Shown: piece after piece, positions 1 through 64,000 of the stretch
Numbering within the stretch: the stretch's first letter is position 1
How the letters are laid out: every line of letters starts with the position of its first letter
Virus record (IMG/VR): IMGVR_UViG_3300030107_006644
Span: 1 to 64,000 of that record
DNA: 64,000 nt
Strand: one strand, 5' to 3'
Program-made: the position numbers and the translations under genes
Notes under the pieces: generated by a model
What the model saw: only the letters and a program-made list of their open reading frames with translations
Told to the model about the DNA's origin: nothing
Databases searched by the model: none

Positions 1-69
1 GATCGTGGCAATTTGAAGGCAACAAGCCCCGCACTTTATCAAAAAATACAACAACTAATGGACATTTAA
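1..69 (+). CDS. 3' end of an upstream hypothetical gene (partial)
   Basis: Frame 1 is open from the window edge (DRGNLKATSPALYQKIQQLMDI*) and stops 16 nt before the next ATG, matching local gene packing. Confidence 0.4.
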   Translation, partial: DRGNLKATSPALYQKIQQLMDI

Positions 70-85
70 CAATAATAGGTGAAAA

Positions 86-859
86 ATGACACATATTTCA
101 TTTTCTGAGCTAAAAAATTGGAATTTTTGCCCATTTTACCATAAATTGGTGAATTTGGACAAGATTTCCGGGTTTAAAGGCAACGAATACACGGCTTTTG
201 GTACCGCAATCCACGATGTTTGCGAAAAAGTGGCGTTAAAAGAGGAAATTGACCCCGAATCGCACTTTATTGAGCGATTCGAAGCAGAATTGGCCGATTT
301 GGACGAAGATGTTGAAATTCGACCACAATTGGTCGAATCTATGCGTTTTCAAGGCCGTCAACTGGCTCCTGAAGCGGTTCCGGCCCTTTTTGAGACCTTT
401 GGGTCGTGGGAGTTAGTAGAAGCCGAGGAAAAGCTGTATGAAGACATCAAAGATCACGACGATTACATGTTTAAGGGGTTCATTGACTTAGTAATCAAGT
501 CAGAGGATGGAAAATACCATATTATCGATTGGAAAACGTGTTCTTGGGGCTGGGACCACCGGCGCAAGGCCGATCCGATGACTACTTATCAGCTAACACT
601 GTATAAGCATTTCTGGTGCGCCAAACACGGCGTAGATCCCGAATTAGTTGAAACTCACTTTGCTTTGCTAAAGAGAACTGCAAAAAACAATCGAGTCGAG
701 ATTTTTAGAGTTACAAGCGGTGCTAAAAAAACAAATAATGCTCTTAACTTGCTAAACAAAGCGCTGCATAATATTAAAAGCAAAACTTGCATCAAAAATA
801 GATTATCATGCACATCTGGTTATGGTTGCGAGTTTTACAAGACAGAGCATTGCCCATAA
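86..859 (+). CDS. PD-(D/E)XK nuclease, Cas4/AddB/RecB-like exonuclease with probable Fe-S cluster
   Basis: N-terminal ISFSEL..W.FCP, GTAIH, GFIDLV..IIDWKT catalytic motifs, YQLTLY, C-terminal Cys cluster SCTSGYGCEFYKTEHCP; TAGGTG RBS. Confidence 0.85.
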   Translation: MTHISFSELKNWNFCPFYHKLVNLDKISGFKGNEYTAFGTAIHDVCEKVALKEEIDPESHFIERFEAELADLDEDVEIRPQLVESMRFQGRQLAPEAVPALFETFGSWELVEAEEKLYEDIKDHDDYMFKGFIDLVIKSEDGKYHIIDWKTCSWGWDHRRKADPMTTYQLTLYKHFWCAKHGVDPELVETHFALLKRTAKNNRVEIFRVTSGAKKTNNALNLLNKALHNIKSKTCIKNRLSCTSGYGCEFYKTEHCP

Positions 860-868
860 GGATTATAA

Positions 869-2146
869 ATGACAACAGAGAAAAAAATTAAGATATTAAC
901 AATATCTGACCACCCATTATCTTCTTCTGGCGTGGGGATTCAAACGAACAACATGATTTCCGGTCTTTTGGAAACCGGAAAGTATCAAATTATAAGCGTC
1001 GGCGGAGCTATAAAGCATGAAAATTATGAGCCGCAAAAGACTGATAAATATGGAGATGACTGGATTATATACCCAGTTGATGGATACGGTACCCAAGATA
1101 TGATTCGTTCTATCGTTCAAAACGAAAAGCCGGATATTTTGTGGTTTATGACAGACCCGCGCTTTTTTGAGTGGTTGTGGATGATTGATAATGAAATAAG
1201 ACAACATGTTCCGATGGTTTATTATCATGTGTGGGACAATTACCCATATCCACACTTTAATAAAAAGTTCTACGATTCTAATGATGTTATCGTCACAATC
1301 TCGAAGGTTACAGATGATATCGTTCGGAACGTTTCACCAGATGTTGAGTGTATTAGATTACCCCATTCGGTAGATACTGAACACTATAAACTTATAGATG
1401 AAGCCGAGGTAGATAAGTTTGTTAAAACAAATCCAGCCCTCTCACTGCATCGTGAAAAGGATAAGGTGTTGTTTTTCTGGAATAATAGAAATGCGCGCCG
1501 AAAGCAGAGTGGAAGCTTGTTATGGTGGTTCAAGGAATTTTTAGATGAAGTAGGCGAAGATAACGCGGCGCTTTTGATGCATACAGATCCCAAGGATCCA
1601 AATGGGCAAGACTTGGAGGCGATTCTGCAAGAGCTAGACGCACTGAACGGTCAAATAATGTTGTCGCCGGCTAAGATAGGCAGCGACGATTTAGCGCGAA
1701 TCTATAATGCTGTAGATTGCACAATTAATATCTCCGATGCAGAAGGATTTGGTTTGTCTACTTTTGAGTCACTGATGTGTGGCACTCCAATTATAGCAAA
1801 CATGACCGGAGGTCTACAAGAACAGGTAACCGATGGTAAAGAGTTTTTTGGAGTCGGTATCGAGCCTAGCTCCAAAGCTGTTATAGGTTCTCAGCAGGTA
1901 CCTTATATCTACGAAGATCGAATTAGCAAGGAAGATTTTATAAGCGCCTTGAAGAAGGTCTATAATATGACCAAGGAAGAGCGAAAAGCTCTCGGCGCCA
2001 AGGGCCGTGATTATCTCATGAAAAACTATGGGTTTAAGCAGTATCAGGAAAAGTGGGATGAAGTTCTAACAGATGTGCACAACAAGCATGGTTCTTGGGA
2101 TACTCGAAAAAATTATACAAATTGGACACTTACGGAGGTTGTATGA
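869..2146 (+). CDS. Glycosyltransferase, GT-B fold (GT4-like)
   Basis: N-terminal KILTISDHP..SSGVG, NRNARRK acceptor/donor loop, EGFGLSTFE (ExFGLxxxE) motif, GTPII. Confidence 0.9.
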   Translation: MTTEKKIKILTISDHPLSSSGVGIQTNNMISGLLETGKYQIISVGGAIKHENYEPQKTDKYGDDWIIYPVDGYGTQDMIRSIVQNEKPDILWFMTDPRFFEWLWMIDNEIRQHVPMVYYHVWDNYPYPHFNKKFYDSNDVIVTISKVTDDIVRNVSPDVECIRLPHSVDTEHYKLIDEAEVDKFVKTNPALSLHREKDKVLFFWNNRNARRKQSGSLLWWFKEFLDEVGEDNAALLMHTDPKDPNGQDLEAILQELDALNGQIMLSPAKIGSDDLARIYNAVDCTINISDAEGFGLSTFESLMCGTPIIANMTGGLQEQVTDGKEFFGVGIEPSSKAVIGSQQVPYIYEDRISKEDFISALKKVYNMTKEERKALGAKGRDYLMKNYGFKQYQEKWDEVLTDVHNKHGSWDTRKNYTNWTLTEVV

Positions 2147-4101
2147 GTAAGAAAATTTTAGTAAGAGGCCCCGCAATGTCTCTTTCCGGCTACGGAGAAC
2201 AGTGCAGGTTTGCGCTCAGATCTCTAAGGGCTCATGAGGAACATTTTGATATTTACTTAGCTAACACTGGCTGGGGCAATACAGGGTTTATTATCGAAAA
2301 CGATGAAGAACGACAGTGGATTGATGAAATTTTAAAGAAGACAATTGAATACACTCATGCCGGCGGAACCTTTGACATGTCGCTACAGGTAACGATTCCG
2401 AATGAATGGGAACAGATAGCTCCAATTAATGTTGGTTATACAGCCGGTATTGAAACTACAAAAGTGGCGCCCCAGTGGATAGAGAAGGCTGCAATAATGG
2501 ATCGGATTATTGTTGTGTCGAACCATGCGAAAGAGGTATATGAAAATACCACATATCAAGCTCAGCATCCGCAAACCGGAGAGTCAGTTGAGGTTGGCTG
2601 CACTGCGCCAATTCATGTCGTGAATTATCCTGTGATGCCGCACACTCCAACTGAAATGCCGCTAGAGCTAGAGCATGATTTTAACTTTCTAACGATAGCT
2701 CAATGGGGCCCCCGAAAGAATTTGGACAACACCATTCGCTGGTTTGTAGAAGAATTTATCGATCAGCCTGTGGGGTTGGTGGTTAAAACCTTTTTGCAGG
2801 CCAACTCGACCATTGATCAACACTATACAGAGGCAAGATTGGCGGCCTTATTGAAAGAATACCCAGATAGAAAATGTAAGGTGTATTTGTTGCACGGCTC
2901 GCTGACAAACGAACAGATGTCCGGTCTTTATCAGAATGAAAAGATTAAGGCGTTGGTAAATCTTTCTCACGGAGAGGGATTCGGCCTATCTATGTTTGAA
3001 GCTGCTACTTATGGAAAGCCTGTGGTGTCGCCGAACTGGAGTGGTCAAAATGACTACTTATATGCGCCTGTTACAAATCGAAAAACGAAAAAGTCAAAAA
3101 TTCGACCTTTATTCGCTAAGGTTGATTTCACGATGGGCCGTGTTTTCCCACAAGCAGTTTGGGAAGGGGTAATCCAGCCAGATTCTCAGTGGTGCTATCC
3201 CGACCCGGGAAGCTATAAGATGACTTTGCGAAAAGTATACAAACAGTACAACAAGTATGTGGGAATGGCAAACAAGCTGAAGAAGCATGTACATGAAACA
3301 TTCTCCAAAGAGTCTCAATATAAGCTGTTTGCAGAGGCAACTTTAGGAACAGAGATCCAAACTGTCGACAGAGAAGATCTGCCGAAAATATCCGTAATTA
3401 CTTCTGTTTATAATGGAGATGACTACATTAAGCCGTTTTTAGAAGATATGGTTAACCAAACGATCTTTGATAAGTGCGAACTTATCCTTGTTAACGCTAA
3501 TTCGCCGGGTTCGGAAGAAGAGGTTATTCGTGAATATATGGACAAGCATGACAACATTATCTATAAAAAGCTCGACGAAGACCCGGGAATTTATGGAACT
3601 TGGAACGAGGCGATTAAGCTTTGTACTGGTGAATATATTACTAATGCTAACTTAGACGACCGTAAAGCACCAGATTCTGTTGAGCGCCACGCTAAAGAGC
3701 TTTATTTGAACCCTGATGTCGACTTGGTATATTCTGATTCCTTTATCACGGATCAGCCAAACGAGACATTCAACTCTAACTCGGCTGCCGGCAGAAGATA
3801 TAACTTTTTGCCGTTTAGTTTTGAAAATCTAAAAACAGTAAATATGCCGCACAATAATCCAATGTGGCGCGCCGATATTCATGAAAAGTGCGGAGAGTTT
3901 GATGATAAGTATCGCTCGGCAGGTGACTGGGAGTTTTGGCTCCGTGCAGCATCGCAAGGAAGCAAATTTAAAAAGATTAATGATATCTTAGGGCTGTACT
4001 ACTTTAATCCTGAAGGCGTTTCCACAAACCCTGATAATTTTGAGTGGAAGATGCAGGAGGAACAAGAAGTATACAACAAATATAAGGATCTAACACTGTG
4101 A
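2143..4101 (+). CDS. Bifunctional glycosyltransferase: N-terminal GT4-like plus C-terminal GT2-like domain
   Basis: GYG N-terminal loop, RKN and EGFGLSMFE (GT4), then KISVITSVYN, NLDD, GDWEFWLR (GT2). Start moved from 2095 to ATG 2143 (GGAGG RBS, ATGA overlap). Confidence 0.88.
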   Translation: MSKKILVRGPAMSLSGYGEQCRFALRSLRAHEEHFDIYLANTGWGNTGFIIENDEERQWIDEILKKTIEYTHAGGTFDMSLQVTIPNEWEQIAPINVGYTAGIETTKVAPQWIEKAAIMDRIIVVSNHAKEVYENTTYQAQHPQTGESVEVGCTAPIHVVNYPVMPHTPTEMPLELEHDFNFLTIAQWGPRKNLDNTIRWFVEEFIDQPVGLVVKTFLQANSTIDQHYTEARLAALLKEYPDRKCKVYLLHGSLTNEQMSGLYQNEKIKALVNLSHGEGFGLSMFEAATYGKPVVSPNWSGQNDYLYAPVTNRKTKKSKIRPLFAKVDFTMGRVFPQAVWEGVIQPDSQWCYPDPGSYKMTLRKVYKQYNKYVGMANKLKKHVHETFSKESQYKLFAEATLGTEIQTVDREDLPKISVITSVYNGDDYIKPFLEDMVNQTIFDKCELILVNANSPGSEEEVIREYMDKHDNIIYKKLDEDPGIYGTWNEAIKLCTGEYITNANLDDRKAPDSVERHAKELYLNPDVDLVYSDSFITDQPNETFNSNSAAGRRYNFLPFSFENLKTVNMPHNNPMWRADIHEKCGEFDDKYRSAGDWEFWLRAASQGSKFKKINDILGLYYFNPEGVSTNPDNFEWKMQEEQEVYNKYKDLTL

Positions 4102-4733
4102 AGGTTTATACGTTCTACACGGAATCGCATAAGCGATTTTTAGATGATTATTTTTTGCCTTCATTTGAATCGGTAGGAGAGTATGAATTAGAGCTTCAAG
4201 AGTTTGAGCAAGAATGTCAATCTGGAGAGTTCATGCAGGAAGGCTGGAATAGAACGATGAGGCGTAAAGTTGAATATATAATCCGGGCATGCGAAGAGAC
4301 CATGGGAGGATACTTTATCCACGCAGACATCGACATTCAATTTTTAAGGCCCAGTAAAAACTTGTTACTAAAAGAACTTATGGGCTATGAGATGGTTTTT
4401 CAGAACGATCTAAACATGATGTGTGCGGGGTTTTTTGCTTGCAAATCTAGCAATAAAACACTAGATTTCTTTAATGGCGTTCTTGATGACTTACCAAATC
4501 ATGGAAACGATCAAATAGCTATCAACAACCATCTTCTTCGAGGCGATATTAGTTTTAAGCCGCTACCAAATCAGTTTTATACTGTGGCAATGTCCTTGCA
4601 AGGTCGAGAGTGGGATGGCGATGAATCGTTCGATGTACCCGATGATATTGTATTACATCACGCAAATTACACAAGAGGTATAGACAACAAGTTTAAGCTT
4701 TTAGATTTAGTCAAACAGCAAACGGGGCTATAG
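4098..4733 (+). CDS. Nucleotide-diphospho-sugar transferase (GT-A, GT77-like)
   Basis: RRKVEYI, DxD motif HADIDI, CAGFF, NDQ and HHAN motifs typical of this GT-A family. Confidence 0.7.
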   Translation: MKVYTFYTESHKRFLDDYFLPSFESVGEYELELQEFEQECQSGEFMQEGWNRTMRRKVEYIIRACEETMGGYFIHADIDIQFLRPSKNLLLKELMGYEMVFQNDLNMMCAGFFACKSSNKTLDFFNGVLDDLPNHGNDQIAINNHLLRGDISFKPLPNQFYTVAMSLQGREWDGDESFDVPDDIVLHHANYTRGIDNKFKLLDLVKQQTGL

Positions 4734-5581
4734 TGAGCTACCAAGAAGAAATATATGAAAGGTTTTCAGACTTCCGAAAGCCGGCAGAATTTCCAGTATA
4801 TCCTCCCTATCATGAGGGCCCGTATTTAGAAGAGTATTTTAGCAACAGATTTTTGGAGGACTCTCCTGAAACTGATAAGATCTTTATTCCCGTATATTGG
4901 ACTCATTGCTATAATGATGGATATGACTCAAAGGAACTAAAACAGGCTATAAGCGAGTTAGACTCTTCCCGTTCATATTTCGCCGTCATGACTCACGATG
5001 ACGCACCAAAAGAGCTATTACCCAAAGGTACCACATGCTTTTCGGCCGGCGGCTTAAATGGAGACGTGCCAATTCCGTTGGTGTGTTCGGGATTTAAGGA
5101 TGTAAAGTCGCGACAAAGGGATATTTTTTGCTCTTTTGTTGGCTCTATAACTCATCCGATTCGCTCTATGATGTGCCATTCCTTGCCACTAGACTCTCCC
5201 AAGTATCACATATATATTAAAGGCTGGACGCCCAATATCACGAAAGAGGCGGAAACTGGTTTTAGACAAGTAATGGAAGAATCTGTTTTCTCTTTGTGTC
5301 CTAGGGGGTATGGGCCTACGAGCTTTAGGCTATACGAGGCGATGCAACTTGGATCGATTCCGGTGTATATTTACGACAGAATGTGGCTTCCATGGCAAGA
5401 TGATTTAAACTGGGCAGAGATATCCATCCCAGTGCACCTAAGCAGGTTGCCTGAATTAGATTTAATCCTTTCTTCGATTTCGCAAGAGAGGATTGAGACA
5501 ATGCAGCAAAGTATAGCATCCGTGTATGACGACAATTTTACGTTTGATGCCACATATAGGAAAATATTGGAAAGACTGTGA
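4733..5581 (+). CDS. Exostosin-family (GT47-like) glycosyltransferase
   Basis: SVFSLCPRGYGPTSFRLYEAMQLGSIPVYI...WLPW signature; RDIFCSFVGS. Confidence 0.8.
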   Translation: MSYQEEIYERFSDFRKPAEFPVYPPYHEGPYLEEYFSNRFLEDSPETDKIFIPVYWTHCYNDGYDSKELKQAISELDSSRSYFAVMTHDDAPKELLPKGTTCFSAGGLNGDVPIPLVCSGFKDVKSRQRDIFCSFVGSITHPIRSMMCHSLPLDSPKYHIYIKGWTPNITKEAETGFRQVMEESVFSLCPRGYGPTSFRLYEAMQLGSIPVYIYDRMWLPWQDDLNWAEISIPVHLSRLPELDLILSSISQERIETMQQSIASVYDDNFTFDATYRKILERL

Positions 5582-5919
5582 ATTATAAAGAAGAGCGCCC
5601 ATGGGGAACATTCGAAAATCTATTAGAAGAGAAATATTGCAAGGTAAAACAGATAGTTGTAAAGCCCGGTCATAGACTTAGCTATCAATACCACCATAGG
5701 CGTTCTGAACACTGGGTAATTGTGTGCGGTCAAGCAGTAGTGACTTTAAATGGTGAACAATCTTATCTTACCCCGGGCGAGCATATACATATACCCGTTA
5801 CAAGCAAACATCGAATTCACAACATAGGTAAAAGTGATTTGGTTTTTGTAGAGGTGCAGTGTGGTGATAACTTTGATGAGGAAGATATAGTGAGATTAGA
5901 AGATGATTATTCGCGGTAG
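5578..5919 (+). CDS. Stand-alone type II mannose-6-phosphate isomerase (cupin, ManC C-terminal-like)
   Basis: RPWG, LSYQYHHRRSEHWV, HRI.N, VEVQ.G, EEDIVRLEDDY motifs. Confidence 0.88.
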   Translation: MNYKEERPWGTFENLLEEKYCKVKQIVVKPGHRLSYQYHHRRSEHWVIVCGQAVVTLNGEQSYLTPGEHIHIPVTSKHRIHNIGKSDLVFVEVQCGDNFDEEDIVRLEDDYSR

Positions 5920-5925
5920 GCAGAA

Positions 5926-7818
5926 ATGAATATTATAATTCCTCTAAACGGCTCAGGCCAACGCTTTATAGATGAAGGCTATCAAGAACCAAAGCCGCTG
6001 ATTAAGATACAGGGCAGGCCTATGATTTACTGGGTCGTGGAGAGCCTAGACTTGGATGCTGACGATCAGGTTGTCATCGTTTATAATAGCATGCTGGATT
6101 CCTATGATTTCTGCTCTGCTATTCAAAATCAATTCAGAGAGCTGAACTTTAAGTTTATCCCACTTAAGTATCAGACAAGAGGGGCCGCAGAGACAATATT
6201 GTGCGGCTTAAATAACCTACCATCGGATGATCTGAAGATGTCGTGTATGTTGGTTGATTGCGATACAATATACATGGACAATATAGTGGCAAAGTATAGA
6301 CAAAAGAAGGGAAATGCAATATTTTATTTTGAAGATACAGAGGATAAGCCAATATACTCATATATTGCCATGAATCAAGATAATGAGATATCAGATATCA
6401 AGGAAAAAGAAAAGATATCAAACAATGCAAATACCGGCGCTTATTGTTTTAGCAGTGGGGAACTGTTGAAGCAGTATTGTCAAAAGTTATTGAATTCCGG
6501 AGATAGAAGTAAGAACGAATTCTATATTTCTGGGGTTTATAAAAAGATGATAGAAGACGGTTTAAAGATTACCGGACATCTGGTTGACAGCTTTTATTGT
6601 GTTGGGACGCCGATACAGCTTCAGTGGTTTGCTTCTGCGATAGAGCATGGAGGCAAACAAAGAATTTGTTTTGATATTGACAACACTCTGTTAACTTATC
6701 CCAAAGTTGAAGGTGATTATTCGACATGTGAACCAATACCGGAGCCAATACGTTTTCTTAAATTTCTCAAAAACATGGGACATGAAATAATTTTATACAC
6801 TGCTCGACGTATGAGGACTCACAACGGAAACGTGGGAAAAGTTGTATCTGATATTGGAGACGTAACGATTGCATCTTTGAAGAAGCATGGAATTCCGTAT
6901 GATGAAATATATTTTGGCAAACCTTATGCTAGCTGCTATATTGACGATTTGGCGATAAATCCAAAATTATCTCTGGAAAAGCAGTTGGGGTTCTACAAAA
7001 CTGAGATTAAGCCCCGCGAATTTCACAACATAGAACAAACAAGAGACATGGTTACCAAGCGTGGTGATCTTGCAGGAGAAGCTTACTGGTATAAACACTT
7101 GCCATCAGAATTAGCCGGTTTGGTGCCAAAGATGTATAGCGTGGAAAAAGAGCAACTAATTATGGAGCGGATAAATGGAATATCACTTTCTTATCTGTAT
7201 ATTAACAACTCGTTAACAATTCACAATTTAGAAAACCTTCTTACGGCTCTCGACACGCTTCATGGGTTTGATACAGAGCCGGCGGCAGCTTTTAAGGCGC
7301 GCCAAGGTTTATACGACAATTACGACTTAAAACTATCAAAAAGGTATTGCGAATATGACTACAGTAAGTTTTCAGATTCATATCAAACATACAAAAAGAT
7401 ACACACGAAGTTGTCAGAGTATCGACGACGAGATCTTGCTATTCCGGGCATAATACATGGTGATCCGGTTTTTACAAATGCGCTTCTTGATACGACAAAC
7501 AGTATAAAATTGATAGATCCGCGAGGAAAGCTTGGGGATAAAGAAACCATATATGGAGATATATTTTACGATTATGCAAAGATATACCAGTCCTTGATAG
7601 GTTACGATTTTATATTGCTGGAAAAAGATTTTAATGAACGATATATGTGTGAAATGGTAAAATATTTTGAAGAACACGTAAAAGACAAGTATGGAGTTAA
7701 ACGTTTGGCAGCTGTAAAATTAATAACAGCTAGCATGCTGTTTTCACTAATCCCACTGCATGACAATGATAAGTGTGACAAGTACTACAACTTGATTAGC
7801 GAAAGAGAGCTTCTATGA
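5926..7818 (+). CDS. Three-domain fusion: sugar-phosphate nucleotidyltransferase + HAD phosphatase (capsule BcbF/EcbF-like) + APH/choline-kinase-like kinase
   Basis: IIIPLNGSGQRF..PKPLI (NTP transferase); ICFDIDNTL, YTARRM, GKP..YIDD (HAD); IIHGDPVFTN, LIDPRG, YDYAK (kinase). Confidence 0.8.
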   Translation: MNIIIPLNGSGQRFIDEGYQEPKPLIKIQGRPMIYWVVESLDLDADDQVVIVYNSMLDSYDFCSAIQNQFRELNFKFIPLKYQTRGAAETILCGLNNLPSDDLKMSCMLVDCDTIYMDNIVAKYRQKKGNAIFYFEDTEDKPIYSYIAMNQDNEISDIKEKEKISNNANTGAYCFSSGELLKQYCQKLLNSGDRSKNEFYISGVYKKMIEDGLKITGHLVDSFYCVGTPIQLQWFASAIEHGGKQRICFDIDNTLLTYPKVEGDYSTCEPIPEPIRFLKFLKNMGHEIILYTARRMRTHNGNVGKVVSDIGDVTIASLKKHGIPYDEIYFGKPYASCYIDDLAINPKLSLEKQLGFYKTEIKPREFHNIEQTRDMVTKRGDLAGEAYWYKHLPSELAGLVPKMYSVEKEQLIMERINGISLSYLYINNSLTIHNLENLLTALDTLHGFDTEPAAAFKARQGLYDNYDLKLSKRYCEYDYSKFSDSYQTYKKIHTKLSEYRRRDLAIPGIIHGDPVFTNALLDTTNSIKLIDPRGKLGDKETIYGDIFYDYAKIYQSLIGYDFILLEKDFNERYMCEMVKYFEEHVKDKYGVKRLAAVKLITASMLFSLIPLHDNDKCDKYYNLISERELL

Positions 7819-8507
7819 AAATCGCCCTATGTGTTTCCGGCAAGCCTACGGGCTACGATATAACATTTCCCTTTCTACGTGAAAACATCATAAAAGATCG
7901 AGATGTTGATATCTTTTTGCATTGCTGGGATGAAGGAGGGGCAGAGAAGAAAAAGATACTCTCCCTTTACAGGCCGGTAGCTTATGAATTTGAAAATATA
8001 GCGGTTCAAGATGCATGGCCAACTCAGCATAATTTATCTTCATACACCAATCAACTTCCGGGCGTTAATCCAATAAATGTATTTGGACAAATGTATACGA
8101 TTTATAAGGCTAATGAGTTAAAGCGAAAGCATGAAAAGCACAACAAGGTAAAATACGATGCAGTTATCAAGTATAGATTTGATTTAGCGATAGAACAAAG
8201 GTTGCCAATAGAAGAAATGGATCTTGAGTATTGCTGGTTTAGTCCTCATGGCCCGCGCGGCATGCCAAGAGACTTCTTTTGTATAGCGTCTTCGGAGAAT
8301 ATGGATAAATACGCTTCAACGTTTACACATTTAAAAGATTATTATTTCGCACACAATGTACCTATTTGTGGTGAAGAAATGATATTTCACAACGCGAGGC
8401 AAAAGGGTTTAATACCTAGAACCGTGCTGATTCGTAATGGCCTATACCGACCCCCGGGCCATCATCAAGGCGATGGGGTTATCGTACACTTTCCGCCAAT
8501 ACTGTGA
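7815..8507 (+). CDS. Hypothetical protein, probable glycan-modifying enzyme
   Basis: MKIALCVSG...DIFLHCW...YDAVIKYRFD pattern seen in polysaccharide-locus proteins; coupled to neighbours within the glycan cluster. Confidence 0.5.
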   Translation: MKIALCVSGKPTGYDITFPFLRENIIKDRDVDIFLHCWDEGGAEKKKILSLYRPVAYEFENIAVQDAWPTQHNLSSYTNQLPGVNPINVFGQMYTIYKANELKRKHEKHNKVKYDAVIKYRFDLAIEQRLPIEEMDLEYCWFSPHGPRGMPRDFFCIASSENMDKYASTFTHLKDYYFAHNVPICGEEMIFHNARQKGLIPRTVLIRNGLYRPPGHHQGDGVIVHFPPIL

Positions 8508-8513
8508 GTAATT

Positions 8514-9518
8514 ATGATTTTATATATTGATACATTCGTGACCAACATGCCGCTTTCTGCACATCATGATGGTCGTTCGCCATGGGGATTGCTTAGGCAC
8601 TCCGATTGTTCTTATCGTTGGCGTCCTCGTTTAGAGATTTTCAAGTATACGCTAACCAGCTACGCGGAATATAACTGGTCCAATGTTTATGTTAGGTATC
8701 AACTAGAAGATCCAAACCTGTATGAAGAGGTCAATAAATTTATTAAAGATCTATTTCCAGACGCTTTGATTGAGAATGAACGCAGTGATCGTCAGCCCCA
8801 CTTCATCAAAGCGTATCGAACGCTTCAATCGATGGGTGATAGGTGGATTTTCTATGCGCCAAACAACGATCATCCCATTGTTGCATCGGAATTAAGTATG
8901 CTGGATAAGCTTGTAGATAAGGGCAACGAATTGGAGGGTCGAAATCGCAATTTGATTGGAATGTTTTATTCTCATTTTGATGAGTTCGTACACCTACCTT
9001 ATCCCGGGAACTGGTTCAGCAACATGTACAACAGCGCGGAACAACCCAGAACTATAATTGACGAGGATGACGATACAGTAACAATCTGTAGTAAGTTTGG
9101 CGACAACACAGGCATTCAAATTGTACACATTGATCTGTTTCGCCACTGGTTTATGTCATGGAATTTGGGAGAACACAGGATTATAAGACCTGAGTGTTTA
9201 CGAAATCACTTTTTAACACATGACCAAATAAGCGTGATGCCAAAGAGGGAGATTTGCGCACATTACGATGGTCAGCCATCGTTGAGACCTGAAACGCACC
9301 CGCCCTTGTTTGTACCAGAAGGCTTCTTTGATAACAATGTAAAGGTGAGGTATGGATTTGATGATTACGTTTCAGGCTATGTAAACGTTAATCCAGATGC
9401 AAAAAAATATAGCTTTGAAGATAATAATACCGGTACCGATATTAAAAAGCAAATAGAAGAACTGCCGCTTTTTTGGCAGGATCGAATTAGTGAGGTGAAG
9501 AAAAATGAATCAAAATGA
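8514..9518 (+). CDS. Hypothetical protein in glycan cluster (possible divergent GT-A)
   Basis: 334-aa ORF between glycan genes; WIFYAPNNDHP and CAHYDG resemble GT-A metal-binding elements. Confidence 0.45.
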   Translation: MILYIDTFVTNMPLSAHHDGRSPWGLLRHSDCSYRWRPRLEIFKYTLTSYAEYNWSNVYVRYQLEDPNLYEEVNKFIKDLFPDALIENERSDRQPHFIKAYRTLQSMGDRWIFYAPNNDHPIVASELSMLDKLVDKGNELEGRNRNLIGMFYSHFDEFVHLPYPGNWFSNMYNSAEQPRTIIDEDDDTVTICSKFGDNTGIQIVHIDLFRHWFMSWNLGEHRIIRPECLRNHFLTHDQISVMPKREICAHYDGQPSLRPETHPPLFVPEGFFDNNVKVRYGFDDYVSGYVNVNPDAKKYSFEDNNTGTDIKKQIEELPLFWQDRISEVKKNESK

Positions 9519-10452
9519 AATTTTAGTTACTGGCGGAAGCGGGATGGTTGGCCATGCCTTAAAGCGGGTCATTCCGGAAGCAATATTTGTCTCTTCTAAG
9601 GATTATGACCTTAGAAGCCATTTTGAGGCCGAGATAATGTTTGCCACTCACGCGCCAAAATATGTTATTCACTTGGCTGCTAAAGTTGGCGGAATTAAGG
9701 CTAATATGGAAAAGCTAGGTGACTTTTATAGAGACAATGCATTAATAAATACGAATGTTCTTGAAAGCGCCCGAAGGTTTCGGGTAAGAAAGGTGGTCTC
9801 TTTGCTGAGTACATGCATCTATCCTAATGAGGTTATTTATCCTTTGACAGAGGACCAAATTCATAATGGCCCACCTCATCAATCAAATTATGCTTATGCA
9901 TATGCGAAACGAATGCTGGATATCCAGTCACGCGCGTACAGAGAACAATATGGGTGTAATTTTGTTACAGCCGTGCCAAACAACTTGTTTGGGGAAAATG
10001 ACAATTATGATTTAAACGATTCTCACGTAATACCAGCGATAATGCATAAGATGTATTTGGCTAAACAAAATGGTCAACGCGTGGTATTATGGGGTGATGG
10101 AAGTCCGTTGAGGGAGTTTACCTATTCATTGGATCTCGCAAACATCTTATTATTTCTTATGGAACACTACGACAAGCCAGAACCAATTAATATTGGAAAC
10201 ACCGGAGAATATGCTATTCTTGATATCGCACAGCTGATTGCCTCAAGACTTGGTTATAACGGAGAAATTGTTTGGGATACGACAAAGCCCGCAGGACAAC
10301 TTAGAAAGCCGTCTGATAATTCAAGACTTCACAGCTTGGGATGGAGACCGGAAATGTATACTGATTTTAAGGGCTCTTTGTCATCTGCATGCGATTGGTT
10401 TGTGGAAAACTATGGCACAGCAAGGGGGACCGAAAATGCGAACACGGAATAA
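9505..10452 (+). CDS. fcl: GDP-L-fucose synthase (GDP-4-keto-6-deoxymannose epimerase/reductase)
   Basis: [47 protein letters not shown]. Confidence 0.93.
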
Positions 10453-11464
10453 TAAGACAGCTTTAATTACTGGCGTTACGGGCCAAGATGGTTCTTATCT
10501 AGCAGAACTGTTATTAAACAAGGGTTATCGAGTAATCGGGCTGAAGCGAAGAACTTCTTTAATTTCCACAGATCGAATAAACCACATTTATAATCATCCG
10601 GGATTTGAACTACATTACTCTAGCATGCTCGACGCCGGCTCGATGTATCGCGTTATAATGCAGGAGGAGCCAGATGAAATTTACAACCTTGCCGCACAGT
10701 CTCATGTGCGAGTGTCATTCGAAACGCCGGAAGAAACGGCACAAATTGTAGGCATGGGCACATTGCGTATATTGGAGGCAATTTTAAATATAAACCCTGA
10801 TATTAAACTTTACCAAGCTTCGTCATCAGAGATGTTCGGAGATAATCCCGCTGCTCCGCAAAGCGAAGATACGCAATTTATGCCAGCTTCTCCCTATGCG
10901 TGCTCTAAGGTTTTCGCCCACAACTTAGTACGAAACTATAGGAAGAGCTATGGTATTCATGCATCATGTGGAATTTTATTTAATCATGAGTCTCCCAGAC
11001 GAGGGGAAACCTTTGTGACGCGTAAAATTACAATGGCAGCCGCTAGAATTAAGCTGGGCCTTCAGGACAAGTTGTATTTGGGCAATCTAGATGCTAAACG
11101 CGACTGGGGCTTCGCCGGAGATTACGTGGAAGCTATGTGGAGAATGGTGCAGCAAGATACTCCTGATGACTATGTAATCGCTACAGGCGAAACACGCACG
11201 GTTAGAGAGTTTCTAGAAGCAGTGTTCAACCATGCGGACTTACAGGTCCACAAATATGTTGATATAGATAAGCGTCTTTTCCGCCCCCATGAGGTACCTC
11301 TCTTGTTGGGAGATCCCAGCAAAGCGGAAAGACAACTAAACTGGAGGCCTACAGTTACATTTAATAAATTGGCCAAAATGATGTATGAGGCAGATTTACA
11401 GCTTGTAAAAGAGCAAATTAATGGAAAGAAAGGAGTAAAAAATGACAACATACAAATTAAGTGA
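10436..11464 (+). CDS. gmd: GDP-mannose 4,6-dehydratase
   Basis: [64 protein letters not shown]. Start moved from 10238 to ATG 10436. Confidence 0.96.
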
Positions 11465-11642
11465 TCAAGCACTTGGAGCCGTAATGATGGCACTTCAAAA
11501 GTCTCTATTAGAGCAATCAGATATCGTGCCTGTCTTGAAAGGCTTTGAGCTTACGCCAACAGACGGAAAGGAGACCGAACTATTAGTTACGAACCCTCCA
11601 ACGTTTGAAGTAGACGTTCAGGAAGCTACAGCTGATGCCTAA
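11442..11642 (+). CDS. Small hypothetical protein
   Basis: 66-aa ORF with AAGGAG RBS, overlapping both neighbours. Confidence 0.65.
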
Positions 11643-11913
11643 ATATCGTTATCGATGTCAGTCTTGCAATTATATGTTTGAGATTGTTCATTCGATAACG
11701 GAGCGTTTGGCTGACTGCGATACGTGCGAGGTAAGCGGTTCTCTGCAAAGGGAGCAGTTTACCCCCACTGTAAATATCGGCAGAAGCACTGGCAAGCCAG
11801 ATGGTAGCACTGTACGCGAAAGAGTAGAGGGCTTTATAGAGCAGAGTAGGGATGACTTGAGAGAACAGAAAAGAGAAGTAGAGAAAGAACTTTACAAAGA
11901 GGATAAAAAGTGA
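11635..11913 (+). CDS. FmdB-family zinc-ribbon protein
   Basis: [13 protein letters not shown]...CDTC pattern. Confidence 0.75.
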   Translation: MPKYRYRCQSCNYMFEIVHSITERLADCDTCEVSGSLQREQFTPTVNIGRSTGKPDGSTVRERVEGFIEQSRDDLREQKREVEKELYKEDKK

Positions 11914-12266
11914 AATTAATTGTAGTATTAAGTATTATAAGTATATTGACAACTCTTACGACCGGCTTGTTAGTGTGGTATCTGAGGGGCGTGTTAAGTA
12001 AGTTATTATACGTGTCAGAAAGCATGGGAGATTTCCTAGTTGTAATAGACAACTATGCGTCACATTTAAATAGTGTGTATGAAATGGAGATGTTTTATGG
12101 TGATGAAACGCTGGAAAGTTTAATGAAGCACACTCAGGCTGTAGTAGATGAGGTGGAACAGTTTAGCAGCATTTATTCTCTAACTACTGATTTATCAGAA
12201 CAAGAAGAAGGAGATGAACTTGACGAAGACACCGAAGAGTACGAAGAAGAACTCGCCGCCAACTAA
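11910..12266 (+). CDS. Small membrane-anchored protein
   Basis: N-terminal hydrophobic helix (LIVVLSIISILTTLTTGLLVWYL), acidic C-terminus, GTG start overlapping upstream stop. Confidence 0.65.
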   Translation: MKLIVVLSIISILTTLTTGLLVWYLRGVLSKLLYVSESMGDFLVVIDNYASHLNSVYEMEMFYGDETLESLMKHTQAVVDEVEQFSSIYSLTTDLSEQEEGDELDEDTEEYEEELAAN

Positions 12267-12984
12267 GCCGGCGCCAAAAAAAAGACGCCGCCGTGGTCGC
12301 AAGCAGGGTAGGCACTACTTTACGAAAGACCACGAAAATGCAATTATTAGATATTGCAAAACGAACAGTATGCAGGAGAGAGAAGACCTATATAGAGAAT
12401 TTATAGGGCCCGCATTTAATGAAATGGTTGACAAGATCGTGTTTACATACAAATTCACGACATTGCCGAATATCGATGATTTGAGAGCTGAATGCAAAGT
12501 GTGGTTAACCACTATTCTTGATAAATATGATCCGAATAAGGGCTCTAAGGCTTTTTCATATTTTTCTGTTATTACTAAAAACTGGTTTATCCACAAGGTT
12601 AAGAAGTCTTCCAAGAGGTTGGCGACCGAAATCAATATAGATGATGTTATTTATAGTGAGGCCTATCTTGATGCAAACGAAACTTTGGTAACGCAGCATG
12701 AATATTATCAGCAAAGAAGAGAGAAGGAATTTTGGGAACACTTGTGGAGCGAGATAGATTCGTGGGATACCGGCAATCTGAAAGAAAATGAAAAAAAGGT
12801 TTTGGAGGCCATAAAAATACTGCTGTCTAGCTCTGATGATATAGAAATTTTTAACAAGAAGGCTATTTATTTATACTTGCGAGAAATTACTGGATTGAAC
12901 ACTAAACAAGTGGTCAATAACCTAAATAAGCTAAGAACAAAATATAAGATTTTTAAAACTAAGTGGAACAAAGGTGAAATATGA
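12214..12984 (+). CDS. Phage sigma factor, T4 gp55-like (late transcription)
   Basis: HYFTK..ENAI, region-2-like KYDPNKGSKAFSYFSVITKNW (cf. gp55 FDP.K...FAYFT), C-terminal HTH-like YLREITGLNTKQV; sits directly before the virion genes. Confidence 0.65.
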   Translation: MNLTKTPKSTKKNSPPTKPAPKKRRRRGRKQGRHYFTKDHENAIIRYCKTNSMQEREDLYREFIGPAFNEMVDKIVFTYKFTTLPNIDDLRAECKVWLTTILDKYDPNKGSKAFSYFSVITKNWFIHKVKKSSKRLATEINIDDVIYSEAYLDANETLVTQHEYYQQRREKEFWEHLWSEIDSWDTGNLKENEKKVLEAIKILLSSSDDIEIFNKKAIYLYLREITGLNTKQVVNNLNKLRTKYKIFKTKWNKGEI

Positions 12985-13274
12985 AGAGCTTGGAAGAACT
13001 GCTAAAGGAAGCAGTCGACAACATCCAGCAAGATAGAAGCGTTACTAAAGAGCTGTTAGATGATGTAATAACATATTTGAGTAAAAACGAAGCAAACCAC
13101 CGAGAGGTAGGCCCAGTTGCTGCGAAATATGTGGAAACCCTACAAAGATCTAACGAGCAGCTGGTAAAAATATCTGCGCTTCTACAAAAAAGAGAAACAC
13201 AAGAGGGAAGCTTTAAAATAGATAACGAACAAATGTTTGATTTGATACAGCAGGACGATAAGGAGAAAGAGTAG
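12981..13274 (+). CDS. Hypothetical helical/coiled-coil protein
   Basis: 97-aa ORF, AAGGTG RBS, ATGA overlap with the sigma gene. Confidence 0.65.
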   Translation: MKSLEELLKEAVDNIQQDRSVTKELLDDVITYLSKNEANHREVGPVAAKYVETLQRSNEQLVKISALLQKRETQEGSFKIDNEQMFDLIQQDDKEKE

Positions 13275-14035
13275 TGTCAGACGATTATAACGATATTCCG
13301 ACTAATACAGATTCGCTTTATCCACCCGGTACGCTAAATCCAGATTTGTGGAATAAGGGAGAGGGGGCAATCCAATCCCCGGGATTGGTGCGCCGCGCCG
13401 AGGGAATCCTCTCCGGAGGCCGCTACGGCGCTCTAGAAGCTCGATTAGAGCAGGTAATTGACTTTATCGAGGGAATGGGTTGGAATCCGTCTCGCGAGGG
13501 CCCGTTTAACGCACAAGTGCTAGCGCCTTATGTGTCGTCTAATGGCGTGCCCGGATACATTACGATAGAGGAGTTACGAAATATGGGATGTGTGCCACTT
13601 ACCAATTGGTTATCAAGACTTACTAGTCAGGCACAGGTTCCAGATCTCTTACCGGCAGTTTGGGCTATCATACCAGAATTAGATGTTGGAAGGCCAACTC
13701 CTCAAGCATATAATGGGGGCCCCGCATTGGGTGTCGACGGTGACGCCTTATCTATTGAGACATATCGAATATATGTTGGCAACTACGAGGATCCGCCCTC
13801 GTTGCCGGCAGTTGGCTCTGTTATAAAGGTAGACTTTTTTGATAAGAACCCAAATCTAAGATTTGGAATTTATGAATCAATTGTGGTAGAGCACGATTGG
13901 CATGAGGCATACGATTACAACAATGGCACCTCCGAAGATTCAGCACAGGCTGCTTTCGGCGGAAGTGGTTTGGGAGCAGACGGCCAACCCACAACTACAT
14001 TAGGTGAAATGCCCGAAGGAGACGAAACAGCATGA
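13274..14035 (+). CDS. Putative baseplate hub/spike N-terminal (OB-fold-like) protein
   Basis: LPAVGSVIKVDF resembles the P.vG..V.V.F motif of gp5/gpV/VgrG OB folds; position upstream of baseplate genes. Confidence 0.4.
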   Translation: MSDDYNDIPTNTDSLYPPGTLNPDLWNKGEGAIQSPGLVRRAEGILSGGRYGALEARLEQVIDFIEGMGWNPSREGPFNAQVLAPYVSSNGVPGYITIEELRNMGCVPLTNWLSRLTSQAQVPDLLPAVWAIIPELDVGRPTPQAYNGGPALGVDGDALSIETYRIYVGNYEDPPSLPAVGSVIKVDFFDKNPNLRFGIYESIVVEHDWHEAYDYNNGTSEDSAQAAFGGSGLGADGQPTTTLGEMPEGDETA

Positions 14036-15084
14036 GCAGTGGTACCGACGATACTGGAGCGCAAGGTCAAGCGCCTGAAACGGGGTTTGAAGATATCGAT
14101 ATAAACTCGGAAGAAGTCAGCCAACCAGAGACGAAAGGTCGAGGTAGAGGCAGGGGCTATAGACCTCAAGCTGTGCCTCCGTATCCCGTAAAGGATCATC
14201 AAAAGATCCTCTTTAAAAGACATGCTCAAAGACACAACTGTTGGATTGTTTTGGGCCGCGACACTGCTGGTCCTGACGGAGGCAAAGGTGATTTAGGGCA
14301 GACAAATTGCGGCGCCATTGATATAGTTGTCGGACGCGGCTCTTTTCTGAAAGAGAAAAAAGCTACGACATTAACACACCCTATGTTTGCTGGCGGAGAT
14401 GCTGCAAGAATCTATATTAGCGAACGCGCCGATGTGGATCGATATTTTAAACTGAGAGAGCCCGACCACGCCAAGGGGTGGCCGCTAAATTTAGCCATGC
14501 CCGCAGCGAATGTCGGAATCCCCACAGGTCCAAATTGGCGCGACCTACAGGTGTTAAATACCATGGGAGTGATTAGATCGGTCGACCGTTCTTGTGTCGG
14601 CATTTCTGCGGATGCAGTGAGGATCATTGGCCAAGAAGGCGTAAAGATAGTGACAAAAGCTGGAACGCAGAACAATTCTCATGGTGAAGAGATCGAGGGT
14701 ATACCGGGGATACATCTTATAGCGGGAGATGCCCCAGATTCACTACAACCCATGCTGTTGGGCAAAAACACTGTTGATTTACTTCATGAACTTATCTTTT
14801 TGCAGTCGCATACAATAAAGGCTGTCCGCGCTCTCCAAACTGTGGTTAGAAACACCAACTCAAGCGTCATGCAACACACGCATGCAACCGTTGGCCTTGG
14901 AGGAGGTACCGCACTGGCTCCAAATAGTGGTACCGGCAGACAATTAAAAAATATATTGGATGGATTTCAAAAAACCTGTCTAGAGGCCAACAACGTTATG
15001 ACGCGCTTGAATAATTTGCCGGCCGTGTATCTTCAACTAGCTGGTGAAAGGCACATTATGAGTCAATATTGTAAGGTAAACTAA
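14032..15084 (+). CDS. Putative baseplate central spike protein
   Basis: Short beta-strand repeats (CVGISADAVRIIGQEGVKIVT), QPMLLG, C-terminal HTH (His-x-His) apex-type motif. Confidence 0.45.
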   Translation: MSSGTDDTGAQGQAPETGFEDIDINSEEVSQPETKGRGRGRGYRPQAVPPYPVKDHQKILFKRHAQRHNCWIVLGRDTAGPDGGKGDLGQTNCGAIDIVVGRGSFLKEKKATTLTHPMFAGGDAARIYISERADVDRYFKLREPDHAKGWPLNLAMPAANVGIPTGPNWRDLQVLNTMGVIRSVDRSCVGISADAVRIIGQEGVKIVTKAGTQNNSHGEEIEGIPGIHLIAGDAPDSLQPMLLGKNTVDLLHELIFLQSHTIKAVRALQTVVRNTNSSVMQHTHATVGLGGGTALAPNSGTGRQLKNILDGFQKTCLEANNVMTRLNNLPAVYLQLAGERHIMSQYCKVN

Positions 15085-15086
15085 AT

Positions 15087-18000
15087 ATGTCCGGACCAAA
15101 GGGAAACAAACTTAGAGAATTAATTGAAGAAACCATGACGGAGGAGTACGTTGCGGAAGAAGAAGCTGAAGAAACTGACACTGGTCTCGAACCTCAAGAA
15201 GGAACACTTGGTGAAGATGGAGAGGCTGAAGAGGAAGAAGAACTCACCGCTGCAGATATATTCGCTCCGATTTCCTGTACGGTAGAAGAAGAAGGGTGTA
15301 AGGAAGTAGACCTCACGGGCCTTTGTTCGGAGACGTGCACTCCGGATCCGTGCGCACATGTACCTGATTGGAAGTATGCTAGAGATCCTTACTTAAATAA
15401 GCAAAACTGTCACTATTGCGTAACCGTATTTACCGATGCATCAGACACTCAGGGTTCTGAAGAGGTTTTGCAGGAGATAAAGCTTGAGGCGATACGTAAA
15501 GGTGTTGCAAAGTTGCTCCATAAATATAATAAAAGTTTAACCTTTACTGGGTTTTGGGATCCTGAAGCCTGTGAAGATTCTGTCGAACAGCCGAGAATGG
15601 GCGGCTGCGCATGGTCTTCCGATGATCGCGTTGAGGATGTTGCATCTGAAGCCTCAGATGGTAGTTCTGCTGAGTCTGCGGGCGAAAGCACTATGCCTGA
15701 TGAAGCCTCTGAGGGGGTAGACTCTGACGACCCTGCTGAAGCGGGAGAGAGTGACTACTATGAAGATACTGCAGCCGACGATACAGATTCAGAATCCACC
15801 TCTTCGGAAGAAGGAGTTCCAGAACCCTCAGAAGAAGAGAGTGAACCAGTCCCCGTTGAAGGCGAGAGCAAGACGGCGGACGGAGAGACAGTTTATTGGT
15901 CCGAAGTTGAAGGCGAATGGATTGCAGAAGATAACTATTTTTCTGGCCCTGCATGGTACCCCGGCGATGTTTATGACGTTGTATATACTAGTCCGACAGG
16001 CGAATATTATTTGTTAGCTGCAGATGGCACGTATTGCAAATACGACGAAAATATAGCATTTAGAGAAACGCATGGGATTGCTTATGGTGTCGAGGCCGGC
16101 TATATTGCTCGGGCCAACACTATGATACAGACGGCATTTCAAATTTCAATGGAAGACGGAAACCTGTTCGGGCTAGAGTTTGCACTTTTGGGTTCGGCGA
16201 GTGACGGTCGATTTGAATCGTATATTTATGATGAAGACGAAGGAGTCTGCTATCAGGTGCAGACTAGTTCTGAGGCTTCCGAGGAGGAAGTTGATCTGCT
16301 TTCGGATGAAGATGATGACGAGCCGAGGTTTTATACCCCCGGCCCCGGAGGTTATGAGGGCGAGGAAGGCTCAGATGACAATCCGTGGGAGTCCGGCTCA
16401 GGCTCAGGCACAGGCAAAACAAAGGACGACGACGGTATAGATTCTGATGAGCCCTATTTGGATGATCACGGCCACCCGGGCTCGGGAGGCTCTGGTGGCG
16501 GCACCTACGCCGACGAAGATACTAGCGATAAGGGGTTTAATCGCGACACTTCGTGGAAAACTGCTTCCTTTACTGATACGTGGAAGTATCTGTGTGGAGG
16601 TTCGATAGACTGGGACTTCGAAACAGCATCAGGCACTACTGAAGACGATGTAACCAAATATGTCGATGGTCATGCTCTCGCTGCAGATTATTTCTTGAGA
16701 GCAGATACGAGGTTGAGGGTGAATGTTTGCATCCCTGCTAATATATTTGACAACATTCCAGAAAGAACAGATACATCTGCATATAGCCCCATGGCATCTA
16801 CGTGGGCGACAGGCACTGCTGACAAGTCCGCTTGGAAAGTAACATTAACGTCTGAAGATATAGGTTCTCAAATATCTCGCGTTAGGTGGATCCTAAAGCA
16901 CTACGGCGAAAAAAGATATCCTATGTCGTTCAAGGATACAAACCTCGTTATGGGCGAGACCTACAACGGAATGACTCAAGACGAGTGGAACGCCCAACAG
17001 GAAGAGTTCTGGGGTACGGATGCTGTAAGGTTATCTCATGTGTGGACGGCAGACACTTTCCTTGAACAGAGAACCAACTTAGAAGAGTTTCAAACAAGTT
17101 TATTAAATTTTCTAGATAGAAACATGGCCCACACAGAGACTGGCACATATAGAGTTAGAAACTTTTGGAGCGAAAACATTAAAGCCGGCGGAATCGAAAA
17201 CATGTTATTGGAATTCGATTCAAATTTGCATCTTAAAGCGATAACGGTTACAAGAAGAGGCTGTCCGCCCTTTACTTTAATGTCTGCAGCCGATGCAGCT
17301 GCGATTGAAGAAGAGAAGAGTCGAGTACGTGCTCTGATGCTGGTAGAGGACGCTATAGAAGAGGGAGAAACGACAGCAGAGGAAGAGATTACCAGCGACT
17401 ACAATGTTACAGACTACTTTTATAATTTAGGTTATTCGATAGGAGGCGACGAAGTTACGGAAGGATCGCTCGATCTACAGCAAGAGTTGGACGATCTTAC
17501 TGATGACGATAGAAAGATGGCCATGGCCAACCCGTTTCAAAATCCTGAAATAATAGCCGCAAACCAATGGGAGGAATTTGCAGAATCCTACCCATGCACA
17601 GATCCCAGAACAATGGCGTATGTTGCCTCGCTGCCCTATATGGACAACAGCTTGCAGGCAGACACACCATTAGCGTGGCAAGACTTCATGATGCTATATA
17701 CGTATCCTACGATTGCGTTTGAAAACTTTGATGAAATGCGAGACAACGATCCTCCTTGCAATTCTATATCTAGCGCTGCAGAGAACATATTAGATAGCAC
17801 GTTTGATATATTTATGGAAACCTTGCTGGGGCAATATAATAAAAACCTGTGCCAAACATGGGAGGGCTTCAACGCTGACCGGGAAGATCGTTGGAGTTCT
17901 GCGATTGAGGATGGTTGGAAAGGGGGCTTGAGAGACATAGCCGGCCAAGATCCGTTTATAAAGGCGGTCATGGAACACATCGATCATGTTGGCAGTCTTG

Positions 18001-21000
18001 ATGGACTTTGGGTTAGCATGTTCAGCCGGTTAAGTAAATGTGGCTGGCTCTCTTTATTAGAATCGTGGATGAAGTGTTGGTTAGCCGGCATGACGTTCGA
18101 TCAAATTCTACAGACAGTGATCAACAGTGCTCTAGAAAATATGGATTTCGAAGGATTGGGGCAACTTCTGACGATTGGGTTGACAGAACAACAGCGAAAC
18201 GAGATTATGGATATGGTCGCCGAAGCTGCTCCGGAGCTAGCACAGTATCGCCCGTGGGAAAACACAGACATGCTGGTGGAAAGAGATAAGTATGCATTAA
18301 CCAAGGCAGAGACATACGCGGGGTTTCAGACCACCGAAGGTCAAGCTTCCCTCGCCGCCCTGAATGAAGCCAATCGAACGCAGGCTGAGGCTAACGACGA
18401 GGCCTACGAAGACATAACGGCCTCAGCAGCAGCACGAACTTATGCGGAAGCTCAAGCAACTGCAGGCTTTCCAAATCTCAGTAGCGAACAGGCTGCCATT
18501 GCCAGCCGTCGAGAGACAGAGTACATACAAGCTACAGCAGAGACTAAAACGCTGGGTGCGATATTGGTTGATTCTGGAGCAGTCGCCGCACTAAAGGATG
18601 CCTATGTGGAGGCGCTCATGGAGTTATTAACTCCAGCAGAGTTGCTGGAAATTATGCAAAATAGCTTAAACATTCCTTTGGGATGGCTCTCTGAACTTGG
18701 CGAAGTGTTTGCTTGTCCAAACTATGCTATCTTTGATCCCCCGTTTGATTCGTGGTTTAGACAGTTTATGGAGACCCTATCTCAATGGGACTGGAAATGG
18801 TGGTGCAAAGCAGGAGAAAACCTCTCTTGGCCAGAACTATGGTTTAAGTGGCCTCCCTTAACTTTTGATTGGGTTCTTGAATTTATTAAGATCCTGTTGG
18901 ATGCTTTGGAAGCTGCATTGGTTGAGGCACTCAAGACCTTGATAAAAATGCTCATCCAGATGCTTTATGACGCGCTCTGTAATCTCATGGGTTCCATTGG
19001 AGCAGCAGCGCTGACCGGCGTGGGACTAATGTCTGAAACCGAACATATGGATTGGCTGAAGGAAAATCTTTGCGGCTCTAATGCAACAGATGCAGAACTT
19101 CAATCTGCTCTTGCTGTTGCCGCCCGTGCAATGGGTATCGCCAACATGGAAATGACTGAGGTTGAGCTAGAAGAATATGGAAGATCAGCTGTAGAGGTTA
19201 TGGGTTCTGCTGCGAAGTCAATGCCGGCACACGTAACACTTAATCTTCTGACTGGTAACGCCAGTCGCGAACAAATGATTGATGCTTGCGATTATTTTGG
19301 CTCGACGGATACCGCTATTGGAGACTCGCTCTCTAATCCGCAAAACTGTGAAAAATTCTATAAGACTCTTGGCGGCGTTTTCATTGGTCAAGAGGCAATT
19401 GAAAAGGTACGCGATAATTTCATAGCAAAAATGAAGTGTGCAGATGGCTATAGCTTGTGCGGAATTGATGATCTCGAAGGACACAAACAAGATCTTGCAA
19501 AGTCCCTGTTGGCCACAAAGCAGCTGACAATGGATCAGGTTGAGAAAATTATTAATGACGAGGTGGGAAGTAGAATAGAAAACTTCTCAAAGGTAGCAGG
19601 AGCGTATACGAATGGCGGCATGCCAACACAGACAGGGTTTGGAACTTGCGCGGCAAAAGTTGACGCTTCTGGTCAACCCGTCGCCGCCACGGGCTCATGT
19701 CCGGAGACCGCAAATGCATTCCTCTTAAGGGAAAATCCAGAAACACTATCAGAAGCGCGCGGAGTAGCGGGTGCAATATTTGAAGCTTGTCAGGTTGAGT
19801 ACGAAAAAGAGTTATCAGGCATAGGCGGCCTCTTTGATCGAATATTATCGAACAAAGATGGGGAAGGCAAGCAAATGCATGACCGAAACTTGGTTGAAAA
19901 TCTAGAAAACGGAATACACAACCCCTACACGATTGGTAAGTATTTGCAAGGTGTCCTCGCCGGAGATACGAGCGAATATACATATTTTACGGGGGATAGT
20001 CGCAAAACACAATCGTTTACGTTGAGCAGGTTTAATTCAAGCGCAGGCATATCGGATCATCATGTAGCTGACGCAGAGGGAGAAATAACCTGCTTTACAA
20101 AAGCTACGCAAAGAAACATAAAACAATATATTTGGTCTTTTGACAAGGTTTGGTTAAACGATTATATCTATGGGATAGACTATCACACAGATAGCAGTTA
20201 CCGTGATTCTGATCACGAAGGTGGTTGGGATATTTGGACACACCAAGACTCATTAGACGAAAGAATTCCCGGTAACAGCAAGACGGTCAACGATCTACAC
20301 GAAGAAGGGGTTGAATCTAATTTTCAAGCCGGAGAGGAATGGAAAGTTTATTCAATTTATAGAAAATATAGATATAAAAGAAAGGGAGTTGTTGACTATC
20401 CAAATCCGACTTGTGTTATGGAGTATAATAGCACCGATCCGTTTAAGGGCGAGGAGGATGATAAAGGCCAGCCACACTATGTAATTCACTATTGGCATGA
20501 CGAGAGGGCCGTTAGAGATAAAACTACTAACTACTATTCTTCTGCCGAAGATGAGCTGATTAGGGATACTGCCAAACTGCATTTATTCTGGGTCCTACCA
20601 GAGTCCGAACAAGAAGGTGAGGGAGAATTTACAATCGACTACGCAGAGAGCCCCCTCTCGCGGGATGCGAAGGAACAGGCGGGTAACATCATGTCCTTGC
20701 ACAACGGCATGGGCGCCCGATCTCAAACTTCCCGGGCTAATGGAGCGCTAAATCCGATCATACGCGTTGTTTCGGACATACCTTCTGGCACTCTTGAACA
20801 AATACAGAACATAGATATTACCGGAATGGTTTCCGATTCTGAAGAATGGGCCAACGACGGCTCCAGATCTTACCAAAAGCCGGCAGTGTTTGCCAAGCAC
20901 ATTAGAAATATAATAGCAGAAGCATCAACTACAGAGGAAGACGCCGACGCTGATGCTAGTTTAGACAATGTACTTGAATCCATGACAGAAATACTTCGAA

Positions 21001-23465
21001 CTGATGAGTACGATCTGTTTTGCAATTCGTTTATTGAGCAATACGCTAAACAAATCGCCGATCAAGACAGTGCGTGGAAATCAGGATTGTTTAATTTCAT
21101 ACTTCAAGAAATTCCTACGGATGACGATGCGCCTGATGACTGGGAAGATGAGACGGTACAAAGTTTAGGCATTGTAGACGGCGATGGTGAGGCAATATTG
21201 AATAGTGGAAAGCACAGAGACAAGGAGGGAGATCAGTACGGTACACCGTTCGACACAGGCTGGTACCGTCCGGAAGAAGATGAAAGAATTAAAGGCCTGT
21301 CGGAAAATGTAAACCTACCAGAAGACGAGTATGGTACTGCTGCATATTATGTGCATAACCAGTATCAATATGGGTGGGCTAGACTGGCTGATGAGTGGCT
21401 ACCGGGCCCAGCAAATCCTTGCGAAGAGCAAGTCGGCGCCGACTTATTCGGATGGTCCGATCTCGAATCATACTGGTACGACAGATATCTTAATATTGCG
21501 GACGATCAGCGAGTTTCTTATAACCCATCCTGTACGTGGGATCCTCCATATGATCGTGTGAATACGCGCACCAACAAGGCTACTATGGAGGCCGTCATCA
21601 AGGCGACAATGAGGGTGACGATATTTGAGTTCGCTATTAAGGGTATGGCTGCCTTATCTAAATTTGATGCTTCTGCCGGCGTCTTTGGGGATCTTTTACC
21701 AGCATATATTTATGCCAACTTTAGGCAATTCTTGCACGAATGGTCGAAAACGTTTTGGGGAAGAATACAAAAGGGACATCAAAAATACGATCACGCCTTC
21801 TTGGAGCAGTGTGTGACCATGTACGCGCGCGGGATGGCAGATGGTCGATATCCTACGGAACAGGTAGTATTAGAGGCCATTGATCGCATTGACGAAGCAA
21901 TTAACAAATACTACCACCAACCTCAGTCGGATTGGTTTCATGCAACAAGAAATGGTACCCGTCGTAAAGTTTGGGAGAAAACAGAAACTGATGCATCCTT
22001 TATTGCGATGAAACTGTTCAAGGCAGAGTTTGAAGAAGCAATGGAAAAGATATCTAATTTTGTTTGCGGAGGCGAAGGACTGGTTGACGATTTGCAGATG
22101 CACTTTTTGAACGGCCACATGAATCTCGCCGGCGCACCAACCACAGTTTTGGGCACCAATGTGGTTAGCGATCTAGGAACACAAAGAAGGGCAGAACTCA
22201 CAGAGGTTCCAATAGAAAATCTTTCAGGTGTTGCAGTATCTGTGCTTAAAATTAAACCTGAGTATGAATATTTGAAAAGTGGAGGCTTCCTGCTTGAGCG
22301 CTACATTTATGTTGAGGACAAGGAAGAAGAGGACGAAGAGGTCAGCGACCGCGCTGATTCATTAAAGAAAGTTATCAACCTAGACGACTGGAAGTCGTAT
22401 GTTGAATCGAAGGGTTGGGATGATGAGGAATCGCAAGTTAGAGTGGGAGACCATTTTGATAATTGGAAATTTGGCTTAAGACTATCATATGTTCCAGCCA
22501 CAGAAGATCTTAGAGCGGCTGAAAATTTTGCTCATATCTCAGATGCTACAGCATTGGAGCAAAAGGCGTTCAAGATCGAAGAGCCGGATATTGTTGCAAG
22601 CATTACCCGTAGTGGCACCGGCGCCGGAGTGTGGGATTATACTATGGACGAGCTTGAGAGCGCAACAGAACTACTTGAACGTTTTGCGGGATTAGCACAA
22701 GATGCAATGAATCAAACTGCAGCTGCTGAAGCCGGCGAAGATGGAGAATACGAGGAGATAGAAATTGACGTCTCGGGAGTGTTTGATGCCATTGAAGCAA
22801 CCGATCCATTGCGGCTGATACCGCTAGTCTCTTATGAGCTTGAGATTCCGTCTGAAATGCTGATAAGAAACTTTGATGTTGTCGAAGACTACGACATTGA
22901 CTGTATGACTCAGCAATTGAGAAACGACGATACTTTTAAGGCTCTCTTTGAGTACTCCTTGCCTTTAAATAAGTTTTTGAGTCTGCCAACGATATATACA
23001 ATGCAGTCCTTCCTAGATTCTATTGGACTACAGGATGAGTGGTACCAAAAGGGCACAGAAGACGATGAGGGGGTTGACTATCCAGATCCATATCCGGGAG
23101 TATTTGGGATGTGGGCTAGAAGGCTACAGCACAGTTATGGCCCGGGCCTTATGACTGGAGACTGGTGGAAATCAGTTTTTGGATTCTTTAAGGTAAGAAA
23201 AAGTTATCGAGGCTGGGATAAGAGGTGCTTTGTAGAGACTCGCGAACTCTTGTTTGACTTGTTTGTTAATTCTTACGACTATAGCGGCAACGGAGGCTGG
23301 CGTTGGCCAAAGTTCAAGTTAAATTTCAGGTTGAACTTAAAGATTCCACCTTTTGCCTTTTTCTGGTTACCCAGATGGAGGATGAACAGGCAGCTGCCCG
23401 GACCCGACTGCGACGATGACGAAGCGGCATCAGCCGCAGAACGCGCTGCGTACAATAAGTCGTGA
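15087..23465 (+). CDS. Very large acidic, Cys-rich protein (2792 aa), probable baseplate/tail-associated
   Basis: Uninterrupted 8.4 kb ORF between spike-like and gp25-like genes; D/E-rich tracts; Trp-rich segments; no recognisable enzyme motif. Confidence 0.6.
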   Translation: MSGPKGNKLRELIEETMTEEYVAEEEAEETDTGLEPQEGTLGEDGEAEEEEELTAADIFAPISCTVEEEGCKEVDLTGLCSETCTPDPCAHVPDWKYARDPYLNKQNCHYCVTVFTDASDTQGSEEVLQEIKLEAIRKGVAKLLHKYNKSLTFTGFWDPEACEDSVEQPRMGGCAWSSDDRVEDVASEASDGSSAESAGESTMPDEASEGVDSDDPAEAGESDYYEDTAADDTDSESTSSEEGVPEPSEEESEPVPVEGESKTADGETVYWSEVEGEWIAEDNYFSGPAWYPGDVYDVVYTSPTGEYYLLAADGTYCKYDENIAFRETHGIAYGVEAGYIARANTMIQTAFQISMEDGNLFGLEFALLGSASDGRFESYIYDEDEGVCYQVQTSSEASEEEVDLLSDEDDDEPRFYTPGPGGYEGEEGSDDNPWESGSGSGTGKTKDDDGIDSDEPYLDDHGHPGSGGSGGGTYADEDTSDKGFNRDTSWKTASFTDTWKYLCGGSIDWDFETASGTTEDDVTKYVDGHALAADYFLRADTRLRVNVCIPANIFDNIPERTDTSAYSPMASTWATGTADKSAWKVTLTSEDIGSQISRVRWILKHYGEKRYPMSFKDTNLVMGETYNGMTQDEWNAQQEEFWGTDAVRLSHVWTADTFLEQRTNLEEFQTSLLNFLDRNMAHTETGTYRVRNFWSENIKAGGIENMLLEFDSNLHLKAITVTRRGCPPFTLMSAADAAAIEEEKSRVRALMLVEDAIEEGETTAEEEITSDYNVTDYFYNLGYSIGGDEVTEGSLDLQQELDDLTDDDRKMAMANPFQNPEIIAANQWEEFAESYPCTDPRTMAYVASLPYMDNSLQADTPLAWQDFMMLYTYPTIAFENFDEMRDNDPPCNSISSAAENILDSTFDIFMETLLGQYNKNLCQTWEGFNADREDRWSSAIEDGWKGGLRDIAGQDPFIKAVMEHIDHVGSLDGLWVSMFSRLSKCGWLSLLESWMKCWLAGMTFDQILQTVINSALENMDFEGLGQLLTIGLTEQQRNEIMDMVAEAAPELAQYRPWENTDMLVERDKYALTKAETYAGFQTTEGQASLAALNEANRTQAEANDEAYEDITASAAARTYAEAQATAGFPNLSSEQAAIASRRETEYIQATAETKTLGAILVDSGAVAALKDAYVEALMELLTPAELLEIMQNSLNIPLGWLSELGEVFACPNYAIFDPPFDSWFRQFMETLSQWDWKWWCKAGENLSWPELWFKWPPLTFDWVLEFIKILLDALEAALVEALKTLIKMLIQMLYDALCNLMGSIGAAALTGVGLMSETEHMDWLKENLCGSNATDAELQSALAVAARAMGIANMEMTEVELEEYGRSAVEVMGSAAKSMPAHVTLNLLTGNASREQMIDACDYFGSTDTAIGDSLSNPQNCEKFYKTLGGVFIGQEAIEKVRDNFIAKMKCADGYSLCGIDDLEGHKQDLAKSLLATKQLTMDQVEKIINDEVGSRIENFSKVAGAYTNGGMPTQTGFGTCAAKVDASGQPVAATGSCPETANAFLLRENPETLSEARGVAGAIFEACQVEYEKELSGIGGLFDRILSNKDGEGKQMHDRNLVENLENGIHNPYTIGKYLQGVLAGDTSEYTYFTGDSRKTQSFTLSRFNSSAGISDHHVADAEGEITCFTKATQRNIKQYIWSFDKVWLNDYIYGIDYHTDSSYRDSDHEGGWDIWTHQDSLDERIPGNSKTVNDLHEEGVESNFQAGEEWKVYSIYRKYRYKRKGVVDYPNPTCVMEYNSTDPFKGEEDDKGQPHYVIHYWHDERAVRDKTTNYYSSAEDELIRDTAKLHLFWVLPESEQEGEGEFTIDYAESPLSRDAKEQAGNIMSLHNGMGARSQTSRANGALNPIIRVVSDIPSGTLEQIQNIDITGMVSDSEEWANDGSRSYQKPAVFAKHIRNIIAEASTTEEDADADASLDNVLESMTEILRTDEYDLFCNSFIEQYAKQIADQDSAWKSGLFNFILQEIPTDDDAPDDWEDETVQSLGIVDGDGEAILNSGKHRDKEGDQYGTPFDTGWYRPEEDERIKGLSENVNLPEDEYGTAAYYVHNQYQYGWARLADEWLPGPANPCEEQVGADLFGWSDLESYWYDRYLNIADDQRVSYNPSCTWDPPYDRVNTRTNKATMEAVIKATMRVTIFEFAIKGMAALSKFDASAGVFGDLLPAYIYANFRQFLHEWSKTFWGRIQKGHQKYDHAFLEQCVTMYARGMADGRYPTEQVVLEAIDRIDEAINKYYHQPQSDWFHATRNGTRRKVWEKTETDASFIAMKLFKAEFEEAMEKISNFVCGGEGLVDDLQMHFLNGHMNLAGAPTTVLGTNVVSDLGTQRRAELTEVPIENLSGVAVSVLKIKPEYEYLKSGGFLLERYIYVEDKEEEDEEVSDRADSLKKVINLDDWKSYVESKGWDDEESQVRVGDHFDNWKFGLRLSYVPATEDLRAAENFAHISDATALEQKAFKIEEPDIVASITRSGTGAGVWDYTMDELESATELLERFAGLAQDAMNQTAAAEAGEDGEYEEIEIDVSGVFDAIEATDPLRLIPLVSYELEIPSEMLIRNFDVVEDYDIDCMTQQLRNDDTFKALFEYSLPLNKFLSLPTIYTMQSFLDSIGLQDEWYQKGTEDDEGVDYPDPYPGVFGMWARRLQHSYGPGLMTGDWWKSVFGFFKVRKSYRGWDKRCFVETRELLFDLFVNSYDYSGNGGWRWPKFKLNFRLNLKIPPFAFFWLPRWRMNRQLPGPDCDDDEAASAAERAAYNKS

Positions 23466-23467
23466 AA

Positions 23468-23502
23468 TATACTTATTATAAACTATTTATTGTATACTTA
23501 TT
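23468..23502 (+). promoter_or_regulatory. Tandem candidate late-promoter elements (TATACTTATT / CTATTTATT / TATACTTATT)
   Basis: Three TA(C/T)TTATT copies fill the intergenic gap before the gp25-like gene; related CTA(T/C/A)TTA motif recurs before other virion genes. Confidence 0.45.
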
Positions 23503-23520
23503 GAAGAGAGGAAACCCTCA

Positions 23521-24240
23521 ATGTCCGATACGGTAAAAATTCCAGCTACAGTTGCCGGCCGTTTGATGGCCGCCGGCGGCTACTCTCCGGATGTAATGCC
23601 ATACGTGCAGGATAACACGACAGCTTTTTCGCAAAACCTTACTGTAAGAAGTTTAGCACTGCAGAACTTCATCAATTTACTTCTGTGTGTGCCGGGTGAA
23701 AGGATAATGGATATTAATTTTGGAGTTGGTTTAAAAACATACTTGTTTCGAATGAATGATATGACAACAAGGGAAGACTTAAGGAGCAATATTTTATCAC
23801 AAACAAGCACTTATTTGCCCTATATTACAATTAACGATATGCAAATAACCACACCAGAAGGTGAGGCAAACGCGATACATCTGGAGATTGTGTTTACAAT
23901 AACAACAACTGGCGAATCTATGTATCTTATAATTAAGGATGGAGCAGCTACACTTCTCTCTTCGCAATTGCTCACAACGGACGAGGCCGGCCGAGTCTGT
24001 TCTAGCGAAAAGGTCGCAGCTTCTATTGGTGTTGATCCTGATTCGGACAAAATGTATGTTTGGGATCCCGTGGAAGCTCAAGCAATATACGAATCGTGCG
24101 AAGAAATGGGATATAGTTCTAGTGAAGGGGAGTCTGGCACCACGGGAATTCCAATATCGGACGGATACGAGGTGGTTGTTGATCTCGAAACCGTTAGAGA
24201 GCACCTCGAAGAAATTCTGGGAGAAGGAGTAGAACCATGA
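23521..24240 (+). CDS. Baseplate wedge protein gp25/GpW-like with C-terminal extension
   Basis: NFINLLLCVPGERIMDINFGVGLKTYLF...YLPYITI signature; GAGAGG RBS. Confidence 0.85.
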   Translation: MSDTVKIPATVAGRLMAAGGYSPDVMPYVQDNTTAFSQNLTVRSLALQNFINLLLCVPGERIMDINFGVGLKTYLFRMNDMTTREDLRSNILSQTSTYLPYITINDMQITTPEGEANAIHLEIVFTITTTGESMYLIIKDGAATLLSSQLLTTDEAGRVCSSEKVAASIGVDPDSDKMYVWDPVEAQAIYESCEEMGYSSSEGESGTTGIPISDGYEVVVDLETVREHLEEILGEGVEP

Positions 24241-24259
24241 AATTAAGAGGGGTATATAA

Positions 24260-26068
24260 ATGGCTAGCAAAATAATACCGATTAAGTATACGAGCAGAGA
24301 TTTTAATTCGATTAAAGCCGATTTGGTTGAATATGCAAGGCGGTACTATCCTGACACATTCAAGGATTTTAACGAAGCCAGCTTCGGCGCACTAATGCTT
24401 GATACTGTTGCCTACGTGGGCGATGTGTTGTCGTTCTATATGGACTACCAGATTAATGAGTCTTTTATTGACACTGCGGTAGAGTATAGCAATGTGTTGC
24501 GACTGGCAAGACAACAGGGTTACAAGATTCCGGGTGCAGCATCAAGCTTTGGAGAAGTCTCCTTATATATTCTGATTCCAGCAAACAGCACAGGGCTAGG
24601 CCCCGATCCAGACTTTATACCAACATTGATGGAGGGTTCTACATTTTCTGCTCAAGGTGGAACCACCTTTTCGTTACTGGAAGACATAGATTTTTCAAAT
24701 CCAGATAATGAGGTTGTGGCCGCTAAAATAAATGAAGCGACCGGCGTGCCAACACATTATGCGATTAAAGCATACGGCAAGGTGGTGTCAGGCAGGGTTA
24801 CCTATAAGGATTACACTGTGGGCACCTTTAAGAGATTTAGAAAAATAAGAATTGGCCCGCGAAGTGTGGGAGAGGTTTTATCTGTAACGGATTCAGAAGG
24901 AAATCGCTATTATGAGGTTGGCCACTTATCACAAAACATGGTTTATGCACCGGTCGCAAACGTGTCAGACGACAGAACTACTGTGCCGAATATCATAAAG
25001 CCGCTAATAGTGCCTAGGAGGTATGTTGTTGAACGCAATGGTTCTGACTGCTTCATCCAGTTTGGACACGGCTCAGAGTCTGAATTAAATAGTCCAAGTA
25101 TTGAGGATCCGCGCTCCGTAGCAATACAAGTGCATGCTAAAAAATACACTACAGATAGAGAGTTTGACCCGAATAAATTGTTGTTTACCGATACGATGGG
25201 TATTGGTCCACAAAATACAACGATAAGAGTGACGTATAGAACCAACGGCACAGGCCGCACAGGCGCCGCAGTTAACGGGATCACCCGAGTTCAGACTCCG
25301 ATTTTTAACTTCAAGACAACCAAATCAAGCGTACTGGCTGATGCTCGATTGGGCTCTGTTAAGAAGTCGCTGGAGCTAACCAACGAAAGTGTTATTCCTT
25401 CGGCCAGTGGCAGAATCTCGACAACAGAGCTTAAGAAGAGAGTTGCAGGACATTACGCTGCGCAAAATAGAGCAGTGACAAAAGAGGATTATCTAACTTT
25501 GGTGTATACAATGCCGGCCAAATTCGGCTCAGTAAAGCGGGCGAATATATTGCGAGATCCCGACTCTTTTAAGAGAAATTTGAATCTATACATTATATCA
25601 GAAACTAATAGGGGGCACCTAACCCAATCCACCACAACGTTAAAGCAGAATATAAAAACTTGGCTAAACCAACATAGAATGCTTAGCGATACTATCGACA
25701 TTTTAGATGCGAAAATAATAAACTTTGGTATTGAATTTGAAGTCAAGGCAATGCCAAATGTAGATAAGACGGCGGTATATACTTCTTGCCGGAATATGCT
25801 GCGTGATGAACTATCAGGCCCTACTCGTATCAAGGATATTGGAGAGCCACTTTCTTTGTCGCGACTTTACACAAGGCTAAATAACATCAGAGGAGTTATG
25901 GACGTAAAAACGATTAAAGTATTGCAGAGAAGCGGTACACCATATTCTCAAGTTGTGTACGACATTAAGAGCAACATGACGGCTGACGGACAATACCTAA
26001 AGGTTCCCGACAACTGCGTAATAGAATTAAAATACCCATCTAGAGATATACAAGGAACGGTTAGATAA
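24260..26068 (+). CDS. Baseplate wedge protein, T4 gp6 / baseplate J-like
   Basis: YTSRDFNSIK..L, DFNEASFG, ESFIDTA, LARQQGYK, IQFG.G, AQNRAVTKEDY motifs; follows gp25-like gene. Confidence 0.88.
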   Translation: MASKIIPIKYTSRDFNSIKADLVEYARRYYPDTFKDFNEASFGALMLDTVAYVGDVLSFYMDYQINESFIDTAVEYSNVLRLARQQGYKIPGAASSFGEVSLYILIPANSTGLGPDPDFIPTLMEGSTFSAQGGTTFSLLEDIDFSNPDNEVVAAKINEATGVPTHYAIKAYGKVVSGRVTYKDYTVGTFKRFRKIRIGPRSVGEVLSVTDSEGNRYYEVGHLSQNMVYAPVANVSDDRTTVPNIIKPLIVPRRYVVERNGSDCFIQFGHGSESELNSPSIEDPRSVAIQVHAKKYTTDREFDPNKLLFTDTMGIGPQNTTIRVTYRTNGTGRTGAAVNGITRVQTPIFNFKTTKSSVLADARLGSVKKSLELTNESVIPSASGRISTTELKKRVAGHYAAQNRAVTKEDYLTLVYTMPAKFGSVKRANILRDPDSFKRNLNLYIISETNRGHLTQSTTTLKQNIKTWLNQHRMLSDTIDILDAKIINFGIEFEVKAMPNVDKTAVYTSCRNMLRDELSGPTRIKDIGEPLSLSRLYTRLNNIRGVMDVKTIKVLQRSGTPYSQVVYDIKSNMTADGQYLKVPDNCVIELKYPSRDIQGTVR

Positions 26069-27543
26069 TGGCTATTAAGAGATACCAAGCTGATGCTGAT
26101 ACAACCATAACGAACGCCTATCAGGATAATATGGAAACTCGCGGCACGGGCTCCAACATGGGAGGCGCAGACGTTTTAGAGACGTTTGTGATTTATGCTC
26201 AACAGAGCAGAACAAGTGTTGAATTGCAAAGAATTCTTGTGAAATTTCCTGTAGCCACGATGAGCAGCGACCGATCCTCGGGAGCGATCCCGGCTTCTGG
26301 CAGTGTTAACTTCTATTTAAAAATGTACAACGCACCACACGCCAGAACACTACCAAGCCAATATGAATTGTGGGTTTCCTCGATTTCTACAGAATGGGAC
26401 GAGGGTGTTGGCTTAGATCTAGAGACATATGAAGATCGCGGGTATGCAAACTGGATAGTTGCGAGATCGGGCTCCTCGGGAACAGGTAGCTGGACTGCAG
26501 CCGGCGGAGATTATCATAATGATGCGAAGTCTTCTTTTACTGCATCTTTTGATCTTGGAAACGAGGATATAGAATTAGACATTACCACTCTTGTTGAGCA
26601 GTGGATTAATAGTGATGGAAATGTTTTAGGCTCTAAATCGAACTACGGAGTTGGAATCAAGTTTTCGCCCACATCCGAACAAGCCGTGTCTTCTTCTTAT
26701 ACAAAAAGGTTTTTTTCAAGAAGTTCGGAATTTTTCTACAAGCGCCCGGTTATCGAAGCGCGCTGGGATTCGGCAATAAAAGATGATCGAGGCGGTTTTT
26801 ACATTAGCAGTTCCCTCGCCGGCGAAGAAAATATTAATGATATCTTCTTACACAACTACATTAGAGGCAAGCTTAGGTCGATTCCCTCATCCGAGTCTTT
26901 AATAGTTAGAATCTATTCTGGTTCCTCCGGCCCATCTGGTTTGCCGCTAGATATTAAAAATGTTAACAACAACGCAGCGACCGCTGTCTCAGCGAACGAA
27001 ATAAGTACCGGAGTGTACAAAGCGCGCCTACAGGTTACTAGTTCAATTAGTTCAACCGAATCACTATATGATGTGTGGGTTCTAGGCTCAGAAGAGGTGC
27101 ATACAGGATCCGCTATCACTCCTAAAAAATTCGATAAGGGATTTGCTTATACGGCAGCACCGTCTCCACAATATGTTGTGGCGCCAATGAATTTAAAAAG
27201 TGTTTACAGTAACGAGGAAGTTGCTAGATTTAGATTTTTTGTGCGAGAGAAGAATTGGAGCCCAACTATTTACAGCAAGGCTACGGCAACTCAGCCGTCC
27301 GCTGTTTTGGATAGTGGCTCTTTTAAGATTTTTAGGATAAGAGATGGAACAGAAGCAATTCCTTACGGTACCGGCAGTACAATGCATACTCAAATGTCGC
27401 ACGATGTTTCAGGAAGCTATTTTGATTTAGACATGGCTATGATGGAGCCGGGCTATTCGTATGGAATCCAAATTGCTTACTACAATGATATGCAGTCTAG
27501 CTGGACCGAGATACCAGACATTTATAAATTTAGAGTAGAATAA
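26068..27543 (+). CDS. Virion structural protein (DNRLRE/CBM96-like beta-sandwich N-terminus)
   Basis: ADADTTI, RILVKF, WDEG.G, W...GGD, DITTLVEQW, NYGVGIK pattern; TAATG coupling with gp6-like gene. Confidence 0.55.
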   Translation: MAIKRYQADADTTITNAYQDNMETRGTGSNMGGADVLETFVIYAQQSRTSVELQRILVKFPVATMSSDRSSGAIPASGSVNFYLKMYNAPHARTLPSQYELWVSSISTEWDEGVGLDLETYEDRGYANWIVARSGSSGTGSWTAAGGDYHNDAKSSFTASFDLGNEDIELDITTLVEQWINSDGNVLGSKSNYGVGIKFSPTSEQAVSSSYTKRFFSRSSEFFYKRPVIEARWDSAIKDDRGGFYISSSLAGEENINDIFLHNYIRGKLRSIPSSESLIVRIYSGSSGPSGLPLDIKNVNNNAATAVSANEISTGVYKARLQVTSSISSTESLYDVWVLGSEEVHTGSAITPKKFDKGFAYTAAPSPQYVVAPMNLKSVYSNEEVARFRFFVREKNWSPTIYSKATATQPSAVLDSGSFKIFRIRDGTEAIPYGTGSTMHTQMSHDVSGSYFDLDMAMMEPGYSYGIQIAYYNDMQSSWTEIPDIYKFRVE

Positions 27544-27551
27544 TAAACGTT

Positions 27552-30500
27552 ATGAGCGTAAAGAAACTTTTTGATAAAGCGAAAAAAACAAGACCGGTTG
27601 TTAAGAAACCGAACAAGCGTCTGCACGTTGATGTAGAGTCGGAAGACTTTATGGAGGCTAAGGCCGCAACGCAGGAAAGATACGACCCGCATGTAATCTA
27701 TGGCACCACGCCAATAGAAATGAAGAACTTTGTAAGATACGGCTCTGCAAAGCGGTATTTTGAAGACGCGTTCTCAAGAATCTATACAACTTATCCGTAT
27801 GACGGTTCGCTAAAAGAAAAAGAGGAATGGTCACAAACCTCAACGCCTCTTGACCGCTATATCTTCGACAATGTATATCCTAGAACAAATGGCTATATAC
27901 GAATTTCTTCTGCTGGTTGGGGCGCCCTAGGCGCTAATGGAATCACTGTTGGGTACGGACACCCAAGCACTTTAGAGTATGTTACGTTTTATGGAGGTCC
28001 TACAACGGGGTCCGCCACTAACCTGATGAAACATTTCGATCTTCAAGATCGCGGTGTTGGATCCAACATTTATGAAAGCTATAGTGAACTTTCTTCGTCG
28101 ACCGGCGGAGAGGTCGGATTAGGGACAAGAGAATCCAACCTTAAGTTTGACGTGGAAGATTTTGGTGTTACTGTAGAATTTTGGCTTAAAAAGACGGCAT
28201 TCACTACGGCTAAAACAGAGAAAGAAGTTATTTTCGACCTTTGGAACGGAGAGACCCCGGCTACTGATGGCTACGGGCGCTTAAGAATTGAGATAGATGG
28301 TACGGCAACAGGATCTCCATTTTTGGTCTCCTGCCAATCAGGATCGTCAGCCGGCTTCTCCAATGAGGTTGTCGGAACGGGCCTTACCACAACAACTCTG
28401 CAAGATTGGTCTCACTATGCGGTATCGTTAAAGGCGGACACTTCCACTAATAAAATTCGTACACGTCTGTATGTCAACGGCGTTTTGAATCAGGAACAGT
28501 CTTTAGGCACAGCGATGGGCGAAGTTACTGGCTCGCTGATTGCTAATATTGGTGCTCTCCGAGGTGCCACAACGTCTGCTACTGTTGGCACGGTAGCTGA
28601 AGGGTACGGAAAGCTTTCGGGCTCTTTGGATGAGTTTAGATATTGGAAGGCCGAGCGTGGCATTAAGGAAGTTGGTCGCCACTGGTTCAAGCAGTATGCC
28701 GGAGGCACCAACACTGATTTGTCCAACACTACGCTTGGTGTATATTATAAGTTTAACGAAGGCTGCACCGGAACGGCCTCCGTAGATCAGACAGTACTCG
28801 ATTATTCAGGCCGCCTAACAAACGGACACTGGGTTGGGTATCCGGGTTGCACAGCGCGCTGTGTTGATTCCGCTATGGTCCTCGCTGGAGCCGCAGAGCG
28901 GGAATTTAAAGATCCGATTCTGTATTCTTTTCATTCTGACGTTGCGACAAAAAAAGAGACCATTTCAAAAAATGCAAAAGCGTATGATGATAACAACAGC
29001 AGTTCGATTTATTCAACGATACCGAACTGGATTTTGGAGTTTCAAGAGAACAACACAGCCAACGATCTAGAATATCTCACTCAGATAATGGCTTCCGAGT
29101 TTGACAAGCTACATCAGCAAATTTCGGCCCTCAGCCGAGTGCGAGATAGCAGCTATCTATCTTCGACGCAAACATCGATACCGTTTACAGATAAGATGCT
29201 TACAGAGCGCGGCATGCCCGCTGCAGATATTTTTGAAAATGCAGATCTGCTAGCAAAAATTATGGGTAGATCCGAAAGTCAAGAATATGAATCAGATATT
29301 GTTGATATTAAAAATAGAATCTATCACAGCATTTATAATAATCTCAGCAACATTTTTAAATCCAAAGGCACAGAAAAGGCGTTTAGAAACCTTATACGAT
29401 GCTTTGGTGTGGACGAAAAACTATTAAAGTTAAATATCTATGGCGATAATGCGACATATAAACTAACAGATAACGCTAAAATAGTTGCCAAGAAAAGAAG
29501 GTATGCAAACTTCTACTCAAGCGGATCTGATGATGCAACAGTGGTGCAGCAGACAGCTAGCTCTAATGCCAATTCGGTTTCCTACATAACGGGTTCTAAC
29601 AACAGCTTGTACGAGCCTTATTCCGGTATGACTGTTGAAGCAGAGGTCCACTTTCCCAAGAAAAAATCAGCTTCCGATGAGGGATATTTCGCAGTCACAT
29701 ATCATACCGCATCCCTTTTCGGAATGCACACGGTTGGCGACGATCCGGCAGACTTTACATTTTTAACAGATGATTATGCAAACCTCCAAGTTTATGCGCT
29801 AAGGGATGCATCAGACAACAAGTCAGCTAGATTTATGTTAACGTCTTCATCTCCTTTCCCAATTCCAGAGATAATAACTGATTTATATAAAGATGTGTAT
29901 GAAGACCAGACATGGAACCTGTCTGTACGACTACGCCCCTCGAAGTATCCGATTTCTGACATGGTTCACGGAGCAGAAGCTGTGGCGGCTACAGCGACTA
30001 TCACCACAGTTGCCGAAGCATCAATTAATGATACTAAAGATTTTACACTAACAGACGCTGCCGGCACAACAACGACATACAACTTCTCTACAGGGCTGGC
30101 AACCACCGATAATAACGTTGCTTATACTCCGGGCGGTCAAGACGGCCGTGGACCAGCGGGCACCATTACAATTGGTGTACTCGGAACTACAACGGCCGCC
30201 GATATCCGAGATGAAATTATCACAAGGATTAATGCGGGAACCTCTATAGGTTTTGCCGCATCGGCGTCTGGTGACAATGTTCTTGTTACGCAAAATACTG
30301 CTGGCACTGCCGGAAATACATCAATTACGGAGCCAGCAGGTGCTACCGGCTTAACTCTACCGTCAACTTTTACTGGTGGGTTGGGTGCAGCCCACCCCTT
30401 TAAAGTAGAATTCCATGGCCTGCGCTTAATTGCGGGAGAAGTGATCGACGAGTTTTTGTTGACATCTTCTGCAACGCACGCGAGCGGGTCCCTATTCCTC

Positions 30501-33500
30501 CAGTCGTCAAAAAGACTTTATATGGGCGCGCATTTAACAAATTACACTGGCTCGGTAATCCAACGTTCAGATACCAGATCTTCGGGTCTGCGCTATTGGC
30601 CAATCTATTTGGGCCCCGGAGAAGATCCGTCCGTACTTTCAAGAACCAAGGATGAGTTTAAAAACAGAGTTAAAGATATCGATAATTACGGCACGTCCTA
30701 TGTTTACAGGAACGCAGGATTTTTACAAGATTCTCTGAAAGATATAGAAGTTCCGTTTGTTGAAACTCTAGCTTTAAATTGGAACTTTAGTGAGCTATCG
30801 TCCTCCAACGCCGCCGGCGAATTCACAGTCGAAGACGAATCTTCGGGTTCTTCCGATCTGTTGAATCGTTACAAATGGGTGTCGAACTTGGTAGAAAGGC
30901 AGCATACCGGTCGAGGATACAAGTTTGCTGCGTCATCTACAGACGTAATAGACATCATGTACGTCAACTCATATGCGCCGCAGCTACCCGAGACAATTTC
31001 AAGCTCGGATATGGTTAATATTTTAACGCAAGATGACGACATTTTTACGAGAGAGCATCGTCCTGTAAACTATTATTTTGCTATTGAAAAGAGCATGTAC
31101 CAAACAATATCTGAAGAGATATTAAACATGTTTGCATCAATTGTTGACTTCAATAATTTAATTGGCGATCCCGTCAATCGATATAGGCAGGAATACAAAG
31201 ATTTAGGAAAGTTGAGACAGCTGTTCTTCGAAAGAATCGGCAACACACCTGAACTAGACAAATATGTTGAATTTTACAAATGGATTGATAGCGGCATTAA
31301 TGAAATGCTAGAAGCTTTAATTCCAGCTTCGGTAAACTCCAGTGATGGTGCCAGAACAATGGTTGAAAGTCACGTTTTAGAGAGAAATAAGTATTGGAAC
31401 AAGTTCCCGACAATAGAGATGGTCGGGGATCCGCCTGCAGTTGGACTTCGCGGAATAACGGAAATGCTTTATCCGTGGAAATTTGGCCACGCTAATCCGG
31501 GAGATGTTGATTCAACCGTTGCAACCATAGAAAATGAACGTTGCTTCTGGTGGCGCGAAAGAGCAGAACGCACAACGCCGGCAAACACCAGCGGAGATTC
31601 TACAATAGACACGCAGAGAGAAGGTATAAGAGATGTTGTTGGTAAACATCGGGATGAAAGCAGGACCCTATCGCACAACGCCGGCACAACATACGCCGGA
31701 CAAACATATGCACTTAATCGGTTTAGTCGACCTTACAGGTTTGATGTAGACGAGGTTAAGGAGATTCACGGAGGCGTAAATTATCGCAAGGGTAAGGATT
31801 TAGATTTCTCAAGAACAGCAACGCATCACCACGGTGAGGATAATCCCGTAGGCTTTCCTGTTAATGTAATACTTTATGAAGATTCGAACGCTAGCGTTTT
31901 AGAAAAACAGTCAAAAGATCCGTGGTTTGATATGGCCGGCAACACAGAAGGCCGTCAGGCGACCTGCACCGATCAGGAAGATGAGTGGCCAAGATCGAAG
32001 AACAAGGTTAGCTATCATGCGTTTATTTTGAAGAATCAAGAATATTCGCCACCTCCATGGCCGCCATCGATGCCAAAAGAAGATGATGGTAATACGTATT
32101 TTTCATCGCTCAAGGGTGATTGGGCCTCACCGTTCAGCCTATACGAGACTACAGAAGAAGTTGCAGCTACAGGATATCACAAGGATATCAACGACAGATT
32201 CAGGGCAAAGACAACCATTACAAACCTGCATGAAGATTCTTACGGAGATAACGAGAGACCGGTTCAGGGTCCGTTTACCGATGCTCATGTTGGTGGTCGC
32301 CAAAATCGACACATAATTTTGAACAAGGGTGAAGACACCTACGTGGATCGGCCAGAAGCGTGGAAGTTATTAATGGGCCCCGATCTTGCTTCCTGCGGAC
32401 ACCCCTTTATATCGCCCACAGACGCCTACAAGCTTGGATTGGTCGGTCCGGACTATCCGCACCCGCTTCCGTACTCCCCGGGCGTGAAGCCCTCTACATG
32501 GCGCCCTAGAGCCAACTATTTAAGAGACGGTACAGCTAAGCGCCCCGTTAACATCCAGAACATCAAGCATGATACTGGTTCGTCAATTTTAGGCAACTAT
32601 GATAAAGACTACCAAGTGGTTAGTATCCCCGGTAGACAAATAAACAATCGTGCTTTAATCAAGTCAGGAGGATTCGAACCGATAATCGAGGATTCGTTCT
32701 ATTTTGCAGAAACTTTAAGCGAATACAGAAAGCCAGAAAGATTGAGATCCGAACATGTCTTTGTAACAAGATTCAGCGCCCCGGGAGCCCCCGAGGCCGC
32801 CGGCGACCATCGTGGCGGTTTCGGATTAGATTATAATTCTGGTGAATTCTCCTCCTATAGTTCTATGAACTATCGAAATCTTATTCTCCGTGGAGGAGGC
32901 CGATGGCCCGATGGCATCCGCGAGCTATTAACAAATCACACTAGACAGTTTGGATACTTTAGCGATCAGATGAACTTATCAAACGGCGCCGCAGCAGCAG
33001 CTGTGGCAGCTACAGCGACTATCACTACAGTTGTCGAAGCGTCAATTAATGATACTAAAGATTTTACGCTAACAGACGCTGCCGGCACAACAACGACTTA
33101 CAACTTCTCTACAGGGCTGGCAACCACCGATAATAACGTTGCTTATATCCCCGGAGGTTCAGATGGTCGCGGTCCATCAGGTACTATTACGATTGGCCTG
33201 CTCGGAACTACAACGGCCGCAGATGTCCGGGATGAAATTATCACAAGGATTAACGCCGGCACTTCTATAGGTTTTACTGCGTCTGCGTCTGGAGACAATG
33301 TTCTTGTCACGCAAAATACTGTCGGCCCTGCCGGAAATACATCAATTACAGAACCAGCAGGCGCCACCGGCTTAACTCTGCCGTCAGCTTTTACTGGCGG
33401 ATGGGGGATGTCTAGAGCATCAAGCGTTAATGCTTTTGATTATAGCGGCCAACCGAATTACCACAAGACTAATAGAAATACTGGCTATAGATTGAACAAC

Positions 33501-36500
33501 ATGCTTTCGTGTTCGAACGAGACTAGAAACTGGAACAACTGGTGTCTATATTTCCACTATGACGACGAACGCAATACTGGCGATGTTGAATCAAATTATG
33601 ATCAATGGGTGACAATTCCCGGCCGCCGGGGCCTTGGCGGGTCTCAAGGGACGTTCGACAACTTGCTCAACGGAATGCAGCCATTTGCTTTTTCTACATG
33701 GCTTAAACCCCTTGGCTCTAAATACAACTACACAGTTCCCGGCTCCAGCCCGGCGGTTAACGTACCGCACAGCAACAAGAAAAGGGTGATCTTAAACTTA
33801 GGCGACGCTTCTCAAACCGCAATCGCGCGAACCGCAACTCAGGGCGACCGTACTGATTTTGTCGGTGCCACGCTTGCAACTCAGGACGCTGAACGTATAT
33901 TCAACTTTCAAATTCACCTTGAGCCTGCCGATAACAAGGTTGCGATTATTGCTCCGTTTAGTATGGGGTATGGCCACTGGACTGTTACAGGAACCTCTAC
34001 AGATCACAGAATTAAAGATAACGAGTGGACACACTTGGTGGTTGTGTACGTACCAGATTCTTCATTAGCTGATGTTGCGCTCGATCCTACCGAAGCCAAA
34101 CTTGACACTTATACGGGTACGACATCAGGGGTCACTGATAGAACACAACAGCCAGAAGACACACTTCAGATTGGCGACGATCCGATATCGTGGGGAGCAA
34201 GCTCTATCGATAAGAGCAGTGATACACCTACGGCGCATACTAACTTGATGGCCGGAACATCTGGACAAGGATCGGTAGATGCACAAGAAGAACAAGAGAT
34301 ACGTTCAATGGGCTGGAAGGGTGACACTAAGCTGTCGACCTTCTACAAAGGAATGGCGGCTATCGACGTCGCCGTAGACAAGATGCAAAAAGTTGAAAGT
34401 CGAGCACTTGAAGGGGCCACTCCGCTTATCAAAGTATACATGAACGGCGTTTTGGTAGCCAGCTTGGATCTGGCCACCGGCGTCAATACTGGATTTTTCT
34501 TAAACAGGATGCCTTATGGTACATCGATTCCGACAGTGGGATCGGCATTTTTAGGACGAGGCCCGACCGCAATCCGTGACCTTACGCCATGGCCCGAGGA
34601 CCACCCAGATTATGTTCAACTTGGTGTCCAAGGCCAAGCGGCCCCGACAGAATGGAGCTATTACGGCCTTATGGATGAAACATCTTTTTGGGTTAAAGGG
34701 AGAGCAACAGATGCATCTATTGAACCCCTTATGCAGCAAGATGTAACTCAGATTTATCAAAATGCAGACGGCAGTAGGGGCCCCAATAACCTAAATGCTT
34801 TCCGTCCGAAAAGTAGGGGCGCCCTCATATCGTGGTACCGCTTCCACGATCAGGAGCCGCCACACGTTTCTCGTTTCGATAGGATTACCGGTTATGGCCA
34901 ACTCAATCATTTGCCCAACCAAATTAATGATAATAAAGATTGGGGACTCTCTCGCTTTCACGCCTATACCTCCCCAACTTATCCTAATGCCGCCGTTCAC
35001 CGGCCAATTCGTGGAGGGTTTTCCGCTTCTACGGATCTCCCGGGAGAACAATACATCAATGAGTACTGCACACCAGTCACGTCCGCATATTACGACAATT
35101 GGTATGTAACACATGAAATACCCAGATCTACTGCACAGTATACTTGGATTTCACAATCTTGCGAGAGAGATGCATCAGGCTCCGCATTAGACGAGCTAGG
35201 AAACGCCGTTTGGCATCATCCTCCGCCGCATGGTAAGGTGCATGTGCACGACCCAACTTCAGAAGATTACCTAAAGCAATATAATGCCATATCTTTCACC
35301 ATAGAGAGTCATGTTGGATCGGCTTATTCTACCGCGACTGGCAAACGCCACTGGAACGATAGCGCAGGAAATGGCTCGCACACCCGCGAATCCGTGGCCG
35401 CCGTAGCTGCCTTGCGAGATTTTATTCCACAATCGTTCGCTCAACTCAACACAAACCTCTACGAATCGTTGAATGTTTCGACACAAGCGTTAGGTCTAAA
35501 CCAAGATGAATCTGATTTTATAAATGATGATGTCGTCAACTTTGGTGCTAATGATAGTGGCGGTTCGGCCGTTCTAAACGGGTTGGTGTTGAAGCGTCAA
35601 GGTCCGTATGGCTGGCCGTCTTGGAAACAAATTAGAGGTTCGGAACACCCAGTGGTCCGAAGACACCTTAAAAATAGCAGCGTGCTATCGATAGTGCAGC
35701 CACCAGAAGAAAAATATTTATATTCTGGTTCCGCCGTCATTGGTTCGTATTTTGGCCTTCCACGCGGCGATAACTTTGTTCAATATACGGAACCGGCAAT
35801 TGCATACAAAAAGCCAATGGTGCACGTCCTTCAAGACTCTATTGTGCTTATGCATGCTTATTCTAACGCTATCGATAAATTTTCAAATCAAAATATAAAC
35901 AATTTTCTAAATCTTAGAACCGATGAGCCATGCGCATATACAAACTTAGTCGAGGAATATACAGGCGAAGATCCAACTCTTAAGTTTAATTACTTGAGAT
36001 ATCACGAGCCGGTGTATCCAAAGCAAGTCAACCGATATAGAAATATTATTAGAAGTAGACCAAACTACGCAACCAGTTTCTATCAGTCAGGTCGTTCCAA
36101 CCGTAAGCCAATATTATGGGCACCAGAAGATCCCATGGGCCAACTTGACTGGAAGATACGGAATACAGAAACGCCTGTTTTGGTAGACACGATTATTAAT
36201 GTTACCAATTCTCAAGGGTATACAATGATTCACGCTGCTAAATGGGCTACCAATATAGGGGGAGCCGCAGCTACTGTTGGTCATATGGCTGGGTATATCA
36301 CGGGAAGCATCGGAGCCCACAGTATTTGGCCAATGGACGCGAGAGGAGACTTTCACACCATCACCAACGTGCTGGGTGAATCTTCCGTGCCTGATTTAGC
36401 TGTTCGAGAAGCCGGATATCCAATTAGGGAATATGTTGGATGCACCTCTGCCAACACCACCCCGGGGAACTACCCGCTTTGGTCTGGCTCTTGTGATTCT

Positions 36501-39500
36501 GATGCCTTTACTAAGAGCCACTATATAAGCGAACTATGCGGCGAGCTTCAGGCATACTTTGTGCAGGCTAGAGGCGCATCGACCACATATTATAATTGCG
36601 TAGATGGAGCTACACCGCCCGGCACCGATACAAATGGTGAACCGACCTTCGAGCCGCTAATTCCGCATGCACAATATCACCGTAGACACACAACAAGACT
36701 ATCTTCGTCCTTTCACTCGCTTTCGGGGTACAAGCATGGCATTTCCTCCAATCAGTGGAACTCGGGTTCGCACCCAAGAGGAATCTGGACGCGCGACTCA
36801 ATTGCTGACGCATCCGAATGGCAAACTAGATACGGGCTTGTTGCTGGCTCCTATATGAGCGGAGCCCTTCCATGGCACTTTGTTGATCGTATTGATTCAG
36901 GAATACGGGGACAGTGGCTCTACGGAGGCCAAACCATGTGGGAGGCCGATATACAATCCGGCAAACGACCCGCTTACGATAGTTATGAACAGTTTGCATA
37001 TGAGGATATTAGACTAAAAGGTCAGGAATATTCTACAGTACCAGAGTTTAAAATTAGTGATCATATCGCAAAGTATGTTAGTTTAAGAAATTCTGACTTC
37101 CTATCAGACAACGACACACTGTTTTCGCTTTCCGGCTCAAGTATTCGGGATAGCAGCGAAGACGGGTTTTATACCACCTATAGTCATAGTGATTTTATGA
37201 AGCATTTTGAGGTTATAGCTGGAGATCACGCTGATGTCACTGAAGGCCCATCTGAGTTAAAACTTCGTTGCACTGGAATAAAGAAATTTTTACCATATGA
37301 CGGAGTTTACCCAATGCAGAGAAGCTTGCAGTTGGCAACGCTGTTCTCTAGATCTTATGCAGACAATGTTTATCTCGTAGAGGGCTCGGGCTCTTCACAA
37401 ATTGATTTCGGTGCAGGCTACAGATCGAGCATACATGGTGGTGCCGGCACCGCTGCAGACTACTATGATGAGGATGCAATCAAGCAGGGAGCTTGGTCGG
37501 TATACATGAGGCCTTTCTTCGCCCCCGGTATTTTGTATAACACAGTGAAATCAGGAGTAGCAGTAGACTTTCCAGTTATGACTGGTTCGTTTCATATGAC
37601 TTCTTCTACGCCGTTAGCAATTAGTGGAAAACACGATGGAAGTTCCGGCTCGCCCTCTCACAATTGGGATAGTTACGATATTGACGAGAAAGAAATTTTT
37701 ACAGTCACAACGGATATCATAGCTGAGCCAAGATTTCATGATAGAATACCTTTTGAGGCGATTATCGAGCCCGACAAGCACGTTGTCGGTATGCCAATTG
37801 TTAATATGGAAACTCACGTCTCGGGCGCCGGAAACGTCTATGGACAAGTGAATGGTTGTGCGGAAAACATGGGATCGTATAATCGCACGCTGTCCATTAC
37901 TGCCTCGCTGGCCGCCCCCGGTGGCAATCTTTATAAAATGGCATCAAATAACTTTTTTGCAGAAAGTATCGACTTTTTCCTTCAAGATCGGCGTCTTTCA
38001 GCAATATCCTCTTTGCCTGAAAGCGATCCAAACTTTGGTGTAGTGTCTGAGGCTGATGCTGAGAAAAAGTTTATGGCCTTGGTTAAGATTCGCAAAAGCG
38101 TCGAACGCCAACAGAATTTCAACCCTCTTACTGGTGCTCTCGTCTCTACTGCAGATGGCAAGACATACCCTTATATAAATATGCCTTTGATGACGGATAC
38201 TCCAATCCCGCATCCGTGGACATTATCTAAGGAGACCATCACGATGTATAGCCGTCCTAGCGCTTTCGGCCCGCCGTCCATGGGAATGTGGAGTTCTATT
38301 AGTGGGTACAACATGCCTTATACTCCGCCATATTACGACGGTGCAGCTTGGGCAATTTTAACCTTTAGTCCGGGCGAATACTCCGGCGCTAAAAAATATA
38401 CACTGGACGAGATTCTGGCCGCCACCACAATTGAATATACTAGAACTGGAAAAGTTTATGTAGAGCATGGACCTGATGCATCCGGTAAGGCATTTGGAGC
38501 AACCACTGTTAGCAACTGGCCTTGGTCGCTTCCATGTTCGTATCCGCATGCCCGCGCAACCTTCTCTCTAAGTCACATAACTAACCTACTTGATACCAAT
38601 AGCTCTGGACGGTTTAAGGACTTTGTGGAGATGGTTGATCCTTATCCGCAAGGAAGGACTTTTATAGACGATAATGCAATGCAGATTAGCGCCTCTGTTA
38701 ATCTAATGCAAAAATCTCGCCTTAAAGCGGCAGAGTATAATGCGCTTACAGGAAGAAAGGTTCTGGTGACAGATTCGCCAAACGCAGAACTAGCTACATG
38801 GGTTATCCAAACAAAGTACGAGACTCCAATATTAAACTTTGGAGATGCGGACAAGACCGAAACAAAAACTGTAGCAGGCGATGCGACTAATCTTTGGGGT
38901 AATGAACTTTCCGCCAAGGGCATGTGGCATCAGTACGGAGTTTTACCATCAAGCGATGAGGACGGTATCTTCTTAGAAATTCAAGATGTTCCGAAAAAGT
39001 ATCTTAGAAAAGGAATGGGAATTGAGCCGAACGAGGTAAAATCTTTATGTGATTTGGTAGGATTCTCTACCGAGCCTGTAAAGATTGGTCAGCCGGCCGT
39101 AAGTAGGACCATCTCTGAAGCAGTGGTGGCCGTACCGTTCGTTGAAAAGGATGGAGAAAGGCAGTTCTTTAATGTTCCGCGAAGAACTATCGACTTGGCA
39201 GCTGGTTTGGATGATGTGACGGATGAGGATAGAGAATCCAATACGGTACCGGGAGACAGCATAGTCGACATGGTTGATAAGATGAACAAGTTTGTATTTC
39301 CTCCGACTATGAATTTCTTACTATATGACTCCATTGAGCCCTTCGCGATGTATATTTTTGAATTTACGCACGAGCTTTCCCAAATGGATCTTACCGACAT
39401 GTGGCAAAATCTCATGCCAGAAATTGGTCGTACCTTTGAAGAGCAAACTGTAGAGGTATCACATCCGTTGTTCTCTAACGAGGTTATGGGGTGTGAAGCG

Positions 39501-39830
39501 CTACTGAGCGGCCAAAAGGTTCAAAAAGAACTTCAATGGATGGTCTTCAAGGTCAAACAAAAGGCAAAGACAAACTATTACGAAAAGGTAATTGGTTCTG
39601 ATCTTGAAAAATATGACTTCCTGCAGATAAAACCGGGAGTGTTGAGTAAGCGCAACAATTCTTCATCTGGCTATAGTTATAACTGGCCGTATGACTATTT
39701 CTCACTAGTCGAGTTGGTCAAGATAGATTCGGAAGTTACGTTTGGGGCGATTCCGGAACCAGACGCGGTAAAGGAAAGTATAAAGGTGCGGGATTTAGCA
39801 GAATTGGTAAAATTAGAAGAGGATGAATAG
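27552..39830 (+). CDS. Giant (4092 aa) baseplate wedge/gp7-like protein with multiple LamG/concanavalin-A-like domains
   Basis: IFKSKGTEKAFRNLIRCFG (K.KGT wedge motif); LamG hallmarks TVEFWLK, WSHYAV, LYVNG, SGSLDEFRYW and again FSTWLKP, WTHLVVVY, VYMNG, GLMDETSFW; internal duplicated module. Confidence 0.7.
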   Translation: MSVKKLFDKAKKTRPVVKKPNKRLHVDVESEDFMEAKAATQERYDPHVIYGTTPIEMKNFVRYGSAKRYFEDAFSRIYTTYPYDGSLKEKEEWSQTSTPLDRYIFDNVYPRTNGYIRISSAGWGALGANGITVGYGHPSTLEYVTFYGGPTTGSATNLMKHFDLQDRGVGSNIYESYSELSSSTGGEVGLGTRESNLKFDVEDFGVTVEFWLKKTAFTTAKTEKEVIFDLWNGETPATDGYGRLRIEIDGTATGSPFLVSCQSGSSAGFSNEVVGTGLTTTTLQDWSHYAVSLKADTSTNKIRTRLYVNGVLNQEQSLGTAMGEVTGSLIANIGALRGATTSATVGTVAEGYGKLSGSLDEFRYWKAERGIKEVGRHWFKQYAGGTNTDLSNTTLGVYYKFNEGCTGTASVDQTVLDYSGRLTNGHWVGYPGCTARCVDSAMVLAGAAEREFKDPILYSFHSDVATKKETISKNAKAYDDNNSSSIYSTIPNWILEFQENNTANDLEYLTQIMASEFDKLHQQISALSRVRDSSYLSSTQTSIPFTDKMLTERGMPAADIFENADLLAKIMGRSESQEYESDIVDIKNRIYHSIYNNLSNIFKSKGTEKAFRNLIRCFGVDEKLLKLNIYGDNATYKLTDNAKIVAKKRRYANFYSSGSDDATVVQQTASSNANSVSYITGSNNSLYEPYSGMTVEAEVHFPKKKSASDEGYFAVTYHTASLFGMHTVGDDPADFTFLTDDYANLQVYALRDASDNKSARFMLTSSSPFPIPEIITDLYKDVYEDQTWNLSVRLRPSKYPISDMVHGAEAVAATATITTVAEASINDTKDFTLTDAAGTTTTYNFSTGLATTDNNVAYTPGGQDGRGPAGTITIGVLGTTTAADIRDEIITRINAGTSIGFAASASGDNVLVTQNTAGTAGNTSITEPAGATGLTLPSTFTGGLGAAHPFKVEFHGLRLIAGEVIDEFLLTSSATHASGSLFLQSSKRLYMGAHLTNYTGSVIQRSDTRSSGLRYWPIYLGPGEDPSVLSRTKDEFKNRVKDIDNYGTSYVYRNAGFLQDSLKDIEVPFVETLALNWNFSELSSSNAAGEFTVEDESSGSSDLLNRYKWVSNLVERQHTGRGYKFAASSTDVIDIMYVNSYAPQLPETISSSDMVNILTQDDDIFTREHRPVNYYFAIEKSMYQTISEEILNMFASIVDFNNLIGDPVNRYRQEYKDLGKLRQLFFERIGNTPELDKYVEFYKWIDSGINEMLEALIPASVNSSDGARTMVESHVLERNKYWNKFPTIEMVGDPPAVGLRGITEMLYPWKFGHANPGDVDSTVATIENERCFWWRERAERTTPANTSGDSTIDTQREGIRDVVGKHRDESRTLSHNAGTTYAGQTYALNRFSRPYRFDVDEVKEIHGGVNYRKGKDLDFSRTATHHHGEDNPVGFPVNVILYEDSNASVLEKQSKDPWFDMAGNTEGRQATCTDQEDEWPRSKNKVSYHAFILKNQEYSPPPWPPSMPKEDDGNTYFSSLKGDWASPFSLYETTEEVAATGYHKDINDRFRAKTTITNLHEDSYGDNERPVQGPFTDAHVGGRQNRHIILNKGEDTYVDRPEAWKLLMGPDLASCGHPFISPTDAYKLGLVGPDYPHPLPYSPGVKPSTWRPRANYLRDGTAKRPVNIQNIKHDTGSSILGNYDKDYQVVSIPGRQINNRALIKSGGFEPIIEDSFYFAETLSEYRKPERLRSEHVFVTRFSAPGAPEAAGDHRGGFGLDYNSGEFSSYSSMNYRNLILRGGGRWPDGIRELLTNHTRQFGYFSDQMNLSNGAAAAAVAATATITTVVEASINDTKDFTLTDAAGTTTTYNFSTGLATTDNNVAYIPGGSDGRGPSGTITIGLLGTTTAADVRDEIITRINAGTSIGFTASASGDNVLVTQNTVGPAGNTSITEPAGATGLTLPSAFTGGWGMSRASSVNAFDYSGQPNYHKTNRNTGYRLNNMLSCSNETRNWNNWCLYFHYDDERNTGDVESNYDQWVTIPGRRGLGGSQGTFDNLLNGMQPFAFSTWLKPLGSKYNYTVPGSSPAVNVPHSNKKRVILNLGDASQTAIARTATQGDRTDFVGATLATQDAERIFNFQIHLEPADNKVAIIAPFSMGYGHWTVTGTSTDHRIKDNEWTHLVVVYVPDSSLADVALDPTEAKLDTYTGTTSGVTDRTQQPEDTLQIGDDPISWGASSIDKSSDTPTAHTNLMAGTSGQGSVDAQEEQEIRSMGWKGDTKLSTFYKGMAAIDVAVDKMQKVESRALEGATPLIKVYMNGVLVASLDLATGVNTGFFLNRMPYGTSIPTVGSAFLGRGPTAIRDLTPWPEDHPDYVQLGVQGQAAPTEWSYYGLMDETSFWVKGRATDASIEPLMQQDVTQIYQNADGSRGPNNLNAFRPKSRGALISWYRFHDQEPPHVSRFDRITGYGQLNHLPNQINDNKDWGLSRFHAYTSPTYPNAAVHRPIRGGFSASTDLPGEQYINEYCTPVTSAYYDNWYVTHEIPRSTAQYTWISQSCERDASGSALDELGNAVWHHPPPHGKVHVHDPTSEDYLKQYNAISFTIESHVGSAYSTATGKRHWNDSAGNGSHTRESVAAVAALRDFIPQSFAQLNTNLYESLNVSTQALGLNQDESDFINDDVVNFGANDSGGSAVLNGLVLKRQGPYGWPSWKQIRGSEHPVVRRHLKNSSVLSIVQPPEEKYLYSGSAVIGSYFGLPRGDNFVQYTEPAIAYKKPMVHVLQDSIVLMHAYSNAIDKFSNQNINNFLNLRTDEPCAYTNLVEEYTGEDPTLKFNYLRYHEPVYPKQVNRYRNIIRSRPNYATSFYQSGRSNRKPILWAPEDPMGQLDWKIRNTETPVLVDTIINVTNSQGYTMIHAAKWATNIGGAAATVGHMAGYITGSIGAHSIWPMDARGDFHTITNVLGESSVPDLAVREAGYPIREYVGCTSANTTPGNYPLWSGSCDSDAFTKSHYISELCGELQAYFVQARGASTTYYNCVDGATPPGTDTNGEPTFEPLIPHAQYHRRHTTRLSSSFHSLSGYKHGISSNQWNSGSHPRGIWTRDSIADASEWQTRYGLVAGSYMSGALPWHFVDRIDSGIRGQWLYGGQTMWEADIQSGKRPAYDSYEQFAYEDIRLKGQEYSTVPEFKISDHIAKYVSLRNSDFLSDNDTLFSLSGSSIRDSSEDGFYTTYSHSDFMKHFEVIAGDHADVTEGPSELKLRCTGIKKFLPYDGVYPMQRSLQLATLFSRSYADNVYLVEGSGSSQIDFGAGYRSSIHGGAGTAADYYDEDAIKQGAWSVYMRPFFAPGILYNTVKSGVAVDFPVMTGSFHMTSSTPLAISGKHDGSSGSPSHNWDSYDIDEKEIFTVTTDIIAEPRFHDRIPFEAIIEPDKHVVGMPIVNMETHVSGAGNVYGQVNGCAENMGSYNRTLSITASLAAPGGNLYKMASNNFFAESIDFFLQDRRLSAISSLPESDPNFGVVSEADAEKKFMALVKIRKSVERQQNFNPLTGALVSTADGKTYPYINMPLMTDTPIPHPWTLSKETITMYSRPSAFGPPSMGMWSSISGYNMPYTPPYYDGAAWAILTFSPGEYSGAKKYTLDEILAATTIEYTRTGKVYVEHGPDASGKAFGATTVSNWPWSLPCSYPHARATFSLSHITNLLDTNSSGRFKDFVEMVDPYPQGRTFIDDNAMQISASVNLMQKSRLKAAEYNALTGRKVLVTDSPNAELATWVIQTKYETPILNFGDADKTETKTVAGDATNLWGNELSAKGMWHQYGVLPSSDEDGIFLEIQDVPKKYLRKGMGIEPNEVKSLCDLVGFSTEPVKIGQPAVSRTISEAVVAVPFVEKDGERQFFNVPRRTIDLAAGLDDVTDEDRESNTVPGDSIVDMVDKMNKFVFPPTMNFLLYDSIEPFAMYIFEFTHELSQMDLTDMWQNLMPEIGRTFEEQTVEVSHPLFSNEVMGCEALLSGQKVQKELQWMVFKVKQKAKTNYYEKVIGSDLEKYDFLQIKPGVLSKRNNSSSGYSYNWPYDYFSLVELVKIDSEVTFGAIPEPDAVKESIKVRDLAELVKLEEDE
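29979..30379 (+). repeat. Direct repeat copy 1 (~400 bp, 134-aa module AVAATATITT...FTGG)
   Basis: Aligns without gaps to 33000-33400 (offset 3021 nt, in frame); about 10 amino-acid differences, most nucleotide changes synonymous. Confidence 0.95.
33000..33400 (+). repeat. Direct repeat copy 2 of the 134-aa module
   Basis: See copy 1 at 29979-30379. Confidence 0.95.
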
Positions 39831-39832
39831 CG

Positions 39833-40855
39833 ATGACCTATTTTAATAAAAAAGAGGACGTAATACAAATTAAACTTACGCAATACGGCAAGCATCTTCT
39901 CTCTAAGGGCAAGTTCAAGCCTGTTTATTATGCCTTTTACGACGATTCGGTGCTTTATGATTCGGATTATGCCGGCTTTACAGAGGTGCAAAGTGAAATA
40001 GAGCCGAGAATTCAAGAAGATACCCCTGCTCTGAAAGTGCAGCACGTAGCTGCCGGAATTGAAACTAATTTTAAAAAACTGACAGCCCCAGAAAACTTTC
40101 TATCAAATTATGAAAAAGATTTGCCTTACCCACAGCCAGTAGATGATAAATACTATTTGTTTTCTTCACCCCCGCTTGGAACAACCTATTTGAGCGTTGA
40201 CGATGCACCGGCGTTTAAAGTCTTTGCAATAGATGGTTTAATGAAGACAACTACAAACGAGGATACAGCCTCACACAAGATTTTACACATTCCTCAGCTA
40301 CACTTCGATGTTGAATACAAAACTTCATACGGAAATGAAGATACTCACAGCACTATCGCGGAGGACTATCGAGGTTCGATAAAGCTAGGTGGCGTCTACA
40401 ATGACGGCTCCTTAATAAAGGTTGAGCAAGATCAATTGTTAATTCAGATAAGCGAAGACAATGTGCCGTTTTCTAATGAACACTTTGATGTAGAAGTATT
40501 CCTGATAGAAGAAGATGAGTCCGAATTGGTTAACAATCCCGGATTCGGGAAACCAAAGGTTAAGGAAAATTTAAAGCTTTTAAAATTTGTACGCCCTCCG
40601 GAGGTGATAAGGGATAATCTATTGTTAGATCCGCAAGAGGAGCAGCCTGTAAATGTTGAACTAGATCCTAATTATATTGGGTATTATTTTGATCTATATG
40701 TGGATCACGAAATAGATCCTGAAGTTTTTTGTAGTGTAAAGAGGGTCGATGAAATTGAAGATATATTTGACGATCCGATATTTGAGTGTCCAGATCTGGC
40801 AGACGTGTCTGCAAATTCGATTGAAAGAAATCACAGTATTGAGGAGTGCGACTAG
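39833..40855 (+). CDS. Virion structural protein (baseplate/tail-fibre attachment-like)
   Basis: N-terminus IKLTQYGKHLLSKG.F..VYYAFYDD parallels DAVLTDTGRMRLARG.F.IVKFALGDD of 47323; position in the baseplate module. Confidence 0.55.
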   Translation: MTYFNKKEDVIQIKLTQYGKHLLSKGKFKPVYYAFYDDSVLYDSDYAGFTEVQSEIEPRIQEDTPALKVQHVAAGIETNFKKLTAPENFLSNYEKDLPYPQPVDDKYYLFSSPPLGTTYLSVDDAPAFKVFAIDGLMKTTTNEDTASHKILHIPQLHFDVEYKTSYGNEDTHSTIAEDYRGSIKLGGVYNDGSLIKVEQDQLLIQISEDNVPFSNEHFDVEVFLIEEDESELVNNPGFGKPKVKENLKLLKFVRPPEVIRDNLLLDPQEEQPVNVELDPNYIGYYFDLYVDHEIDPEVFCSVKRVDEIEDIFDDPIFECPDLADVSANSIERNHSIEECD

Positions 40856-43800
40856 TGGCTAACTACAACGAAGAACAGAAGACATCAGTTGTTGAGAGCA
40901 AGCGAAAAAGAAAACCAAACGCCAATCGACAACTTAGAGATATTGAAGGCATGGTCGATTATAATGTTGATATTGCCTCCTTGTTTGCGATGGACTCGTT
41001 GCCAAACGTGGCAATTTCTAAGATTACATTAAGCGAGGGTCTTTCTGAAGATGCATTGCGAGAGATGTATGATAAGGACCCGCACATAGAGGAAGCTTCG
41101 GCGAAAGCACCAATAAAAGACAGGTACGGTAAAGAGAAGTTCCCAACTCCACGAAAAGAAGTAGATAGAAAAAACGTAGAGCAAAGTGTTTTATCCATTG
41201 ACGTCAAACTTACGATGAAAGAAATCATAGATGCTTCTGGTTATGGTGCGTGGTATGACAATCCGGATTTTCTAAAATATCTTAAAATTAGAGTTGTAAT
41301 GAGCACTAGCCGCTCTCTAACGGATCAGATTGTTAGGGGCGGAATGTTTCTGGATCCCTTGTATATCTCGAAATCTAGATATAAAAAGTATGCAAAGCAG
41401 AAAGAGTTGTCCGTAGAGGGCGAGATCAGCAAGGATATGAGTAAATACTTGTATTTTAAAACCCAAGATGGAAAGCATAAAATTTATGATATCCCCGTAC
41501 ACGTCAACTTTTTAACACAAGAGGCGAAACCAAAGCACGTTTCGGTATTTGCTGTGACTTATATAGATTCTGATCAGTTGGCAGCCGATTTCGGATGCGC
41601 AGCTGGCAACTTTTTAGCCACCGGCGCAAAAACTAAATATGGTATGATTGTTGGGGAAAACATCATAGATAAAGGGCGAACAAATAAAGTTTCTATTGCA
41701 TTTACAACCCCCGAAGGTAAAGTGTGGATGGGTCCAACATCTTATCGGCAAAACAGCAAAACGTATGCGACGAGCCGCTCTCGAAGTGCAAAAAAGCTGA
41801 AACACCAGCAATTGCCAAATGCTAAAATTGTAGACTTGAGAGATGCTTTAACTCCAGAAAAGGCACAGGCTGAGTTTACGATTATAGAGAACGAGGTGTT
41901 GAACTTGAATTTCGCATACTTGCAGCCAACAGTTATGGATCCTACAAGGATCAAAGAATACTTTACCGATCTGTTCCCGACCAAAGACAGATATGGAAAC
42001 TTTAGGGCAACATTCGGGTTTAATTACCAGAAGTTCTTAAAAGAGAACACAGAGTTTGGAAAGTTCTTTGATAATAAGAATCTCCCAATTTTACAAAATC
42101 TTTTTGAGTTGTGCGAGATAACGCAGATTCGCATCCTTCGAGAAAGAGTAAAAGATTTGCAGACGATCAATTCTTTAAATGTAGGTTTAGAAGGTCGTGT
42201 GTTATTTAGTCACCAACACCCTCACTTCATCAAGCAAGTGGTATCATACAGTGGTGATCGAAAGGGCGGAGAACTAAGCCCCGCGCGTATCATTGTCGAT
42301 GGGACCGAAAAGAGTGTTTCCGCCGGAGAACCACAATCTGAAATTGTTGGAGAGTTGGGGGTCAGAGGAAGTATTCAGCAGATTTCGGTTTTCCCTGAAA
42401 CATCAAATAAGATACGACATTTTTCGTTTGCAGATAAAGACATCTCTAAGGCTACTGATGGGCTGTATCGATATGGTGTTGAGATAGCTATATCTGATGG
42501 TACGCGAAAATATGTTGACAAGATAAAGCAAGATCTGCTAGTTGCAAAACAGCAACTTGAGGTTTATTACAATGAAGCTACAGCCAGAAAAGAAAATCAG
42601 CAAAACTATAACGACTTTAATAGAGGGTATACGAAAGAGTTCATCAGGTCCAAGTACGAACAGTATCCCCTACCCATTGATGGCGCAATAGCTTCAAATA
42701 CCTTTGTTACCGCTATGCCGTGGTCGGAGAACGCTGCTGCTCCCGTGGCACTACATGAGCATAAAATAATTATGGACTCGCAAGGAAACGGCAGAACCTC
42801 AACGAAAGATGGACATTATCACGTTATAACGGGGTTCGAGATAGGGAATGCAGTGGTGGACGGTAAGCCTGTGCCAAACTCACACACGCACCTTACAAAA
42901 ACAGTTGGAACAGTTTATGAATCACCATGGGTTCGACCCGTTCTTGCATATCTTGATTCTTTGGTTACGATTCTTGCTGGTACTCAAAAAATAAATGTAC
43001 AAAAAATATCTAAAGTCCTGTATTACATGCTAAGTCCAGAAACCGGAAATCCACATAATATCTTAAGGGTAATTAAACTGGTTGATAACCTTTACACGCA
43101 GCTGCAAAAAATAGGCTCTCCGCCAAAAAGATTAGATACTTGGGGAATTCGCAAGGTCGGCATCGATTCGGCTAGAAACTTAAGAGTGCATAAGTTTTTT
43201 GACTACATCTACGATACTAATTTTGAAAAACTGACCGGTTTTGATTATTTGAATAATATAGATTATATTGATGCTGGTCTTAAAATGATATCTGGCAAAG
43301 ATTTTATAAACCGCGCAGAAGCAGAGACCGGCAGATTTTTCTCGTCGACTTCTGCAAAAGATTTAAACATCAAGGGCAAATCAAGAACTTATGTAACGAA
43401 CGATACGTTAGTTAACACTGAGTTATCATTTTTATCGCCCGCTTCCGCTGCAATTGCTGGTTCGCAAATTTCGCTTTTAAAAGACGCTAGTTCGGTAGAG
43501 AACTCCGATTTGTTGCGTCAGGCCGAATCAAAAGTTTTGGAGCACAATTTTGCACCAGCCTTTAAGAGATCGAACGAGGGTTCAAGTAGAAACATTTCAG
43601 TATCAGATACGAGCAATAGCTTGTCAAAAGTGTTCGATAACTTAAACATAAAAGCAGAAACCCTTTTATCTAGAGCCGGCAATAATTTATTGTATTCTGG
43701 AGTTCTAAAGATGGATTGCTTAACGCCGGCCAGAAAATATTTAGGAGACTCTTCTAAGGCAATAAAGGAGGGCCTGCTTGTTGAGAGTTTGGTTGATGAT

Positions 43801-44649
43801 GAGCAACTTTTTACAGAAAGCGTTCTTGAAAACATTATGATGGCAACAAACGAGGTAATGCTGACAGTGCTAGAGCCAGTAAAAAATAGCATTGAAGATC
43901 CTTTTTCGTCGTATAATAATCCGTTTCGTTCTGCAGCTAGTTCGATGATTGACCACGCCGAAAACTTTAATCTTGAATCGCCGTTTAACTTTTTGACAGC
44001 TAAGGGGGTTTCCAACGCAGAGTTTAAAACGCTTCCTAACCAAATTAAAGCTTTGTTTACAAACGGATCCGTAAAAACGAATCTTTTGGCTCCAACCACG
44101 TCTACACTCAGCAAGCAGTCTAGACGATCATCGATGAGGTTCGGATATGACTTTATTAAAGCTGTAGAAGTTTTTGCTGGATATAAGGCATCCAAGACTG
44201 ATGCTAATCTAATCAAGGAAGCGATTTGGGAACCCCTGTCTTATGATATCTACAACAAAAGTTCCGGAAAGATTCTGTTGTGCCGTTTGCGAAGTTACGA
44301 AAATACTAAGGTTAACATTAGATACAAGCACGCATCTGCTCTTCCAACTTACGATGAGCACTTCTTTTTGAGACCGGGCGCCCCAGTCAATGTTAAGTTT
44401 ACTGTAGCAAACTCTGAAAGGTTGGTGAGTTATAGCAATAAGATATCAAAAAATGAGAAGACAGTTAGAGAAACCGTGCTTCAAAGTCTTGAATTAGCAC
44501 AAACTAAAGACACGAATATCTTGGGTTCCAATATGCCGATTACCCAGCCATCACAACGAGTGCGTTCGGGTAATTTTAAATCCAAACAAAAAGCTACTGG
44601 CGCCGCTGAATCGCGTTCTGCCGCCGCACCAACCATGGGAGATTACTGA
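40855..44649 (+). CDS. Large hypothetical virion protein with His-x-His repeat insert
   Basis: Long ORF (track start 40846; GTG 40855 preferred, TAGTG overlap and GAGGAG RBS); HEH..HYH..HTH segment. Confidence 0.55.
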   Translation: MANYNEEQKTSVVESKRKRKPNANRQLRDIEGMVDYNVDIASLFAMDSLPNVAISKITLSEGLSEDALREMYDKDPHIEEASAKAPIKDRYGKEKFPTPRKEVDRKNVEQSVLSIDVKLTMKEIIDASGYGAWYDNPDFLKYLKIRVVMSTSRSLTDQIVRGGMFLDPLYISKSRYKKYAKQKELSVEGEISKDMSKYLYFKTQDGKHKIYDIPVHVNFLTQEAKPKHVSVFAVTYIDSDQLAADFGCAAGNFLATGAKTKYGMIVGENIIDKGRTNKVSIAFTTPEGKVWMGPTSYRQNSKTYATSRSRSAKKLKHQQLPNAKIVDLRDALTPEKAQAEFTIIENEVLNLNFAYLQPTVMDPTRIKEYFTDLFPTKDRYGNFRATFGFNYQKFLKENTEFGKFFDNKNLPILQNLFELCEITQIRILRERVKDLQTINSLNVGLEGRVLFSHQHPHFIKQVVSYSGDRKGGELSPARIIVDGTEKSVSAGEPQSEIVGELGVRGSIQQISVFPETSNKIRHFSFADKDISKATDGLYRYGVEIAISDGTRKYVDKIKQDLLVAKQQLEVYYNEATARKENQQNYNDFNRGYTKEFIRSKYEQYPLPIDGAIASNTFVTAMPWSENAAAPVALHEHKIIMDSQGNGRTSTKDGHYHVITGFEIGNAVVDGKPVPNSHTHLTKTVGTVYESPWVRPVLAYLDSLVTILAGTQKINVQKISKVLYYMLSPETGNPHNILRVIKLVDNLYTQLQKIGSPPKRLDTWGIRKVGIDSARNLRVHKFFDYIYDTNFEKLTGFDYLNNIDYIDAGLKMISGKDFINRAEAETGRFFSSTSAKDLNIKGKSRTYVTNDTLVNTELSFLSPASAAIAGSQISLLKDASSVENSDLLRQAESKVLEHNFAPAFKRSNEGSSRNISVSDTSNSLSKVFDNLNIKAETLLSRAGNNLLYSGVLKMDCLTPARKYLGDSSKAIKEGLLVESLVDDEQLFTESVLENIMMATNEVMLTVLEPVKNSIEDPFSSYNNPFRSAASSMIDHAENFNLESPFNFLTAKGVSNAEFKTLPNQIKALFTNGSVKTNLLAPTTSTLSKQSRRSSMRFGYDFIKAVEVFAGYKASKTDANLIKEAIWEPLSYDIYNKSSGKILLCRLRSYENTKVNIRYKHASALPTYDEHFFLRPGAPVNVKFTVANSERLVSYSNKISKNEKTVRETVLQSLELAQTKDTNILGSNMPITQPSQRVRSGNFKSKQKATGAAESRSAAAPTMGDY

Positions 44650-47261
44650 TGTCGATATCAAAAGCAAAGACAATTGTAAATATAGAAAACTTTGAACAAT
44701 CGGCAGATTCGGCAAGACAAGTGACGAACAAGTATTGGACTACCGACAAAAATAGAGCGTTTCCGTATTTTAAAAAAGATGATCTAGATTCCGATGAGTC
44801 GGTCGAGGTGCCTGTCGAGATACAGATTGTAAAAGAACCAAAGTGGAATGCTTCTCACCCATTTTATGAAATAGAGCAGGAAATTTCATTTCGAGCTTCT
44901 TCAGCCCTTCTTGTCGATAGTGAAGATCCGGCAACCGATTGGGTCACCTTTGTAACTCAGGAGTTGTTCCCAGACTATTCAGAAACTAGCGATATCGCCT
45001 CTAAAATATATCACGATTACGTTTTCGACGTAAAAGTTCCATATGGTGAGCGAGAGATGAAGGATTTAAGTCTTGTGCAAAACGCATATTTTGCCGATGT
45101 AAAATCGGTTTACAACTTTTATGTAGAAAAATATGAAAAAGCGATGATCGAAACAGATCTGGCAGAACAACTGATGCCGAATCTTTATTCAATCAAATTA
45201 GACGCTCAAGTAAAACGAAAGAACGTAAAAGATCACAAAACCAAAGCTGTCGAGACCGATATGTCTACGCTAAACACGCTCATGGGCGAAATGCCGGAAA
45301 ACTATATAAACATCTTTCAACAAAAGAGAGACAGAACTCCGGACACCTATTTCGAACAAAAGGCCAATAATCAGAAGTACTTTGAAAATATTTTAAAATT
45401 TGCCAAAGCGGCCAAAGAAAATGATCCCGAAGGTGTAAAAAATGTGATAAGCAAGTTCTCAAAAATGGGACTAACGGCCGGGATGGTCGATCAGTTAGCT
45501 GAGTTTAACGAGCGTTCGAGCCTATACATGCTTCCAATGTATGCGTCGATTGACTTTAAAACAGATGGTTCTACGGTATTCGCCGAGGTTTTCAGAGAAA
45601 GCGACTTACAGACTTCTCTAATGAAGTATATGATGCGTTCTGACTCCGCAGGTGCAATGAAGCCTATGCAGGTTCATGAATCAGAGGAAAAGATAGTACA
45701 GCACTTAAAAACTTCGAATAAGAAATATGAAACCAAGCCTCGCCGTGCCCTTCTTCACAAAGAGCGTTCCCGACCATCAATAGATGTTTTAAGCTGGTGG
45801 GTCAGTCATCAGCAAGGCACAACATCGGCCGACTCTTTGCCGCTTAAAGAGGGGGTAATTTTGGATGAAGCAGAGCATGTTTCGACGTCCAATAATCCTT
45901 ATCGAACCAATTTGGAGAAACAAATCTCTAATATGGTTTTCCATAACAAATTTAGAAAACTTATAACCGGATACTCTAGAGATTATGAAGACCTGCTCAA
46001 CGGAGCCCGGGCATATTCTGAGACTCTTATGTATAAGATACAAAAGTTTGTTGGCAATCCTAGGGGCGCCCCAATCCAGACTTACTATTTGTGCAACTCG
46101 GAAAACACAGACATAGTAAACTTTATTGACACACAGGTCAAGTACGACAACGTGTATACTTATGTAATTAGCGCATATCAGATTGTGCTGGGCACTCAAT
46201 ACTATTATAAGAATGTAAAGTACGGTGTAACTTTGTCAAATACAGGTAGAGAAGTAGAAGAAGAGCTGTCCGACGTGGACAAATACGACTACTATGCGTC
46301 TGCAGTAGCTGTTGTGAGGCCTTCCGTTAAAATCGTAGAAGTGCCAATTTTCGCAGAAACGCAGAGAATTGTAGATACACCACCAGTCGCGCCGAATATT
46401 GATATCGTACCATACCGCGCGGTTAACGATAGGCTCTTGTTTAATCTCAACGCTGGGTTCGATGATTATAATATAATGCCACCAATCCTTAACAAACAAG
46501 ATCAAAGGATGTATGATAAGATCAGGATGAATCAAAAGCTTCATCATGATGAACCTATACGGTTTAAAAGTGATGATCCTTCATCTGCGTTCGAAGTATT
46601 CAGAATCACCAGAAAGCCAAAGTCTTATCTAGACTTTCGTGGAGCACTTCGCGCAACCGTACATACAGATGTTTCTGCCGAGACGATACAAAAGGCCTCA
46701 GCAGCATCATATATTGAGAGGCTGAAGCCTAACGTCAAGTATTATTATATGTTCCGCGCTATCGACATTCATGGCTATCTATCTAATCCTACGCCAGTAT
46801 ACGAGGTAGAATTGGTCGATAATGCCGGGAATACCTTTCCGATAGTCAAAGCAATCGAATTTGAGCCTATGATACCATACACGAATAACAAGAAAATGAA
46901 AAAATACCTACACATCATGCCGACAATATTGCAATCAGCACTGAATGAAGAGAGGACTGGCTTAATAGATGATGCGGGTGAAAGGGCGGAGACAGCACAC
47001 GTTGCAGGGAACAACATATTTATTGGAAAAGCAGAGGAAGACGTGTGGAACAAGAGATTTAAAATTCGACTTACATCTAGACAGACAGGAAGAAAAATTG
47101 ACCTTAATGTAGGCTTCAGCTATAAGCATGTTGCTGACGAAGAGCAGTACAAAAATGAGGTAGAGATAGCTCAATATTTGCAAGAGAGGCAAAAAAACTC
47201 TCAACTAGTCATAGATATATCGGAGCTAACATCAGATACTCTTGAGTTATATGATAGATAG
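44649..47261 (+). CDS. Hypothetical virion protein (870 aa) with FN3/Ig-like C-terminal region
   Basis: FIDTQVKYDNVYTYVI and LKPNVKYYYMFRAID..G..SNP resemble FN3-type strands; TGATG coupling. Confidence 0.5.
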   Translation: MSISKAKTIVNIENFEQSADSARQVTNKYWTTDKNRAFPYFKKDDLDSDESVEVPVEIQIVKEPKWNASHPFYEIEQEISFRASSALLVDSEDPATDWVTFVTQELFPDYSETSDIASKIYHDYVFDVKVPYGEREMKDLSLVQNAYFADVKSVYNFYVEKYEKAMIETDLAEQLMPNLYSIKLDAQVKRKNVKDHKTKAVETDMSTLNTLMGEMPENYINIFQQKRDRTPDTYFEQKANNQKYFENILKFAKAAKENDPEGVKNVISKFSKMGLTAGMVDQLAEFNERSSLYMLPMYASIDFKTDGSTVFAEVFRESDLQTSLMKYMMRSDSAGAMKPMQVHESEEKIVQHLKTSNKKYETKPRRALLHKERSRPSIDVLSWWVSHQQGTTSADSLPLKEGVILDEAEHVSTSNNPYRTNLEKQISNMVFHNKFRKLITGYSRDYEDLLNGARAYSETLMYKIQKFVGNPRGAPIQTYYLCNSENTDIVNFIDTQVKYDNVYTYVISAYQIVLGTQYYYKNVKYGVTLSNTGREVEEELSDVDKYDYYASAVAVVRPSVKIVEVPIFAETQRIVDTPPVAPNIDIVPYRAVNDRLLFNLNAGFDDYNIMPPILNKQDQRMYDKIRMNQKLHHDEPIRFKSDDPSSAFEVFRITRKPKSYLDFRGALRATVHTDVSAETIQKASAASYIERLKPNVKYYYMFRAIDIHGYLSNPTPVYEVELVDNAGNTFPIVKAIEFEPMIPYTNNKKMKKYLHIMPTILQSALNEERTGLIDDAGERAETAHVAGNNIFIGKAEEDVWNKRFKIRLTSRQTGRKIDLNVGFSYKHVADEEQYKNEVEIAQYLQERQKNSQLVIDISELTSDTLELYDR

Positions 47262-47294
47262 GATAAAAAAATAAGACATTTGTAGAGAGAAATA

Positions 47295-47302
47295 CTAATT
47301 AT
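47295..47302 (+). promoter_or_regulatory. Candidate late-promoter motif CTAATTAT
   Basis: Intergenic, 20 nt before the ATG of a virion gene; matches the recurrent CTA(T/C/A)TTA motif. Confidence 0.35.
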
Positions 47303-47322
47303 TTAGCAGGGAGAAACAATAG

Positions 47323-48255
47323 ATGGCATTTTTAGACAATTCAGGCGATATCATTTTGGACGCAGTTCTAACCGACACGGGAAGGATGAGATTGGCCCGT
47401 GGAGATGGTTCGTTTAAAATAGTGAAGTTCGCATTGGGAGATGACGAAATTAACTATGAAAATTACAACTCCACACACGAAAACGGTTCAGCATATTACG
47501 ATTTAGAGATTATGCAGACGCCGATTTTAGAAGCATTTACCAACAATGCATCGTCTATGAAATCTAAACTCATGTCGATTTCCAGAAACGATCTGCTTTA
47601 TATGCCGATTCTAAAGCTCAACTCGCTTGCTGCTGCAACCGCGCAAACCACTTCTGGTGGCTTTTATGTGGCTGTCGACACAGATACGGAGAATGTTTTA
47701 GTTGGCGGATCCTCACGAATTGATGGAATTCTTTCTGGCGTATCCAGAGGCGGAAACTTCGTTCACGTTGATCAGGGAATCGACGGTCAGGATGACAGCG
47801 GAAATCCAGTAATCTCACCCGCACAAGCACTAGATGCTGACTTGGTAGAGACGCAATATGCTATTGAAATTGACAACAGGCTTGGTTCTATTAAGTCTGT
47901 AAATGATAATCTAGCATCAGTTTCGTTCATTGATGATGATAACATTGCTAGCTACTACCTTGCACTGGGTTCAGATACCGAATATGTAGTCGAAAACAAG
48001 AACAGAGAGGTTTCAAACAAAGAGGTAATTGTTGGTCCGCGTGGAACAACGCTCAAGCTAGCCATTCAGGCTTCGTTAGAGTTGAACACTAGTACATACT
48101 TGTTTTCGAGATTAGGCAGCACCTTCACGATGACGGGAAATGACGGCACTACCAGTTATACTTTTTATTACATTGATTCAACTGTTCGTGTGGTGGGAGC
48201 AACAACGGGACACTCAATTGACATTCCCGTTAGATTCGTTAAGAAATATTCATAA
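47323..48255 (+). CDS. Virion structural protein (baseplate/tail-collar-like N-terminus)
   Basis: MAFLDNSGDIILDAVLTDTGR..LA.G..F.IVKFALGDDEINY resembles the LT..G...LA...FA.GD start of tail-collar/fibre attachment domains; GGGAG RBS. Confidence 0.6.
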   Translation: MAFLDNSGDIILDAVLTDTGRMRLARGDGSFKIVKFALGDDEINYENYNSTHENGSAYYDLEIMQTPILEAFTNNASSMKSKLMSISRNDLLYMPILKLNSLAAATAQTTSGGFYVAVDTDTENVLVGGSSRIDGILSGVSRGGNFVHVDQGIDGQDDSGNPVISPAQALDADLVETQYAIEIDNRLGSIKSVNDNLASVSFIDDDNIASYYLALGSDTEYVVENKNREVSNKEVIVGPRGTTLKLAIQASLELNTSTYLFSRLGSTFTMTGNDGTTSYTFYYIDSTVRVVGATTGHSIDIPVRFVKKYS

Positions 48256-48277
48256 GAGCTAAAATAGGAATTTTAAA

Positions 48278-49396
48278 ATGGCAACAGTATATAAATCACT
48301 TTTAAACAGCGACATAGTGTCAACAAGGACGTTATTGCACGAAGCAATTCCGATTACGGGCTCGATAGTATCTGGCACGTATATCGAGGGAGCCGCAGCT
48401 AGTCAGGTTGAGGTCAACGTCAAAAATTACGCACACGGCATGTTTCAGTCCGTGTATGACTATCCATATCTTAGCTCGTCCGCAAACCACATATTAGATA
48501 TTACAGCAGGGTATGCGGCCTCGTCGGGCCTGTCTTCTTCGACAAATATCCAAAATAGCAAAAAGATTAACGTTTATAGTCAGATGGCTCAAGTTCTAAT
48601 GGGTTATGACTATACCGGTTCAATTCAGCCGTTCGATGAAGATATGGACTTGGTTGCCGGCGGAACAAAGCTGAATGAGTGTTACTTCCTCAACTTCTCC
48701 AGACTATTGGTCAAAGATGAAATCAAGAAAGGGTCTTTCAAGCTGGATCTGGGGGTCACAAACGCCTACAATGCCCCATTCTCTAATGTATTGACCGTTC
48801 ATGATATATCGGCGTCCAATTCCTTTAGAACGTCTCACAACGGCGAAGTGGGAATCTTAGAGGCTATAGATAAAATTGGAACATGTCTGCAAACTCAGAA
48901 TGTAAAATGCGGACTTATCTTTTATCAGGCCGGAGTTGTGGTACTTAGCTCGTCTATCTTTCAGAGTACAACCCATGGAGGTCTTCTCGCCACTGGCGCC
49001 GGCAATACCGCTCAGTTGCGATATTGGTATGATGGATCGTCGTGGCAGCATCAGCTTCCCAAAGCCGCATTTACAGGCTCTTCAGTTTCCGGATCTGCAG
49101 ACGGAGTTCGAAACCGTATTTACAACATTCACTTTAATAACACTACTGAACTTAATTCTACAGTGTATTTCTGCCGAGTCAACCACAATGACTACAACTA
49201 TAGTTCAAATCCGACCTATCTCAAGAATAGCAAGATCCGCGTTAAGAACACTCGTTCAGATAGTCCAACCTCTTACATTACCACTGTGGGTCTATATTCG
49301 GCAGACAACGAACTGTTGGCTGTGGCCAAGCTGTCAGAGCCGCTGAAGAAGGATCCAACAACCGAGCTAACGCTACGTGTTCGTTTGGATTATTAA
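48278..49396 (+). CDS. Virion structural protein, paralogue of 49454
   Basis: IKKGSF, G.IFY..G, NYSSNPT, C-terminal YITTVGLY..DNELLAVAKLSEPLKK..T.RVRLDY. Confidence 0.65.
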   Translation: MATVYKSLLNSDIVSTRTLLHEAIPITGSIVSGTYIEGAAASQVEVNVKNYAHGMFQSVYDYPYLSSSANHILDITAGYAASSGLSSSTNIQNSKKINVYSQMAQVLMGYDYTGSIQPFDEDMDLVAGGTKLNECYFLNFSRLLVKDEIKKGSFKLDLGVTNAYNAPFSNVLTVHDISASNSFRTSHNGEVGILEAIDKIGTCLQTQNVKCGLIFYQAGVVVLSSSIFQSTTHGGLLATGAGNTAQLRYWYDGSSWQHQLPKAAFTGSSVSGSADGVRNRIYNIHFNNTTELNSTVYFCRVNHNDYNYSSNPTYLKNSKIRVKNTRSDSPTSYITTVGLYSADNELLAVAKLSEPLKKDPTTELTLRVRLDY

Positions 49397-49453
49397 AGTA
49401 GGCTTTATTACGACAGCATTTACAAAATCATAATAGAAAGCTAATTAAAGCAA

Positions 49454-50662
49454 ATGTCGTTTTACAAGTTCAAACAAAAAGATATATTAAGAAGTACGAT
49501 CAAGGCTCACCCACTATGTGAGTTTACGATCTATAGTGGAAGCATATATCACAATCGTCGGCACCAAATTTCCGGTGCCTTTGTGCCGTCAGTTCCAAAC
49601 TGCTTGCCGGGCGAGCTTAGTTTGTACGAATTAAACGTTGATAGAACAGCGGCTGAAACGGGAATGATATACCCGTTCATTACCAAAGACGGGTCGCTAA
49701 GCTCGTTTAAGACAGTTTCAGCAACAAGTTTTCATACTACGTTTGGCTATGGAGACGAAATAACTGGCAGCTATCCGATGACAGCCAGTATTTCAAGAGA
49801 ATACTTTGATGTTGATAACGTCTCGACAGCCAGAAAGCACATTCAGGCTTTAAAGAGTACGTTTGAACATTATAGACTTTTAAGCCCGCATTTTGAATAC
49901 TCTTCTAGCTTGGGCGATAAAGACACTCAAGAACTGGCGCTTATCAGTATTCCATCTATTTTTTATGGCTCTAGGATAAAGAAGGGAACAGTTAACTTAA
50001 GGTATTATATAACCGGCACTTTAGTGGCTCAGGCAAACGATGAGAAGCAAAACGGCGAACTAATTCAAGTTGGACCAGTAGGCTCAAATGGTTCTGGATC
50101 GGTCGCTGGACAAGTCTTATATAACGAGGGTTTTTTACTTATGACAGGCTCTTGGCAAGTTGAGAAAGACGCATCGATAACTAGAGACTATATTGATAAC
50201 CCTGCAGATTTGAAAAAGTCTGCTTGGGTATATTTTGGAACAGCAGCAGGAAACGACGGCTTCAGCGGCACGGGCACAAATAGCCCACTGGTTTCGGCTA
50301 GCTATTCTATAGAATTCGAGGGCACCTCTTATATTCCAACTTTGATGATGTTAGCTCATGCAGAAGAGGGAGAACTTAACTACTCCAATAACCCAACATT
50401 TGTAACTTATGGACAACTTGGATCGAAATCGGCCGCAACAGGCTCACACAGATATGTTCAGAATTCAAGTATAAAGCTGGTTAACACCCTTTCCTCTTCA
50501 TATAAGGGTTACGAAGAGGAGGAGTATGAAAGGCAGACATTTATTACAAAAATCGGCATTTATGACGAGGACAAGAATTTAATTGCCGTGGCCAATTTGG
50601 CGACTCCGGTAAAGAAACCGGAAGGACAAGGATACACATTTAAGCTAAAGCTTGATTTTTAA
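49454..50662 (+). CDS. Virion structural protein, paralogue of 48278
   Basis: IKKGTV, G.VLYNEG, NYSNNPT, C-terminal FITKIGIYDEDKNLIAVANLATPVKK..TFKLKLDF. Confidence 0.65.
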   Translation: MSFYKFKQKDILRSTIKAHPLCEFTIYSGSIYHNRRHQISGAFVPSVPNCLPGELSLYELNVDRTAAETGMIYPFITKDGSLSSFKTVSATSFHTTFGYGDEITGSYPMTASISREYFDVDNVSTARKHIQALKSTFEHYRLLSPHFEYSSSLGDKDTQELALISIPSIFYGSRIKKGTVNLRYYITGTLVAQANDEKQNGELIQVGPVGSNGSGSVAGQVLYNEGFLLMTGSWQVEKDASITRDYIDNPADLKKSAWVYFGTAAGNDGFSGTGTNSPLVSASYSIEFEGTSYIPTLMMLAHAEEGELNYSNNPTFVTYGQLGSKSAATGSHRYVQNSSIKLVNTLSSSYKGYEEEEYERQTFITKIGIYDEDKNLIAVANLATPVKKPEGQGYTFKLKLDF

Positions 50663-50663
50663 T

Positions 50664-51185
50664 ATGATACTAGGACTTGATATAAGTTCTTCAAGAGTCG
50701 GAATAGCCTTAATGGATGGTGAAAAGATAATCATCAACGAGGTTATGAAGTTTAAGAGCGGTATGTCTCTTGAGGAACGCGCCCAGAAATTCGAACAACG
50801 TATGGTTGAAATTGAAGGCCATTACGTACCGTATGAATTATACATAGAAAAGCCGGCGACAATGTTCAAGGGCGGTAAAACAACAGCGCACACAATGGCC
50901 ATACTGCAAAGGTTTAATGGCATGTGTAGTTATATCGCCTATAAAGTGTTCGATCTGGAGCCGGTAATGGTAAATCCACGCTCTGCCCGTTCCAAGCTGG
51001 GAATTAAGGTTCCACCTCGAACACCTAGCAAGGAAATGAAAAAGATGATTATCGAGCATATTTCTACGAGGTTCCCAAAACAGTTTAAATATGAGCTAAC
51101 CGTGCATGGCAATCCCCGCCCGGGTACAGATGATCGAGCCGATGCGATAGTTGTAGCTTTGGCCGGCCCACTGCTTGACAACTGA
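50664..51185 (+). CDS. RuvC-like Holliday junction resolvase
   Basis: MILGLDISSSRVG, YIE, DDRADAIVVA catalytic motifs. Start moved from 50652 to ATG 50664. Confidence 0.8.
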   Translation: MILGLDISSSRVGIALMDGEKIIINEVMKFKSGMSLEERAQKFEQRMVEIEGHYVPYELYIEKPATMFKGGKTTAHTMAILQRFNGMCSYIAYKVFDLEPVMVNPRSARSKLGIKVPPRTPSKEMKKMIIEHISTRFPKQFKYELTVHGNPRPGTDDRADAIVVALAGPLLDN

Positions 51186-51203
51186 TAAAGCCTGTGTTAT
51201 ATT
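51175..51203 (+). promoter_or_regulatory. sigma70-type promoter (TTGACA-N17-TATATT, extended TG) for primase
   Basis: Perfect -35, 17-nt spacer, TGn-TATATT; ATG begins 7 nt after the -10 with no SD. Confidence 0.75.
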
Positions 51204-51209
51204 GATAGC

Positions 51210-52142
51210 ATGATGAAAAAATTAAAAATTATTGAGCAGGTTTTAGGACAGTCAAGAAAGGTGAATGACGAGCAATTGTTCTTTTGCCCATACTGCTCTC
51301 ATCCTAAAAGAAAGCTCTCGGTAAACGTAGAGAAGAATGTTTTCAAATGTTGGGTTTGCGATTCGCATGGCCGAGACATTAGAAGGATGATTCGCAAATT
51401 TGGCACAATCAGCCAGCGAGAGGCTTGGGACGAGCTTACAAACCGCGTAGATATAACGGACTTTTCCAGCATTTTCGATGAGAAGCTTGAGGAACCCGAA
51501 GCCGTGACTGGGTTGCCGCAAGAGTTTAGATCCTTAGCAAACAAATCCACTCCGATTAGTGCGCTTCATGCAATACGGTATTTGCGGGAAAGAGATATCA
51601 CAAAAGAAGATATAGTTTTTTGGAAGATCGGTTATTGTAATAGTGGTGAGTATGGAGAGCGTATCGTAATACCCAGTTTTAATAACTCTGGCTATGTAAA
51701 CTATTTTGTAGCCAGAAGTTATACAAAGTATCAGGCAAGATACAAGAATCCGCCAGTATCAAGGGATATCTGTTTTAATGAGCTTTATATCGACTGGGAT
51801 AAAGACTTGGTTATCACGGAAGGGATCTTTGATGCGATTAAAGCTGGCCCAAACTCCGTACCGCTTTTAGGCTCAACACTTAGAGAAAATTCAAAGTTGT
51901 TCCAAAAAATTGTTACTCGCGATACTCCCGTATATATGGCTCTAGACGCAGACGCCAGCAAGAAAGAGAGTAGGATTATTAACCTTTTTCTTAAATACGA
52001 TATTGAAGTTTATAAGATAGACACATCAGGGGTCGACGATGTTGGTTCCATGACTCGCGAGCAGTTCCAGAGGAGAAAAGAAAAAGCAACCTTTATCCCT
52101 TCAGGCGACTATTTATTGAAGACGGCGTTATATAATTTATAA
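51210..52142 (+). CDS. DNA primase (zinc finger + TOPRIM)
   Basis: CPYC..H..LSVN..FKCWVC zinc finger, YL.ER, RIVIP, YKNP, ITEGIFD, LDAD, DVG. Confidence 0.9.
   Translation: MMKKLKIIEQVLGQSRKVNDEQLFFCPYCSHPKRKLSVNVEKNVFKCWVCDSHGRDIRRMIRKFGTISQREAWDELTNRVDITDFSSIFDEKLEEPEAVTGLPQEFRSLANKSTPISALHAIRYLRERDITKEDIVFWKIGYCNSGEYGERIVIPSFNNSGYVNYFVARSYTKYQARYKNPPVSRDICFNELYIDWDKDLVITEGIFDAIKAGPNSVPLLGSTLRENSKLFQKIVTRDTPVYMALDADASKKESRIINLFLKYDIEVYKIDTSGVDDVGSMTREQFQRRKEKATFIPSGDYLLKTALYNL
52109..52116 (+). promoter_or_regulatory. Candidate late-promoter motif CTATTTAT
   Basis: Near the primase 3' end, upstream of the leader-tagged gene cassette; identical octamer at 23483 and 59415. Confidence 0.35.
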
Positions 52143-52162
52143 TCGGCTACTGGAGGCTTGTT

Positions 52163-54220
52163 ATGTCAAGGTGGGGCAAACCAACCAAAAACAAAAGAAG
52201 AACTGATCCCCGATATCACTTAGAAGAAACTGTCGAAAAAGATGACAAGCGGGAGATTTTGCAAGAGCAACCCTCCGGCCTGCGAACTATGGGCAATGTA
52301 GACTCTTCTCAGTTTGTCGGTCCAACTCCGGGCGATCTGATTGATTTCGCCCAGCCACTTGCCGGCCCAGCCAATATGCAAACCGGAGAAGGCATGGCGT
52401 CTCAATACTTATACAATCCGATTTATGATATTGTGAGCAGTACGCCATTCGCCGGGCGCCAACACGCCCTCCAACGCCAAGCAGCCGCAGCGGCCGCCTT
52501 AGATCCTACAAACGTGCCCCCTATGCCAAGAAACGTGAGGACACATCCACCTCCAGCCCAAGCCCCTAACCGCTGGTATTCATCCAACAAGCTGCTCAAC
52601 CCCCGCTCAACGGGCCAAGCCATTGGCAGCCGTCTTCTGAGATGGGGAGGTCCAGCTGTTGGATACCTGCCTCAAGGCGTGATGTTGGCCGGCCAGTATC
52701 AAGGGATGGGAGCCGCAGAGGATGAAATGCATCGACTCGGCCTGCAGAGTAGTTTTATACAACACGGCGGCTATCAGCGACAAATTGATGCGAACCGTGA
52801 CGCACTCGCCGGCATGCCAACTGATACCGAAGAACAGAGGCAAGCGAGGGCAAGACAGGCCGGAATCGTCCAACAACAGCAGAATGCGCTCGACGCAAGA
52901 AATGCAGCAATTGAAGATCTGGCGTGGACCGGTGCATCTGTCGGCGCCACCGGCTACGGTATCGGCGTAGGTCAAGGCCCGCTTGCTAGGGGTGGCCAAA
53001 CAATTGCCAATCGAGGCTATTCTACAGCACTCGGCCGCGTATTTTCGGGAGGAGGAAATCCAGCCTTCAGAACCGGCGCCCAGCGCGCTCTGCCATGGCT
53101 CGGCCGCGCTGCTACCCGTGTAGCACTCCCGCTTGCTGCTGCCCAAGGCTTTGTAGATCTTGGACGAGCCGGCTACGAAGCCGGCGCCGCTTATGGAGCA
53201 CCTTGGGGAGACAGCAGCGAAGCCATCGGCTGGACAAATCCGGGGCAAATGGCCCAAGAAACAATTCTCCACAGCACCCTCGGCGGTGAGGATATATTAG
53301 ATAGAGATCCACGAGACGATAATGAAGCCCTTGCTAGAATTCGAGCCGCAGAAACAGAAGCCGGCCTTAGCACCGGCGACCACATTCGAAATTGGCGTCA
53401 ACACCAGTCAGAATATGAGCGCGATCACGGCGCCATGCCTGAGTACGAATTTGTGCCCGATCCGGAGACGCAAAGGCTTGTTCCTACTGCCGATTCCCGC
53501 AGAGCCCGCCACGATGCGCAGAGAAATGTCTATGCCAGACAGCACGGCTTTAATGATTGGGAGCAGGCAGCTGAAAGCGACACGGCGATGGGTAGACAAA
53601 TTAGGAGAACACGCGCAAGAGCTTCTCAGATGCGAGGCGAGGATCATGATTCTGGAGCACTCACGGGTGATATTGGATTTGATCGCGCCGGCGAACTCGG
53701 CTCACTAAACTTAGATGAGGGCAAAAGTAGAAAGGAGCAAAGATTGCTAATGGAAAATCAATATTCTAAAATGCAAAGATTAGCGGGGATCAAAAAGAAA
53801 AAGCCTCGCCTTAATGAGGATTTGCTAGGCCTTGTCTTATTCGCAGCTGCAAACGCTGCAGCTATCTATGCTGCGGTTGGCCGCCACAATTTGGCCATGG
53901 GCGAACTCGGTGCCGGTGAACCCCCATTGGCAAAAAAATGGGAAGAAACAAAGAGAGAAGCAGAGCAGAGTAATGCTCCTCTGCACGATATGCTTAAGGG
54001 AATCGAAGATATGGCAGAAAGTCAATCCGGACAGCTAACTCCACAACAGTATCAGCAGTTAGCTCAAGCTTTCGGAAATGATCCGGTTCTTATCGACATG
54101 CTAGATCAGTTTGATCGCGAGCAACTATATCCCGATGAAGCTAAACAATTGATTGATCAGATGGATCGTTACGTGCGATCTAAAATACAAGAATTACCCG
54201 ATGAGGGAGAAGAGGTTTAA
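52163..54220 (+). CDS. Hypothetical Gly/Ala/Gln-rich protein, candidate internal virion (ejected) protein
   Basis: GGAGG RBS; RRTDPRYHLEE and ILQE near N-terminus; internal KMQRLAGI and RLNE; hydrophobic Gly/Ala stretches. Confidence 0.6.
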   Translation: MSRWGKPTKNKRRTDPRYHLEETVEKDDKREILQEQPSGLRTMGNVDSSQFVGPTPGDLIDFAQPLAGPANMQTGEGMASQYLYNPIYDIVSSTPFAGRQHALQRQAAAAAALDPTNVPPMPRNVRTHPPPAQAPNRWYSSNKLLNPRSTGQAIGSRLLRWGGPAVGYLPQGVMLAGQYQGMGAAEDEMHRLGLQSSFIQHGGYQRQIDANRDALAGMPTDTEEQRQARARQAGIVQQQQNALDARNAAIEDLAWTGASVGATGYGIGVGQGPLARGGQTIANRGYSTALGRVFSGGGNPAFRTGAQRALPWLGRAATRVALPLAAAQGFVDLGRAGYEAGAAYGAPWGDSSEAIGWTNPGQMAQETILHSTLGGEDILDRDPRDDNEALARIRAAETEAGLSTGDHIRNWRQHQSEYERDHGAMPEYEFVPDPETQRLVPTADSRRARHDAQRNVYARQHGFNDWEQAAESDTAMGRQIRRTRARASQMRGEDHDSGALTGDIGFDRAGELGSLNLDEGKSRKEQRLLMENQYSKMQRLAGIKKKKPRLNEDLLGLVLFAAANAAAIYAAVGRHNLAMGELGAGEPPLAKKWEETKREAEQSNAPLHDMLKGIEDMAESQSGQLTPQQYQQLAQAFGNDPVLIDMLDQFDREQLYPDEAKQLIDQMDRYVRSKIQELPDEGEEV

Positions 54221-54221
54221 T

Positions 54222-55265
54222 ATGAGTGATTTTGATTTTATAGACCATTATGCGGAAGAAGAAGAAGCGGTAAATGAAAATATGCTGCCTGAAAACAGCG
54301 TTGTTTCTTCTTTGAATTGCGCAGTAATTGGTGTGGGAGGTGGAGGCGGAAAAATGGCCAAAGCCTTCCTTGAATTAGGGTTTAACAAGACCTTATTGGT
54401 GAATACTACATCCAAGGACATTCCTGAAGGAGTTGACGAACAACATGTTGTGTTGATTCCTGAAGCAGATGGTATTGGAAAGGATGTCGATCTTGGAAAA
54501 GCCGTATTTGAGGCAAATAGTGCCGTTGTCGAAGACGCCCTTAGAACGAAGCTGGGCCGCGTTGACTGGTTGTTTGTATGTGCAGGCGGAGGAGGAGGTA
54601 CAGGAAGCGCTGTGGCGTCCTTAAACGATGTTTTTGACCGCTATTTAAGCTCGGTACAAGCTGAAGGCCGCGTAATCTATGTGGTTTCTTGGCCAACGGC
54701 TCAAGAATGTCTCAACCCGACAATTAGCAAGAACGCATTATCTTTGGTGAATGATGTTTCGGAGCTTCCGCACGTTGTTTTGGATAATGAGAGGCAAGTT
54801 AAACTTCTGAGAGGAAAGGTTGGCATGCTAGGTATGTATCCTTTGGCCAATTCGTCTTTTGCAAAATTGTTAAGTCAAGTATTAAAGCTTTCATCCGAAC
54901 AATCTCCAATCCAATCGTTTGATTCAAAGGATCTGGAAAGGTGTCTCCGAACTGAAAAGAGAATGTTCGTGGGTTCGACCATGATTCAGAATCCAGCAAC
55001 ACCTAACTTGGGCTCGATGATTCTTCAGAATTGCCTGAAGCGTTCCCCGTGCCCTGCGCCACAAGGAAAACCATCGACTGGCTCGCTATTACTAGTTGTA
55101 AATTCGCAGATGGCAGGCGATCCTGAGATCAGCGCGCACCTAGACGCAGCAATTTCTTACGTCGGAGGAAGAACAGATACACTTTTTTCTGGAGTTTATA
55201 TAAATGAAAGTGTCCCCGGGCTAGTTGCGATACTACTTATGAATGGGTTGGAGAGTGGTCAATAA
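54222..55265 (+). CDS. Tubulin/FtsZ-family GTPase (PhuZ/TubZ/CetZ-like)
   Basis: VIGVGGGGGK (T1), VNT..D, GIGKD..G, AGGGGGTGS tubulin signature, LDNE, SFDSKDL (T7-like). Start moved from 54153 to ATG 54222 (GAGG RBS). Confidence 0.9.
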   Translation: MSDFDFIDHYAEEEEAVNENMLPENSVVSSLNCAVIGVGGGGGKMAKAFLELGFNKTLLVNTTSKDIPEGVDEQHVVLIPEADGIGKDVDLGKAVFEANSAVVEDALRTKLGRVDWLFVCAGGGGGTGSAVASLNDVFDRYLSSVQAEGRVIYVVSWPTAQECLNPTISKNALSLVNDVSELPHVVLDNERQVKLLRGKVGMLGMYPLANSSFAKLLSQVLKLSSEQSPIQSFDSKDLERCLRTEKRMFVGSTMIQNPATPNLGSMILQNCLKRSPCPAPQGKPSTGSLLLVVNSQMAGDPEISAHLDAAISYVGGRTDTLFSGVYINESVPGLVAILLMNGLESGQ

Positions 55266-55266
55266 A

Positions 55267-55623
55267 ATGAAAGAGAAAACGCTTGAACAAATAATCAGAG
55301 AAGAGCTTGGTAAATTCACAGAAGCAATCAGGTTTGGCTCTAGAGGAGAAGCTGAGGCTTATGGAGGCGACCAAACTGTCGTCCATGAGCCGGGAGACGA
55401 CGAGGGTGGATCCGCTGATCCGTCCGCTGGTCTAAGTGTTGATCGCAGTCCTGCAGAAGAGGCTGTCGAAGACAAGATCTATGATTTAGTTGATGCAATC
55501 AAGCAAATGGGTAAATCAAACCCAGACATGACAGACACCTATATTTACTTATTTAGAGCCCTGCAGCAAGCGGGAGTTAACGTTAGCAGTGTTGCAGTGT
55601 TAGCAGAAGGGAGAAGAAAATGA
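55267..55623 (+). CDS. Leader-tagged small protein (MKEKTLEQIIREEL)
   Basis: Shared N-terminal motif with downstream genes; start moved from 55243 to 55267. Confidence 0.7.
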   Translation: MKEKTLEQIIREELGKFTEAIRFGSRGEAEAYGGDQTVVHEPGDDEGGSADPSAGLSVDRSPAEEAVEDKIYDLVDAIKQMGKSNPDMTDTYIYLFRALQQAGVNVSSVAVLAEGRRK

Positions 55624-55724
55624 AGAAAGTATTACACAAATTAGCAAACCTATTTAATAGTGACCATTGTTGTTGCTGCTGCGGTTGTTGTAGTTGCGAC
55701 AACTGTTCGGGAGCATGTAAATGA
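55620..55724 (+). CDS. 34-aa Cys-rich micropeptide (metallothionein-like), not in ORF track
   Basis: MKKVLHKLANLFNSDHCCCCCGCCSCDNCSGACK*; ATGA overlaps at both ends fill the gap exactly; purine-rich RBS upstream. Confidence 0.75.
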   Translation: MKKVLHKLANLFNSDHCCCCCGCCSCDNCSGACK

Positions 55725-57235
55725 AATTAACCAGAAAACAACTTGAACAACAGGTTAGAGAGGCTCTTAAAAAGAGAACTCTTAATGAGAACGAACCACC
55801 CGCTGGGGAAGAGTCCGGTGCAGGATCCAGCCTCTTCGGTGATGGCAATACCTTCTTGGGCATGGAGCCCGATGAAGTGGCCACTGACATGGGCACCCCG
55901 GATGCCACCTTTAATGTTCAGGGCCTAGGGCAAGAACAGGGAGAATTCTTCACCGGCGCCACAGAGCCCAATCCCGCCGGCGGAGGATCATCGGGATTCG
56001 TCCGGACCTTCGATGATCGCGACCTAGCCGCGCAAGCACCAGCCGGTAATCTTAATCAACGCGCAAGAGCAGCCAGACGGTCTGGCGAATTGGTCAGTTA
56101 TGACGAACTGCCGATCAGCACTTCCGCGTATCGAACAGATCCGGAAACTGGCGATATTCGCGTTACGCGCGGGAAGTTCAGGGGCGCCCGTGTTGATCCT
56201 GCCACGATGCCGGGTAATGTGGCCCCGACTGTGCGAGTGACACCACAGGCGCAGGCCAGAAGAGATGCGGCTCGCCGCATTGCCCACGGTAGTTATCAGA
56301 CGCAACAAGGTTCTGGCCGCATTAATGAGGATAATGAGGATGACTACATGTCGCAAAAGACCTTTCCGGCGTTCTCGGCCCTCCCGGGAGAACAAAAACT
56401 CCCCGGCGAGAGCATTGTGGATCCACAAACAGGCGCCACATGGAGCACCGGGAATATCGGAGGAATCGAGCAGTGGATCGGCGGTGAAGGAAACACGGAC
56501 GAGGAAAAGGCTCAGTGGGAAAGGGAGAGGACATCAGATGCATCAGACGAGGCACTCTATCCGACCTCGCCCGCAAAAGTAGAAGATTCGAAACCAAGAC
56601 GCACCAGCCTCGCAGACAAGATTATGAACCCAGATCCCTTGGGCCACTTGCAAGAACGAAGAGAGGCCATGCAACGCAGACGAAGCCGCGTATCTCTTCC
56701 TCCTAAAACTCCCGCTATGCAGGCTATATACGAGAGGGCTGCAATGGGAGATCATCGCCTTAGATTCATGTTTGAGCATGCAGTCGCCGGAAACGCAAAG
56801 GCGCAGCAGTTTCTTAACGCTTTGGCTGAAACTCTTACCAAGAGTCAAATTCTAAAGGAGCAAGAAGCAGCACCTGAACCACCTCACGATTCCGGCCCTC
56901 CAAAAACCGACGAAGGTCTCAATATTGACGCGCTGGTTGAAGAATTGGAGTCGGTGGATGAGGGCATTGGCGCGTGGGCAATGAATAAAGCCGGCCTGAT
57001 TAGCGACGAGGATTACGCAAATCTTACCGCCGAATGGGGCAGACAACGCGCCGCCAAGCGAACGTTAGGAACCAGCGGGTCTGATATAAAGCTGGGCACT
57101 GGCAGAAAAAGCCAGATGGATCAAATCGACTGGAACCCGAAGCGAAAAGACGAGCTTAACGAATCCCAAGATCCCCTTAAGAGAATGCGAGATCTTGCAT
57201 TAAAATCATACGGGAGCTACAAGTATGAAGATTGA
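55721..57235 (+). CDS. Leader-tagged low-complexity protein (504 aa)
   Basis: MKLTRKQLEQQVREAL..LNE N-terminus; internal RINE, ILKE, LNE sites; C-terminal RMRDLAL. Confidence 0.7.
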   Translation: MKLTRKQLEQQVREALKKRTLNENEPPAGEESGAGSSLFGDGNTFLGMEPDEVATDMGTPDATFNVQGLGQEQGEFFTGATEPNPAGGGSSGFVRTFDDRDLAAQAPAGNLNQRARAARRSGELVSYDELPISTSAYRTDPETGDIRVTRGKFRGARVDPATMPGNVAPTVRVTPQAQARRDAARRIAHGSYQTQQGSGRINEDNEDDYMSQKTFPAFSALPGEQKLPGESIVDPQTGATWSTGNIGGIEQWIGGEGNTDEEKAQWERERTSDASDEALYPTSPAKVEDSKPRRTSLADKIMNPDPLGHLQERREAMQRRRSRVSLPPKTPAMQAIYERAAMGDHRLRFMFEHAVAGNAKAQQFLNALAETLTKSQILKEQEAAPEPPHDSGPPKTDEGLNIDALVEELESVDEGIGAWAMNKAGLISDEDYANLTAEWGRQRAAKRTLGTSGSDIKLGTGRKSQMDQIDWNPKRKDELNESQDPLKRMRDLALKSYGSYKYED

Positions 57236-57485
57236 TAGGAAGACATTGATGCGGATCCTTAGAGAAGAGCTATCTACCCACTATTCGCAAGATCTTAAAG
57301 AAGAGACGGATGCGAGCGGCATGTCAAAGAAAATGCACGATGCCTTAGAAGATGCTTCTGGTACAGCAAACATGGACACCGACATGGATACATCAGGCCT
57401 TCAATCAGACGGCGTTAGTTTGGATGAAGGACTCACAAGATTAATTCAATTAGCTGGCATAAGGAGCGCAAAAGATGAAGGTTAG
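57225..57485 (+). CDS. Leader-tagged small protein
   Basis: MKIDRKTLMRILREEL..LKEE; C-terminal LDE..RLIQLAGI; GGAG RBS. Confidence 0.7.
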   Translation: MKIDRKTLMRILREELSTHYSQDLKEETDASGMSKKMHDALEDASGTANMDTDMDTSGLQSDGVSLDEGLTRLIQLAGIRSAKDEG

Positions 57486-57879
57486 CAAAAAGCAATTTAA
57501 AGGTTTAGTTGCCGAAGCGTTAAAGACCGTTTTGGAGATTGAAGAGCCGCCATTTAGAACGGGGCTGAGCAAGGCCGACTGGGAAGGCCCGGGCGATCCC
57601 CGTGGTGCCGGCGCAGATCTTGATGTTTTCCCGGAAACTGAAGCTGAGAAGCTGGGAGATCGGATCGCCGCAGCTATGGAAGCTGGAATTAGAAATGTTT
57701 TAATGAGCCACTTGGGCGACCAAGAAGGCTTAACAGTATACGATAAGTATTTAGCCGATGTCGATGATGATATTCTGAGTATTGCTATGCACATGCGCGA
57801 TGCCGCGATGGACATGGTAGGAGAACCAGAAGGAATCACTGGCGACGAAGAAGACGAAGATTTACAGGAGGAATGGTAA
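57475..57879 (+). CDS. Leader-tagged acidic small protein
   Basis: MKVSKKQFKGLVAEAL; AAGGAG RBS. Confidence 0.7.
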   Translation: MKVSKKQFKGLVAEALKTVLEIEEPPFRTGLSKADWEGPGDPRGAGADLDVFPETEAEKLGDRIAAAMEAGIRNVLMSHLGDQEGLTVYDKYLADVDDDILSIAMHMRDAAMDMVGEPEGITGDEEDEDLQEEW

Positions 57880-58247
57880 TGCAAATAACCATCAAAAGAC
57901 TAAAAGAGATCATTAAAGAAGAGGTGGATTATTTCAACCAACTTCTCACAGAGCAGGGTCCGCCCCCCGGCGGCGGTATGCCGCCCGGAGCACCCCCTGT
58001 TGGAGGCCCTCCCCCCGGGATGGGTCCACCCCCCGGAGGCCCGCCTCCCGGCATGGGAGCCGCACCCGGAGGTCCGCCTCCCGGTGGAATGCCCCCCGGA
58101 GGCCCACCCTCCGGACCACCCGGCGGAGATCCCATTCAGGGTGCTATCGCAGCCCTTGAGGGTGGTGACGCCGCTTCAGCCCTTCAGATCCTTAAGTCGT
58201 TAGCTGGCCCACCCGCCGGCGGCGGTATGCCACCCGGCATGGGATAA
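57879..58247 (+). CDS. Leader-tagged Pro/Gly/Met-rich protein
   Basis: MQITIKRLKEIIKEEV..LLTE then GPPPGGGMPPG repeats; AGGAGG RBS, TAATG overlap (track start 57873). Confidence 0.7.
   Translation: MQITIKRLKEIIKEEVDYFNQLLTEQGPPPGGGMPPGAPPVGGPPPGMGPPPGGPPPGMGAAPGGPPPGGMPPGGPPSGPPGGDPIQGAIAALEGGDAASALQILKSLAGPPAGGGMPPGMG
57957..58244 (+). repeat. Low-complexity GC-rich coding repeat (GPPPG/MPPG units)
   Basis: About ten imperfect (G/M)PP(P)G units with varied codons. Confidence 0.8.
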
Positions 58248-58256
58248 ACATAGAGC

Positions 58257-58886
58257 ATGAAGCTCTTATTTGAAAACTGGCGTAAATTCCTAAAAGAAGA
58301 AAAATGGGAAGATTTCGACACCAATAAGGGCGAGTGGACTAATCTTTCTGCTAGCGATATTGAAGCTGCTAAAGATCCGGCAAATGTAGATATTACAGAC
58401 GAATTGCTGGCCCTAATAGACAATGCTTATAAAGATATTGGTGGAAATTTCGACTTCAGAAACCCCGGCGATATCCCCGGAGATGCTGATTTTTGGCTAG
58501 CGGTTGATTTGGACGACGATCCAGAGCCCGATGCAGTCAGGGTGGGCAAAACTAAGCCTGCAGGGCTTAAATTATCTGCTTCTGGTCATGATGGCTCTAG
58601 ACCGGCAATTGAGGCATTCAAGCAAAAGACCTCAGAATTATTAAGTACGCCCGGGCACTATGGTGAGATGTCAAAAGCCGCCGCACATGTGATGATTAAA
58701 TATTTTCAAGTGCCATTTGTCGCAGATCCAGAAATCGTGCAGAAAGTGCTGGGGCCCTCTAAACCTATTAAGTGGCTCGGACCACATCCAGAGGGTAAAT
58801 ATCCCGGATATGATGGTTGGTATACGAGAACCATTTCAGGTCACGAAGATGAAATGAAAATTATGCTGGGTACCCCCAACGCATAA
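58257..58886 (+). CDS. Leader-tagged protein (MKLLFENWRKFLKEE) with globular body
   Basis: Second leader type shared with 60194; body has LIDNAYKDIGG, SGHDG, GWYTR. Confidence 0.75.
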   Translation: MKLLFENWRKFLKEEKWEDFDTNKGEWTNLSASDIEAAKDPANVDITDELLALIDNAYKDIGGNFDFRNPGDIPGDADFWLAVDLDDDPEPDAVRVGKTKPAGLKLSASGHDGSRPAIEAFKQKTSELLSTPGHYGEMSKAAAHVMIKYFQVPFVADPEIVQKVLGPSKPIKWLGPHPEGKYPGYDGWYTRTISGHEDEMKIMLGTPNA

Positions 58887-58891
58887 TTTAC

Positions 58892-58920
58892 TTGCTTTCT
58901 CTATCCAAGTAGGTTATACT
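58892..58920 (+). promoter_or_regulatory. sigma70-type promoter (TTGCTT-N17-TATACT)
   Basis: Intergenic, 17-nt spacer, followed by AGGAG RBS and ATG 58939. Confidence 0.6.
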
Positions 58921-58938
58921 AATGGTATAGGAGTTAAC

Positions 58939-59400
58939 ATGAAAATAATGTTTTTGCACGGCTTAGAATCTAAACCCGGTGGTTCAAAGCCAACATATCT
59001 ATCATATCACGGGCACACAGTTCTAAACCCTTCACTGCCGAAAGACAGTTGGGATGACAGTGTAAAAATTGCCAGAGCCTTATTCGAACAGGAGCTACCA
59101 GATGTGGTTGTGGGCTCCTCAAGGGGAGGAGCAGTGGCAATAGCGGCTCGCTTGTCTGTGCCTAAGCTCGTGTTGGTCGCACCAGCTTGGGCCAAATATT
59201 GTCCGTGGGGAACAATTCCTTCTACGGCGACAATTTTACACTCTAAAAGCGATGATATTGTTCCGTACTCTGATAGCGAGCTTTTAGCCCACACGTTTGG
59301 CGCCGAACTAATTGAGACCGGCGCCGACCATCGCATGAATGATGAGTTCGCATTAGAAAAAATGCTTGAGGTAATAAATAGAGGTCAAAATTTGTCATAA
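58939..59400 (+). CDS. Small alpha/beta hydrolase (YqiA/UPF0227-like esterase)
   Basis: FLHGLES, nucleophile elbow GSSRGG, LVAPA, HS..DDIV, DH catalytic His. Confidence 0.85.
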   Translation: MKIMFLHGLESKPGGSKPTYLSYHGHTVLNPSLPKDSWDDSVKIARALFEQELPDVVVGSSRGGAVAIAARLSVPKLVLVAPAWAKYCPWGTIPSTATILHSKSDDIVPYSDSELLAHTFGAELIETGADHRMNDEFALEKMLEVINRGQNLS

Positions 59401-59414
59401 AGGTTTATTTCTAT

Positions 59415-59422
59415 CTATTTAT
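59415..59422 (+). promoter_or_regulatory. Candidate late-promoter motif CTATTTAT
   Basis: Intergenic, just upstream of the AAGGTGAGG RBS of 59439, where the leader-tagged cassette resumes. Confidence 0.45.
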
Positions 59423-59438
59423 AAGGTGAGGAATAAAA

Positions 59439-60197
59439 ATGCCGTTTGAATCGGAAAAGCAGCGAAGATGGATGCATGCCAATGAGCCAGAAATGGCCAA
59501 AAGGTGGGAAAAGAAGGAAGAAGCTCTCAAGCAAGAGGGGGGTGGACCAACTGCTGCCACTATTCGCATGCCGGCCGAAAAAATTACCGCTACAGGATCC
59601 GGCACTCCAGATTGGGAACAGGCATTTTTAGAGTACGAGTCTGCAGAACAGGATACGCGCCAATTTCCCGACCCCGGGCTTTTGCAACGCCTAGAAGATG
59701 TTGTTGGTGAAGACTGGCGAGAAGATTACGATGAGTGGAAAGAGCATCCTCACCGCGCTGAGCCGCTGAAACCAAGCCAGCCCGGCCCATTAATATCAGA
59801 GGAGGACAGTGGGATGAAAATTAAAGGTTTAGAACTTAAGCAAATGGTAAAAGAGGCCCTTTTGAGTGAAATGGGTTGCGGAGGCGGTCACCATGGCCAC
59901 GGCCATGAACAACCCTCTATGGGAGGAATGAATGATCTCCTTGCACTTGGCGGAGGCCAAAGTCAAACGCCTCTTATTATTATTCAGACATCTGAAGAAG
60001 AGCAGGAAGGACCAGCGGTAACTCACCCAACTCACATTAGGCACAAGCAGCAAGCACCAGAAGTAAGCGGCCTTGAACAACTTATTCCGATGCTCCTTCA
60101 GCTTGAAGGGCAGGTAGTGTCCTTTTCAAGCAGAGAGTTGGAATCGCACGTTAAGCGCAGTTTAAAAAGGATCTTAAGAGAGAGAAAACGCAGATGA
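59439..60197 (+). CDS. Hypothetical composite protein with internal leader motif and His-rich tract
   Basis: MPFESEKQRRWMHANEPE N-terminus; in-frame MKIKGLELKQMVKEALLSE at 59814 with its own AGGAGG; CGGGHHGHGHE. Confidence 0.7.
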   Translation: MPFESEKQRRWMHANEPEMAKRWEKKEEALKQEGGGPTAATIRMPAEKITATGSGTPDWEQAFLEYESAEQDTRQFPDPGLLQRLEDVVGEDWREDYDEWKEHPHRAEPLKPSQPGPLISEEDSGMKIKGLELKQMVKEALLSEMGCGGGHHGHGHEQPSMGGMNDLLALGGGQSQTPLIIIQTSEEEQEGPAVTHPTHIRHKQQAPEVSGLEQLIPMLLQLEGQVVSFSSRELESHVKRSLKRILRERKRR

Positions 60198-60835
60198 AGT
60201 TGTTGCTTGAAAAGTGGAAGCAGTACGCAGAAGCAGTGCGTGATGGGTTTACAATGGGTAGCCAAGCCGGCAGTATACCCGCTTCTACTGGAATGGGCAT
60301 CATGAAGAAGGAAGATGACGAGGATGATAAAATAGAAGAAGGCTGGGAAGATTATGTCACCGATATAGCCATGGCCGCCCCTGATATCGCAGGCTCAGTT
60401 TACGACAGTTATATTGCCAAACCAATCAATACTGCTTCCCGCCATTACACCGGTCAAAATGTCGCGCCCGTATATGCCGGCGGTGCTAGGGAACCGATAG
60501 AGGCTGCCTACGAAGGCGGACTTGACTTGGCCACTCAAGCGGCCACAGCCCCCCTGCGCGCGGCCAGTACAGTGACGGACTGGGCGAGCAATCTTGTGAA
60601 CGAACATAACGATGAAATGTACGATCTAACAAAAGGTGAACGACCTCCTCCTCATTCTACAGGCGATGTTACCAGAAAGGATCCCGATGCGGACACAGAA
60701 GCAAGCATGACTCCCAACTATGAAGTTGAGGTCGAGCAGCTTGTTTTCGATATGTTGATGTCCGGAATGTCCGAGCAAGAAATCATGAGTATGATTGAAG
60801 AATATGTGCAAGACGCCGCATCATATGCAAAATAA
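60194..60835 (+). CDS. Leader-tagged acidic protein (MKLLLEKWKQY)
   Basis: Leader resembles 58257; internal IEE and VNE sites; ATGA overlap. Confidence 0.7.
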   Translation: MKLLLEKWKQYAEAVRDGFTMGSQAGSIPASTGMGIMKKEDDEDDKIEEGWEDYVTDIAMAAPDIAGSVYDSYIAKPINTASRHYTGQNVAPVYAGGAREPIEAAYEGGLDLATQAATAPLRAASTVTDWASNLVNEHNDEMYDLTKGERPPPHSTGDVTRKDPDADTEASMTPNYEVEVEQLVFDMLMSGMSEQEIMSMIEEYVQDAASYAK

Positions 60836-60838
60836 GTC

Positions 60839-60867
60839 TTGACAACTTTACAACAGTGTGTTACATT
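60839..60867 (+). promoter_or_regulatory. sigma70-type promoter (TTGACA-N17-TACATT, extended TG)
   Basis: Shares CTTGACAACT...TGTGTTA(C/T)ATT with the primase promoter; precedes small membrane gene and sbcDC fusion. Confidence 0.7.
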
Positions 60868-60883
60868 TAGTATAAGGTGAAGT

Positions 60884-61090
60884 TTGAGTGCTATTGAAGC
60901 CATGCCTCCAAGTTTGTTATTTGCCGCAATATGCAGCTATTTAGCGGTTTATTTGTTCGGTATGTTCACCGGATTTATGATGGTTGAACGTAACAAAATG
61001 ACCAGACAAATTCGAGAGTACCAACGCGCCCGAGAGAGAGAGTTAAACCAACAGTGGTCCAATAACGATTGGGATCACCCCGTATACTAG
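60884..61090 (+). CDS. Small single-pass membrane protein
   Basis: Hydrophobic LLFAAICSYLAVYLFGMFTGFMMV followed by charged helix; start could be TTG 60884 or ATG 60902. Confidence 0.55.
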   Translation: MSAIEAMPPSLLFAAICSYLAVYLFGMFTGFMMVERNKMTRQIREYQRARERELNQQWSNNDWDHPVY

Positions 61091-61096
61091 GAATGT

Positions 61097-64000
61097 ATGA
61101 TGAAGTTTGCGCATATTGCGGATACGCATATTAAAAATTTAAAATACCACCACGAATATAAGGAAGTGTTCGCACAACTGTATGAAACACTAAGAGACGA
61201 ACAGGTTGATTGCATCGTTCATTGTGGCGATATTGCACACACAAAAACACAAATCTCACCAGAGTTTGTAGAAATGTGTTCTGACTTTTTTCGAAACTTG
61301 GCAACCATCGCGCCGACATATATTATTCTAGGCAATCACGATGGCAATCTAAAGAACAGCAGTCGACAGGATGCTCTGACTCCTATCGCAGACGCTTTGG
61401 ACTTACAAAACTTACATCTGTTGAAAGATTCAGGCGAGGCTGTTTTAAATGACAAATTCTGCTTAAATGTTTTGTCGGTTTTTGATGAGGAGAATTGGTG
61501 CGATCCCACTGATGAGGACAAGATCAACATCGCCCTCTATCATGGTTCGATCTCGGGAGTAAAAACAGACCTTGGCTGGGTTATGGAGCATGGAGAACAT
61601 GATATTAGTATTTTTGATAATTTTGACTTTGCTTTTCTTGGAGATATCCACAAGACAAATCAAAAGTTAGACACAGAAGGTCGGATCCGATATTCCGGCA
61701 GCACGATTCAGCAGAATCATGGTGAAACAAACGACAAAGGGCTGTTGCTGTGGGATATCCAAGATAAAGATAATTTTAGTTGCAAGCACATTGCATTTAA
61801 AAACCCGAAGCCATTTGTTACTATTGAATTAACACCAAAGGGTAGGATCCCGAAAGGAACAGCCGTGCCCAAGGGCGCCCGCCTGCGTTTGGTATCCAAC
61901 AATAACCTTCCTCTAACTCGCTTGAAGAGAGCTGTTGACATTGCAAAGCATAGATTTAAGCCGGAAGCAATCACTTTCTTAAATCGAGCTTTGGGACAGA
62001 GAGGAAGTGTTGATTCGTTAACAAACACGATTATTAAGGAAAATCTTAGAGACACCGCTGTGCAAGAAAGGCTTATGCGCGAGTATCTTAAGGATTACGA
62101 GATTGATGATACTATGATGGAGCGAGTGTTGACGCTGAACTCAAAGTACAACCAGATGGCCGAGCAAGAAGAGGAAGTTAGCAGAAATATCAACTGGAAG
62201 CTAAATTCGGTAAAGTTTGATAATCTGTTTAATTATGGCGAAGGCAATTCTATTGACTTTACAAACCTTGCTGGCGTAGTTGGTATTTTTGGGAAGAATT
62301 ATAGCGGTAAAAGCAGTATTATCGACTCTATTTTATACACTATGTTCAACTCAACGTCAAAGAATGAGAGAAAGAACTTAAACGTTATCAATCAAAACAA
62401 GGAGTTTTGTGCCGGCACTGTTGATATTTCGATTGGCGAGCGTTCTTACGAAATTAGCAGAACTTCAGAAAAGTACGTCAAAAGGCTGAAGGGCGAAGAG
62501 ACCTTGGAGGCAAAAACCGACCTAAACTTTGAACAAAGAGATGCGGTCACCAACACCACACGCAGTTTGAATGGTCTTACGAGAATAGAAACAGACAAGC
62601 AAATACGAAAGATGTTTGGAACACTTGACGATTTCTTGCTGACCTCTATGGCTAGCCAACTTGACTCGCTAACCTTCATCAATGAGGGCTCAACGAGGCG
62701 AAAAGAGATTTTGGCCAAGTTCTTAGATTTGGAGATATTCGAAAAGAAATACAGGCTAGCCAAGGAGGATGCTAGTGACCTTCGCGGAGCACTCAAAAGG
62801 CTCGAAAATAGAGAATTTGAGCAAGATATCGCTGCAGCAGCGCTTGAGTTGTGTGAGAGCGAAGATAAGATTGAAAAGCACAAGAGTCGGTGTGAAAAGT
62901 ATCAAGTATCGATAGACAAGATAGGCGAAAAGATACAGGATTTAGAGGAGAAAGTGGGCTCTGTGCCGGTTGAACTGATCGATGTGGCGAACACTAGAGC
63001 CGAGATCGAAAAGCTCACAGTACAAGAGCAGTCACTGCAGTCGAAACTTGAGGAAGAGAGTAAGGATTTGAAGATTCGAACGGAACTTTACGAGAAGATT
63101 ATTAACTTTCTGGACACCATGGATATCGAGGAGTTGAGAGAAAAGAAGGAAAAGGTAGAATCACTAAACTCTACAGTGCTTGAGGTTGAATCTATGCTTC
63201 AAAACATAGATCAAAAGGCAAAATTACTCGACGGAATCCCGTGTGGAGATACATATCCCACCTGTAAGTTTATCAGAGATGCCAATGTGGCAGTAGCTAA
63301 CCGCCACCACTCCGTAAAGGAGCTAAAAACAGCCCAAAGCCGACTTGAGGAGCTTGATAGTGTGACTGTTACCGATCACATAGGCAAGTATAACAGCGTA
63401 CTTCAGAGAAAAAACCAAGTTTCTACTGGAATTGCCGAACTTAACCTGTCTATTGAGCGAAATTCTAATACGCTAGAGAAAACTATAGACAAAATACAGG
63501 TTTTAAACGAAAAGGTGGAAGAATACAACAAAAACAAGGACACAATTGACAATTTGGAGGCAATGATGTCGAAATTGTCAAAGATGCGGAACAACGTTGT
63601 GTCCTATAGGGAACAGAAGGCGCAATGTGAGGAGAGTTTGACCTCGCTGTATGTTGAGCACGGCTCTTTAGAGCAAAAATTGCGCAACTTGGAGAGCCAA
63701 AAGCAAGAACTACAAGATTTGCATGAGCAATACTCGTCTTTTGACCTGTATATGCGTTGTATGCATTCTAATGGAATTGCATATGATATCATCAAGAGAA
63801 AACTTCCGATTATTAACGAAGAAATCGCCAAAACTTTGGCAAATATTGTCAACTTTAACGTTTACTTCGAGGATGATGGAAAAAGGCTCAATATCTTTAT
63901 TAAGCACCCCAAACACGATCCGCGACCTATTGGTATGGGCTCTGGTGCCGAGAAAACAATAGCAGCAATGGCTATCAGACTGGCCTTGTTGTCTATATCA
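61097..64000 (+). CDS. Fused SbcD-SbcC (Mre11-Rad50, T4 gp47-gp46-like) nuclease/ATPase, 3'-truncated by window end
   Basis: Manual translation: FAHIADTH, CGDIAH, LGNHD, LYHG, LGDIH, YSGS (phosphoesterase), then in the same frame GKNYSGKSS (Walker A), coiled coil, PCGDTYPTC, MGSGAEK signature; absent from ORF track because there is no stop in the window. Confidence 0.9.
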   Translation, partial: MMKFAHIADTHIKNLKYHHEYKEVFAQLYETLRDEQVDCIVHCGDIAHTKTQISPEFVEMCSDFFRNLATIAPTYIILGNHDGNLKNSSRQDALTPIADALDLQNLHLLKDSGEAVLNDKFCLNVLSVFDEENWCDPTDEDKINIALYHGSISGVKTDLGWVMEHGEHDISIFDNFDFAFLGDIHKTNQKLDTEGRIRYSGSTIQQNHGETNDKGLLLWDIQDKDNFSCKHIAFKNPKPFVTIELTPKGRIPKGTAVPKGARLRLVSNNNLPLTRLKRAVDIAKHRFKPEAITFLNRALGQRGSVDSLTNTIIKENLRDTAVQERLMREYLKDYEIDDTMMERVLTLNSKYNQMAEQEEEVSRNINWKLNSVKFDNLFNYGEGNSIDFTNLAGVVGIFGKNYSGKSSIIDSILYTMFNSTSKNERKNLNVINQNKEFCAGTVDISIGERSYEISRTSEKYVKRLKGEETLEAKTDLNFEQRDAVTNTTRSLNGLTRIETDKQIRKMFGTLDDFLLTSMASQLDSLTFINEGSTRRKEILAKFLDLEIFEKKYRLAKEDASDLRGALKRLENREFEQDIAAAALELCESEDKIEKHKSRCEKYQVSIDKIGEKIQDLEEKVGSVPVELIDVANTRAEIEKLTVQEQSLQSKLEEESKDLKIRTELYEKIINFLDTMDIEELREKKEKVESLNSTVLEVESMLQNIDQKAKLLDGIPCGDTYPTCKFIRDANVAVANRHHSVKELKTAQSRLEELDSVTVTDHIGKYNSVLQRKNQVSTGIAELNLSIERNSNTLEKTIDKIQVLNEKVEEYNKNKDTIDNLEAMMSKLSKMRNNVVSYREQKAQCEESLTSLYVEHGSLEQKLRNLESQKQELQDLHEQYSSFDLYMRCMHSNGIAYDIIKRKLPIINEEIAKTLANIVNFNVYFEDDGKRLNIFIKHPKHDPRPIGMGSGAEKTIAAMAIRLALLSIS

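What the first reader, a model, noticed from the sequence alone, without database searches (positions are those of the whole stretch)
52163..60835. Cassette of unrelated proteins sharing short N-terminal leaders and L/I-x-E sites: candidate capsid-targeting cargo system
Seen: leader type A in MKEKTLEQIIREEL, MKLTRKQLEQQVREAL, MKIDRKTLMRILREEL, MKVSKKQFKGLVAEAL, MQITIKRLKEIIKEEV and internal MKIKGLELKQMVKEAL. Leader type B occurs in MKLLFENWRKFLKEE and MKLLLEKWKQY. A third motif recurs internally (KMQRLAGI, RLIQLAGI, RMRDLAL). The leaders are usually followed by LNE/LKE/LTE/LSE, after which the sequences are unrelated and often disordered. Known: T4 internal proteins use a ~10-aa N-terminal capsid-targeting sequence removed by the prohead protease after L/I-x-E. 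Inference: a modular address-tag system that loads a variable payload into the head for injection or scaffolding, with more than one tag class. It may be usable for protein packaging.
Basis: partly seen in the sequence, partly recalled or inferred. Interest (0 to 1): 0.8.

Follow-up and report, generated by a model that had tools for sequence, protein, structure and literature searches.

The report
Shared leader peptides on phage head-cassette proteins
A large marine T4-like phage carries a fast-changing block of genes whose otherwise unrelated proteins all begin with one of two short shared leader peptides ending in a protease-type site; this is most likely an address tag for loading proteins into the forming capsid, like the T4 capsid-targeting sequence, but it has not been tested experimentally.

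Summary
Five consecutive genes (C-G) start with leader A (MKxTKxQLKQIIKEEL-like), J holds an internal copy, and H and K start with leader B (MKLLxENWRKFLxE). A model built only from relatives ranks the five N-terminal copies as the top five hits in the six-frame window.

The window is the first 64 kb of a 205.5-kb marine phage contig. Related loci carry 116 leader-A copies on the coding strand against 3 on the other, on 57 unrelated bodies. About 2,700 metagenomic proteins match the leader profile.

Both leaders end in [LIV]-x-Glu14. The same genome encodes a T4 gp21-type prohead protease with its catalytic His and Ser, a T4-type portal, and a Gp23 capsid protein whose T4 maturation site (E|A) is conserved. 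Leader A resembles the N-terminus of a conserved protein encoded next to the protease.

Best reading (about 0.55): a capsid-core targeting system like the T4 targeting sequence, probably with leader removal. The bodies are acidic and scaffold-like, not basic like T4 internal proteins, so injection is unsupported. Packaging, cleavage and timing are untested. I rate it a new variant of a known kind.

The parts
52163..54220 (+). Gene A, 685 aa, acidic and low-complexity. It has no leader A or B. It carries an internal copy of the scaffold C-terminal motif (SKMQRLAGI, 53765-53791), followed by KKKKPRLNE.
   Evidence: 19.4 bits, rank 1 of 70,682 window positions with a matrix from relatives' scaffold tails; no Pfam or PHROG hit and no homologue in 64 related loci.
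54222..55265 (+). Gene B, a divergent FtsZ/tubulin-family GTPase. It is the conserved anchor gene of the cassette and carries no leader.
   Evidence: Pfam Tubulin 1.5e-7 (32.3 bits, cut-off 33). PDB FtsZ chains 2e-6. GGGGGTGS signature visible; 54-79% identical in 64 other viral contigs.
55267..55623 (+). Gene C, 118 aa, with leader A (MKEKTLEQIIREEL, 55267-55308) and then an acidic body.
   Evidence: 11.8 bits with the independent model; pI 4.4 after the leader.
55721..57235 (+). Gene D, 504 aa, with leader A (55721-55768), then TLNE and a disordered acidic body. Its C-terminal RMRDLAL is not supported as a scaffold-tail motif.
   Evidence: (6.7 bits).
57225..57485 (+). Gene E, 86 aa, a 'mini-scaffold' architecture: leader A (57225-57272), an acidic linker, and a scaffold-like C-terminal motif TRLIQLAGI (57435-57461) seven residues from the stop.
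   Evidence: 11.6 bits; 7.8 bits, rank 5 of 70,682; the same leader-plus-tail architecture occurs in the L063/L066 proteins.
57475..57879 (+). Gene F, 134 aa, with leader A (57475-57522) and a very acidic body (net charge -23).
   Evidence: (5.1 bits).
57879..58247 (+). Gene G, 122 aa, with leader A (57879-57926) and then LLTEQGPPPG plus a Pro/Gly/Met-rich body. This resembles by eye the SLLEQGPPPG and P/G/M-rich segment of the phage's own scaffold.
   Evidence: 21.0 bits, best in the window; scaffold sequence; no BLAST similarity once composition is corrected, so the resemblance is local and compositional only.
58257..58886 (+). Gene H, 209 aa, with leader B (MKLLFENWRKFLKE, 58257-58298) on a conserved globular body of GNAT-acetyltransferase-like fold.
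   Evidence: 141 homologues; E14 invariant; a variable insertion directly after the leader; pLDDT 90.4, with leader residues 1-11 below 50; the top 50 PDB fold matches are all GNATs.
58939..59400 (+). Gene I, 153 aa, a small alpha/beta-hydrolase-like protein without a leader.
   Evidence: Abhydrolase_6 6.3e-6, UPF0227 3e-5.
59439..60197 (+). Gene J, 252 aa, with an internal leader-A copy at residue 126 (MKIKGLELKQMVKEAL, 59814-59861). The copy is preceded by GAGGAGGA, so this is either an internal start or a two-module protein.
   Evidence: (weak, 1.0 bit with the independent model); 76 of the top 120 metagenomic leader proteins have a second, internal leader.
60194..60835 (+). Gene K, 213 aa, with leader B (MKLLLEKWKQY, 60194-60235), a linker, then EEGWEDY as in the H family, and a very acidic body.
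   Evidence: 11.9 bits; repeat D3 links the H and K segment; pI 4.1.

Best explanation
The block 52.2-60.8 kb is a hypervariable cassette of a T4-like marine jumbo phage. Its proteins are addressed to the assembling prohead core.

Proposed addressing elements:
- Two N-terminal, 14-16-residue amphipathic leaders: A (MKxTKxQLKQIIKEEL) and B (MKLLxENWRKFLxE).
- In some proteins (A, E), a copy of the scaffold protein's own C-terminal peptide (R-[MW]-x-x-LAGI).

Proposed mechanism: these elements dock the proteins onto scaffold or core components while the Gp23 shell forms. The gp21-type serine protease then cuts after the [LIV]-x-Glu that ends each leader, and probably at the redundant sites just downstream.

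The bodies are mostly acidic disordered polypeptides. A few look like enzymes: a GNAT-like protein (H) and possibly the hydrolase I. Their fate is open. They may be expelled like scaffold fragments or kept and delivered with the DNA.

What is shown: the motifs, their statistics, their modularity, the protease, the T4-type head genes, the conserved capsid cleavage site and the gene neighbourhood. What is inferred: docking, cleavage, virion presence and timing.
For: 1. Leader A is a specific N-terminal module. An independent model recovers the window copies. There are 116 hits on the coding strand against 3 on the other, and 106 are N-terminal. It sits on 57 unrelated body clusters and on two different Pfam domains, DUF6321 and DUF5661.
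2. Leader B sits on a GNAT-like fold and on a P-loop protein (AAA_33 8.6e-5, below its cut-off).
3. Both leaders end in an invariant or near-invariant Glu14 preceded by L/I/V at position 12. T4 gp21 cuts after L/I-x-E, and T4 targeting sequences are 10-20-residue N-terminal propeptides (PMC9026906, PMC5694885).
4. The same contig encodes the head machinery:
   - TerL at 67.2 kb.
   - A T4-type portal at 68.8 kb (8e-79).
   - Peptidase_S77 at 72.6 kb (3.1e-30; 2.2e-19 to the T4 gp21 structure 5jbl; His81/Ser137 align with T4 His85/Ser140).
   - A Gp23 capsid protein at 87.6 kb (1.9e-71).
5. The T4 gp23 maturation site E65|A66 aligns with an invariant E|A preceded by [LIV]-x in this phage and three relatives.
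6. The third motif is the extreme C-terminus of the protein encoded directly upstream of the capsid gene in at least 21 relatives and in two cultured phages.
7. The conserved gene next to the protease (the p150 family, 33 members found by body-only BLAST) has an N-terminus that scores 5-16.6 bits with the leader-A model.
8. 80 loci were sampled only by a degenerate DNA pattern for the canonical leader. Of these, 46 also hold TerL, 34 the portal and 11 the protease within a few kb.
9. The cassette bodies have no homologue in 64 related loci, although the adjacent tubulin-like gene is 54-79% identical. This resembles the variable internal-protein loci of T-even phages (PMC3012670).
Against: There is no direct evidence of packaging or cleavage.
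- No virion proteome exists for any relative.
- No RNA runs were listed.
- The T4 late-promoter consensus is not enriched.
- The [LIV]-x-E periodicity (Glu at 10, 14, 18, 22) is what any amphipathic helix with an acidic stripe would give, so it is not independent proof of cleavage sites.
- The bodies are acidic (median pI 4.55), unlike the basic T4 internal proteins.
- In this genome the cassette lies next to primase and Mre11-Rad50 genes, about 6 kb upstream of TerL and about 12 kb from the protease.
- The scaffold assignment rests on position and composition only. It has no similarity to T4 gp22 and no Pfam or PHROG hit.
- A 53-kb contig with 13 or more consecutive leader genes could not be typed for its head genes.
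Confidence: 0.55

Rival explanations
1. The cassette proteins are accessory scaffold or core proteins and not cargo. The leader and the scaffold-like tail make them co-assemble with the scaffold as fillers or size and shape modulators of a large head. The protease degrades them and they are expelled before DNA enters. They are never delivered to the host. This shares the docking and cleavage steps of the best explanation but differs on fate and purpose.
For: - The bodies are acidic and disordered like the scaffold (pI 4.05-5.0 against 4.74 for the scaffold).
- E and A carry the scaffold's C-terminal motif.
- G shares LL(T)EQGPPPG and P/G/M-rich composition with the scaffold.
- Proteins with a leader-like N-terminus, an acidic middle and the scaffold tail recur in the L063/L066 clade.
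- In T4 the acidic core proteins gp22, gp67 and gp68 are cut to fragments and leave the head (PMC5694885).
Against: - Structural fillers would be expected to be conserved, yet no body is shared with any of 64 related loci.
- Leader B sits on a well-conserved GNAT-like enzyme fold and on a P-loop protein, which look like effectors and not fillers.
Confidence: 0.25
2. The leaders are docking helices for a hub that is not the capsid. One candidate is the adjacent FtsZ/tubulin-like protein, acting as a cytoskeletal adaptor. Another is a different replication or assembly compartment. The resemblance to protease sites is a by-product of helix periodicity.
For: - The cassette abuts the conserved tubulin-like gene in the window, and 25 of 80 leader-sampled loci contain it.
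- The [LIV]-x-E pattern has a 4-residue helical period.
- In this genome the neighbours are the primase and Mre11-Rad50 genes.
Against: - Leader genes co-occur more often with TerL (46 of 80) and the portal (34 of 80) than with the tubulin-like gene.
- In relatives the tubulin-like gene itself sits inside the head module.
- The scaffold-tail motif in A and E, and the leader-like N-terminus of the gene next to the protease, both point to the head.
Confidence: 0.1
3. This is one tandemly duplicated gene family whose disordered bodies have diverged beyond recognition. The 'leader' is simply the only constrained segment, for example an oligomerisation helix, and not a transferable address tag.
For: - The genes lie in tandem arrays of 2-13.
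- The bodies are short, disordered and fast-evolving.
- Failing to match by BLAST does not prove independent origin.
Against: - Leader A is fused to distinct Pfam domains (DUF6321, DUF5661).
- Leader B is fused to a GNAT-like fold and to a P-loop protein.
- Many proteins carry a second, internal leader before a different body.
- A variable-length insertion lies exactly at the leader-body junction in the H family.
Confidence: 0.07
4. The shared N-termini reflect a nucleotide-level feature, such as a translation-initiation enhancer or a recombination site, or they arise by chance among Lys/Glu-rich starts.
For: A+T-rich, Lys-rich starts are common in phage genes.
Against: - Codons differ synonymously between copies, and only one pair reaches 70% DNA identity over 27 nt.
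- About a quarter of internal copies lack the Met.
- The strand asymmetry is 116 to 3.
- The gap to background with an independent model is large.
Confidence: 0.03

Closest known systems
Bacteriophage T4 capsid targeting sequence (CTS) of internal proteins IPI-III and Alt, processed by the gp21 prohead protease
   Same: - A short N-terminal propeptide shared by otherwise unrelated proteins.
- It ends in hydrophobic-x-Glu, the gp21 site.
- A gp21-family protease and a T4-type portal, capsid protein and TerL are in the same genome.
- The loci vary strongly between related phages.
- The T4 facts come from PMC9026906, PMC5694885, PMC3012670 and PMC10229621.
   Different: - The leader is 14-16 residues with a different sequence, not the 10-residue T4 CTS.
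- There are two leader classes plus a scaffold-tail mimic.
- The bodies are acidic and disordered, not small and basic.
- Many proteins carry two leaders.
- No experimental evidence of packaging or cleavage exists.
Long propeptides of phiKZ/SPN3US giant-phage head and ejection proteins
   Same: - The propeptide regions hold several redundant protease sites ending in Glu.
- Many different proteins are loaded into a large head (PMC5694885, PMC9026906).
   Different: - Those propeptides are over 100 residues, and their protease motif is A/S/G-x-E.
- They belong to a different phage lineage.
- Here the leaders are short, and the head module is directly T4-like (Pfam Portal_T4, Gp23, Peptidase_S77).
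Scaffold C-terminal coat-binding peptides and encapsulin cargo-loading peptides (comparison from general knowledge)
   Same: A short conserved C-terminal peptide on a disordered or helical protein, here R-[MW]-x-x-LAGI-[KN], is copied onto other proteins (A, E, and the L063/L066 proteins). This suggests that the peptide alone confers binding to the shell or core.
   Different: Binding of this peptide to the Gp23 shell has not been tested. The motif has not been described, and the parent protein has no detectable similarity to T4 gp22.

Membership tests
T4-type CTS / internal-protein system | A short N-terminal propeptide shared by otherwise unrelated proteins. | tested here: met
   Leader A sits on 57 unrelated body clusters, and 106 of 116 copies are N-terminal. 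It is fused to DUF6321 and DUF5661. Leader B sits on a GNAT-like and a P-loop protein.
T4-type CTS / internal-protein system | Sequence relationship to the T4 CTS itself. | not tested
   T4 IP sequences were not fetched. By eye, and from memory of the T4 CTS, only the terminal hydrophobic-x-Glu is shared. The leaders here look like an independent solution.
T4-type CTS / internal-protein system | A gp21-family prohead protease is encoded by the same genome. | tested here: met
   Peptidase_S77 scores 3.1e-30 (105.6 bits, cut-off 27) at contig 72634-73254. It matches T4 gp21 structure 5jbl at 2.2e-19. His81/Ser137 align with T4 His85/Ser140.
T4-type CTS / internal-protein system | The propeptide ends in the protease recognition motif L/I-x-E. 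| tested here: met
   [LIV]-x-E14 occurs in 84-89% of leader-A proteins. E14 is invariant in leader B of the H family. The capsid E|A site aligned with T4 E65|A66 is invariant.
T4-type CTS / internal-protein system | [quoted passage not shown] | not testable with these tools
   This needs virion or prohead mass spectrometry or protease assays. No proteome of a relative was found.
T4-type CTS / internal-protein system | The cargo is small basic proteins that stay with the DNA and are ejected. | tested here: not met
   The bodies have a median pI of 4.55; 37 of 57 are below 5 and only 5 are above 9.
gp22-like scaffold paralogues | Shares the scaffold's conserved C-terminal peptide. | tested here: met
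   A scores 19.4 bits (rank 1) and E 7.8 bits (rank 5, near its stop); D is not supported.
gp22-like scaffold paralogues | Similarity to the scaffold along its length, or to T4 gp22. | tested here: not met
   G against the own scaffold gives E = 38. The own scaffold against T4 gp22 gives E = 17. Neither has a Pfam or PHROG hit.
GNAT acetyltransferase fold (protein H body) | The GNAT fold. | tested here: met
   The model has pLDDT 90.4. The top 50 Foldseek PDB matches are all GNATs, with probability 0.8-1.0 but only moderate TM-scores of 0.3-0.6. The acetyl-CoA-binding residues were not examined, and there is no Pfam hit.
Tubulin/FtsZ superfamily (protein B) | GTPase domain with the G-box signature. 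| tested here: inconclusive
   Pfam Tubulin scores 32.3 bits, just under the 33-bit cut-off. PDB FtsZ chains reach 2e-6 over the N-terminal 100 residues. A GGGGGTGS signature is visible.

The most novel reading that the evidence does not exclude
An abundant lineage of marine T4-like jumbo phages uses a modular, two-ended address code. It consists of two N-terminal leaders, with leader A derived from the N-terminus of a conserved core protein encoded next to the prohead protease, plus a copy of the scaffold's C-terminal peptide. With this code the phages load a rapidly exchanged repertoire of acidic disordered proteins and enzymes, such as a GNAT-like protein, into the capsid. Double-leader polyproteins would be cut into separate cargos. 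At least part of this cargo would be delivered into the host as takeover or anti-defence effectors.
Probability: 0.3. Interest if true: 0.8.

Novelty: new variant of a known kind. Interest (0 to 1): 0.62.

Why it matters
If the reading is correct, it extends the T4 principle of a short cleavable address tag on variable head proteins to a large, uncultured and abundant group of ocean phages. Leader A alone matches about 2,700 metagenomic proteins, and at least 120 viral contig stretches carry its canonical form.

It also suggests where such tags come from: they appear to be copies of the termini of conserved core and scaffold proteins. It would assign a role to hundreds of 'hypothetical' marine phage proteins at once. 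It points to candidate virion-borne effectors. It would offer new, sequence-defined tags for protein packaging in capsids other than T4.

It is not a new principle, and it rests on inference until a proteome or a cleavage assay is done.

Tried and rejected
- **Leader B as a mimic of the capsid propeptide (LLxKW...LLEG).** A leader-B model does not hit any Gp23 N-terminus. Rejected.
- **T4 late promoter TATAAATA.** There are 5 matches against 3.6 expected, none placed informatively. Sigma-70 and terminator scans are at background. Timing therefore cannot be inferred.
- **Searches of the phage collection.** The megablast, the tubulin tblastn and a 30-aa leader tblastn all found nothing.
- **Literature.** A full-text search for leader peptide strings gave 0 papers. 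No paper links a targeting sequence to marine T4-like phages.
- **Scaffold-tail motif.** A HMMER model was too short to separate signal from noise. It was replaced by a position matrix.
- **Family searches on cassette bodies and conserved head-module proteins.** Pfam and PHROGs gave nothing beyond the tubulin-like and hydrolase hits.
- **Atlas lead 'ART-PolyVal' for H.** The score was 0.65. The fold search gives GNAT instead, so the lead is not supported.
- **Similarity to T4 core proteins.** The own scaffold against T4 gp22, and p150 against T4 gp68, show no similarity.
- **Leader-A model on the own head module.** It gave only weak hits: the p167 C-terminus at 11.8, the p150 N-terminus at 6.8, and an internal scaffold site at 4.3.
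- **Typing the 53-kb contig that has 13 leader genes.** Two walks found only small ORFs and metabolic genes. The virus type is unresolved.
- **RNA runs for the cassette.** None was listed, and read laying was not used.


Full report
**What the window is.** All genes run on the + strand. The window holds a sugar and glycosyltransferase cluster, baseplate genes (gp25, gp6-like), two giant ORFs of 2,792 and 4,092 aa, a DnaG-type primase, and then the cassette. An exact-protein look-up shows the window is positions 1-64,000 of a 205,517-bp marine viral contig from Tara and JGI metagenomes (IMGVR_UViG_3300030107_006644). Window and contig coordinates are therefore the same. No record in the phage collection is close at the DNA level. 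By portal identity (about 39%), the nearest cultured phages are Microcystis phage Mel-JY01 and the Flavobacterium phages vB_FspM_immuto.

**The observation.** The cassette has eleven genes, A to K, between 52163 and 60835.
- C, D, E, F and G begin with leader A.
- J has one internal copy at residue 126.
- H and K begin with leader B.
- Each leader ATG has a GGAG-like site upstream, including the internal ATG in J.

A model made from the six window copies separates them from everything else in the window (20-30 bits against 9.6), but that test is circular. I therefore built a model from 50 leaders of related phages only. It ranks G, C, E, D and F as the five best hits of the six-frame window (21.0 to 5.1 bits, background up to about 3.3). 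J's internal copy reaches only 1.0 bit. The leaders are not DNA repeats, and codons differ synonymously.

**Relatives.** The tubulin-like gene B retrieved 64 other viral contigs at 54-79% identity. In these loci and the other loci scanned with them (about 1.1 Mb in all):
- Leader A scores at least 8 bits 116 times on the coding strand and 3 times on the other strand.
- 106 hits lie at ORF N-termini.
- There are 93 distinct proteins, falling into 57 body clusters with no BLAST similarity to one another.

The consensus is MK[IVL][TS]KxQLKQIIKEE[LIV], with M1 invariant and L8 and E14 at 90% or more.

A profile search of 5.8 billion proteins gave 2,709 hits at E of 1 or less, all metagenomic and unnamed. 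Of the top 120, 117 carry the leader at the N-terminus. 76 have a second, internal copy, and some of those lack the Met.

A 53-kb contig of unknown type has 13 or more consecutive genes starting MKITKRQLRRIIKEEKAKLLxE.

Leader B occurs at 18 or more distinct N-termini on different proteins, with H at 28.5 bits and K at 11.9.

**Link to head assembly.** Walking down the same contig gave the following.

| Feature | Contig position | Evidence |
|---|---|---|
| TerL | 67176 | Pfam Terminase_6N |
| T4-type portal | 68769 | Portal_T4, 8e-79 |
| Prohead protease | 72634-73254 | Peptidase_S77, 3.1e-30, 105.6 bits against a cut-off of 27 |
| p150 (150-aa protein) | 73251 | No family hit |
| Ribosomal protein S21 gene | 73705 | Pfam Ribosomal_S21 |
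| Fibre-like genes | 74406 to about 86200 | By sequence appearance |
| Acidic 415-aa protein | 86327-87574 | Directly upstream of the capsid gene |
| Gp23 capsid protein | 87606-89516 | Gp23, 1.9e-71 |

The protease matches the T4 gp21 structure 5jbl at 2.2e-19, and its His81 and Ser137 align with T4 His85 and Ser140.

T4 gp21 cuts after L/I-x-E, and T4 head proteins use 10-20-residue N-terminal propeptides as capsid-targeting sequences (PMC9026906, PMC5694885, PMC10229621). In an alignment with T4 gp23, the T4 maturation site E65|A66 falls on an invariant E|A preceded by L/V/I-x in this phage (LRE59|AS) and in three relatives. This suggests that the cleavage specificity is retained.

Both leaders end in that same pattern.
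- [LIV]-x-E14 occurs in 84-89% of leader-A proteins.
- E14 is invariant in leader B of the H family, and a variable-length insertion lies exactly after it.
- A second site at positions 18-30 is enriched: 72% against 22%, p = 1.6e-13.

The Glu positions 10, 14, 18 and 22 also fit a simple amphipathic helix, so this is compatible evidence and not independent evidence.

**The third motif.** The 330-560-aa acidic protein encoded just upstream of the capsid gene ends in [DE]R[WMF]xxLAGI[KN]. This holds in this phage (...DRMRMLAGIKK), in Mel-JY01, in immuto and in at least 21 metagenomic relatives.

I treat this protein as the scaffold because of its position and composition only. It has no BLAST similarity to T4 gp22 and no family hit.

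A matrix from these tails puts A's internal SKMQRLAGI first of 70,682 window positions (19.4 bits). E's C-terminal TRLIQLAGI comes fifth (7.8 bits), and D is not detected.

E therefore has leader A, an acidic linker and a scaffold-like tail. Larger proteins with the same plan occur in the L063/L066 clade. G shares LL(T)EQGPPPG and a Pro/Gly/Met-rich stretch with the scaffold, but only locally and by composition.

**Origin of leader A.** The gene next to the protease (the p150 family) has 33 members, found by BLAST with the body only. It begins MKKSELKQLIKPLVKECIxEVLLEEG or MAKLRKSQLKEIVKECLVEILSEG, and these N-termini score 5-16.6 bits with the leader-A model. Leader A thus resembles the N-terminus of a conserved head-module protein.

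**Neighbourhood statistics.** The 80 loci fetched by the leader DNA pattern alone were not selected on their neighbours. Of these, 68 carry a marker of this phage group within a few kb: 46 TerL, 34 the portal, 25 the tubulin-like gene and 11 the protease. They hold 244 leader copies in 652 kb. In relatives such as L009, L019, L037 and L079, leader genes directly flank TerL, the portal and the protease.

**Payload.** None of the bodies of A, C-G or I-K has a tblastn hit at 1e-5 in the 64 related loci. The cassette is therefore hypervariable next to a conserved anchor gene.

The bodies are acidic and low-complexity. The window proteins have pI 4.05-5.0 after the leader. The median over 57 clusters is 4.55, and the scaffold is 4.74.

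H is the exception. It belongs to a family with 141 homologues. Its model has pLDDT 90.4, with the leader itself unstructured. All top 50 PDB fold matches are GNAT acetyltransferases, at moderate TM-scores. A leader-B protein in L037 has a P-loop. Leader A is also found on DUF6321 and DUF5661 domains.

**Interpretation.** The most economical reading is a system that works like the T4 targeting sequence. Short leaders, and in some proteins a borrowed scaffold tail, dock variable proteins onto the prohead core. The gp21-type protease then removes the leaders.

I give this 0.55. The closest rival (0.25) keeps docking and cleavage but sees the proteins as expendable scaffold accessories and not as delivered cargo. 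The acidity and the scaffold-like pieces favour that rival, while the hypervariability and the enzyme-like bodies count against it. Docking to the tubulin-like protein (0.10), a single diverged paralogue family (0.07), and a nucleotide-level feature or chance (0.03) fit the data less well.

**Limits.** No step after translation is shown. I found no virion proteome of a relative. No RNA run was listed. Promoter consensus scans were uninformative. The contig with 13 leader genes could not be typed. The expectation that a leader motif would hit the capsid propeptide failed.

**Comparison and novelty.** T-even phages are known to carry diverse internal proteins that share only a conserved targeting sequence (PMC3012670, PMC9026906). 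This is the same kind of system in a distant T4-like lineage. It differs in four ways:
- The leaders are different and longer.
- There are two leader classes plus a scaffold-tail mimic.
- The bodies are acidic.
- Double-leader proteins are frequent.

No paper in the searched library contains the leader strings. I rate it a new variant of a known kind, with interest 0.62.

Noticed in passing
window 54222-55265: A divergent FtsZ/tubulin-family gene is conserved at 54-79% identity in 64 other marine viral contigs. In several relatives (L019, L040) it lies inside the head-morphogenesis module, between the capsid or portal genes and the tail genes. That is an unusual place for a phage tubulin.
   Followed up: partly
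contig 73705-73959 (L072:19036-19290), outside the window: A ribosomal protein S21 homologue (Pfam PF01165) lies directly after the protease and the p150 gene. The same arrangement occurs in Microcystis phage Mel-JY01 (RpsU) and in L079.
   Followed up: no
contig 66978-67166 (L072:12309-12497), outside the window: A 62-aa Hc1 histone-like protein (PF07432) is encoded immediately upstream of the large terminase gene.
   Followed up: no
window 15087-23465 and 27552-39830: Two giant ORFs of 2,792 and 4,092 aa flank the baseplate genes (gp25 23521-24240, gp6-like 24260-26068). The larger one has a Laminin_G_3/ConA-like lectin domain. They are probably fibre or host-recognition proteins.
   Followed up: no
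window 869-11464: A block of sugar-nucleotide and glycosyltransferase genes: GT1, GT2, an exostosin GT47-like gene, nucleotidyl transferase, GDP-mannose 4,6-dehydratase and an epimerase. This suggests glycan synthesis or modification by the phage.
   Followed up: no
L078:7030-11900 (contig ERZ26051151 ctg166145, 53 kb): Thirteen or more consecutive genes all start with MKITKRQLRRIIKEEKAKLLxE. This is the longest leader cassette seen. The virus type is unresolved; the neighbours are DUF2201, a MoxR-type AAA, an HD_4 gene and many 60-90-aa ORFs.
   Followed up: partly
proteins P0001-P0120 (metagenomic): 76 of the 120 best leader-profile hits carry two leaders, one N-terminal and one internal. 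The internal one is usually preceded by hydrophobic-x-E-x-K, and some lack the Met. This suggests two-module polyproteins or in-frame internal starts.
   Followed up: partly
window 52000-60000: G+C is 0.49-0.53 in the cassette against 0.40-0.45 in the flanks. This is probably a consequence of Gly/Pro/Ala/Glu/Asp-rich disordered coding. It also produces long spurious antisense ORFs, for example 52607-53272 and 57450-57884.
   Followed up: no
window 59439-59590: The N-terminus of J (MPFESEKQRRWMHANEPEMAKRWEKK) weakly matches PHROG 1375 (E 0.013). It looks like a separate small domain fused upstream of the internal leader.
   Followed up: no
window about 61100-64000, continuing to contig 64210: A 1,036-aa Mre11-Rad50 (SbcCD-like) fusion protein (Metallophos plus SMC_N/AAA_23) follows the cassette and runs over the window end.
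   Followed up: no
contig 65910-66413 (L072:11241-11744), outside the window: A 167-aa protein carries a leader-A-like segment at its C-terminus (KVSIEELKDLIREQL, 11.8 bits). A 74-aa protein in L019 does the same. The motif is therefore not strictly N-terminal.
   Followed up: no

Follow-up and report, generated by a model that had tools for sequence, protein, structure and literature searches.

Tubulin homologs encoded by phages are known in two settings. PhuZ is found together with the chimallin-bounded phage nucleus, and TubZ is found with TubR and the tubC site in plasmid-like prophages. In both groups the C-terminal tail makes a defined contact: the acidic tail of PhuZ touches the next subunit, and the tail of TubZ binds TubR. 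A family to which the gene described here belongs appears to represent a third arrangement, namely a stand-alone, tailless tubulin with a putative N-terminal docking peptide. The gene lies in a window of 64,000 nucleotides, positions 1 to 64,000 of the IMG/VR virus record IMGVR_UViG_3300030107_006644. A published phylogeny of the FtsZ/tubulin family includes no viral sequences (PMC9871819).

Tubulin gene and its surroundings

The features of the locus are collected in Table 1. The open frame around the tubulin gene lies on the + strand and spans 54153 to 55265. Within it, the ATG at 54222 is supported as the start because a GAGG-rich ribosome-binding site lies upstream and because most homologs open with the residues MSDFDF; this ATG follows the TAA stop codon of g031 (54218-54220) after a single nucleotide. 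The public gene call P0001 (354 aa) places the start 7 codons further upstream. Family searches with g031 returned no matches. Of 62 distinct upstream regions, 6 contain a T4 late promoter of the TATAAATA type, whose position varies and which is uninformative, and sigma-70-like promoters and terminators near the tubulin gene are found at a frequency equal to chance. The locus was recovered from DNA metagenomes only.

Table 1. Coordinates of the tubulin gene, its encoded motifs and its neighbours in the window
Feature	Position	Strand	Remarks
Tubulin/FtsZ-superfamily GTPase gene	54222..55265	+	347 aa plus stop codon
GAGG-rich ribosome-binding site	54203..54215	+	within g031 3' end; read directly from sequence
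g031, low-complexity ORF, 685 aa	52163..54220	+	same operon; stop 1 nt before tubulin start
g033, leader-bearing ORF (MKEKTLEQIIREEL...)	55267..55623	+	starts 1 nt past tubulin stop
Variable accessory island g031-g041, containing the tubulin gene	52163..60835	+	without counterpart in G005
N-terminal peptide D3-Y10 (DFDFIDHY)	54228..54251	+	family-wide, predicted disordered
Acidic linker A11-N20	54252..54281	+	length fixed, sequence variable
LPEN (L22-N25), conserved, in folded core	54285..54296	+	L22 and N25 invariant; pLDDT about 97
T1 nucleotide-binding loop GVGGGGGK, residues 37-44	54330..54353	+	conserved in alignments A1 and A2
T4 tubulin signature (G-box) AGGGGGTGS, residues 121-129	54582..54608	+	conserved in A1 and A2
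T7 synergy loop FDSKDLE	54918..54938	+	invariant in A1 and A2
Family-specific motif QNCLKRSPCPAP	55026..55061	+	C271 and C277 invariant

The island that holds the gene has no counterpart in G005, the closest of the complete relatives, where about 3 kb of different sequence separates the primase and Rad50-like genes. Neighbouring ORFs in the window carry a leader in common with g056, located after the prohead protease gene in the scaffold position. The first-pass annotation regarded these neighbours as putative head-cargo genes; the shared leader agrees with this for the window, but the association is neither conserved nor enriched in relatives, where leader-bearing genes adjoin the tubulin in 8.5% of cases against a background of 10.6% (p 0.54). 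A cluster of neighbouring proteins of about 326 aa, considered as a possible partner, consists of leader-bearing, scaffold-like proteins whose adjacency is likewise at background level.

Family extent and conserved motifs

Membership of the tubulin/FtsZ superfamily is indicated by Pfam and PDB sequence matches. The window protein scored 32.3 bits against PF00091 by hmmscan (cut-off 33) and 33.5 bits in the genome search, and the same model was matched by 20 of 20 family members with E-values down to 5.9e-9. The predicted structure has the two-domain fold of the superfamily, with a Rossmann-like GTPase domain, helix H7 and a C-terminal domain. More than 1000 homologs (clusters at 90% identity) share 59-80% identity with the window tubulin, which puts the gene far beyond chance, and such conservation over so many clusters indicates selection. 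Nearly all of these clusters are viral and of marine origin. No GenBank phage carries the family, its closest ESM Atlas clusters are 87-100% viral, and a scan of 185,579 species genomes found it on 4 short MAG contigs only. Conservation of the tubulin exceeds that of TerL at 29 of 30 loci, that of the portal at 32 of 35, and also that of the capsid protein. There is little doubt that this is a genuine new family of phage tubulins.

The complete GTPase motifs noted in the first-pass annotation are all present: T1, the T4 G-box and T7 are invariant in alignments of 20 to 55 sequences, and the invariant D234 and D237 occupy the positions of the catalytic aspartates in alignments with Staphylococcus aureus FtsZ and with CetZ. 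The virtual lack of a C-terminal tail, read from the same gene, extends to the family. The window protein ends in ..NGLESGQ, 4 residues past the last strand, most members end 1-4 residues past it, and a tail is found in none.

The N-terminus is the more distinctive end. The acidic arm AEEEEAVNE was located at residues 11-19, as previously described, and directly before it stands a peptide in which F4 and F6 are invariant and D3, D5 and Y10 are at least 90% conserved. The pattern DFDF(I/V)xHY occurs in 110 of 121 family members, and in the predicted monomer model the DFDF peptide has a pLDDT of 54-67. Its spacing from the folded domain is kept with great regularity, being 19 residues from the DFDF motif to LxEN in 108 of 109 members and 34 to the G-box in 109 of 110. 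The first-pass annotation had overlooked this invariant element of the acidic arm, along with the accessory and mobile nature of the gene. Within the present genome a DFDF-like motif is found in the tubulin alone, apart from the C-terminus of g045 (EEFGFEYVE). The C-terminal peptides of the RB69 and T4 polymerases gave rise to the idea of a clamp-binding peptide; this reading of the DFDF motif found no support, and no PolB was detected by Pfam.

Phylogeny and profile comparisons

A tree was built with FtsZ, TubZ and PhuZ references, CetZ being left out. The family forms a clade of its own (support 100) within a radiation of uncultivated viral TubZ-like proteins, members of which carry the TubZ-like_C domain. 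PhuZ forms a separate clade (support 99), and cellular FtsZ is split from the family by a branch with support 100. In the AU test, placement of the family with the FtsZ clade was rejected (p 0.012; 0.0116), and a sister relation to PhuZ was not (p 0.575). A Haloarcula plasmid protein labelled 'FtsZ' was placed with FtsZ in this tree.

Profile and structure searches give a similar picture. The score against the FtsZ equivalog TIGR00065 is 32.8 bits and fails the cut-off of 295.2, and the FtsZ_C domain is found in none of 20 members. Neither TubZ_C nor TubZ-like_C is matched by any of the 20, though distant relatives do match, and CetZ_C gave no Pfam match among the members. TubZ_C_2 (PF22334) is likewise missing from the family, whereas phiKZ PhuZ matches it at 1.7e-37. 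The PhuZ family PHROG 4733 gave an E-value of just 1.8e-3, a PDB profile search with the family matched no PhuZ chain, hhalign returned no alignment of the family with the single phiKZ PhuZ sequence, and PhuZ models reach TM scores of 0.51-0.57 only. The best single-sequence PDB matches are FtsZ. Among solved structures, TubZ of plasmids and prophages comes closest, and the top PDB match of a broader family profile is Bacillus cereus TubZ/RepX (4e-41). The earlier proposal of a distinct tubulin lineage, apart from canonical PhuZ, thus agrees with the separate clades, the missing PhuZ profile match and the low TM scores; as to the deeper branching order, the data are compatible with PhuZ as the sister group.

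Carrier genome and gene mobility

The carrier genome is that of a complete T4-like myovirus of 205.5 kb that encodes gp23, gp20, gp21 and a gp55-type late sigma factor, in keeping with its initial description as a sigma-factor-using myovirus. No match to chimallin or a multisubunit RNA polymerase was obtained over the full genome with phiKZ gp54, Pfam PF25677 and RNA_pol_Rpb2_6; the Pfam polymerase model may miss divergent phage subunits, and the genome does have its gp55-type factor. The carrier phages make no phage nucleus. There is a weak hint of Flavobacteriales as the host.

The tubulin is an accessory, horizontally exchanged gene of uncultivated marine phages. It is missing from all five complete TerL-related genomes, and among relatives it occupies at least 6 genomic sites, including the orders portal..TUB-protease, protease..TUB..capsid and capsid-TUB-adaptor. 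Carriers and non-carriers are interleaved in the core-gene tree, which forces a minimum of 3 changes. The gene is also present in a non-T4 phage (G022), which has no Gp23 capsid, has no head genes in common with the present genome and shares just 17 ORFs with it, and whose tubulin is 61% identical and retains the DFDF motif. The sites in relatives comprise head modules, positions beside the late sigma factor and replication/recombination regions; the late action suggested in the first-pass annotation is not inferable from them.

No partner gene emerged from the gene context. In BLAST-based profiling of 5 carriers against 5 non-carriers, through which small fast-evolving adaptors could slip, the tubulin itself was the sole gene cluster present in 5/5 and 0/5, respectively. 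No constant neighbour, TubR-like or otherwise, was found across 87 loci. A search of the genome with c-st TubR, which is weak owing to TubR divergence, gave nothing significant (best E 0.1). That best match, g187, is also a recurrent neighbour of the tubulin; as a TubR candidate it was rejected, being a small coiled-coil protein that occurs in non-carriers as well. Near the tubulin there is no intergenic iteron array, only coding Pro/Gly repeats in g037. The reported lack of iterons, a TubR-like gene and chimallin around the gene holds.

Proposed role and alternatives

The explanation preferred as a whole, with slightly less than even confidence, is that of a self-polymerising tubulin that serves as a stand-alone organiser of the cell, its family being specific to phages and part of the TubZ/PhuZ group of mobile-element tubulins. 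The conserved motifs suggest that the protein may form GTP-dependent filaments in the infected cell. On a cellular role we are a shade more reserved: the filaments could give the cell an internal order suited to virus production, placing, for instance, assembly sites or DNA that is being replicated or packaged, in a manner comparable to the dispensable, yield-improving role of PhuZ in nucleus-forming phages. The tubulin would then be a module that operates without a chimallin shell, a TubR/tubC adaptor or a dedicated partner encoded by the phage. Such independence would explain how it passes between marine phages that are not related and comes to lie at many sites. The N-terminal peptide, held on a linker of fixed length, might contact the adjacent filament subunit or dock on a target of a general kind, a host protein for example, and it probably takes over the role of the C-terminal tails of FtsZ, TubZ and PhuZ.

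The foremost alternative, though an unlikely one, is a host-directed effector: either the filament or the N-terminal peptide on its own would act on the division apparatus of the host. The peptide could, for instance, mimic the conserved FtsZ C-terminal peptide and compete with it for membrane anchors or regulators, blocking septation or seizing the division site. The gene occurs without a phage partner in backgrounds that are unrelated to each other, which speaks for a host target or for the tubulin itself. More distant viral relatives bear N-terminal LDIPDL and FDIPDV, which recall the FtsZ C-terminal consensus DIPxFL; the FtsZ of Escherichia coli ends in ..DYLDIPAFLRKQAD, and that of Flavobacteriales MAGs in ..DDNPFLHDNVD, which loosely resembles DFDFIDHY. 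These likenesses, however, comprise 2-3 residues of a short motif without statistical support, and a conserved GTPase with an intact T7 loop is unlike the phage division inhibitors described so far, which are small peptides. With an identity of about 18% to FtsZ, the tubulin is unlikely to co-assemble with the host protein. Rather less likely again is a 'plug-in' cytoskeleton, whose independence of phage partners would account for its horizontal spread among unrelated marine phages and whose DFDF peptide would dock on a conserved host protein, such as a divisome anchor of the FtsZ C-terminal peptide, so that its filaments seize the division or positioning machinery; the tubulin would in that case be a host-takeover effector, neither a nucleus positioner nor a plasmid segregator.

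It is improbable that the tubulin resides in the prohead core, perhaps as an inner scaffold or 'inner body', and either enters the cell along with the DNA or is cleared away by the prohead protease. The gene does lie within the head module in many relatives, and in the window it forms a tight operon with ORFs bearing the g056-type leader. The conserved L-P-E-N could also match the site of the T4 prohead protease, whose consensus is (L/I)xE. The tubulin itself, however, does not have the shared leader, and LPEN is modelled within the folded core rather than exposed, which weakens its reading as a protease site. Leader genes show no enrichment beside the tubulin, which is itself missing from close relatives that share the head genes, and an intact catalytic T7 loop would have no obvious use in a capsid. 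Packaging is made less likely by the non-T4 phage, in which the same tubulin and motif occur with neither a Gp23-type head nor any common head genes.

TubZ-type (type III) segregation has a similarly slim chance. Here the phage genome would persist episomally in pseudolysogeny or a carrier state, and the adaptor and centromere would lie elsewhere in the genome. The closest solved structures, the top match of the broader profile and the TubZ-like_C domain of distant relatives all point towards TubZ, but a TubR-like neighbour is present at 0 of 87 loci and none is detectable in the genome, nearby iterons and a co-occurring gene were not found, and the C-terminal tail, which binds TubR in TubZ, is absent. 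The carrier is moreover a T4-like phage, and for such phages a lytic lifestyle is suggested. Finally, a recently captured or decaying host ftsZ without a function of its own is refuted by the TIGR00065 score, the missing FtsZ_C, the AU test, the near absence from cellular genomes and the selection acting on the family, notwithstanding the JGI label 'cell division GTPase FtsZ' on homologs and the FtsZ chains among the single-sequence PDB matches.

Significance and comparison with known tubulins

The family is abundant in the ocean and is traded among T4-like and non-T4-like phages, and it adds many sequences to a poorly sampled region of the tubulin tree. Phage cytoskeletons would seem wider and more varied than PhuZ and TubZ, since a large undescribed tubulin family occurs in phages that form no nucleus. 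If the tubulin polymerises, cytoskeleton-assisted infection is not restricted to nucleus-forming jumbo phages, and the conserved peptide offers an experimental handle on the attachment target of a bacterial-virus cytoskeleton.

Among the known systems, FtsZ differs from the family in its FtsZ_C domain, linker and C-terminal peptide, none of which is found here, and in being cellular, whereas the family is essentially not found in cellular genomes. CetZ shows high fold similarity; it is, however, an archaeal cellular protein of 17-22% identity, and the family is viral only. PhuZ resembles the family as a phage-encoded tubulin that is accessory instead of core and that has a terminal acidic peptide plausibly serving filament contacts. 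This acidic tail is C-terminal in PhuZ, whereas the acidic-aromatic peptide here is N-terminal, and the present genome encodes neither chimallin nor a phage RNA polymerase. TubZ, compared through B. thuringiensis pBtoxis TubZ, B. cereus/anthracis RepX and Clostridium phage c-st TubZ, has a similar fold and the same GTPase motifs, including T7, and is likewise borne on mobile elements. Identity to these proteins is only 16-20%, and where TubZ has a C-terminal tail, an adjacent TubR and tubC iterons, the present family has its N-terminal peptide and, in this case, a T4-like phage as carrier.

Gene organization and conserved motifs

The tubulin gene was delimited from simple ORF calls. Its best-supported start lies 1 nt past the TAA stop of the upstream ORF g031, is preceded by a GAGG-rich ribosome-binding site and fits the N-terminus MSDFDF of most homologs. 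Since the downstream ORF g033 likewise starts 1 nt beyond the tubulin stop, the three genes make up a compact operon. Around the tubulin gene, sites resembling promoters or terminators are no more frequent than expected by chance.

The product matched Pfam Tubulin with an E-value of 1.5e-7 (32.3 bits, cut-off 33); in the genome search the gene scored 33.5 bits and was the sole tubulin gene. Searches of solved structures with the single sequence returned FtsZ, CetZ and phage TubZ. The first-pass annotation had described complete GTPase motifs, an acidic N-terminal arm and a missing C-terminal tail, and all of these hold. The T1 (GVGGGGGK), T4 (AGGGGGTGS) and T7 (FDSKDLE) loops are conserved throughout the family, with D234 and D237 of T7 aligning with the catalytic aspartates of FtsZ and CetZ; the arm is present, and the tail is absent from all family members. 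The family has a motif of its own, QNCxxxSPCPxP, with invariant C271 and C277.

Coordinates of the tubulin gene and of other features (L, homolog loci; G005, closest complete relative; G022, unrelated carrier phage)
Feature	Location	Strand	Remark
g031 stop codon	window 54218-54220		TAA
Tubulin ORF	window 54153-55265	+	ATG 54222; 347 aa
Cysteine motif	window 55026-55061		
g014	window 12214-12984		late sigma factor, gp55-type (phrog_234, 4e-7)
Giant ORF	window 15087-23465	+	2792 aa
Giant ORF	window 27552-39830	+	4092 aa
Block g031-g041	window 52163-60835		replaced in G005
g033, g034, g035, ORF 57475-57879, g037, g038	window 55267-58886		N-terminal leader
g037	window 57873-58247		Pro/Gly-rich repeats
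g039	window 58939-59400		Abhydrolase_6, 6e-6
g045	genome 64559-65086		C-terminus ..LKEEFGFEYVE
g056	genome 73251-73703		N-terminal leader
g088, g091, g095	genome 115-122 kb		leader
g191	genome 195075-195671		lipoprotein-like
g191 counterpart	G022 32915-33607		lipoprotein-like
S21 gene	L001:13145-13351		
S21 gene	L002:14876-15151		
P-loop protein lineage	L009:11214-12203		59% identity lineage
P-loop protein lineage	L010:1744-2733		59% identity lineage
Portal with inteins	L008:14873-18268		

The phage genome

The window covers the first 64 kb of its source record, a single 205,517-bp IMG/VR virus genome that is 100% complete according to CheckV. It is T4-like, encoding a Gp23-type major capsid protein, a gp21-type prohead protease, a portal and large terminase (TerL) of T4 type (by homology) and a gp55-type late sigma factor. 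Primase and RuvC-like resolvase genes lie immediately upstream of the tubulin island. The nearest cultured relatives of the capsid protein are from Flavobacterium phage immuto (45% identity), Microcystis phage Mel-JY01 and Rhodothermus phage RM378, which assigns the phage to a deep-branching 'far-T4' lineage. Pfam DNA_pol_B had no match in the whole genome at E <= 0.01, and replication may rely on a polymerase of a different kind or on one that is highly diverged. Neither chimallin (queries phiKZ gp54 and Pfam PF25677) nor an RNA polymerase subunit of the Rpb2 type was found in the full-genome search that the first-pass annotation had proposed. The two giant ORFs have G005 homologs that align over just part of their length, at 35-41% identity, and the surroundings look like tail or baseplate genes.

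Family extent, phylogeny and predicted structure

The family comprises more than 1000 clusters (90% identity level) matching at 59-80% identity, mostly from marine metagenomes, and some members carry the JGI label 'cell division GTPase FtsZ'. No match was obtained in GenBank phages by tblastn. Among 185,579 species genomes the family occurs on four short MAG contigs alone (2.7-8.2 kb), three of them binned as Flavobacteriales and one as Hyphomonadaceae; all four probably are phage fragments placed in the wrong bin and offer at most a weak hint of the host. Exhaustive search revealed an identity gap below about 44%, followed by a broad set of relatives at 23-35% that carry Pfam TubZ-like_C and are viral in the ESM Atlas; one is encoded by another phage with T4-type portal and protease. 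The distant relative P0226 is an 821-aa tubulin containing an intein and a LAGLIDADG/homing endonuclease, and the T4-type portal of L008 contains two inteins.

In a maximum-likelihood tree of 61 sequences (quick search, four PhuZ included, CetZ not among them), the family is monophyletic (support 100), has a long stem of 1.94 changes per column and is nested in an uncultivated viral radiation. The four PhuZ sequences group apart from it (support 99) and join c-st TubZ, and bacterial FtsZ lies beyond a branch of length 2.36 (support 100). The distinct lineage postulated at first is thus borne out, as a clade apart from canonical PhuZ in a genome devoid of chimallin. A recently captured host ftsZ is refuted, as grouping with the FtsZ clade was rejected by the AU test (ΔlnL 52.9, p 0.0116) and the product reached 32.8 bits with the FtsZ equivalog model TIGR00065, whose cut-off is 295. 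Grouping with the PhuZ clade was not rejected (p 0.575); because both groups have long branches, the deep placement inside the TubZ/PhuZ supergroup is tentative.

The AlphaFold2 model (55-sequence alignment; mean pLDDT 95, pTM 0.91) predicts a complete two-domain fold for residues 21-345, with residues 1-20 disordered (pLDDT 54-67). Structure comparison matched the TubZ of B. thuringiensis (TM 0.73-0.78; second score 32.4), TubZ/RepX of B. cereus (TM 0.76; 32.9; rmsd 2.3 Å over 312 residues), CetZ2 (TM 0.73; 32.8), TubZ of Clostridium phage c-st (second score 29.7) and FtsZ (TM about 0.70; 28-29). Predicted PhuZ models reached TM 0.51-0.57, and by the second score no PhuZ was among the top 50. 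Against PDB sequences, the family profile matched best CetZ 3zid (7.5e-11), c-st TubZ (5e-8) and FtsZ (about 1e-6), and matched no PhuZ chain.

Genomic context and distribution

Comparison of 87 loci placed the gene at no fewer than six sites: between the portal block and prohead protease; between the capsid gene and head-tail adaptor block; between the protease and g062 with the capsid; directly downstream of the late sigma factor g014 and before g015, in one lineage of relatives; after the Rad50-like g043; and elsewhere. No neighbour is constant across these loci, and the gene always has the orientation of the surrounding operons. The tubulin is accessory despite being more conserved than TerL (29/30 loci), portal (32/35), protease (22/23) and capsid (18/23). 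Among 13 long records selected by TerL similarity alone (65-80%), only one carries it; in the five that are at least 90% complete it is absent, and Pfam likewise detected no tubulin of any sort in them, with the positive control detected. G005 (TerL 80% identical) is collinear with the window genome, with 153 of 210 ORFs in common, and has block g031-g041 swapped for about 3 kb of other sequence. In a tree of TerL, portal and capsid, likewise from a quick search, carriers are interleaved with non-carriers, and branches with good support require three changes or more. In a comparison of ten genomes, the tubulin cluster alone separated the two groups, occurring in each of the five carriers and in none of the five non-carriers.

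G022, a complete 161-kb phage with terminal repeats, encodes a tubulin 61% identical, N-terminal motif included. It has 17 ORFs in common with the window genome, lacks homologs of TerL, portal and capsid by BLAST, and has no Gp23 match; the gene is therefore transferred horizontally among phages that are not related to one another.

Several other genes were observed around these loci. The accessory island contains a small alpha/beta-hydrolase-like protein, g039. A ribosomal protein S21 gene lies in the head module adjoining the tubulin region of relatives, and the L001 copy has no homolog among the window genome ORFs by BLAST. A lipoprotein-like ORF (g191; N-terminus MSFFKNRSTIIFITSFLVAICYIFIAC) is common to the window genome and G022; in G022, L080 and L081 it is convergent, directly after the tubulin gene. 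In L009 and L010 a P-loop protein (GGPGSGKS) with a leader and faint Zeta_toxin/AAA_33 matches is encoded after the tubulin, the pair lying on the strand opposite to its neighbours.

Leader-bearing neighbours

The first-pass annotation placed the gene among putative head-cargo genes. Six ORFs from g033 to g038 begin with an amphipathic leader, MKxxxxxLxxIIxEE, detected by a loose regular expression (examples MKLLFENWRKFLKEE and MKLTRKQLEQQVREAL; in relatives MKLTKSQLKQIIKEE). The same leader opens g056, the gene after the prohead protease, a position held in T4 by the scaffold protein gene; it also occurs in g088, g091 and g095, and scaffold-like relatives have a further copy at the C-terminus. 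The leader probably serves to target proteins to the prohead or to be recognised by the protease. The head-cargo description thus fits the window and is not a property of the family: leader-bearing proteins adjoin the tubulin in other lineages as well, yet leader genes show no enrichment next to it, accounting for 8.5% of ORFs at flanking positions versus about 10.6% across the tubulin loci (Fisher p 0.54); in these phages about 5-10% of ORFs bear the leader. After its leader, g037 consists of Pro/Gly-rich repeats (GPPPGGGMPPG...) encoded by 15-33-nt tandem repeats.

The N-terminal peptide

The peptide DFDF(I/V)xHY is found in 110 of 121 members scanned, with F4 and F6 invariant; truncation, a variant glycine loop or motif divergence (P0117, DEFDFA) may account for some of the 11 others. 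The peptide is positioned exactly 34 residues ahead of the glycine loop in 109/110 members and 19 ahead of LxEN in 108/109, with an acidic linker of constant length and variable sequence in between; some members have a second, upstream copy. In the monomer model the peptide is predicted to be disordered and LPEN to lie within the folded core. Such a fixed-length tether fits a contact of defined geometry, for example with an adjacent filament subunit; in PhuZ filaments the neighbouring-subunit contact is made by the C-terminal tail. Its conservation across phages with almost no other common genes suggests that the peptide binds either the tubulin itself or a host protein. In the more distant viral relatives the N-terminus likewise bears an acidic-hydrophobic peptide (LDIPDL, FDIPDV), in many cases alongside a basic C-terminal tail. 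Within the genome, no terminal peptide apart from the C-terminus of g045 resembles the tubulin's DF(D/G)F motif.

Putative function

Throughout, we infer function from these comparisons. In the favoured reading the tubulin would polymerise as a stand-alone portable module, its filaments may organise the infected cell, and the N-terminal peptide would stand in for the C-terminal tail of relatives. The gene contexts indicate no consistent timing of its action. Three less likely readings compete with this one. As a host-divisome effector, the tubulin could have a host protein as partner of the peptide. As a head-internal protein it would join its leader-bearing neighbours in the window; the tubulin itself carries no leader. 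A TubZ-type segregation system, suggested by the structural likeness to TubZ, would have its adaptor unlinked. As the first-pass annotation had noted beside the gene, neither a TubR-like protein nor iterons were found.

Such a polymerising module would extend the range of described phage tubulins. Literature searches turned up no account of tubulins from marine T4-like phages, and viral sequences are absent from a phylogeny of the FtsZ/tubulin family (PMC9871819). Reviews and comparative studies of jumbo phages associate phage tubulins either with the phage nucleus or with segregation in pseudolysogeny (PMC7824862, PMC13282480).

Follow-up and report, generated by a model that had tools for sequence, protein, structure and literature searches.

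A 34-residue, cysteine-packed open reading frame (ORF) in the window is a real, strongly conserved and phage-restricted gene under purifying selection. The window is the whole 64,000-nt stretch that was analysed, corresponding to positions 1 to 64,000 of a 205,517-bp IMG/VR record rated 100% complete by CheckV. The gene belongs to a new and widespread microprotein family that has so far escaped annotation, akin to known kinds by composition only. Judged from its make-up, the peptide is most likely a small metal- or redox-active cysteine cluster. Our preferred reading, held tentatively, is that of a translated accessory gene of Far-T4 myoviruses that would encode a metal-thiolate, metallothionein-like peptide with a docking or oligomerising helix, possibly acting in the prohead or on DNA.

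A conserved family of poly-cysteine microproteins

The initial annotation had described a peptide of 34 aa with 10 cysteines, an ATGA at either end of its gene and a mixture of cysteine codons, all of which were confirmed on the letters. The gene and its signals are as follows.

55609..55613, + strand: Shine-Dalgarno-like GGGAG, 6 nt ahead of the ATG
55620..55724, + strand: poly-Cys microprotein gene, 34 aa plus stop, from the ORF reading; one of a family with 149 or more distinct peptides
55620..55667, + strand: residues 1-16, conserved amphipathic N-terminal helix MK..LH[KR]L.NLFN..H with H6 and H16, from the alignment and AF2
55668..55721, + strand: residues 17-34, Cys core CCCCCGCC.C..C.G.C(K) with 10 Cys, from the sequence and the family alignment
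55709..55713, + strand: GGGAG within the peptide's final codons, 7 nt ahead of the next ATG

The start codon (ATG, 55620-55622) shares bases with the TGA of the upstream ORF (55621-55623) in the ATGA at 55620-55623. At the other end, the TGA (55722-55724) shares bases with the ATG (55721-55723) of a 504-aa ORF in the ATGA at 55721-55724. The GGGAG at 55709-55713 is the probable ribosome-binding site of that downstream gene, and since it overlaps the end of the peptide, the C-terminal Gly codon is not purely under protein-level constraint. Cysteine makes up 29% of the window's copy (10 of 34 residues), arranged in CCCCC, CC, CxC and CxxC motifs and encoded by six TGT and four TGC codons. The best ATG-initiated ORF of the window reaches 10 Cys in a 20-aa stretch, as compared with maxima of 4-7 in 100 dinucleotide shuffles, and Cys accounts for 0.87% of codons in the long ORFs of this genome. 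The peptide ranks among the most Cys-dense natural sequences.

To define the family, codon-pattern scans for HCCCCCGCC were carried out in viral and metagenome contigs and in prokaryote species genomes. Viral and marine metagenome contigs yielded at least about 170 copies, which encode at least 149 distinct peptides. The viral-contig scan returned 87 stretches, nearly all being the same small ORF, and about 88 family members were present among the at least 120 matches listed from the metagenome contigs. When metagenome contigs were aligned to the region, many other genotypes piled up on the Cys-run segment. The 149 distinct peptides are 30-51 aa long, mostly 31-34 aa, with the consensus MK..LH[KR]L.NLFN..HCCCCCGCC.C followed by three more Cys. 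Exactly 10 Cys were found in 139/149 peptides, and exactly 2 His likewise in 139/149, H6 and H16 of the N-terminal part being near-invariant in the alignment. The division into an amphipathic 16-aa N-terminal part and a Cys-packed core, as originally proposed, was borne out by the family alignment. AF2 placed a helix at residues 2-12 followed by an undefined tail, which is the expectation for a fold needing metal, although confidence in the model is low (pLDDT 64).

For the last three Cys, the arrangements C.C..C.G.C and C.C..GCC are equally frequent, and the number of these Cys is the same in both. A CC.CCC arrangement is also visible in some members. Thus, the spacing of the final Cys varies while their count does not, suggesting a constraint on ligand count rather than on sequence recognition. 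The residues between the Cys are G, S, A, T, N, K, E or D, and aromatics are missing throughout core residues 17-34, the conserved Phe12 lying in the N-terminal helix. Most members carry a net charge of +1 to +5, and 11/149 variants end in an AT-hook-like tail, RRRGRPRKK. The tails together with the positive charge hint at an association with nucleic acid. The R-G-R-P core of the AT-hook is absent from the window's copy, and the best Pfam AT_hook match among family members had an E-value of 0.18.

The HCCCCCGCC search pattern itself fixed part of the core conservation but left the N-terminus unconstrained. In members found by the Cys-pattern scan, L5, H6, L8, N10, L11, F12 and N13 are 82-98% conserved. 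In the reverse scan, which was built from the N-terminal residues and HCC, 46/50 matches had HCCCCCGCC without any change; the remainder carried one substitution, of G by Y, D or T, or came from a truncated contig. Synonymous positions are saturated, with TGT and TGC near 50:50 at every Cys, Gly in all four codons and the conserved Leu encoded by 4-5 codons, among them TTA, CTT, CTA and TTG. Mean pairwise pS was 0.81-0.93 versus a pN of 0.16-0.24, and the 15 N-terminal codons alone behaved likewise; the saturation of pS precludes a proper dN/dS estimate. Stops interrupt four of the other five frames in 67-75 of 75 sequences and the fifth in 38/75. A Shine-Dalgarno-like motif lies 5-12 nt upstream of the gene in 70/72 distinct contexts, compared with 21% at random ATGs of the same loci.

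In-frame conservation had been named at the outset as a check on the ORF, and the at least about 170 copies, the purifying selection and the ribosome-binding sites bear it out. The ORF is very short, TGY-rich and missing from gene calls, as might be expected of a chance ORF or of an off-frame low-complexity repeat. However, the in-frame conservation, the synonymous saturation, the ribosome-binding sites and the stops in most other frames exclude this explanation, to which we assign practically no probability.

Gene callers overlook the family, even though it is both common and diverse among marine viral and metagenome sequences. Ten exact family sequences were all absent from a 15-billion-protein collection, and a family profile run against 1.84 billion representative proteins gave 8 matches, all of them family members, some with mis-called starts and none of them informative. 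A Pfam search with 44 members, at E-values up to 10, returned noise only, and the metallothionein families, including the bacterial Metallothio_Pro, gave no match. The family had no significant match in NCBIfam or PHROGs and none among PDB sequences. GenBank phages gave no DNA match, no tblastn match for the peptide and none for the tubulin encoded nearby. A CCCCxCC match in Flavobacterium phage immuto was rejected, as it lies off-frame inside a tail-spike gene. Literature searches yielded nothing relevant on phage polycysteine, the core or tag motif, Cys-rich small proteins of jumbo phages or phage metallothioneins.

Carrier phages and distribution

The window's genome (G000) encodes a gp23-type major capsid protein (PF07068, E 6.2e-61), a gp21-type prohead protease (PF03420, E 2.9e-31), a T4-like baseplate wedge protein and a primase. 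The capsid protein is 40-46% identical to those of vB_FspM_immuto (Flavobacterium), Microcystis phage Mel-JY01 and Rhodothermus phage RM378. The primase is 31-35% identical to those of vB_FspM_immuto and Mel-JY01, RM378 being found by the capsid search only. These closest relatives indicate an uncultured marine myovirus of the 'Far-T4' type. Public runs containing the locus are marine or seawater metagenomes, and a search for RNA sequencing runs listed none. The absence of psbA from the genome suggests that the phage is probably not a cyanophage.

On our preferred reading, carriers of the gene belong to a lineage of marine T4-like ('Far-T4') myoviruses of 150-290 kb. A split gp23-type capsid match was obtained in 18/20 searchable large carrier contigs, including 10/10 of those at least 90% complete, indicating a family restricted to this T4-like lineage. 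Each genome has one copy of the gene, apart from a single contig with an extra truncated copy. The scan of 185,579 prokaryote species genomes, one per species, gave 20 pattern matches, only 2 of which are family members. These two sit on MAG-binned contigs, 101 kb and 116 kb long. The 101-kb contig is identical in size to an IMG/VR viral contig carrying the gene. Both look like mis-binned phage contigs, the 116-kb one presumably so.

The gene is not a constant element of these phages. A complete close relative (G001, 203 kb, with terminal repeats and a tubulin 77% identical) lacks it and has other small genes after its tubulin, which makes the gene accessory and dispensable. In G006, with a tubulin 78% identical, it lies about 8 kb upstream of the tubulin gene.

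Gene neighbourhood and tagged-gene arrays

In the window, the gene lies between the following features.

51210..52142, + strand: DNA primase, from the homologue search
52163..54220, + strand: 685-aa gene with a class-D tag variant (..DPRYHLEE), next after the primase
54219..55265, + strand: tubulin/FtsZ-like gene (Pfam Tubulin, E 1.8e-7; 32.1 bits, just below the curated cut-off of 33)
55267..55623, + strand: upstream gene with a class-A-like N-terminal tag; ORF listed from 55243, probable start ATG 55267, giving MKEKTLEQIIREEL
55721..57235, + strand: downstream 504-aa gene with a class-A tag (MKLTRKQLEQQVRE), its start overlapping the peptide's stop
57225..58886, + strand: tagged-gene array continued, with class A starts at 57225, 57475 and 57873/57879 and a class B start at 58257 (MKLLFENWRKFLKEE)

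The tubulin neighbour named in the initial annotation holds at the level of this Pfam match. Synteny with tubulin, which had been put forward as a check on the peptide, did not: the peptide gene was found within 5 kb in only 1/45 related tubulin loci. One of these loci, L023, encodes a 36-aa homologue at a different position. No relatives of the 504-aa downstream protein were found.

Across 83 viral loci, the neighbours of the gene are all co-directional and no enzyme family recurs among them. The dominant neighbours encode products that are alike only in an N-terminal tag and then continue into unrelated sequence. Class A tags read MKITKxQLxxIIKE, class B tags MKxLLxEWRKFLxE and class D tags MPKFYRQNKKRIDPRYFLNE; all three end in [LI]-x-E, and I/L-x-E is found at positions 12-14 in neighbouring genes. 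Tagged genes begin in the window at 52163, 55267, 55721, 57225, 57475, 57879 and 58257. Enzymes occur among the tagged products: one is an HD_4 hydrolase and another a zeta-toxin-like P-loop protein. Among the 150 contexts with enough downstream sequence, the next gene is of class A in 56 and of class B in 16, so that a tagged next gene lies within about 25 nt in 72/150 by motif, and about a dozen more variant tags were recognised by eye. The locus thereby reveals an extensive, uncharacterised cargo system in Far-T4-like phages, whose genes encode N-terminally tagged products.

The commonest position of the peptide gene is after the primase, heading the tagged arrays, with a primase homologue within 1.5 kb upstream in 28/162 contexts. 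In 5/162 contexts it is flanked on one side by the prohead protease gene and on the other by a scaffold-like gene (MKKxELKKVLKP), and in two loci that were read directly (L083 and L134) the protease, peptide and scaffold-like genes abut stop to start. The T4 late-promoter TATAAATA was not enriched, and promoter and terminator scans remained at background level.

The junction to the next gene is often a -4 or -1 overlap, and a stop/start junction of -4 to +1 nt was present in about 50 contexts with motif-classified downstream genes. This coupling would suit a cis-acting regulatory ORF, in which slowing on the Cys run, or arrest by the nascent peptide, tunes the downstream cargo genes to Cys-tRNA or to some other signal. 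The five plus two consecutive Cys codons fit such a role, as does the length of the peptide, since the ribosome exit tunnel has a length close to that of a 34-aa peptide. Mycobacterial polycysteine leader ORFs, which act by Cys-responsive attenuation, are likewise short, contain consecutive Cys codons and lie upstream of, and coupled to, other genes. In contrast to these leaders, the whole peptide is conserved here, with purifying selection on the non-Cys N-terminal residues. The number of Cys is fixed, yet variability peaks at the C-terminal end, which would lie closest to the peptidyl-transferase centre when translation terminates and can bear a tail of 15 aa. Moreover, the gene sometimes stands alone, with no gene inside 80 nt downstream in 31/150 contexts, and the genes that do follow are heterogeneous, none of them Cys-metabolic. 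As Rfam also gave no match and terminators were not in excess, we consider a regulatory ORF quite improbable.

The initial annotation had also considered a modified-peptide precursor, while stating that no YcaO or radical SAM enzyme is encoded in the window. That statement holds and extends to the whole 205.5-kb genome: YcaO (PF02624), LanC (PF05147) and radical SAM (PF04055) are absent from this 100%-complete genome, and the same maturase search did detect YcaO and radical SAM in control genomes. For a RiPP precursor, the N-terminus would be the leader, and an enzyme of the host, or one of the phage that escaped recognition, would convert the Cys core to thiazoles, thioethers or the like. The layout agrees with this, as in streptolysin-S/LAP and SCIFF/ranthipeptide precursors, which are also short and place a Cys-dense core, here with a CCCCC run, after a conserved N-terminal part. 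Language-model look-alikes included SCIFF, FibroRumin and other Cys-rich precursors, with scores of just 0.6-0.71 that make them leads only. However, unlike those precursors, the peptide has no cyclodehydratase, dehydrogenase or radical SAM partner nearby or in the genome, and the NCBIfam and Pfam precursor models gave no match. In addition, conservation in most RiPP families is higher in the leader than in the core, whereas here it is higher in the Cys skeleton than in the 'leader'. The confinement of the family to phages also leaves no cellular cluster as a source of capture. The modified-peptide alternative is weakened by the lack of maturase genes and of a conserved enzyme neighbour, and we regard a RiPP as unlikely.

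Proposed metal binding and possible packaging of the poly-cysteine peptide

Returning to the metal-thiolate reading, we infer metal binding, docking or oligomerisation by the helix, and any virion or DNA association. Residues 1-16 would form an amphipathic helix, probably for docking onto a partner or for self-association of the peptide. In residues 16-34, the ten Cys thiolates and His16, together with His6 in the helix, would provide a fixed ligand set, most likely wrapping a polynuclear metal-thiolate cluster of the Zn, Cd or Cu(I) type, like a single metallothionein domain. During infection, metal or reducing equivalents would thus be sequestered, buffered or carried by the peptide, whose site of action may be the prohead and DNA or their vicinity. 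The fixed Cys10His2, the variable spacing and the small polar intervening residues point to a coordination shell rather than to recognition by a modifying enzyme or the ribosome.

Metallothioneins offer the closest comparison. The bacterial SmtA/BmtA proteins bind metal as Zn4Cys9His2, the cyanobacterial SmtA using Cys9His2 for four Zn; yeast Cup1 forms a Cu(I)-thiolate cluster, and the mammalian domains are M3Cys9 and M4Cys11. Like these proteins, the poly-Cys peptide is very small, about 30% Cys, rich in CC, CxC and CxxC with small polar spacers, of single-domain size and endowed with a fixed number of ligands that includes His. Unlike them, it has a conserved, Phe-containing amphipathic N-terminal helix, is encoded only by phages, shows no sequence similarity to any metallothionein family and contains a run of five Cys, which is unusual among characterised metallothioneins. 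The metallothionein-like character originally proposed for the peptide agrees with the fixed Cys10His2, the core composition and the variable spacing of the final Cys, but homology to known metallothioneins was not found. If the peptide does bind metal, phage infection would be tied to the trace-metal or redox economy of the ocean.

A membrane-associated, S-acylated 'cysteine string' would use the same features differently, with the helix on the inner membrane and the Cys run lipidated. The amphipathic helix and the net positive charge are compatible with it, and the palmitoylated Cys strings of eukaryotes resemble the peptide in composition. No S-acyltransferase is known from bacteria and none was encountered in this analysis, a hydrophobic segment is missing from the peptide, and the AT-hook tails indicate DNA, not lipid. 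Such a lipidated string is very improbable.

Where a metal-thiolate peptide might act is suggested by the neighbouring genes. In T4, gp21 cleaves after [LI]-x-E. The internal head proteins of T4 are diverse, their common feature being only a capsid targeting sequence (CTS), a propeptide of 10-20 residues that is removed by gp21 (PMC3012670, PMC5694885). The tagged arrays look like they follow the same logic: they occupy an accessory, highly variable region in a phage with a gp21-type protease, and the neighbours share only a tag of 14-20 aa ending in [LI]-x-E. The peptide itself has an MK start and hydrophobic residues at positions 4, 5, 8, 11 and 12, as in class B tags. Unlike T4 internal proteins, however, its N-terminus contains no Glu and no [LI]-x-E cleavage site, position 13 being N or D, and the peptide would be far smaller than any known internal protein. 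Lacking this Glu, it is at most a possible candidate for packaging via the CTS route. The initial annotation had suggested packaging with the neighbouring cargo, which receives circumstantial support from the CTS-like tagged neighbours, the gp21-type protease and the five protease/scaffold contexts. A virion-packaged or DNA-bound metal-thiolate microprotein, loaded into the prohead beside CTS-tagged cargo and injected with the DNA, is conceivable, though we think it doubtful. It would be the first phage 'metallothionein', by which a marine phage carries a trace-metal or thiol payload, or strips that of its host, in a metal-poor ocean. Packaging would also extend the T4 internal-protein concept to a microprotein.

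The same surroundings could be read without metal. A thiol/disulfide peptide inside the virion, with no defined metal cluster and with the helix as an uncleaved capsid-targeting sequence, could form reversible disulfide cross-links or serve as a sacrificial antioxidant by the packaged DNA in oxic, sunlit seawater, being reduced and released on ejection. This would account for a gene within CTS-like tagged arrays, or between protease and scaffold-like gene, in a phage with a gp21-type protease, as well as for the basic net charge and the AT-hook tails of some variants, and it would be in keeping with T4 internal proteins, diverse and with the CTS alone in common (PMC3012670, PMC5694885). Against it, the N-terminus has only the hydrophobic register in common with the tags, the commonest position of the gene follows the primase, outside the head module, and the fixed 10 Cys and 2 His are better explained by coordination chemistry. 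We regard a metal-free virion peptide as rather doubtful.

With regard to DNA, the window's copy and most members of the family are unlike protamines and AT-hook peptides in that they are tail-less and only mildly basic. The members that pair Cys with the RRRGRPRKK tail do resemble such peptides. Small basic peptides that contain Cys are able to condense DNA and to become cross-linked via disulfides or Zn.

Gene arrays sharing an N-terminal tag

In the window, in G000 (the complete genome holding it) and at many further loci, up to about 13 consecutive genes per array encode products that are alike only in an N-terminal tag of 14-20 aa. Every tag in these arrays ends in [LI]-x-E. The three tag classes, and the positions of the arrays, are as follows.

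Class A tag: MKITKxQLxxIIKE
Class B tag: MKxLLxEWRKFLxE
Class D tag: MPKFYRQNKKRIDPRYFLNE
Window 52163-54220, 55267-55623 and 55721-58886: tagged-gene arrays
G000 120360 and 121453: tagged-gene arrays
Many other loci, e.g. L122, L112 and L064: tagged-gene arrays

The tagged products have C-terminal parts that show no relationship to one another, among them an HD_4 hydrolase and a zeta-toxin-like P-loop protein. Taken together with the gp21-type protease (gp21 being the T4 prohead protease), the arrays look like a large system of internal or ejected cargo proteins in the style of the T4 capsid targeting sequence. In one 124-aa product (window 57873-58247), an extreme Pro/Gly/Met repeat (GGPPPGMGPPPGG...) comes after a class A tag.

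At window 54219-55265 lies a gene of the tubulin/FtsZ family, here in a T4-like and not a phiKZ-like phage. It is 56-79% identical across 45 viral contigs, and tblastn gave no match among GenBank phages.

Head genes, giant ORFs and the poly-Cys gene

The order prohead protease gene, poly-Cys gene, scaffold-like gene was found in L083, L134, L230, L242 and L250, loci from the family scans. In L083 and L134, both read directly, the three genes are joined by stop-to-start junctions.

L083:3967-4065, minus strand: poly-Cys gene copy flanked by prohead protease and scaffold-like genes
L134:1099-1197, plus strand: poly-Cys gene copy flanked by prohead protease and scaffold-like genes

In G000 the prohead protease and scaffold-like genes overlap directly (L161:1384-2058 and 2055-2507). 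Its major capsid protein has 636 aa (L162:451-2361; G000 about 87606-89516), and an insertion of about 200 residues divides its match to Gp23 into two parts; the match is divided in the same way in 17 other carrier genomes. Two giant ORFs adjoin the baseplate wedge gene; the 2792-aa product had no match in the PHROG scan.

Window 15087-23465: giant ORF, 2792 aa
Window 27552-39830: giant ORF, 4092 aa

Variants and distribution of the microprotein

At seven loci (L073, L096, L180, L198, L201, L267 and L277) the microprotein bears a basic, AT-hook-like C-terminal tail containing RGRP, and a conserved 64-aa gene (MKLNTTENLSEGD...) follows 3' with a -4 overlap. In L079 the intact gene is accompanied, at a distance of 140 nt, by a truncated second copy (MKKILNKKHCCCCCGCCKW...; L079:612-805, minus strand), which resembles a tandem duplicate in decay.

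When contigs from four marine metagenome runs were placed on the window at ≥80% likeness, the only depth spike fell on the Cys-run segment, 55659-55712 (e.g. 2548 versus about 0-5 on the flanks). Since the spike is limited to this segment, either many other genotypes share it or unrelated TGY-rich DNA was recruited.

Two contigs binned as bacterial MAGs also carry the phage microprotein, L150 (PBIO01000025.1, 101 kb, Halobacteriovorax) and L154 (NHHP01000006.1, 116 kb, Pelagibacter TMED166); both are probably mis-binned phage contigs. L150 is exactly as long as an IMG/VR viral contig bearing the same microprotein gene, and the L154 microprotein has a basic insert (KGKKLGRKKLRKG) and retains 10 Cys.
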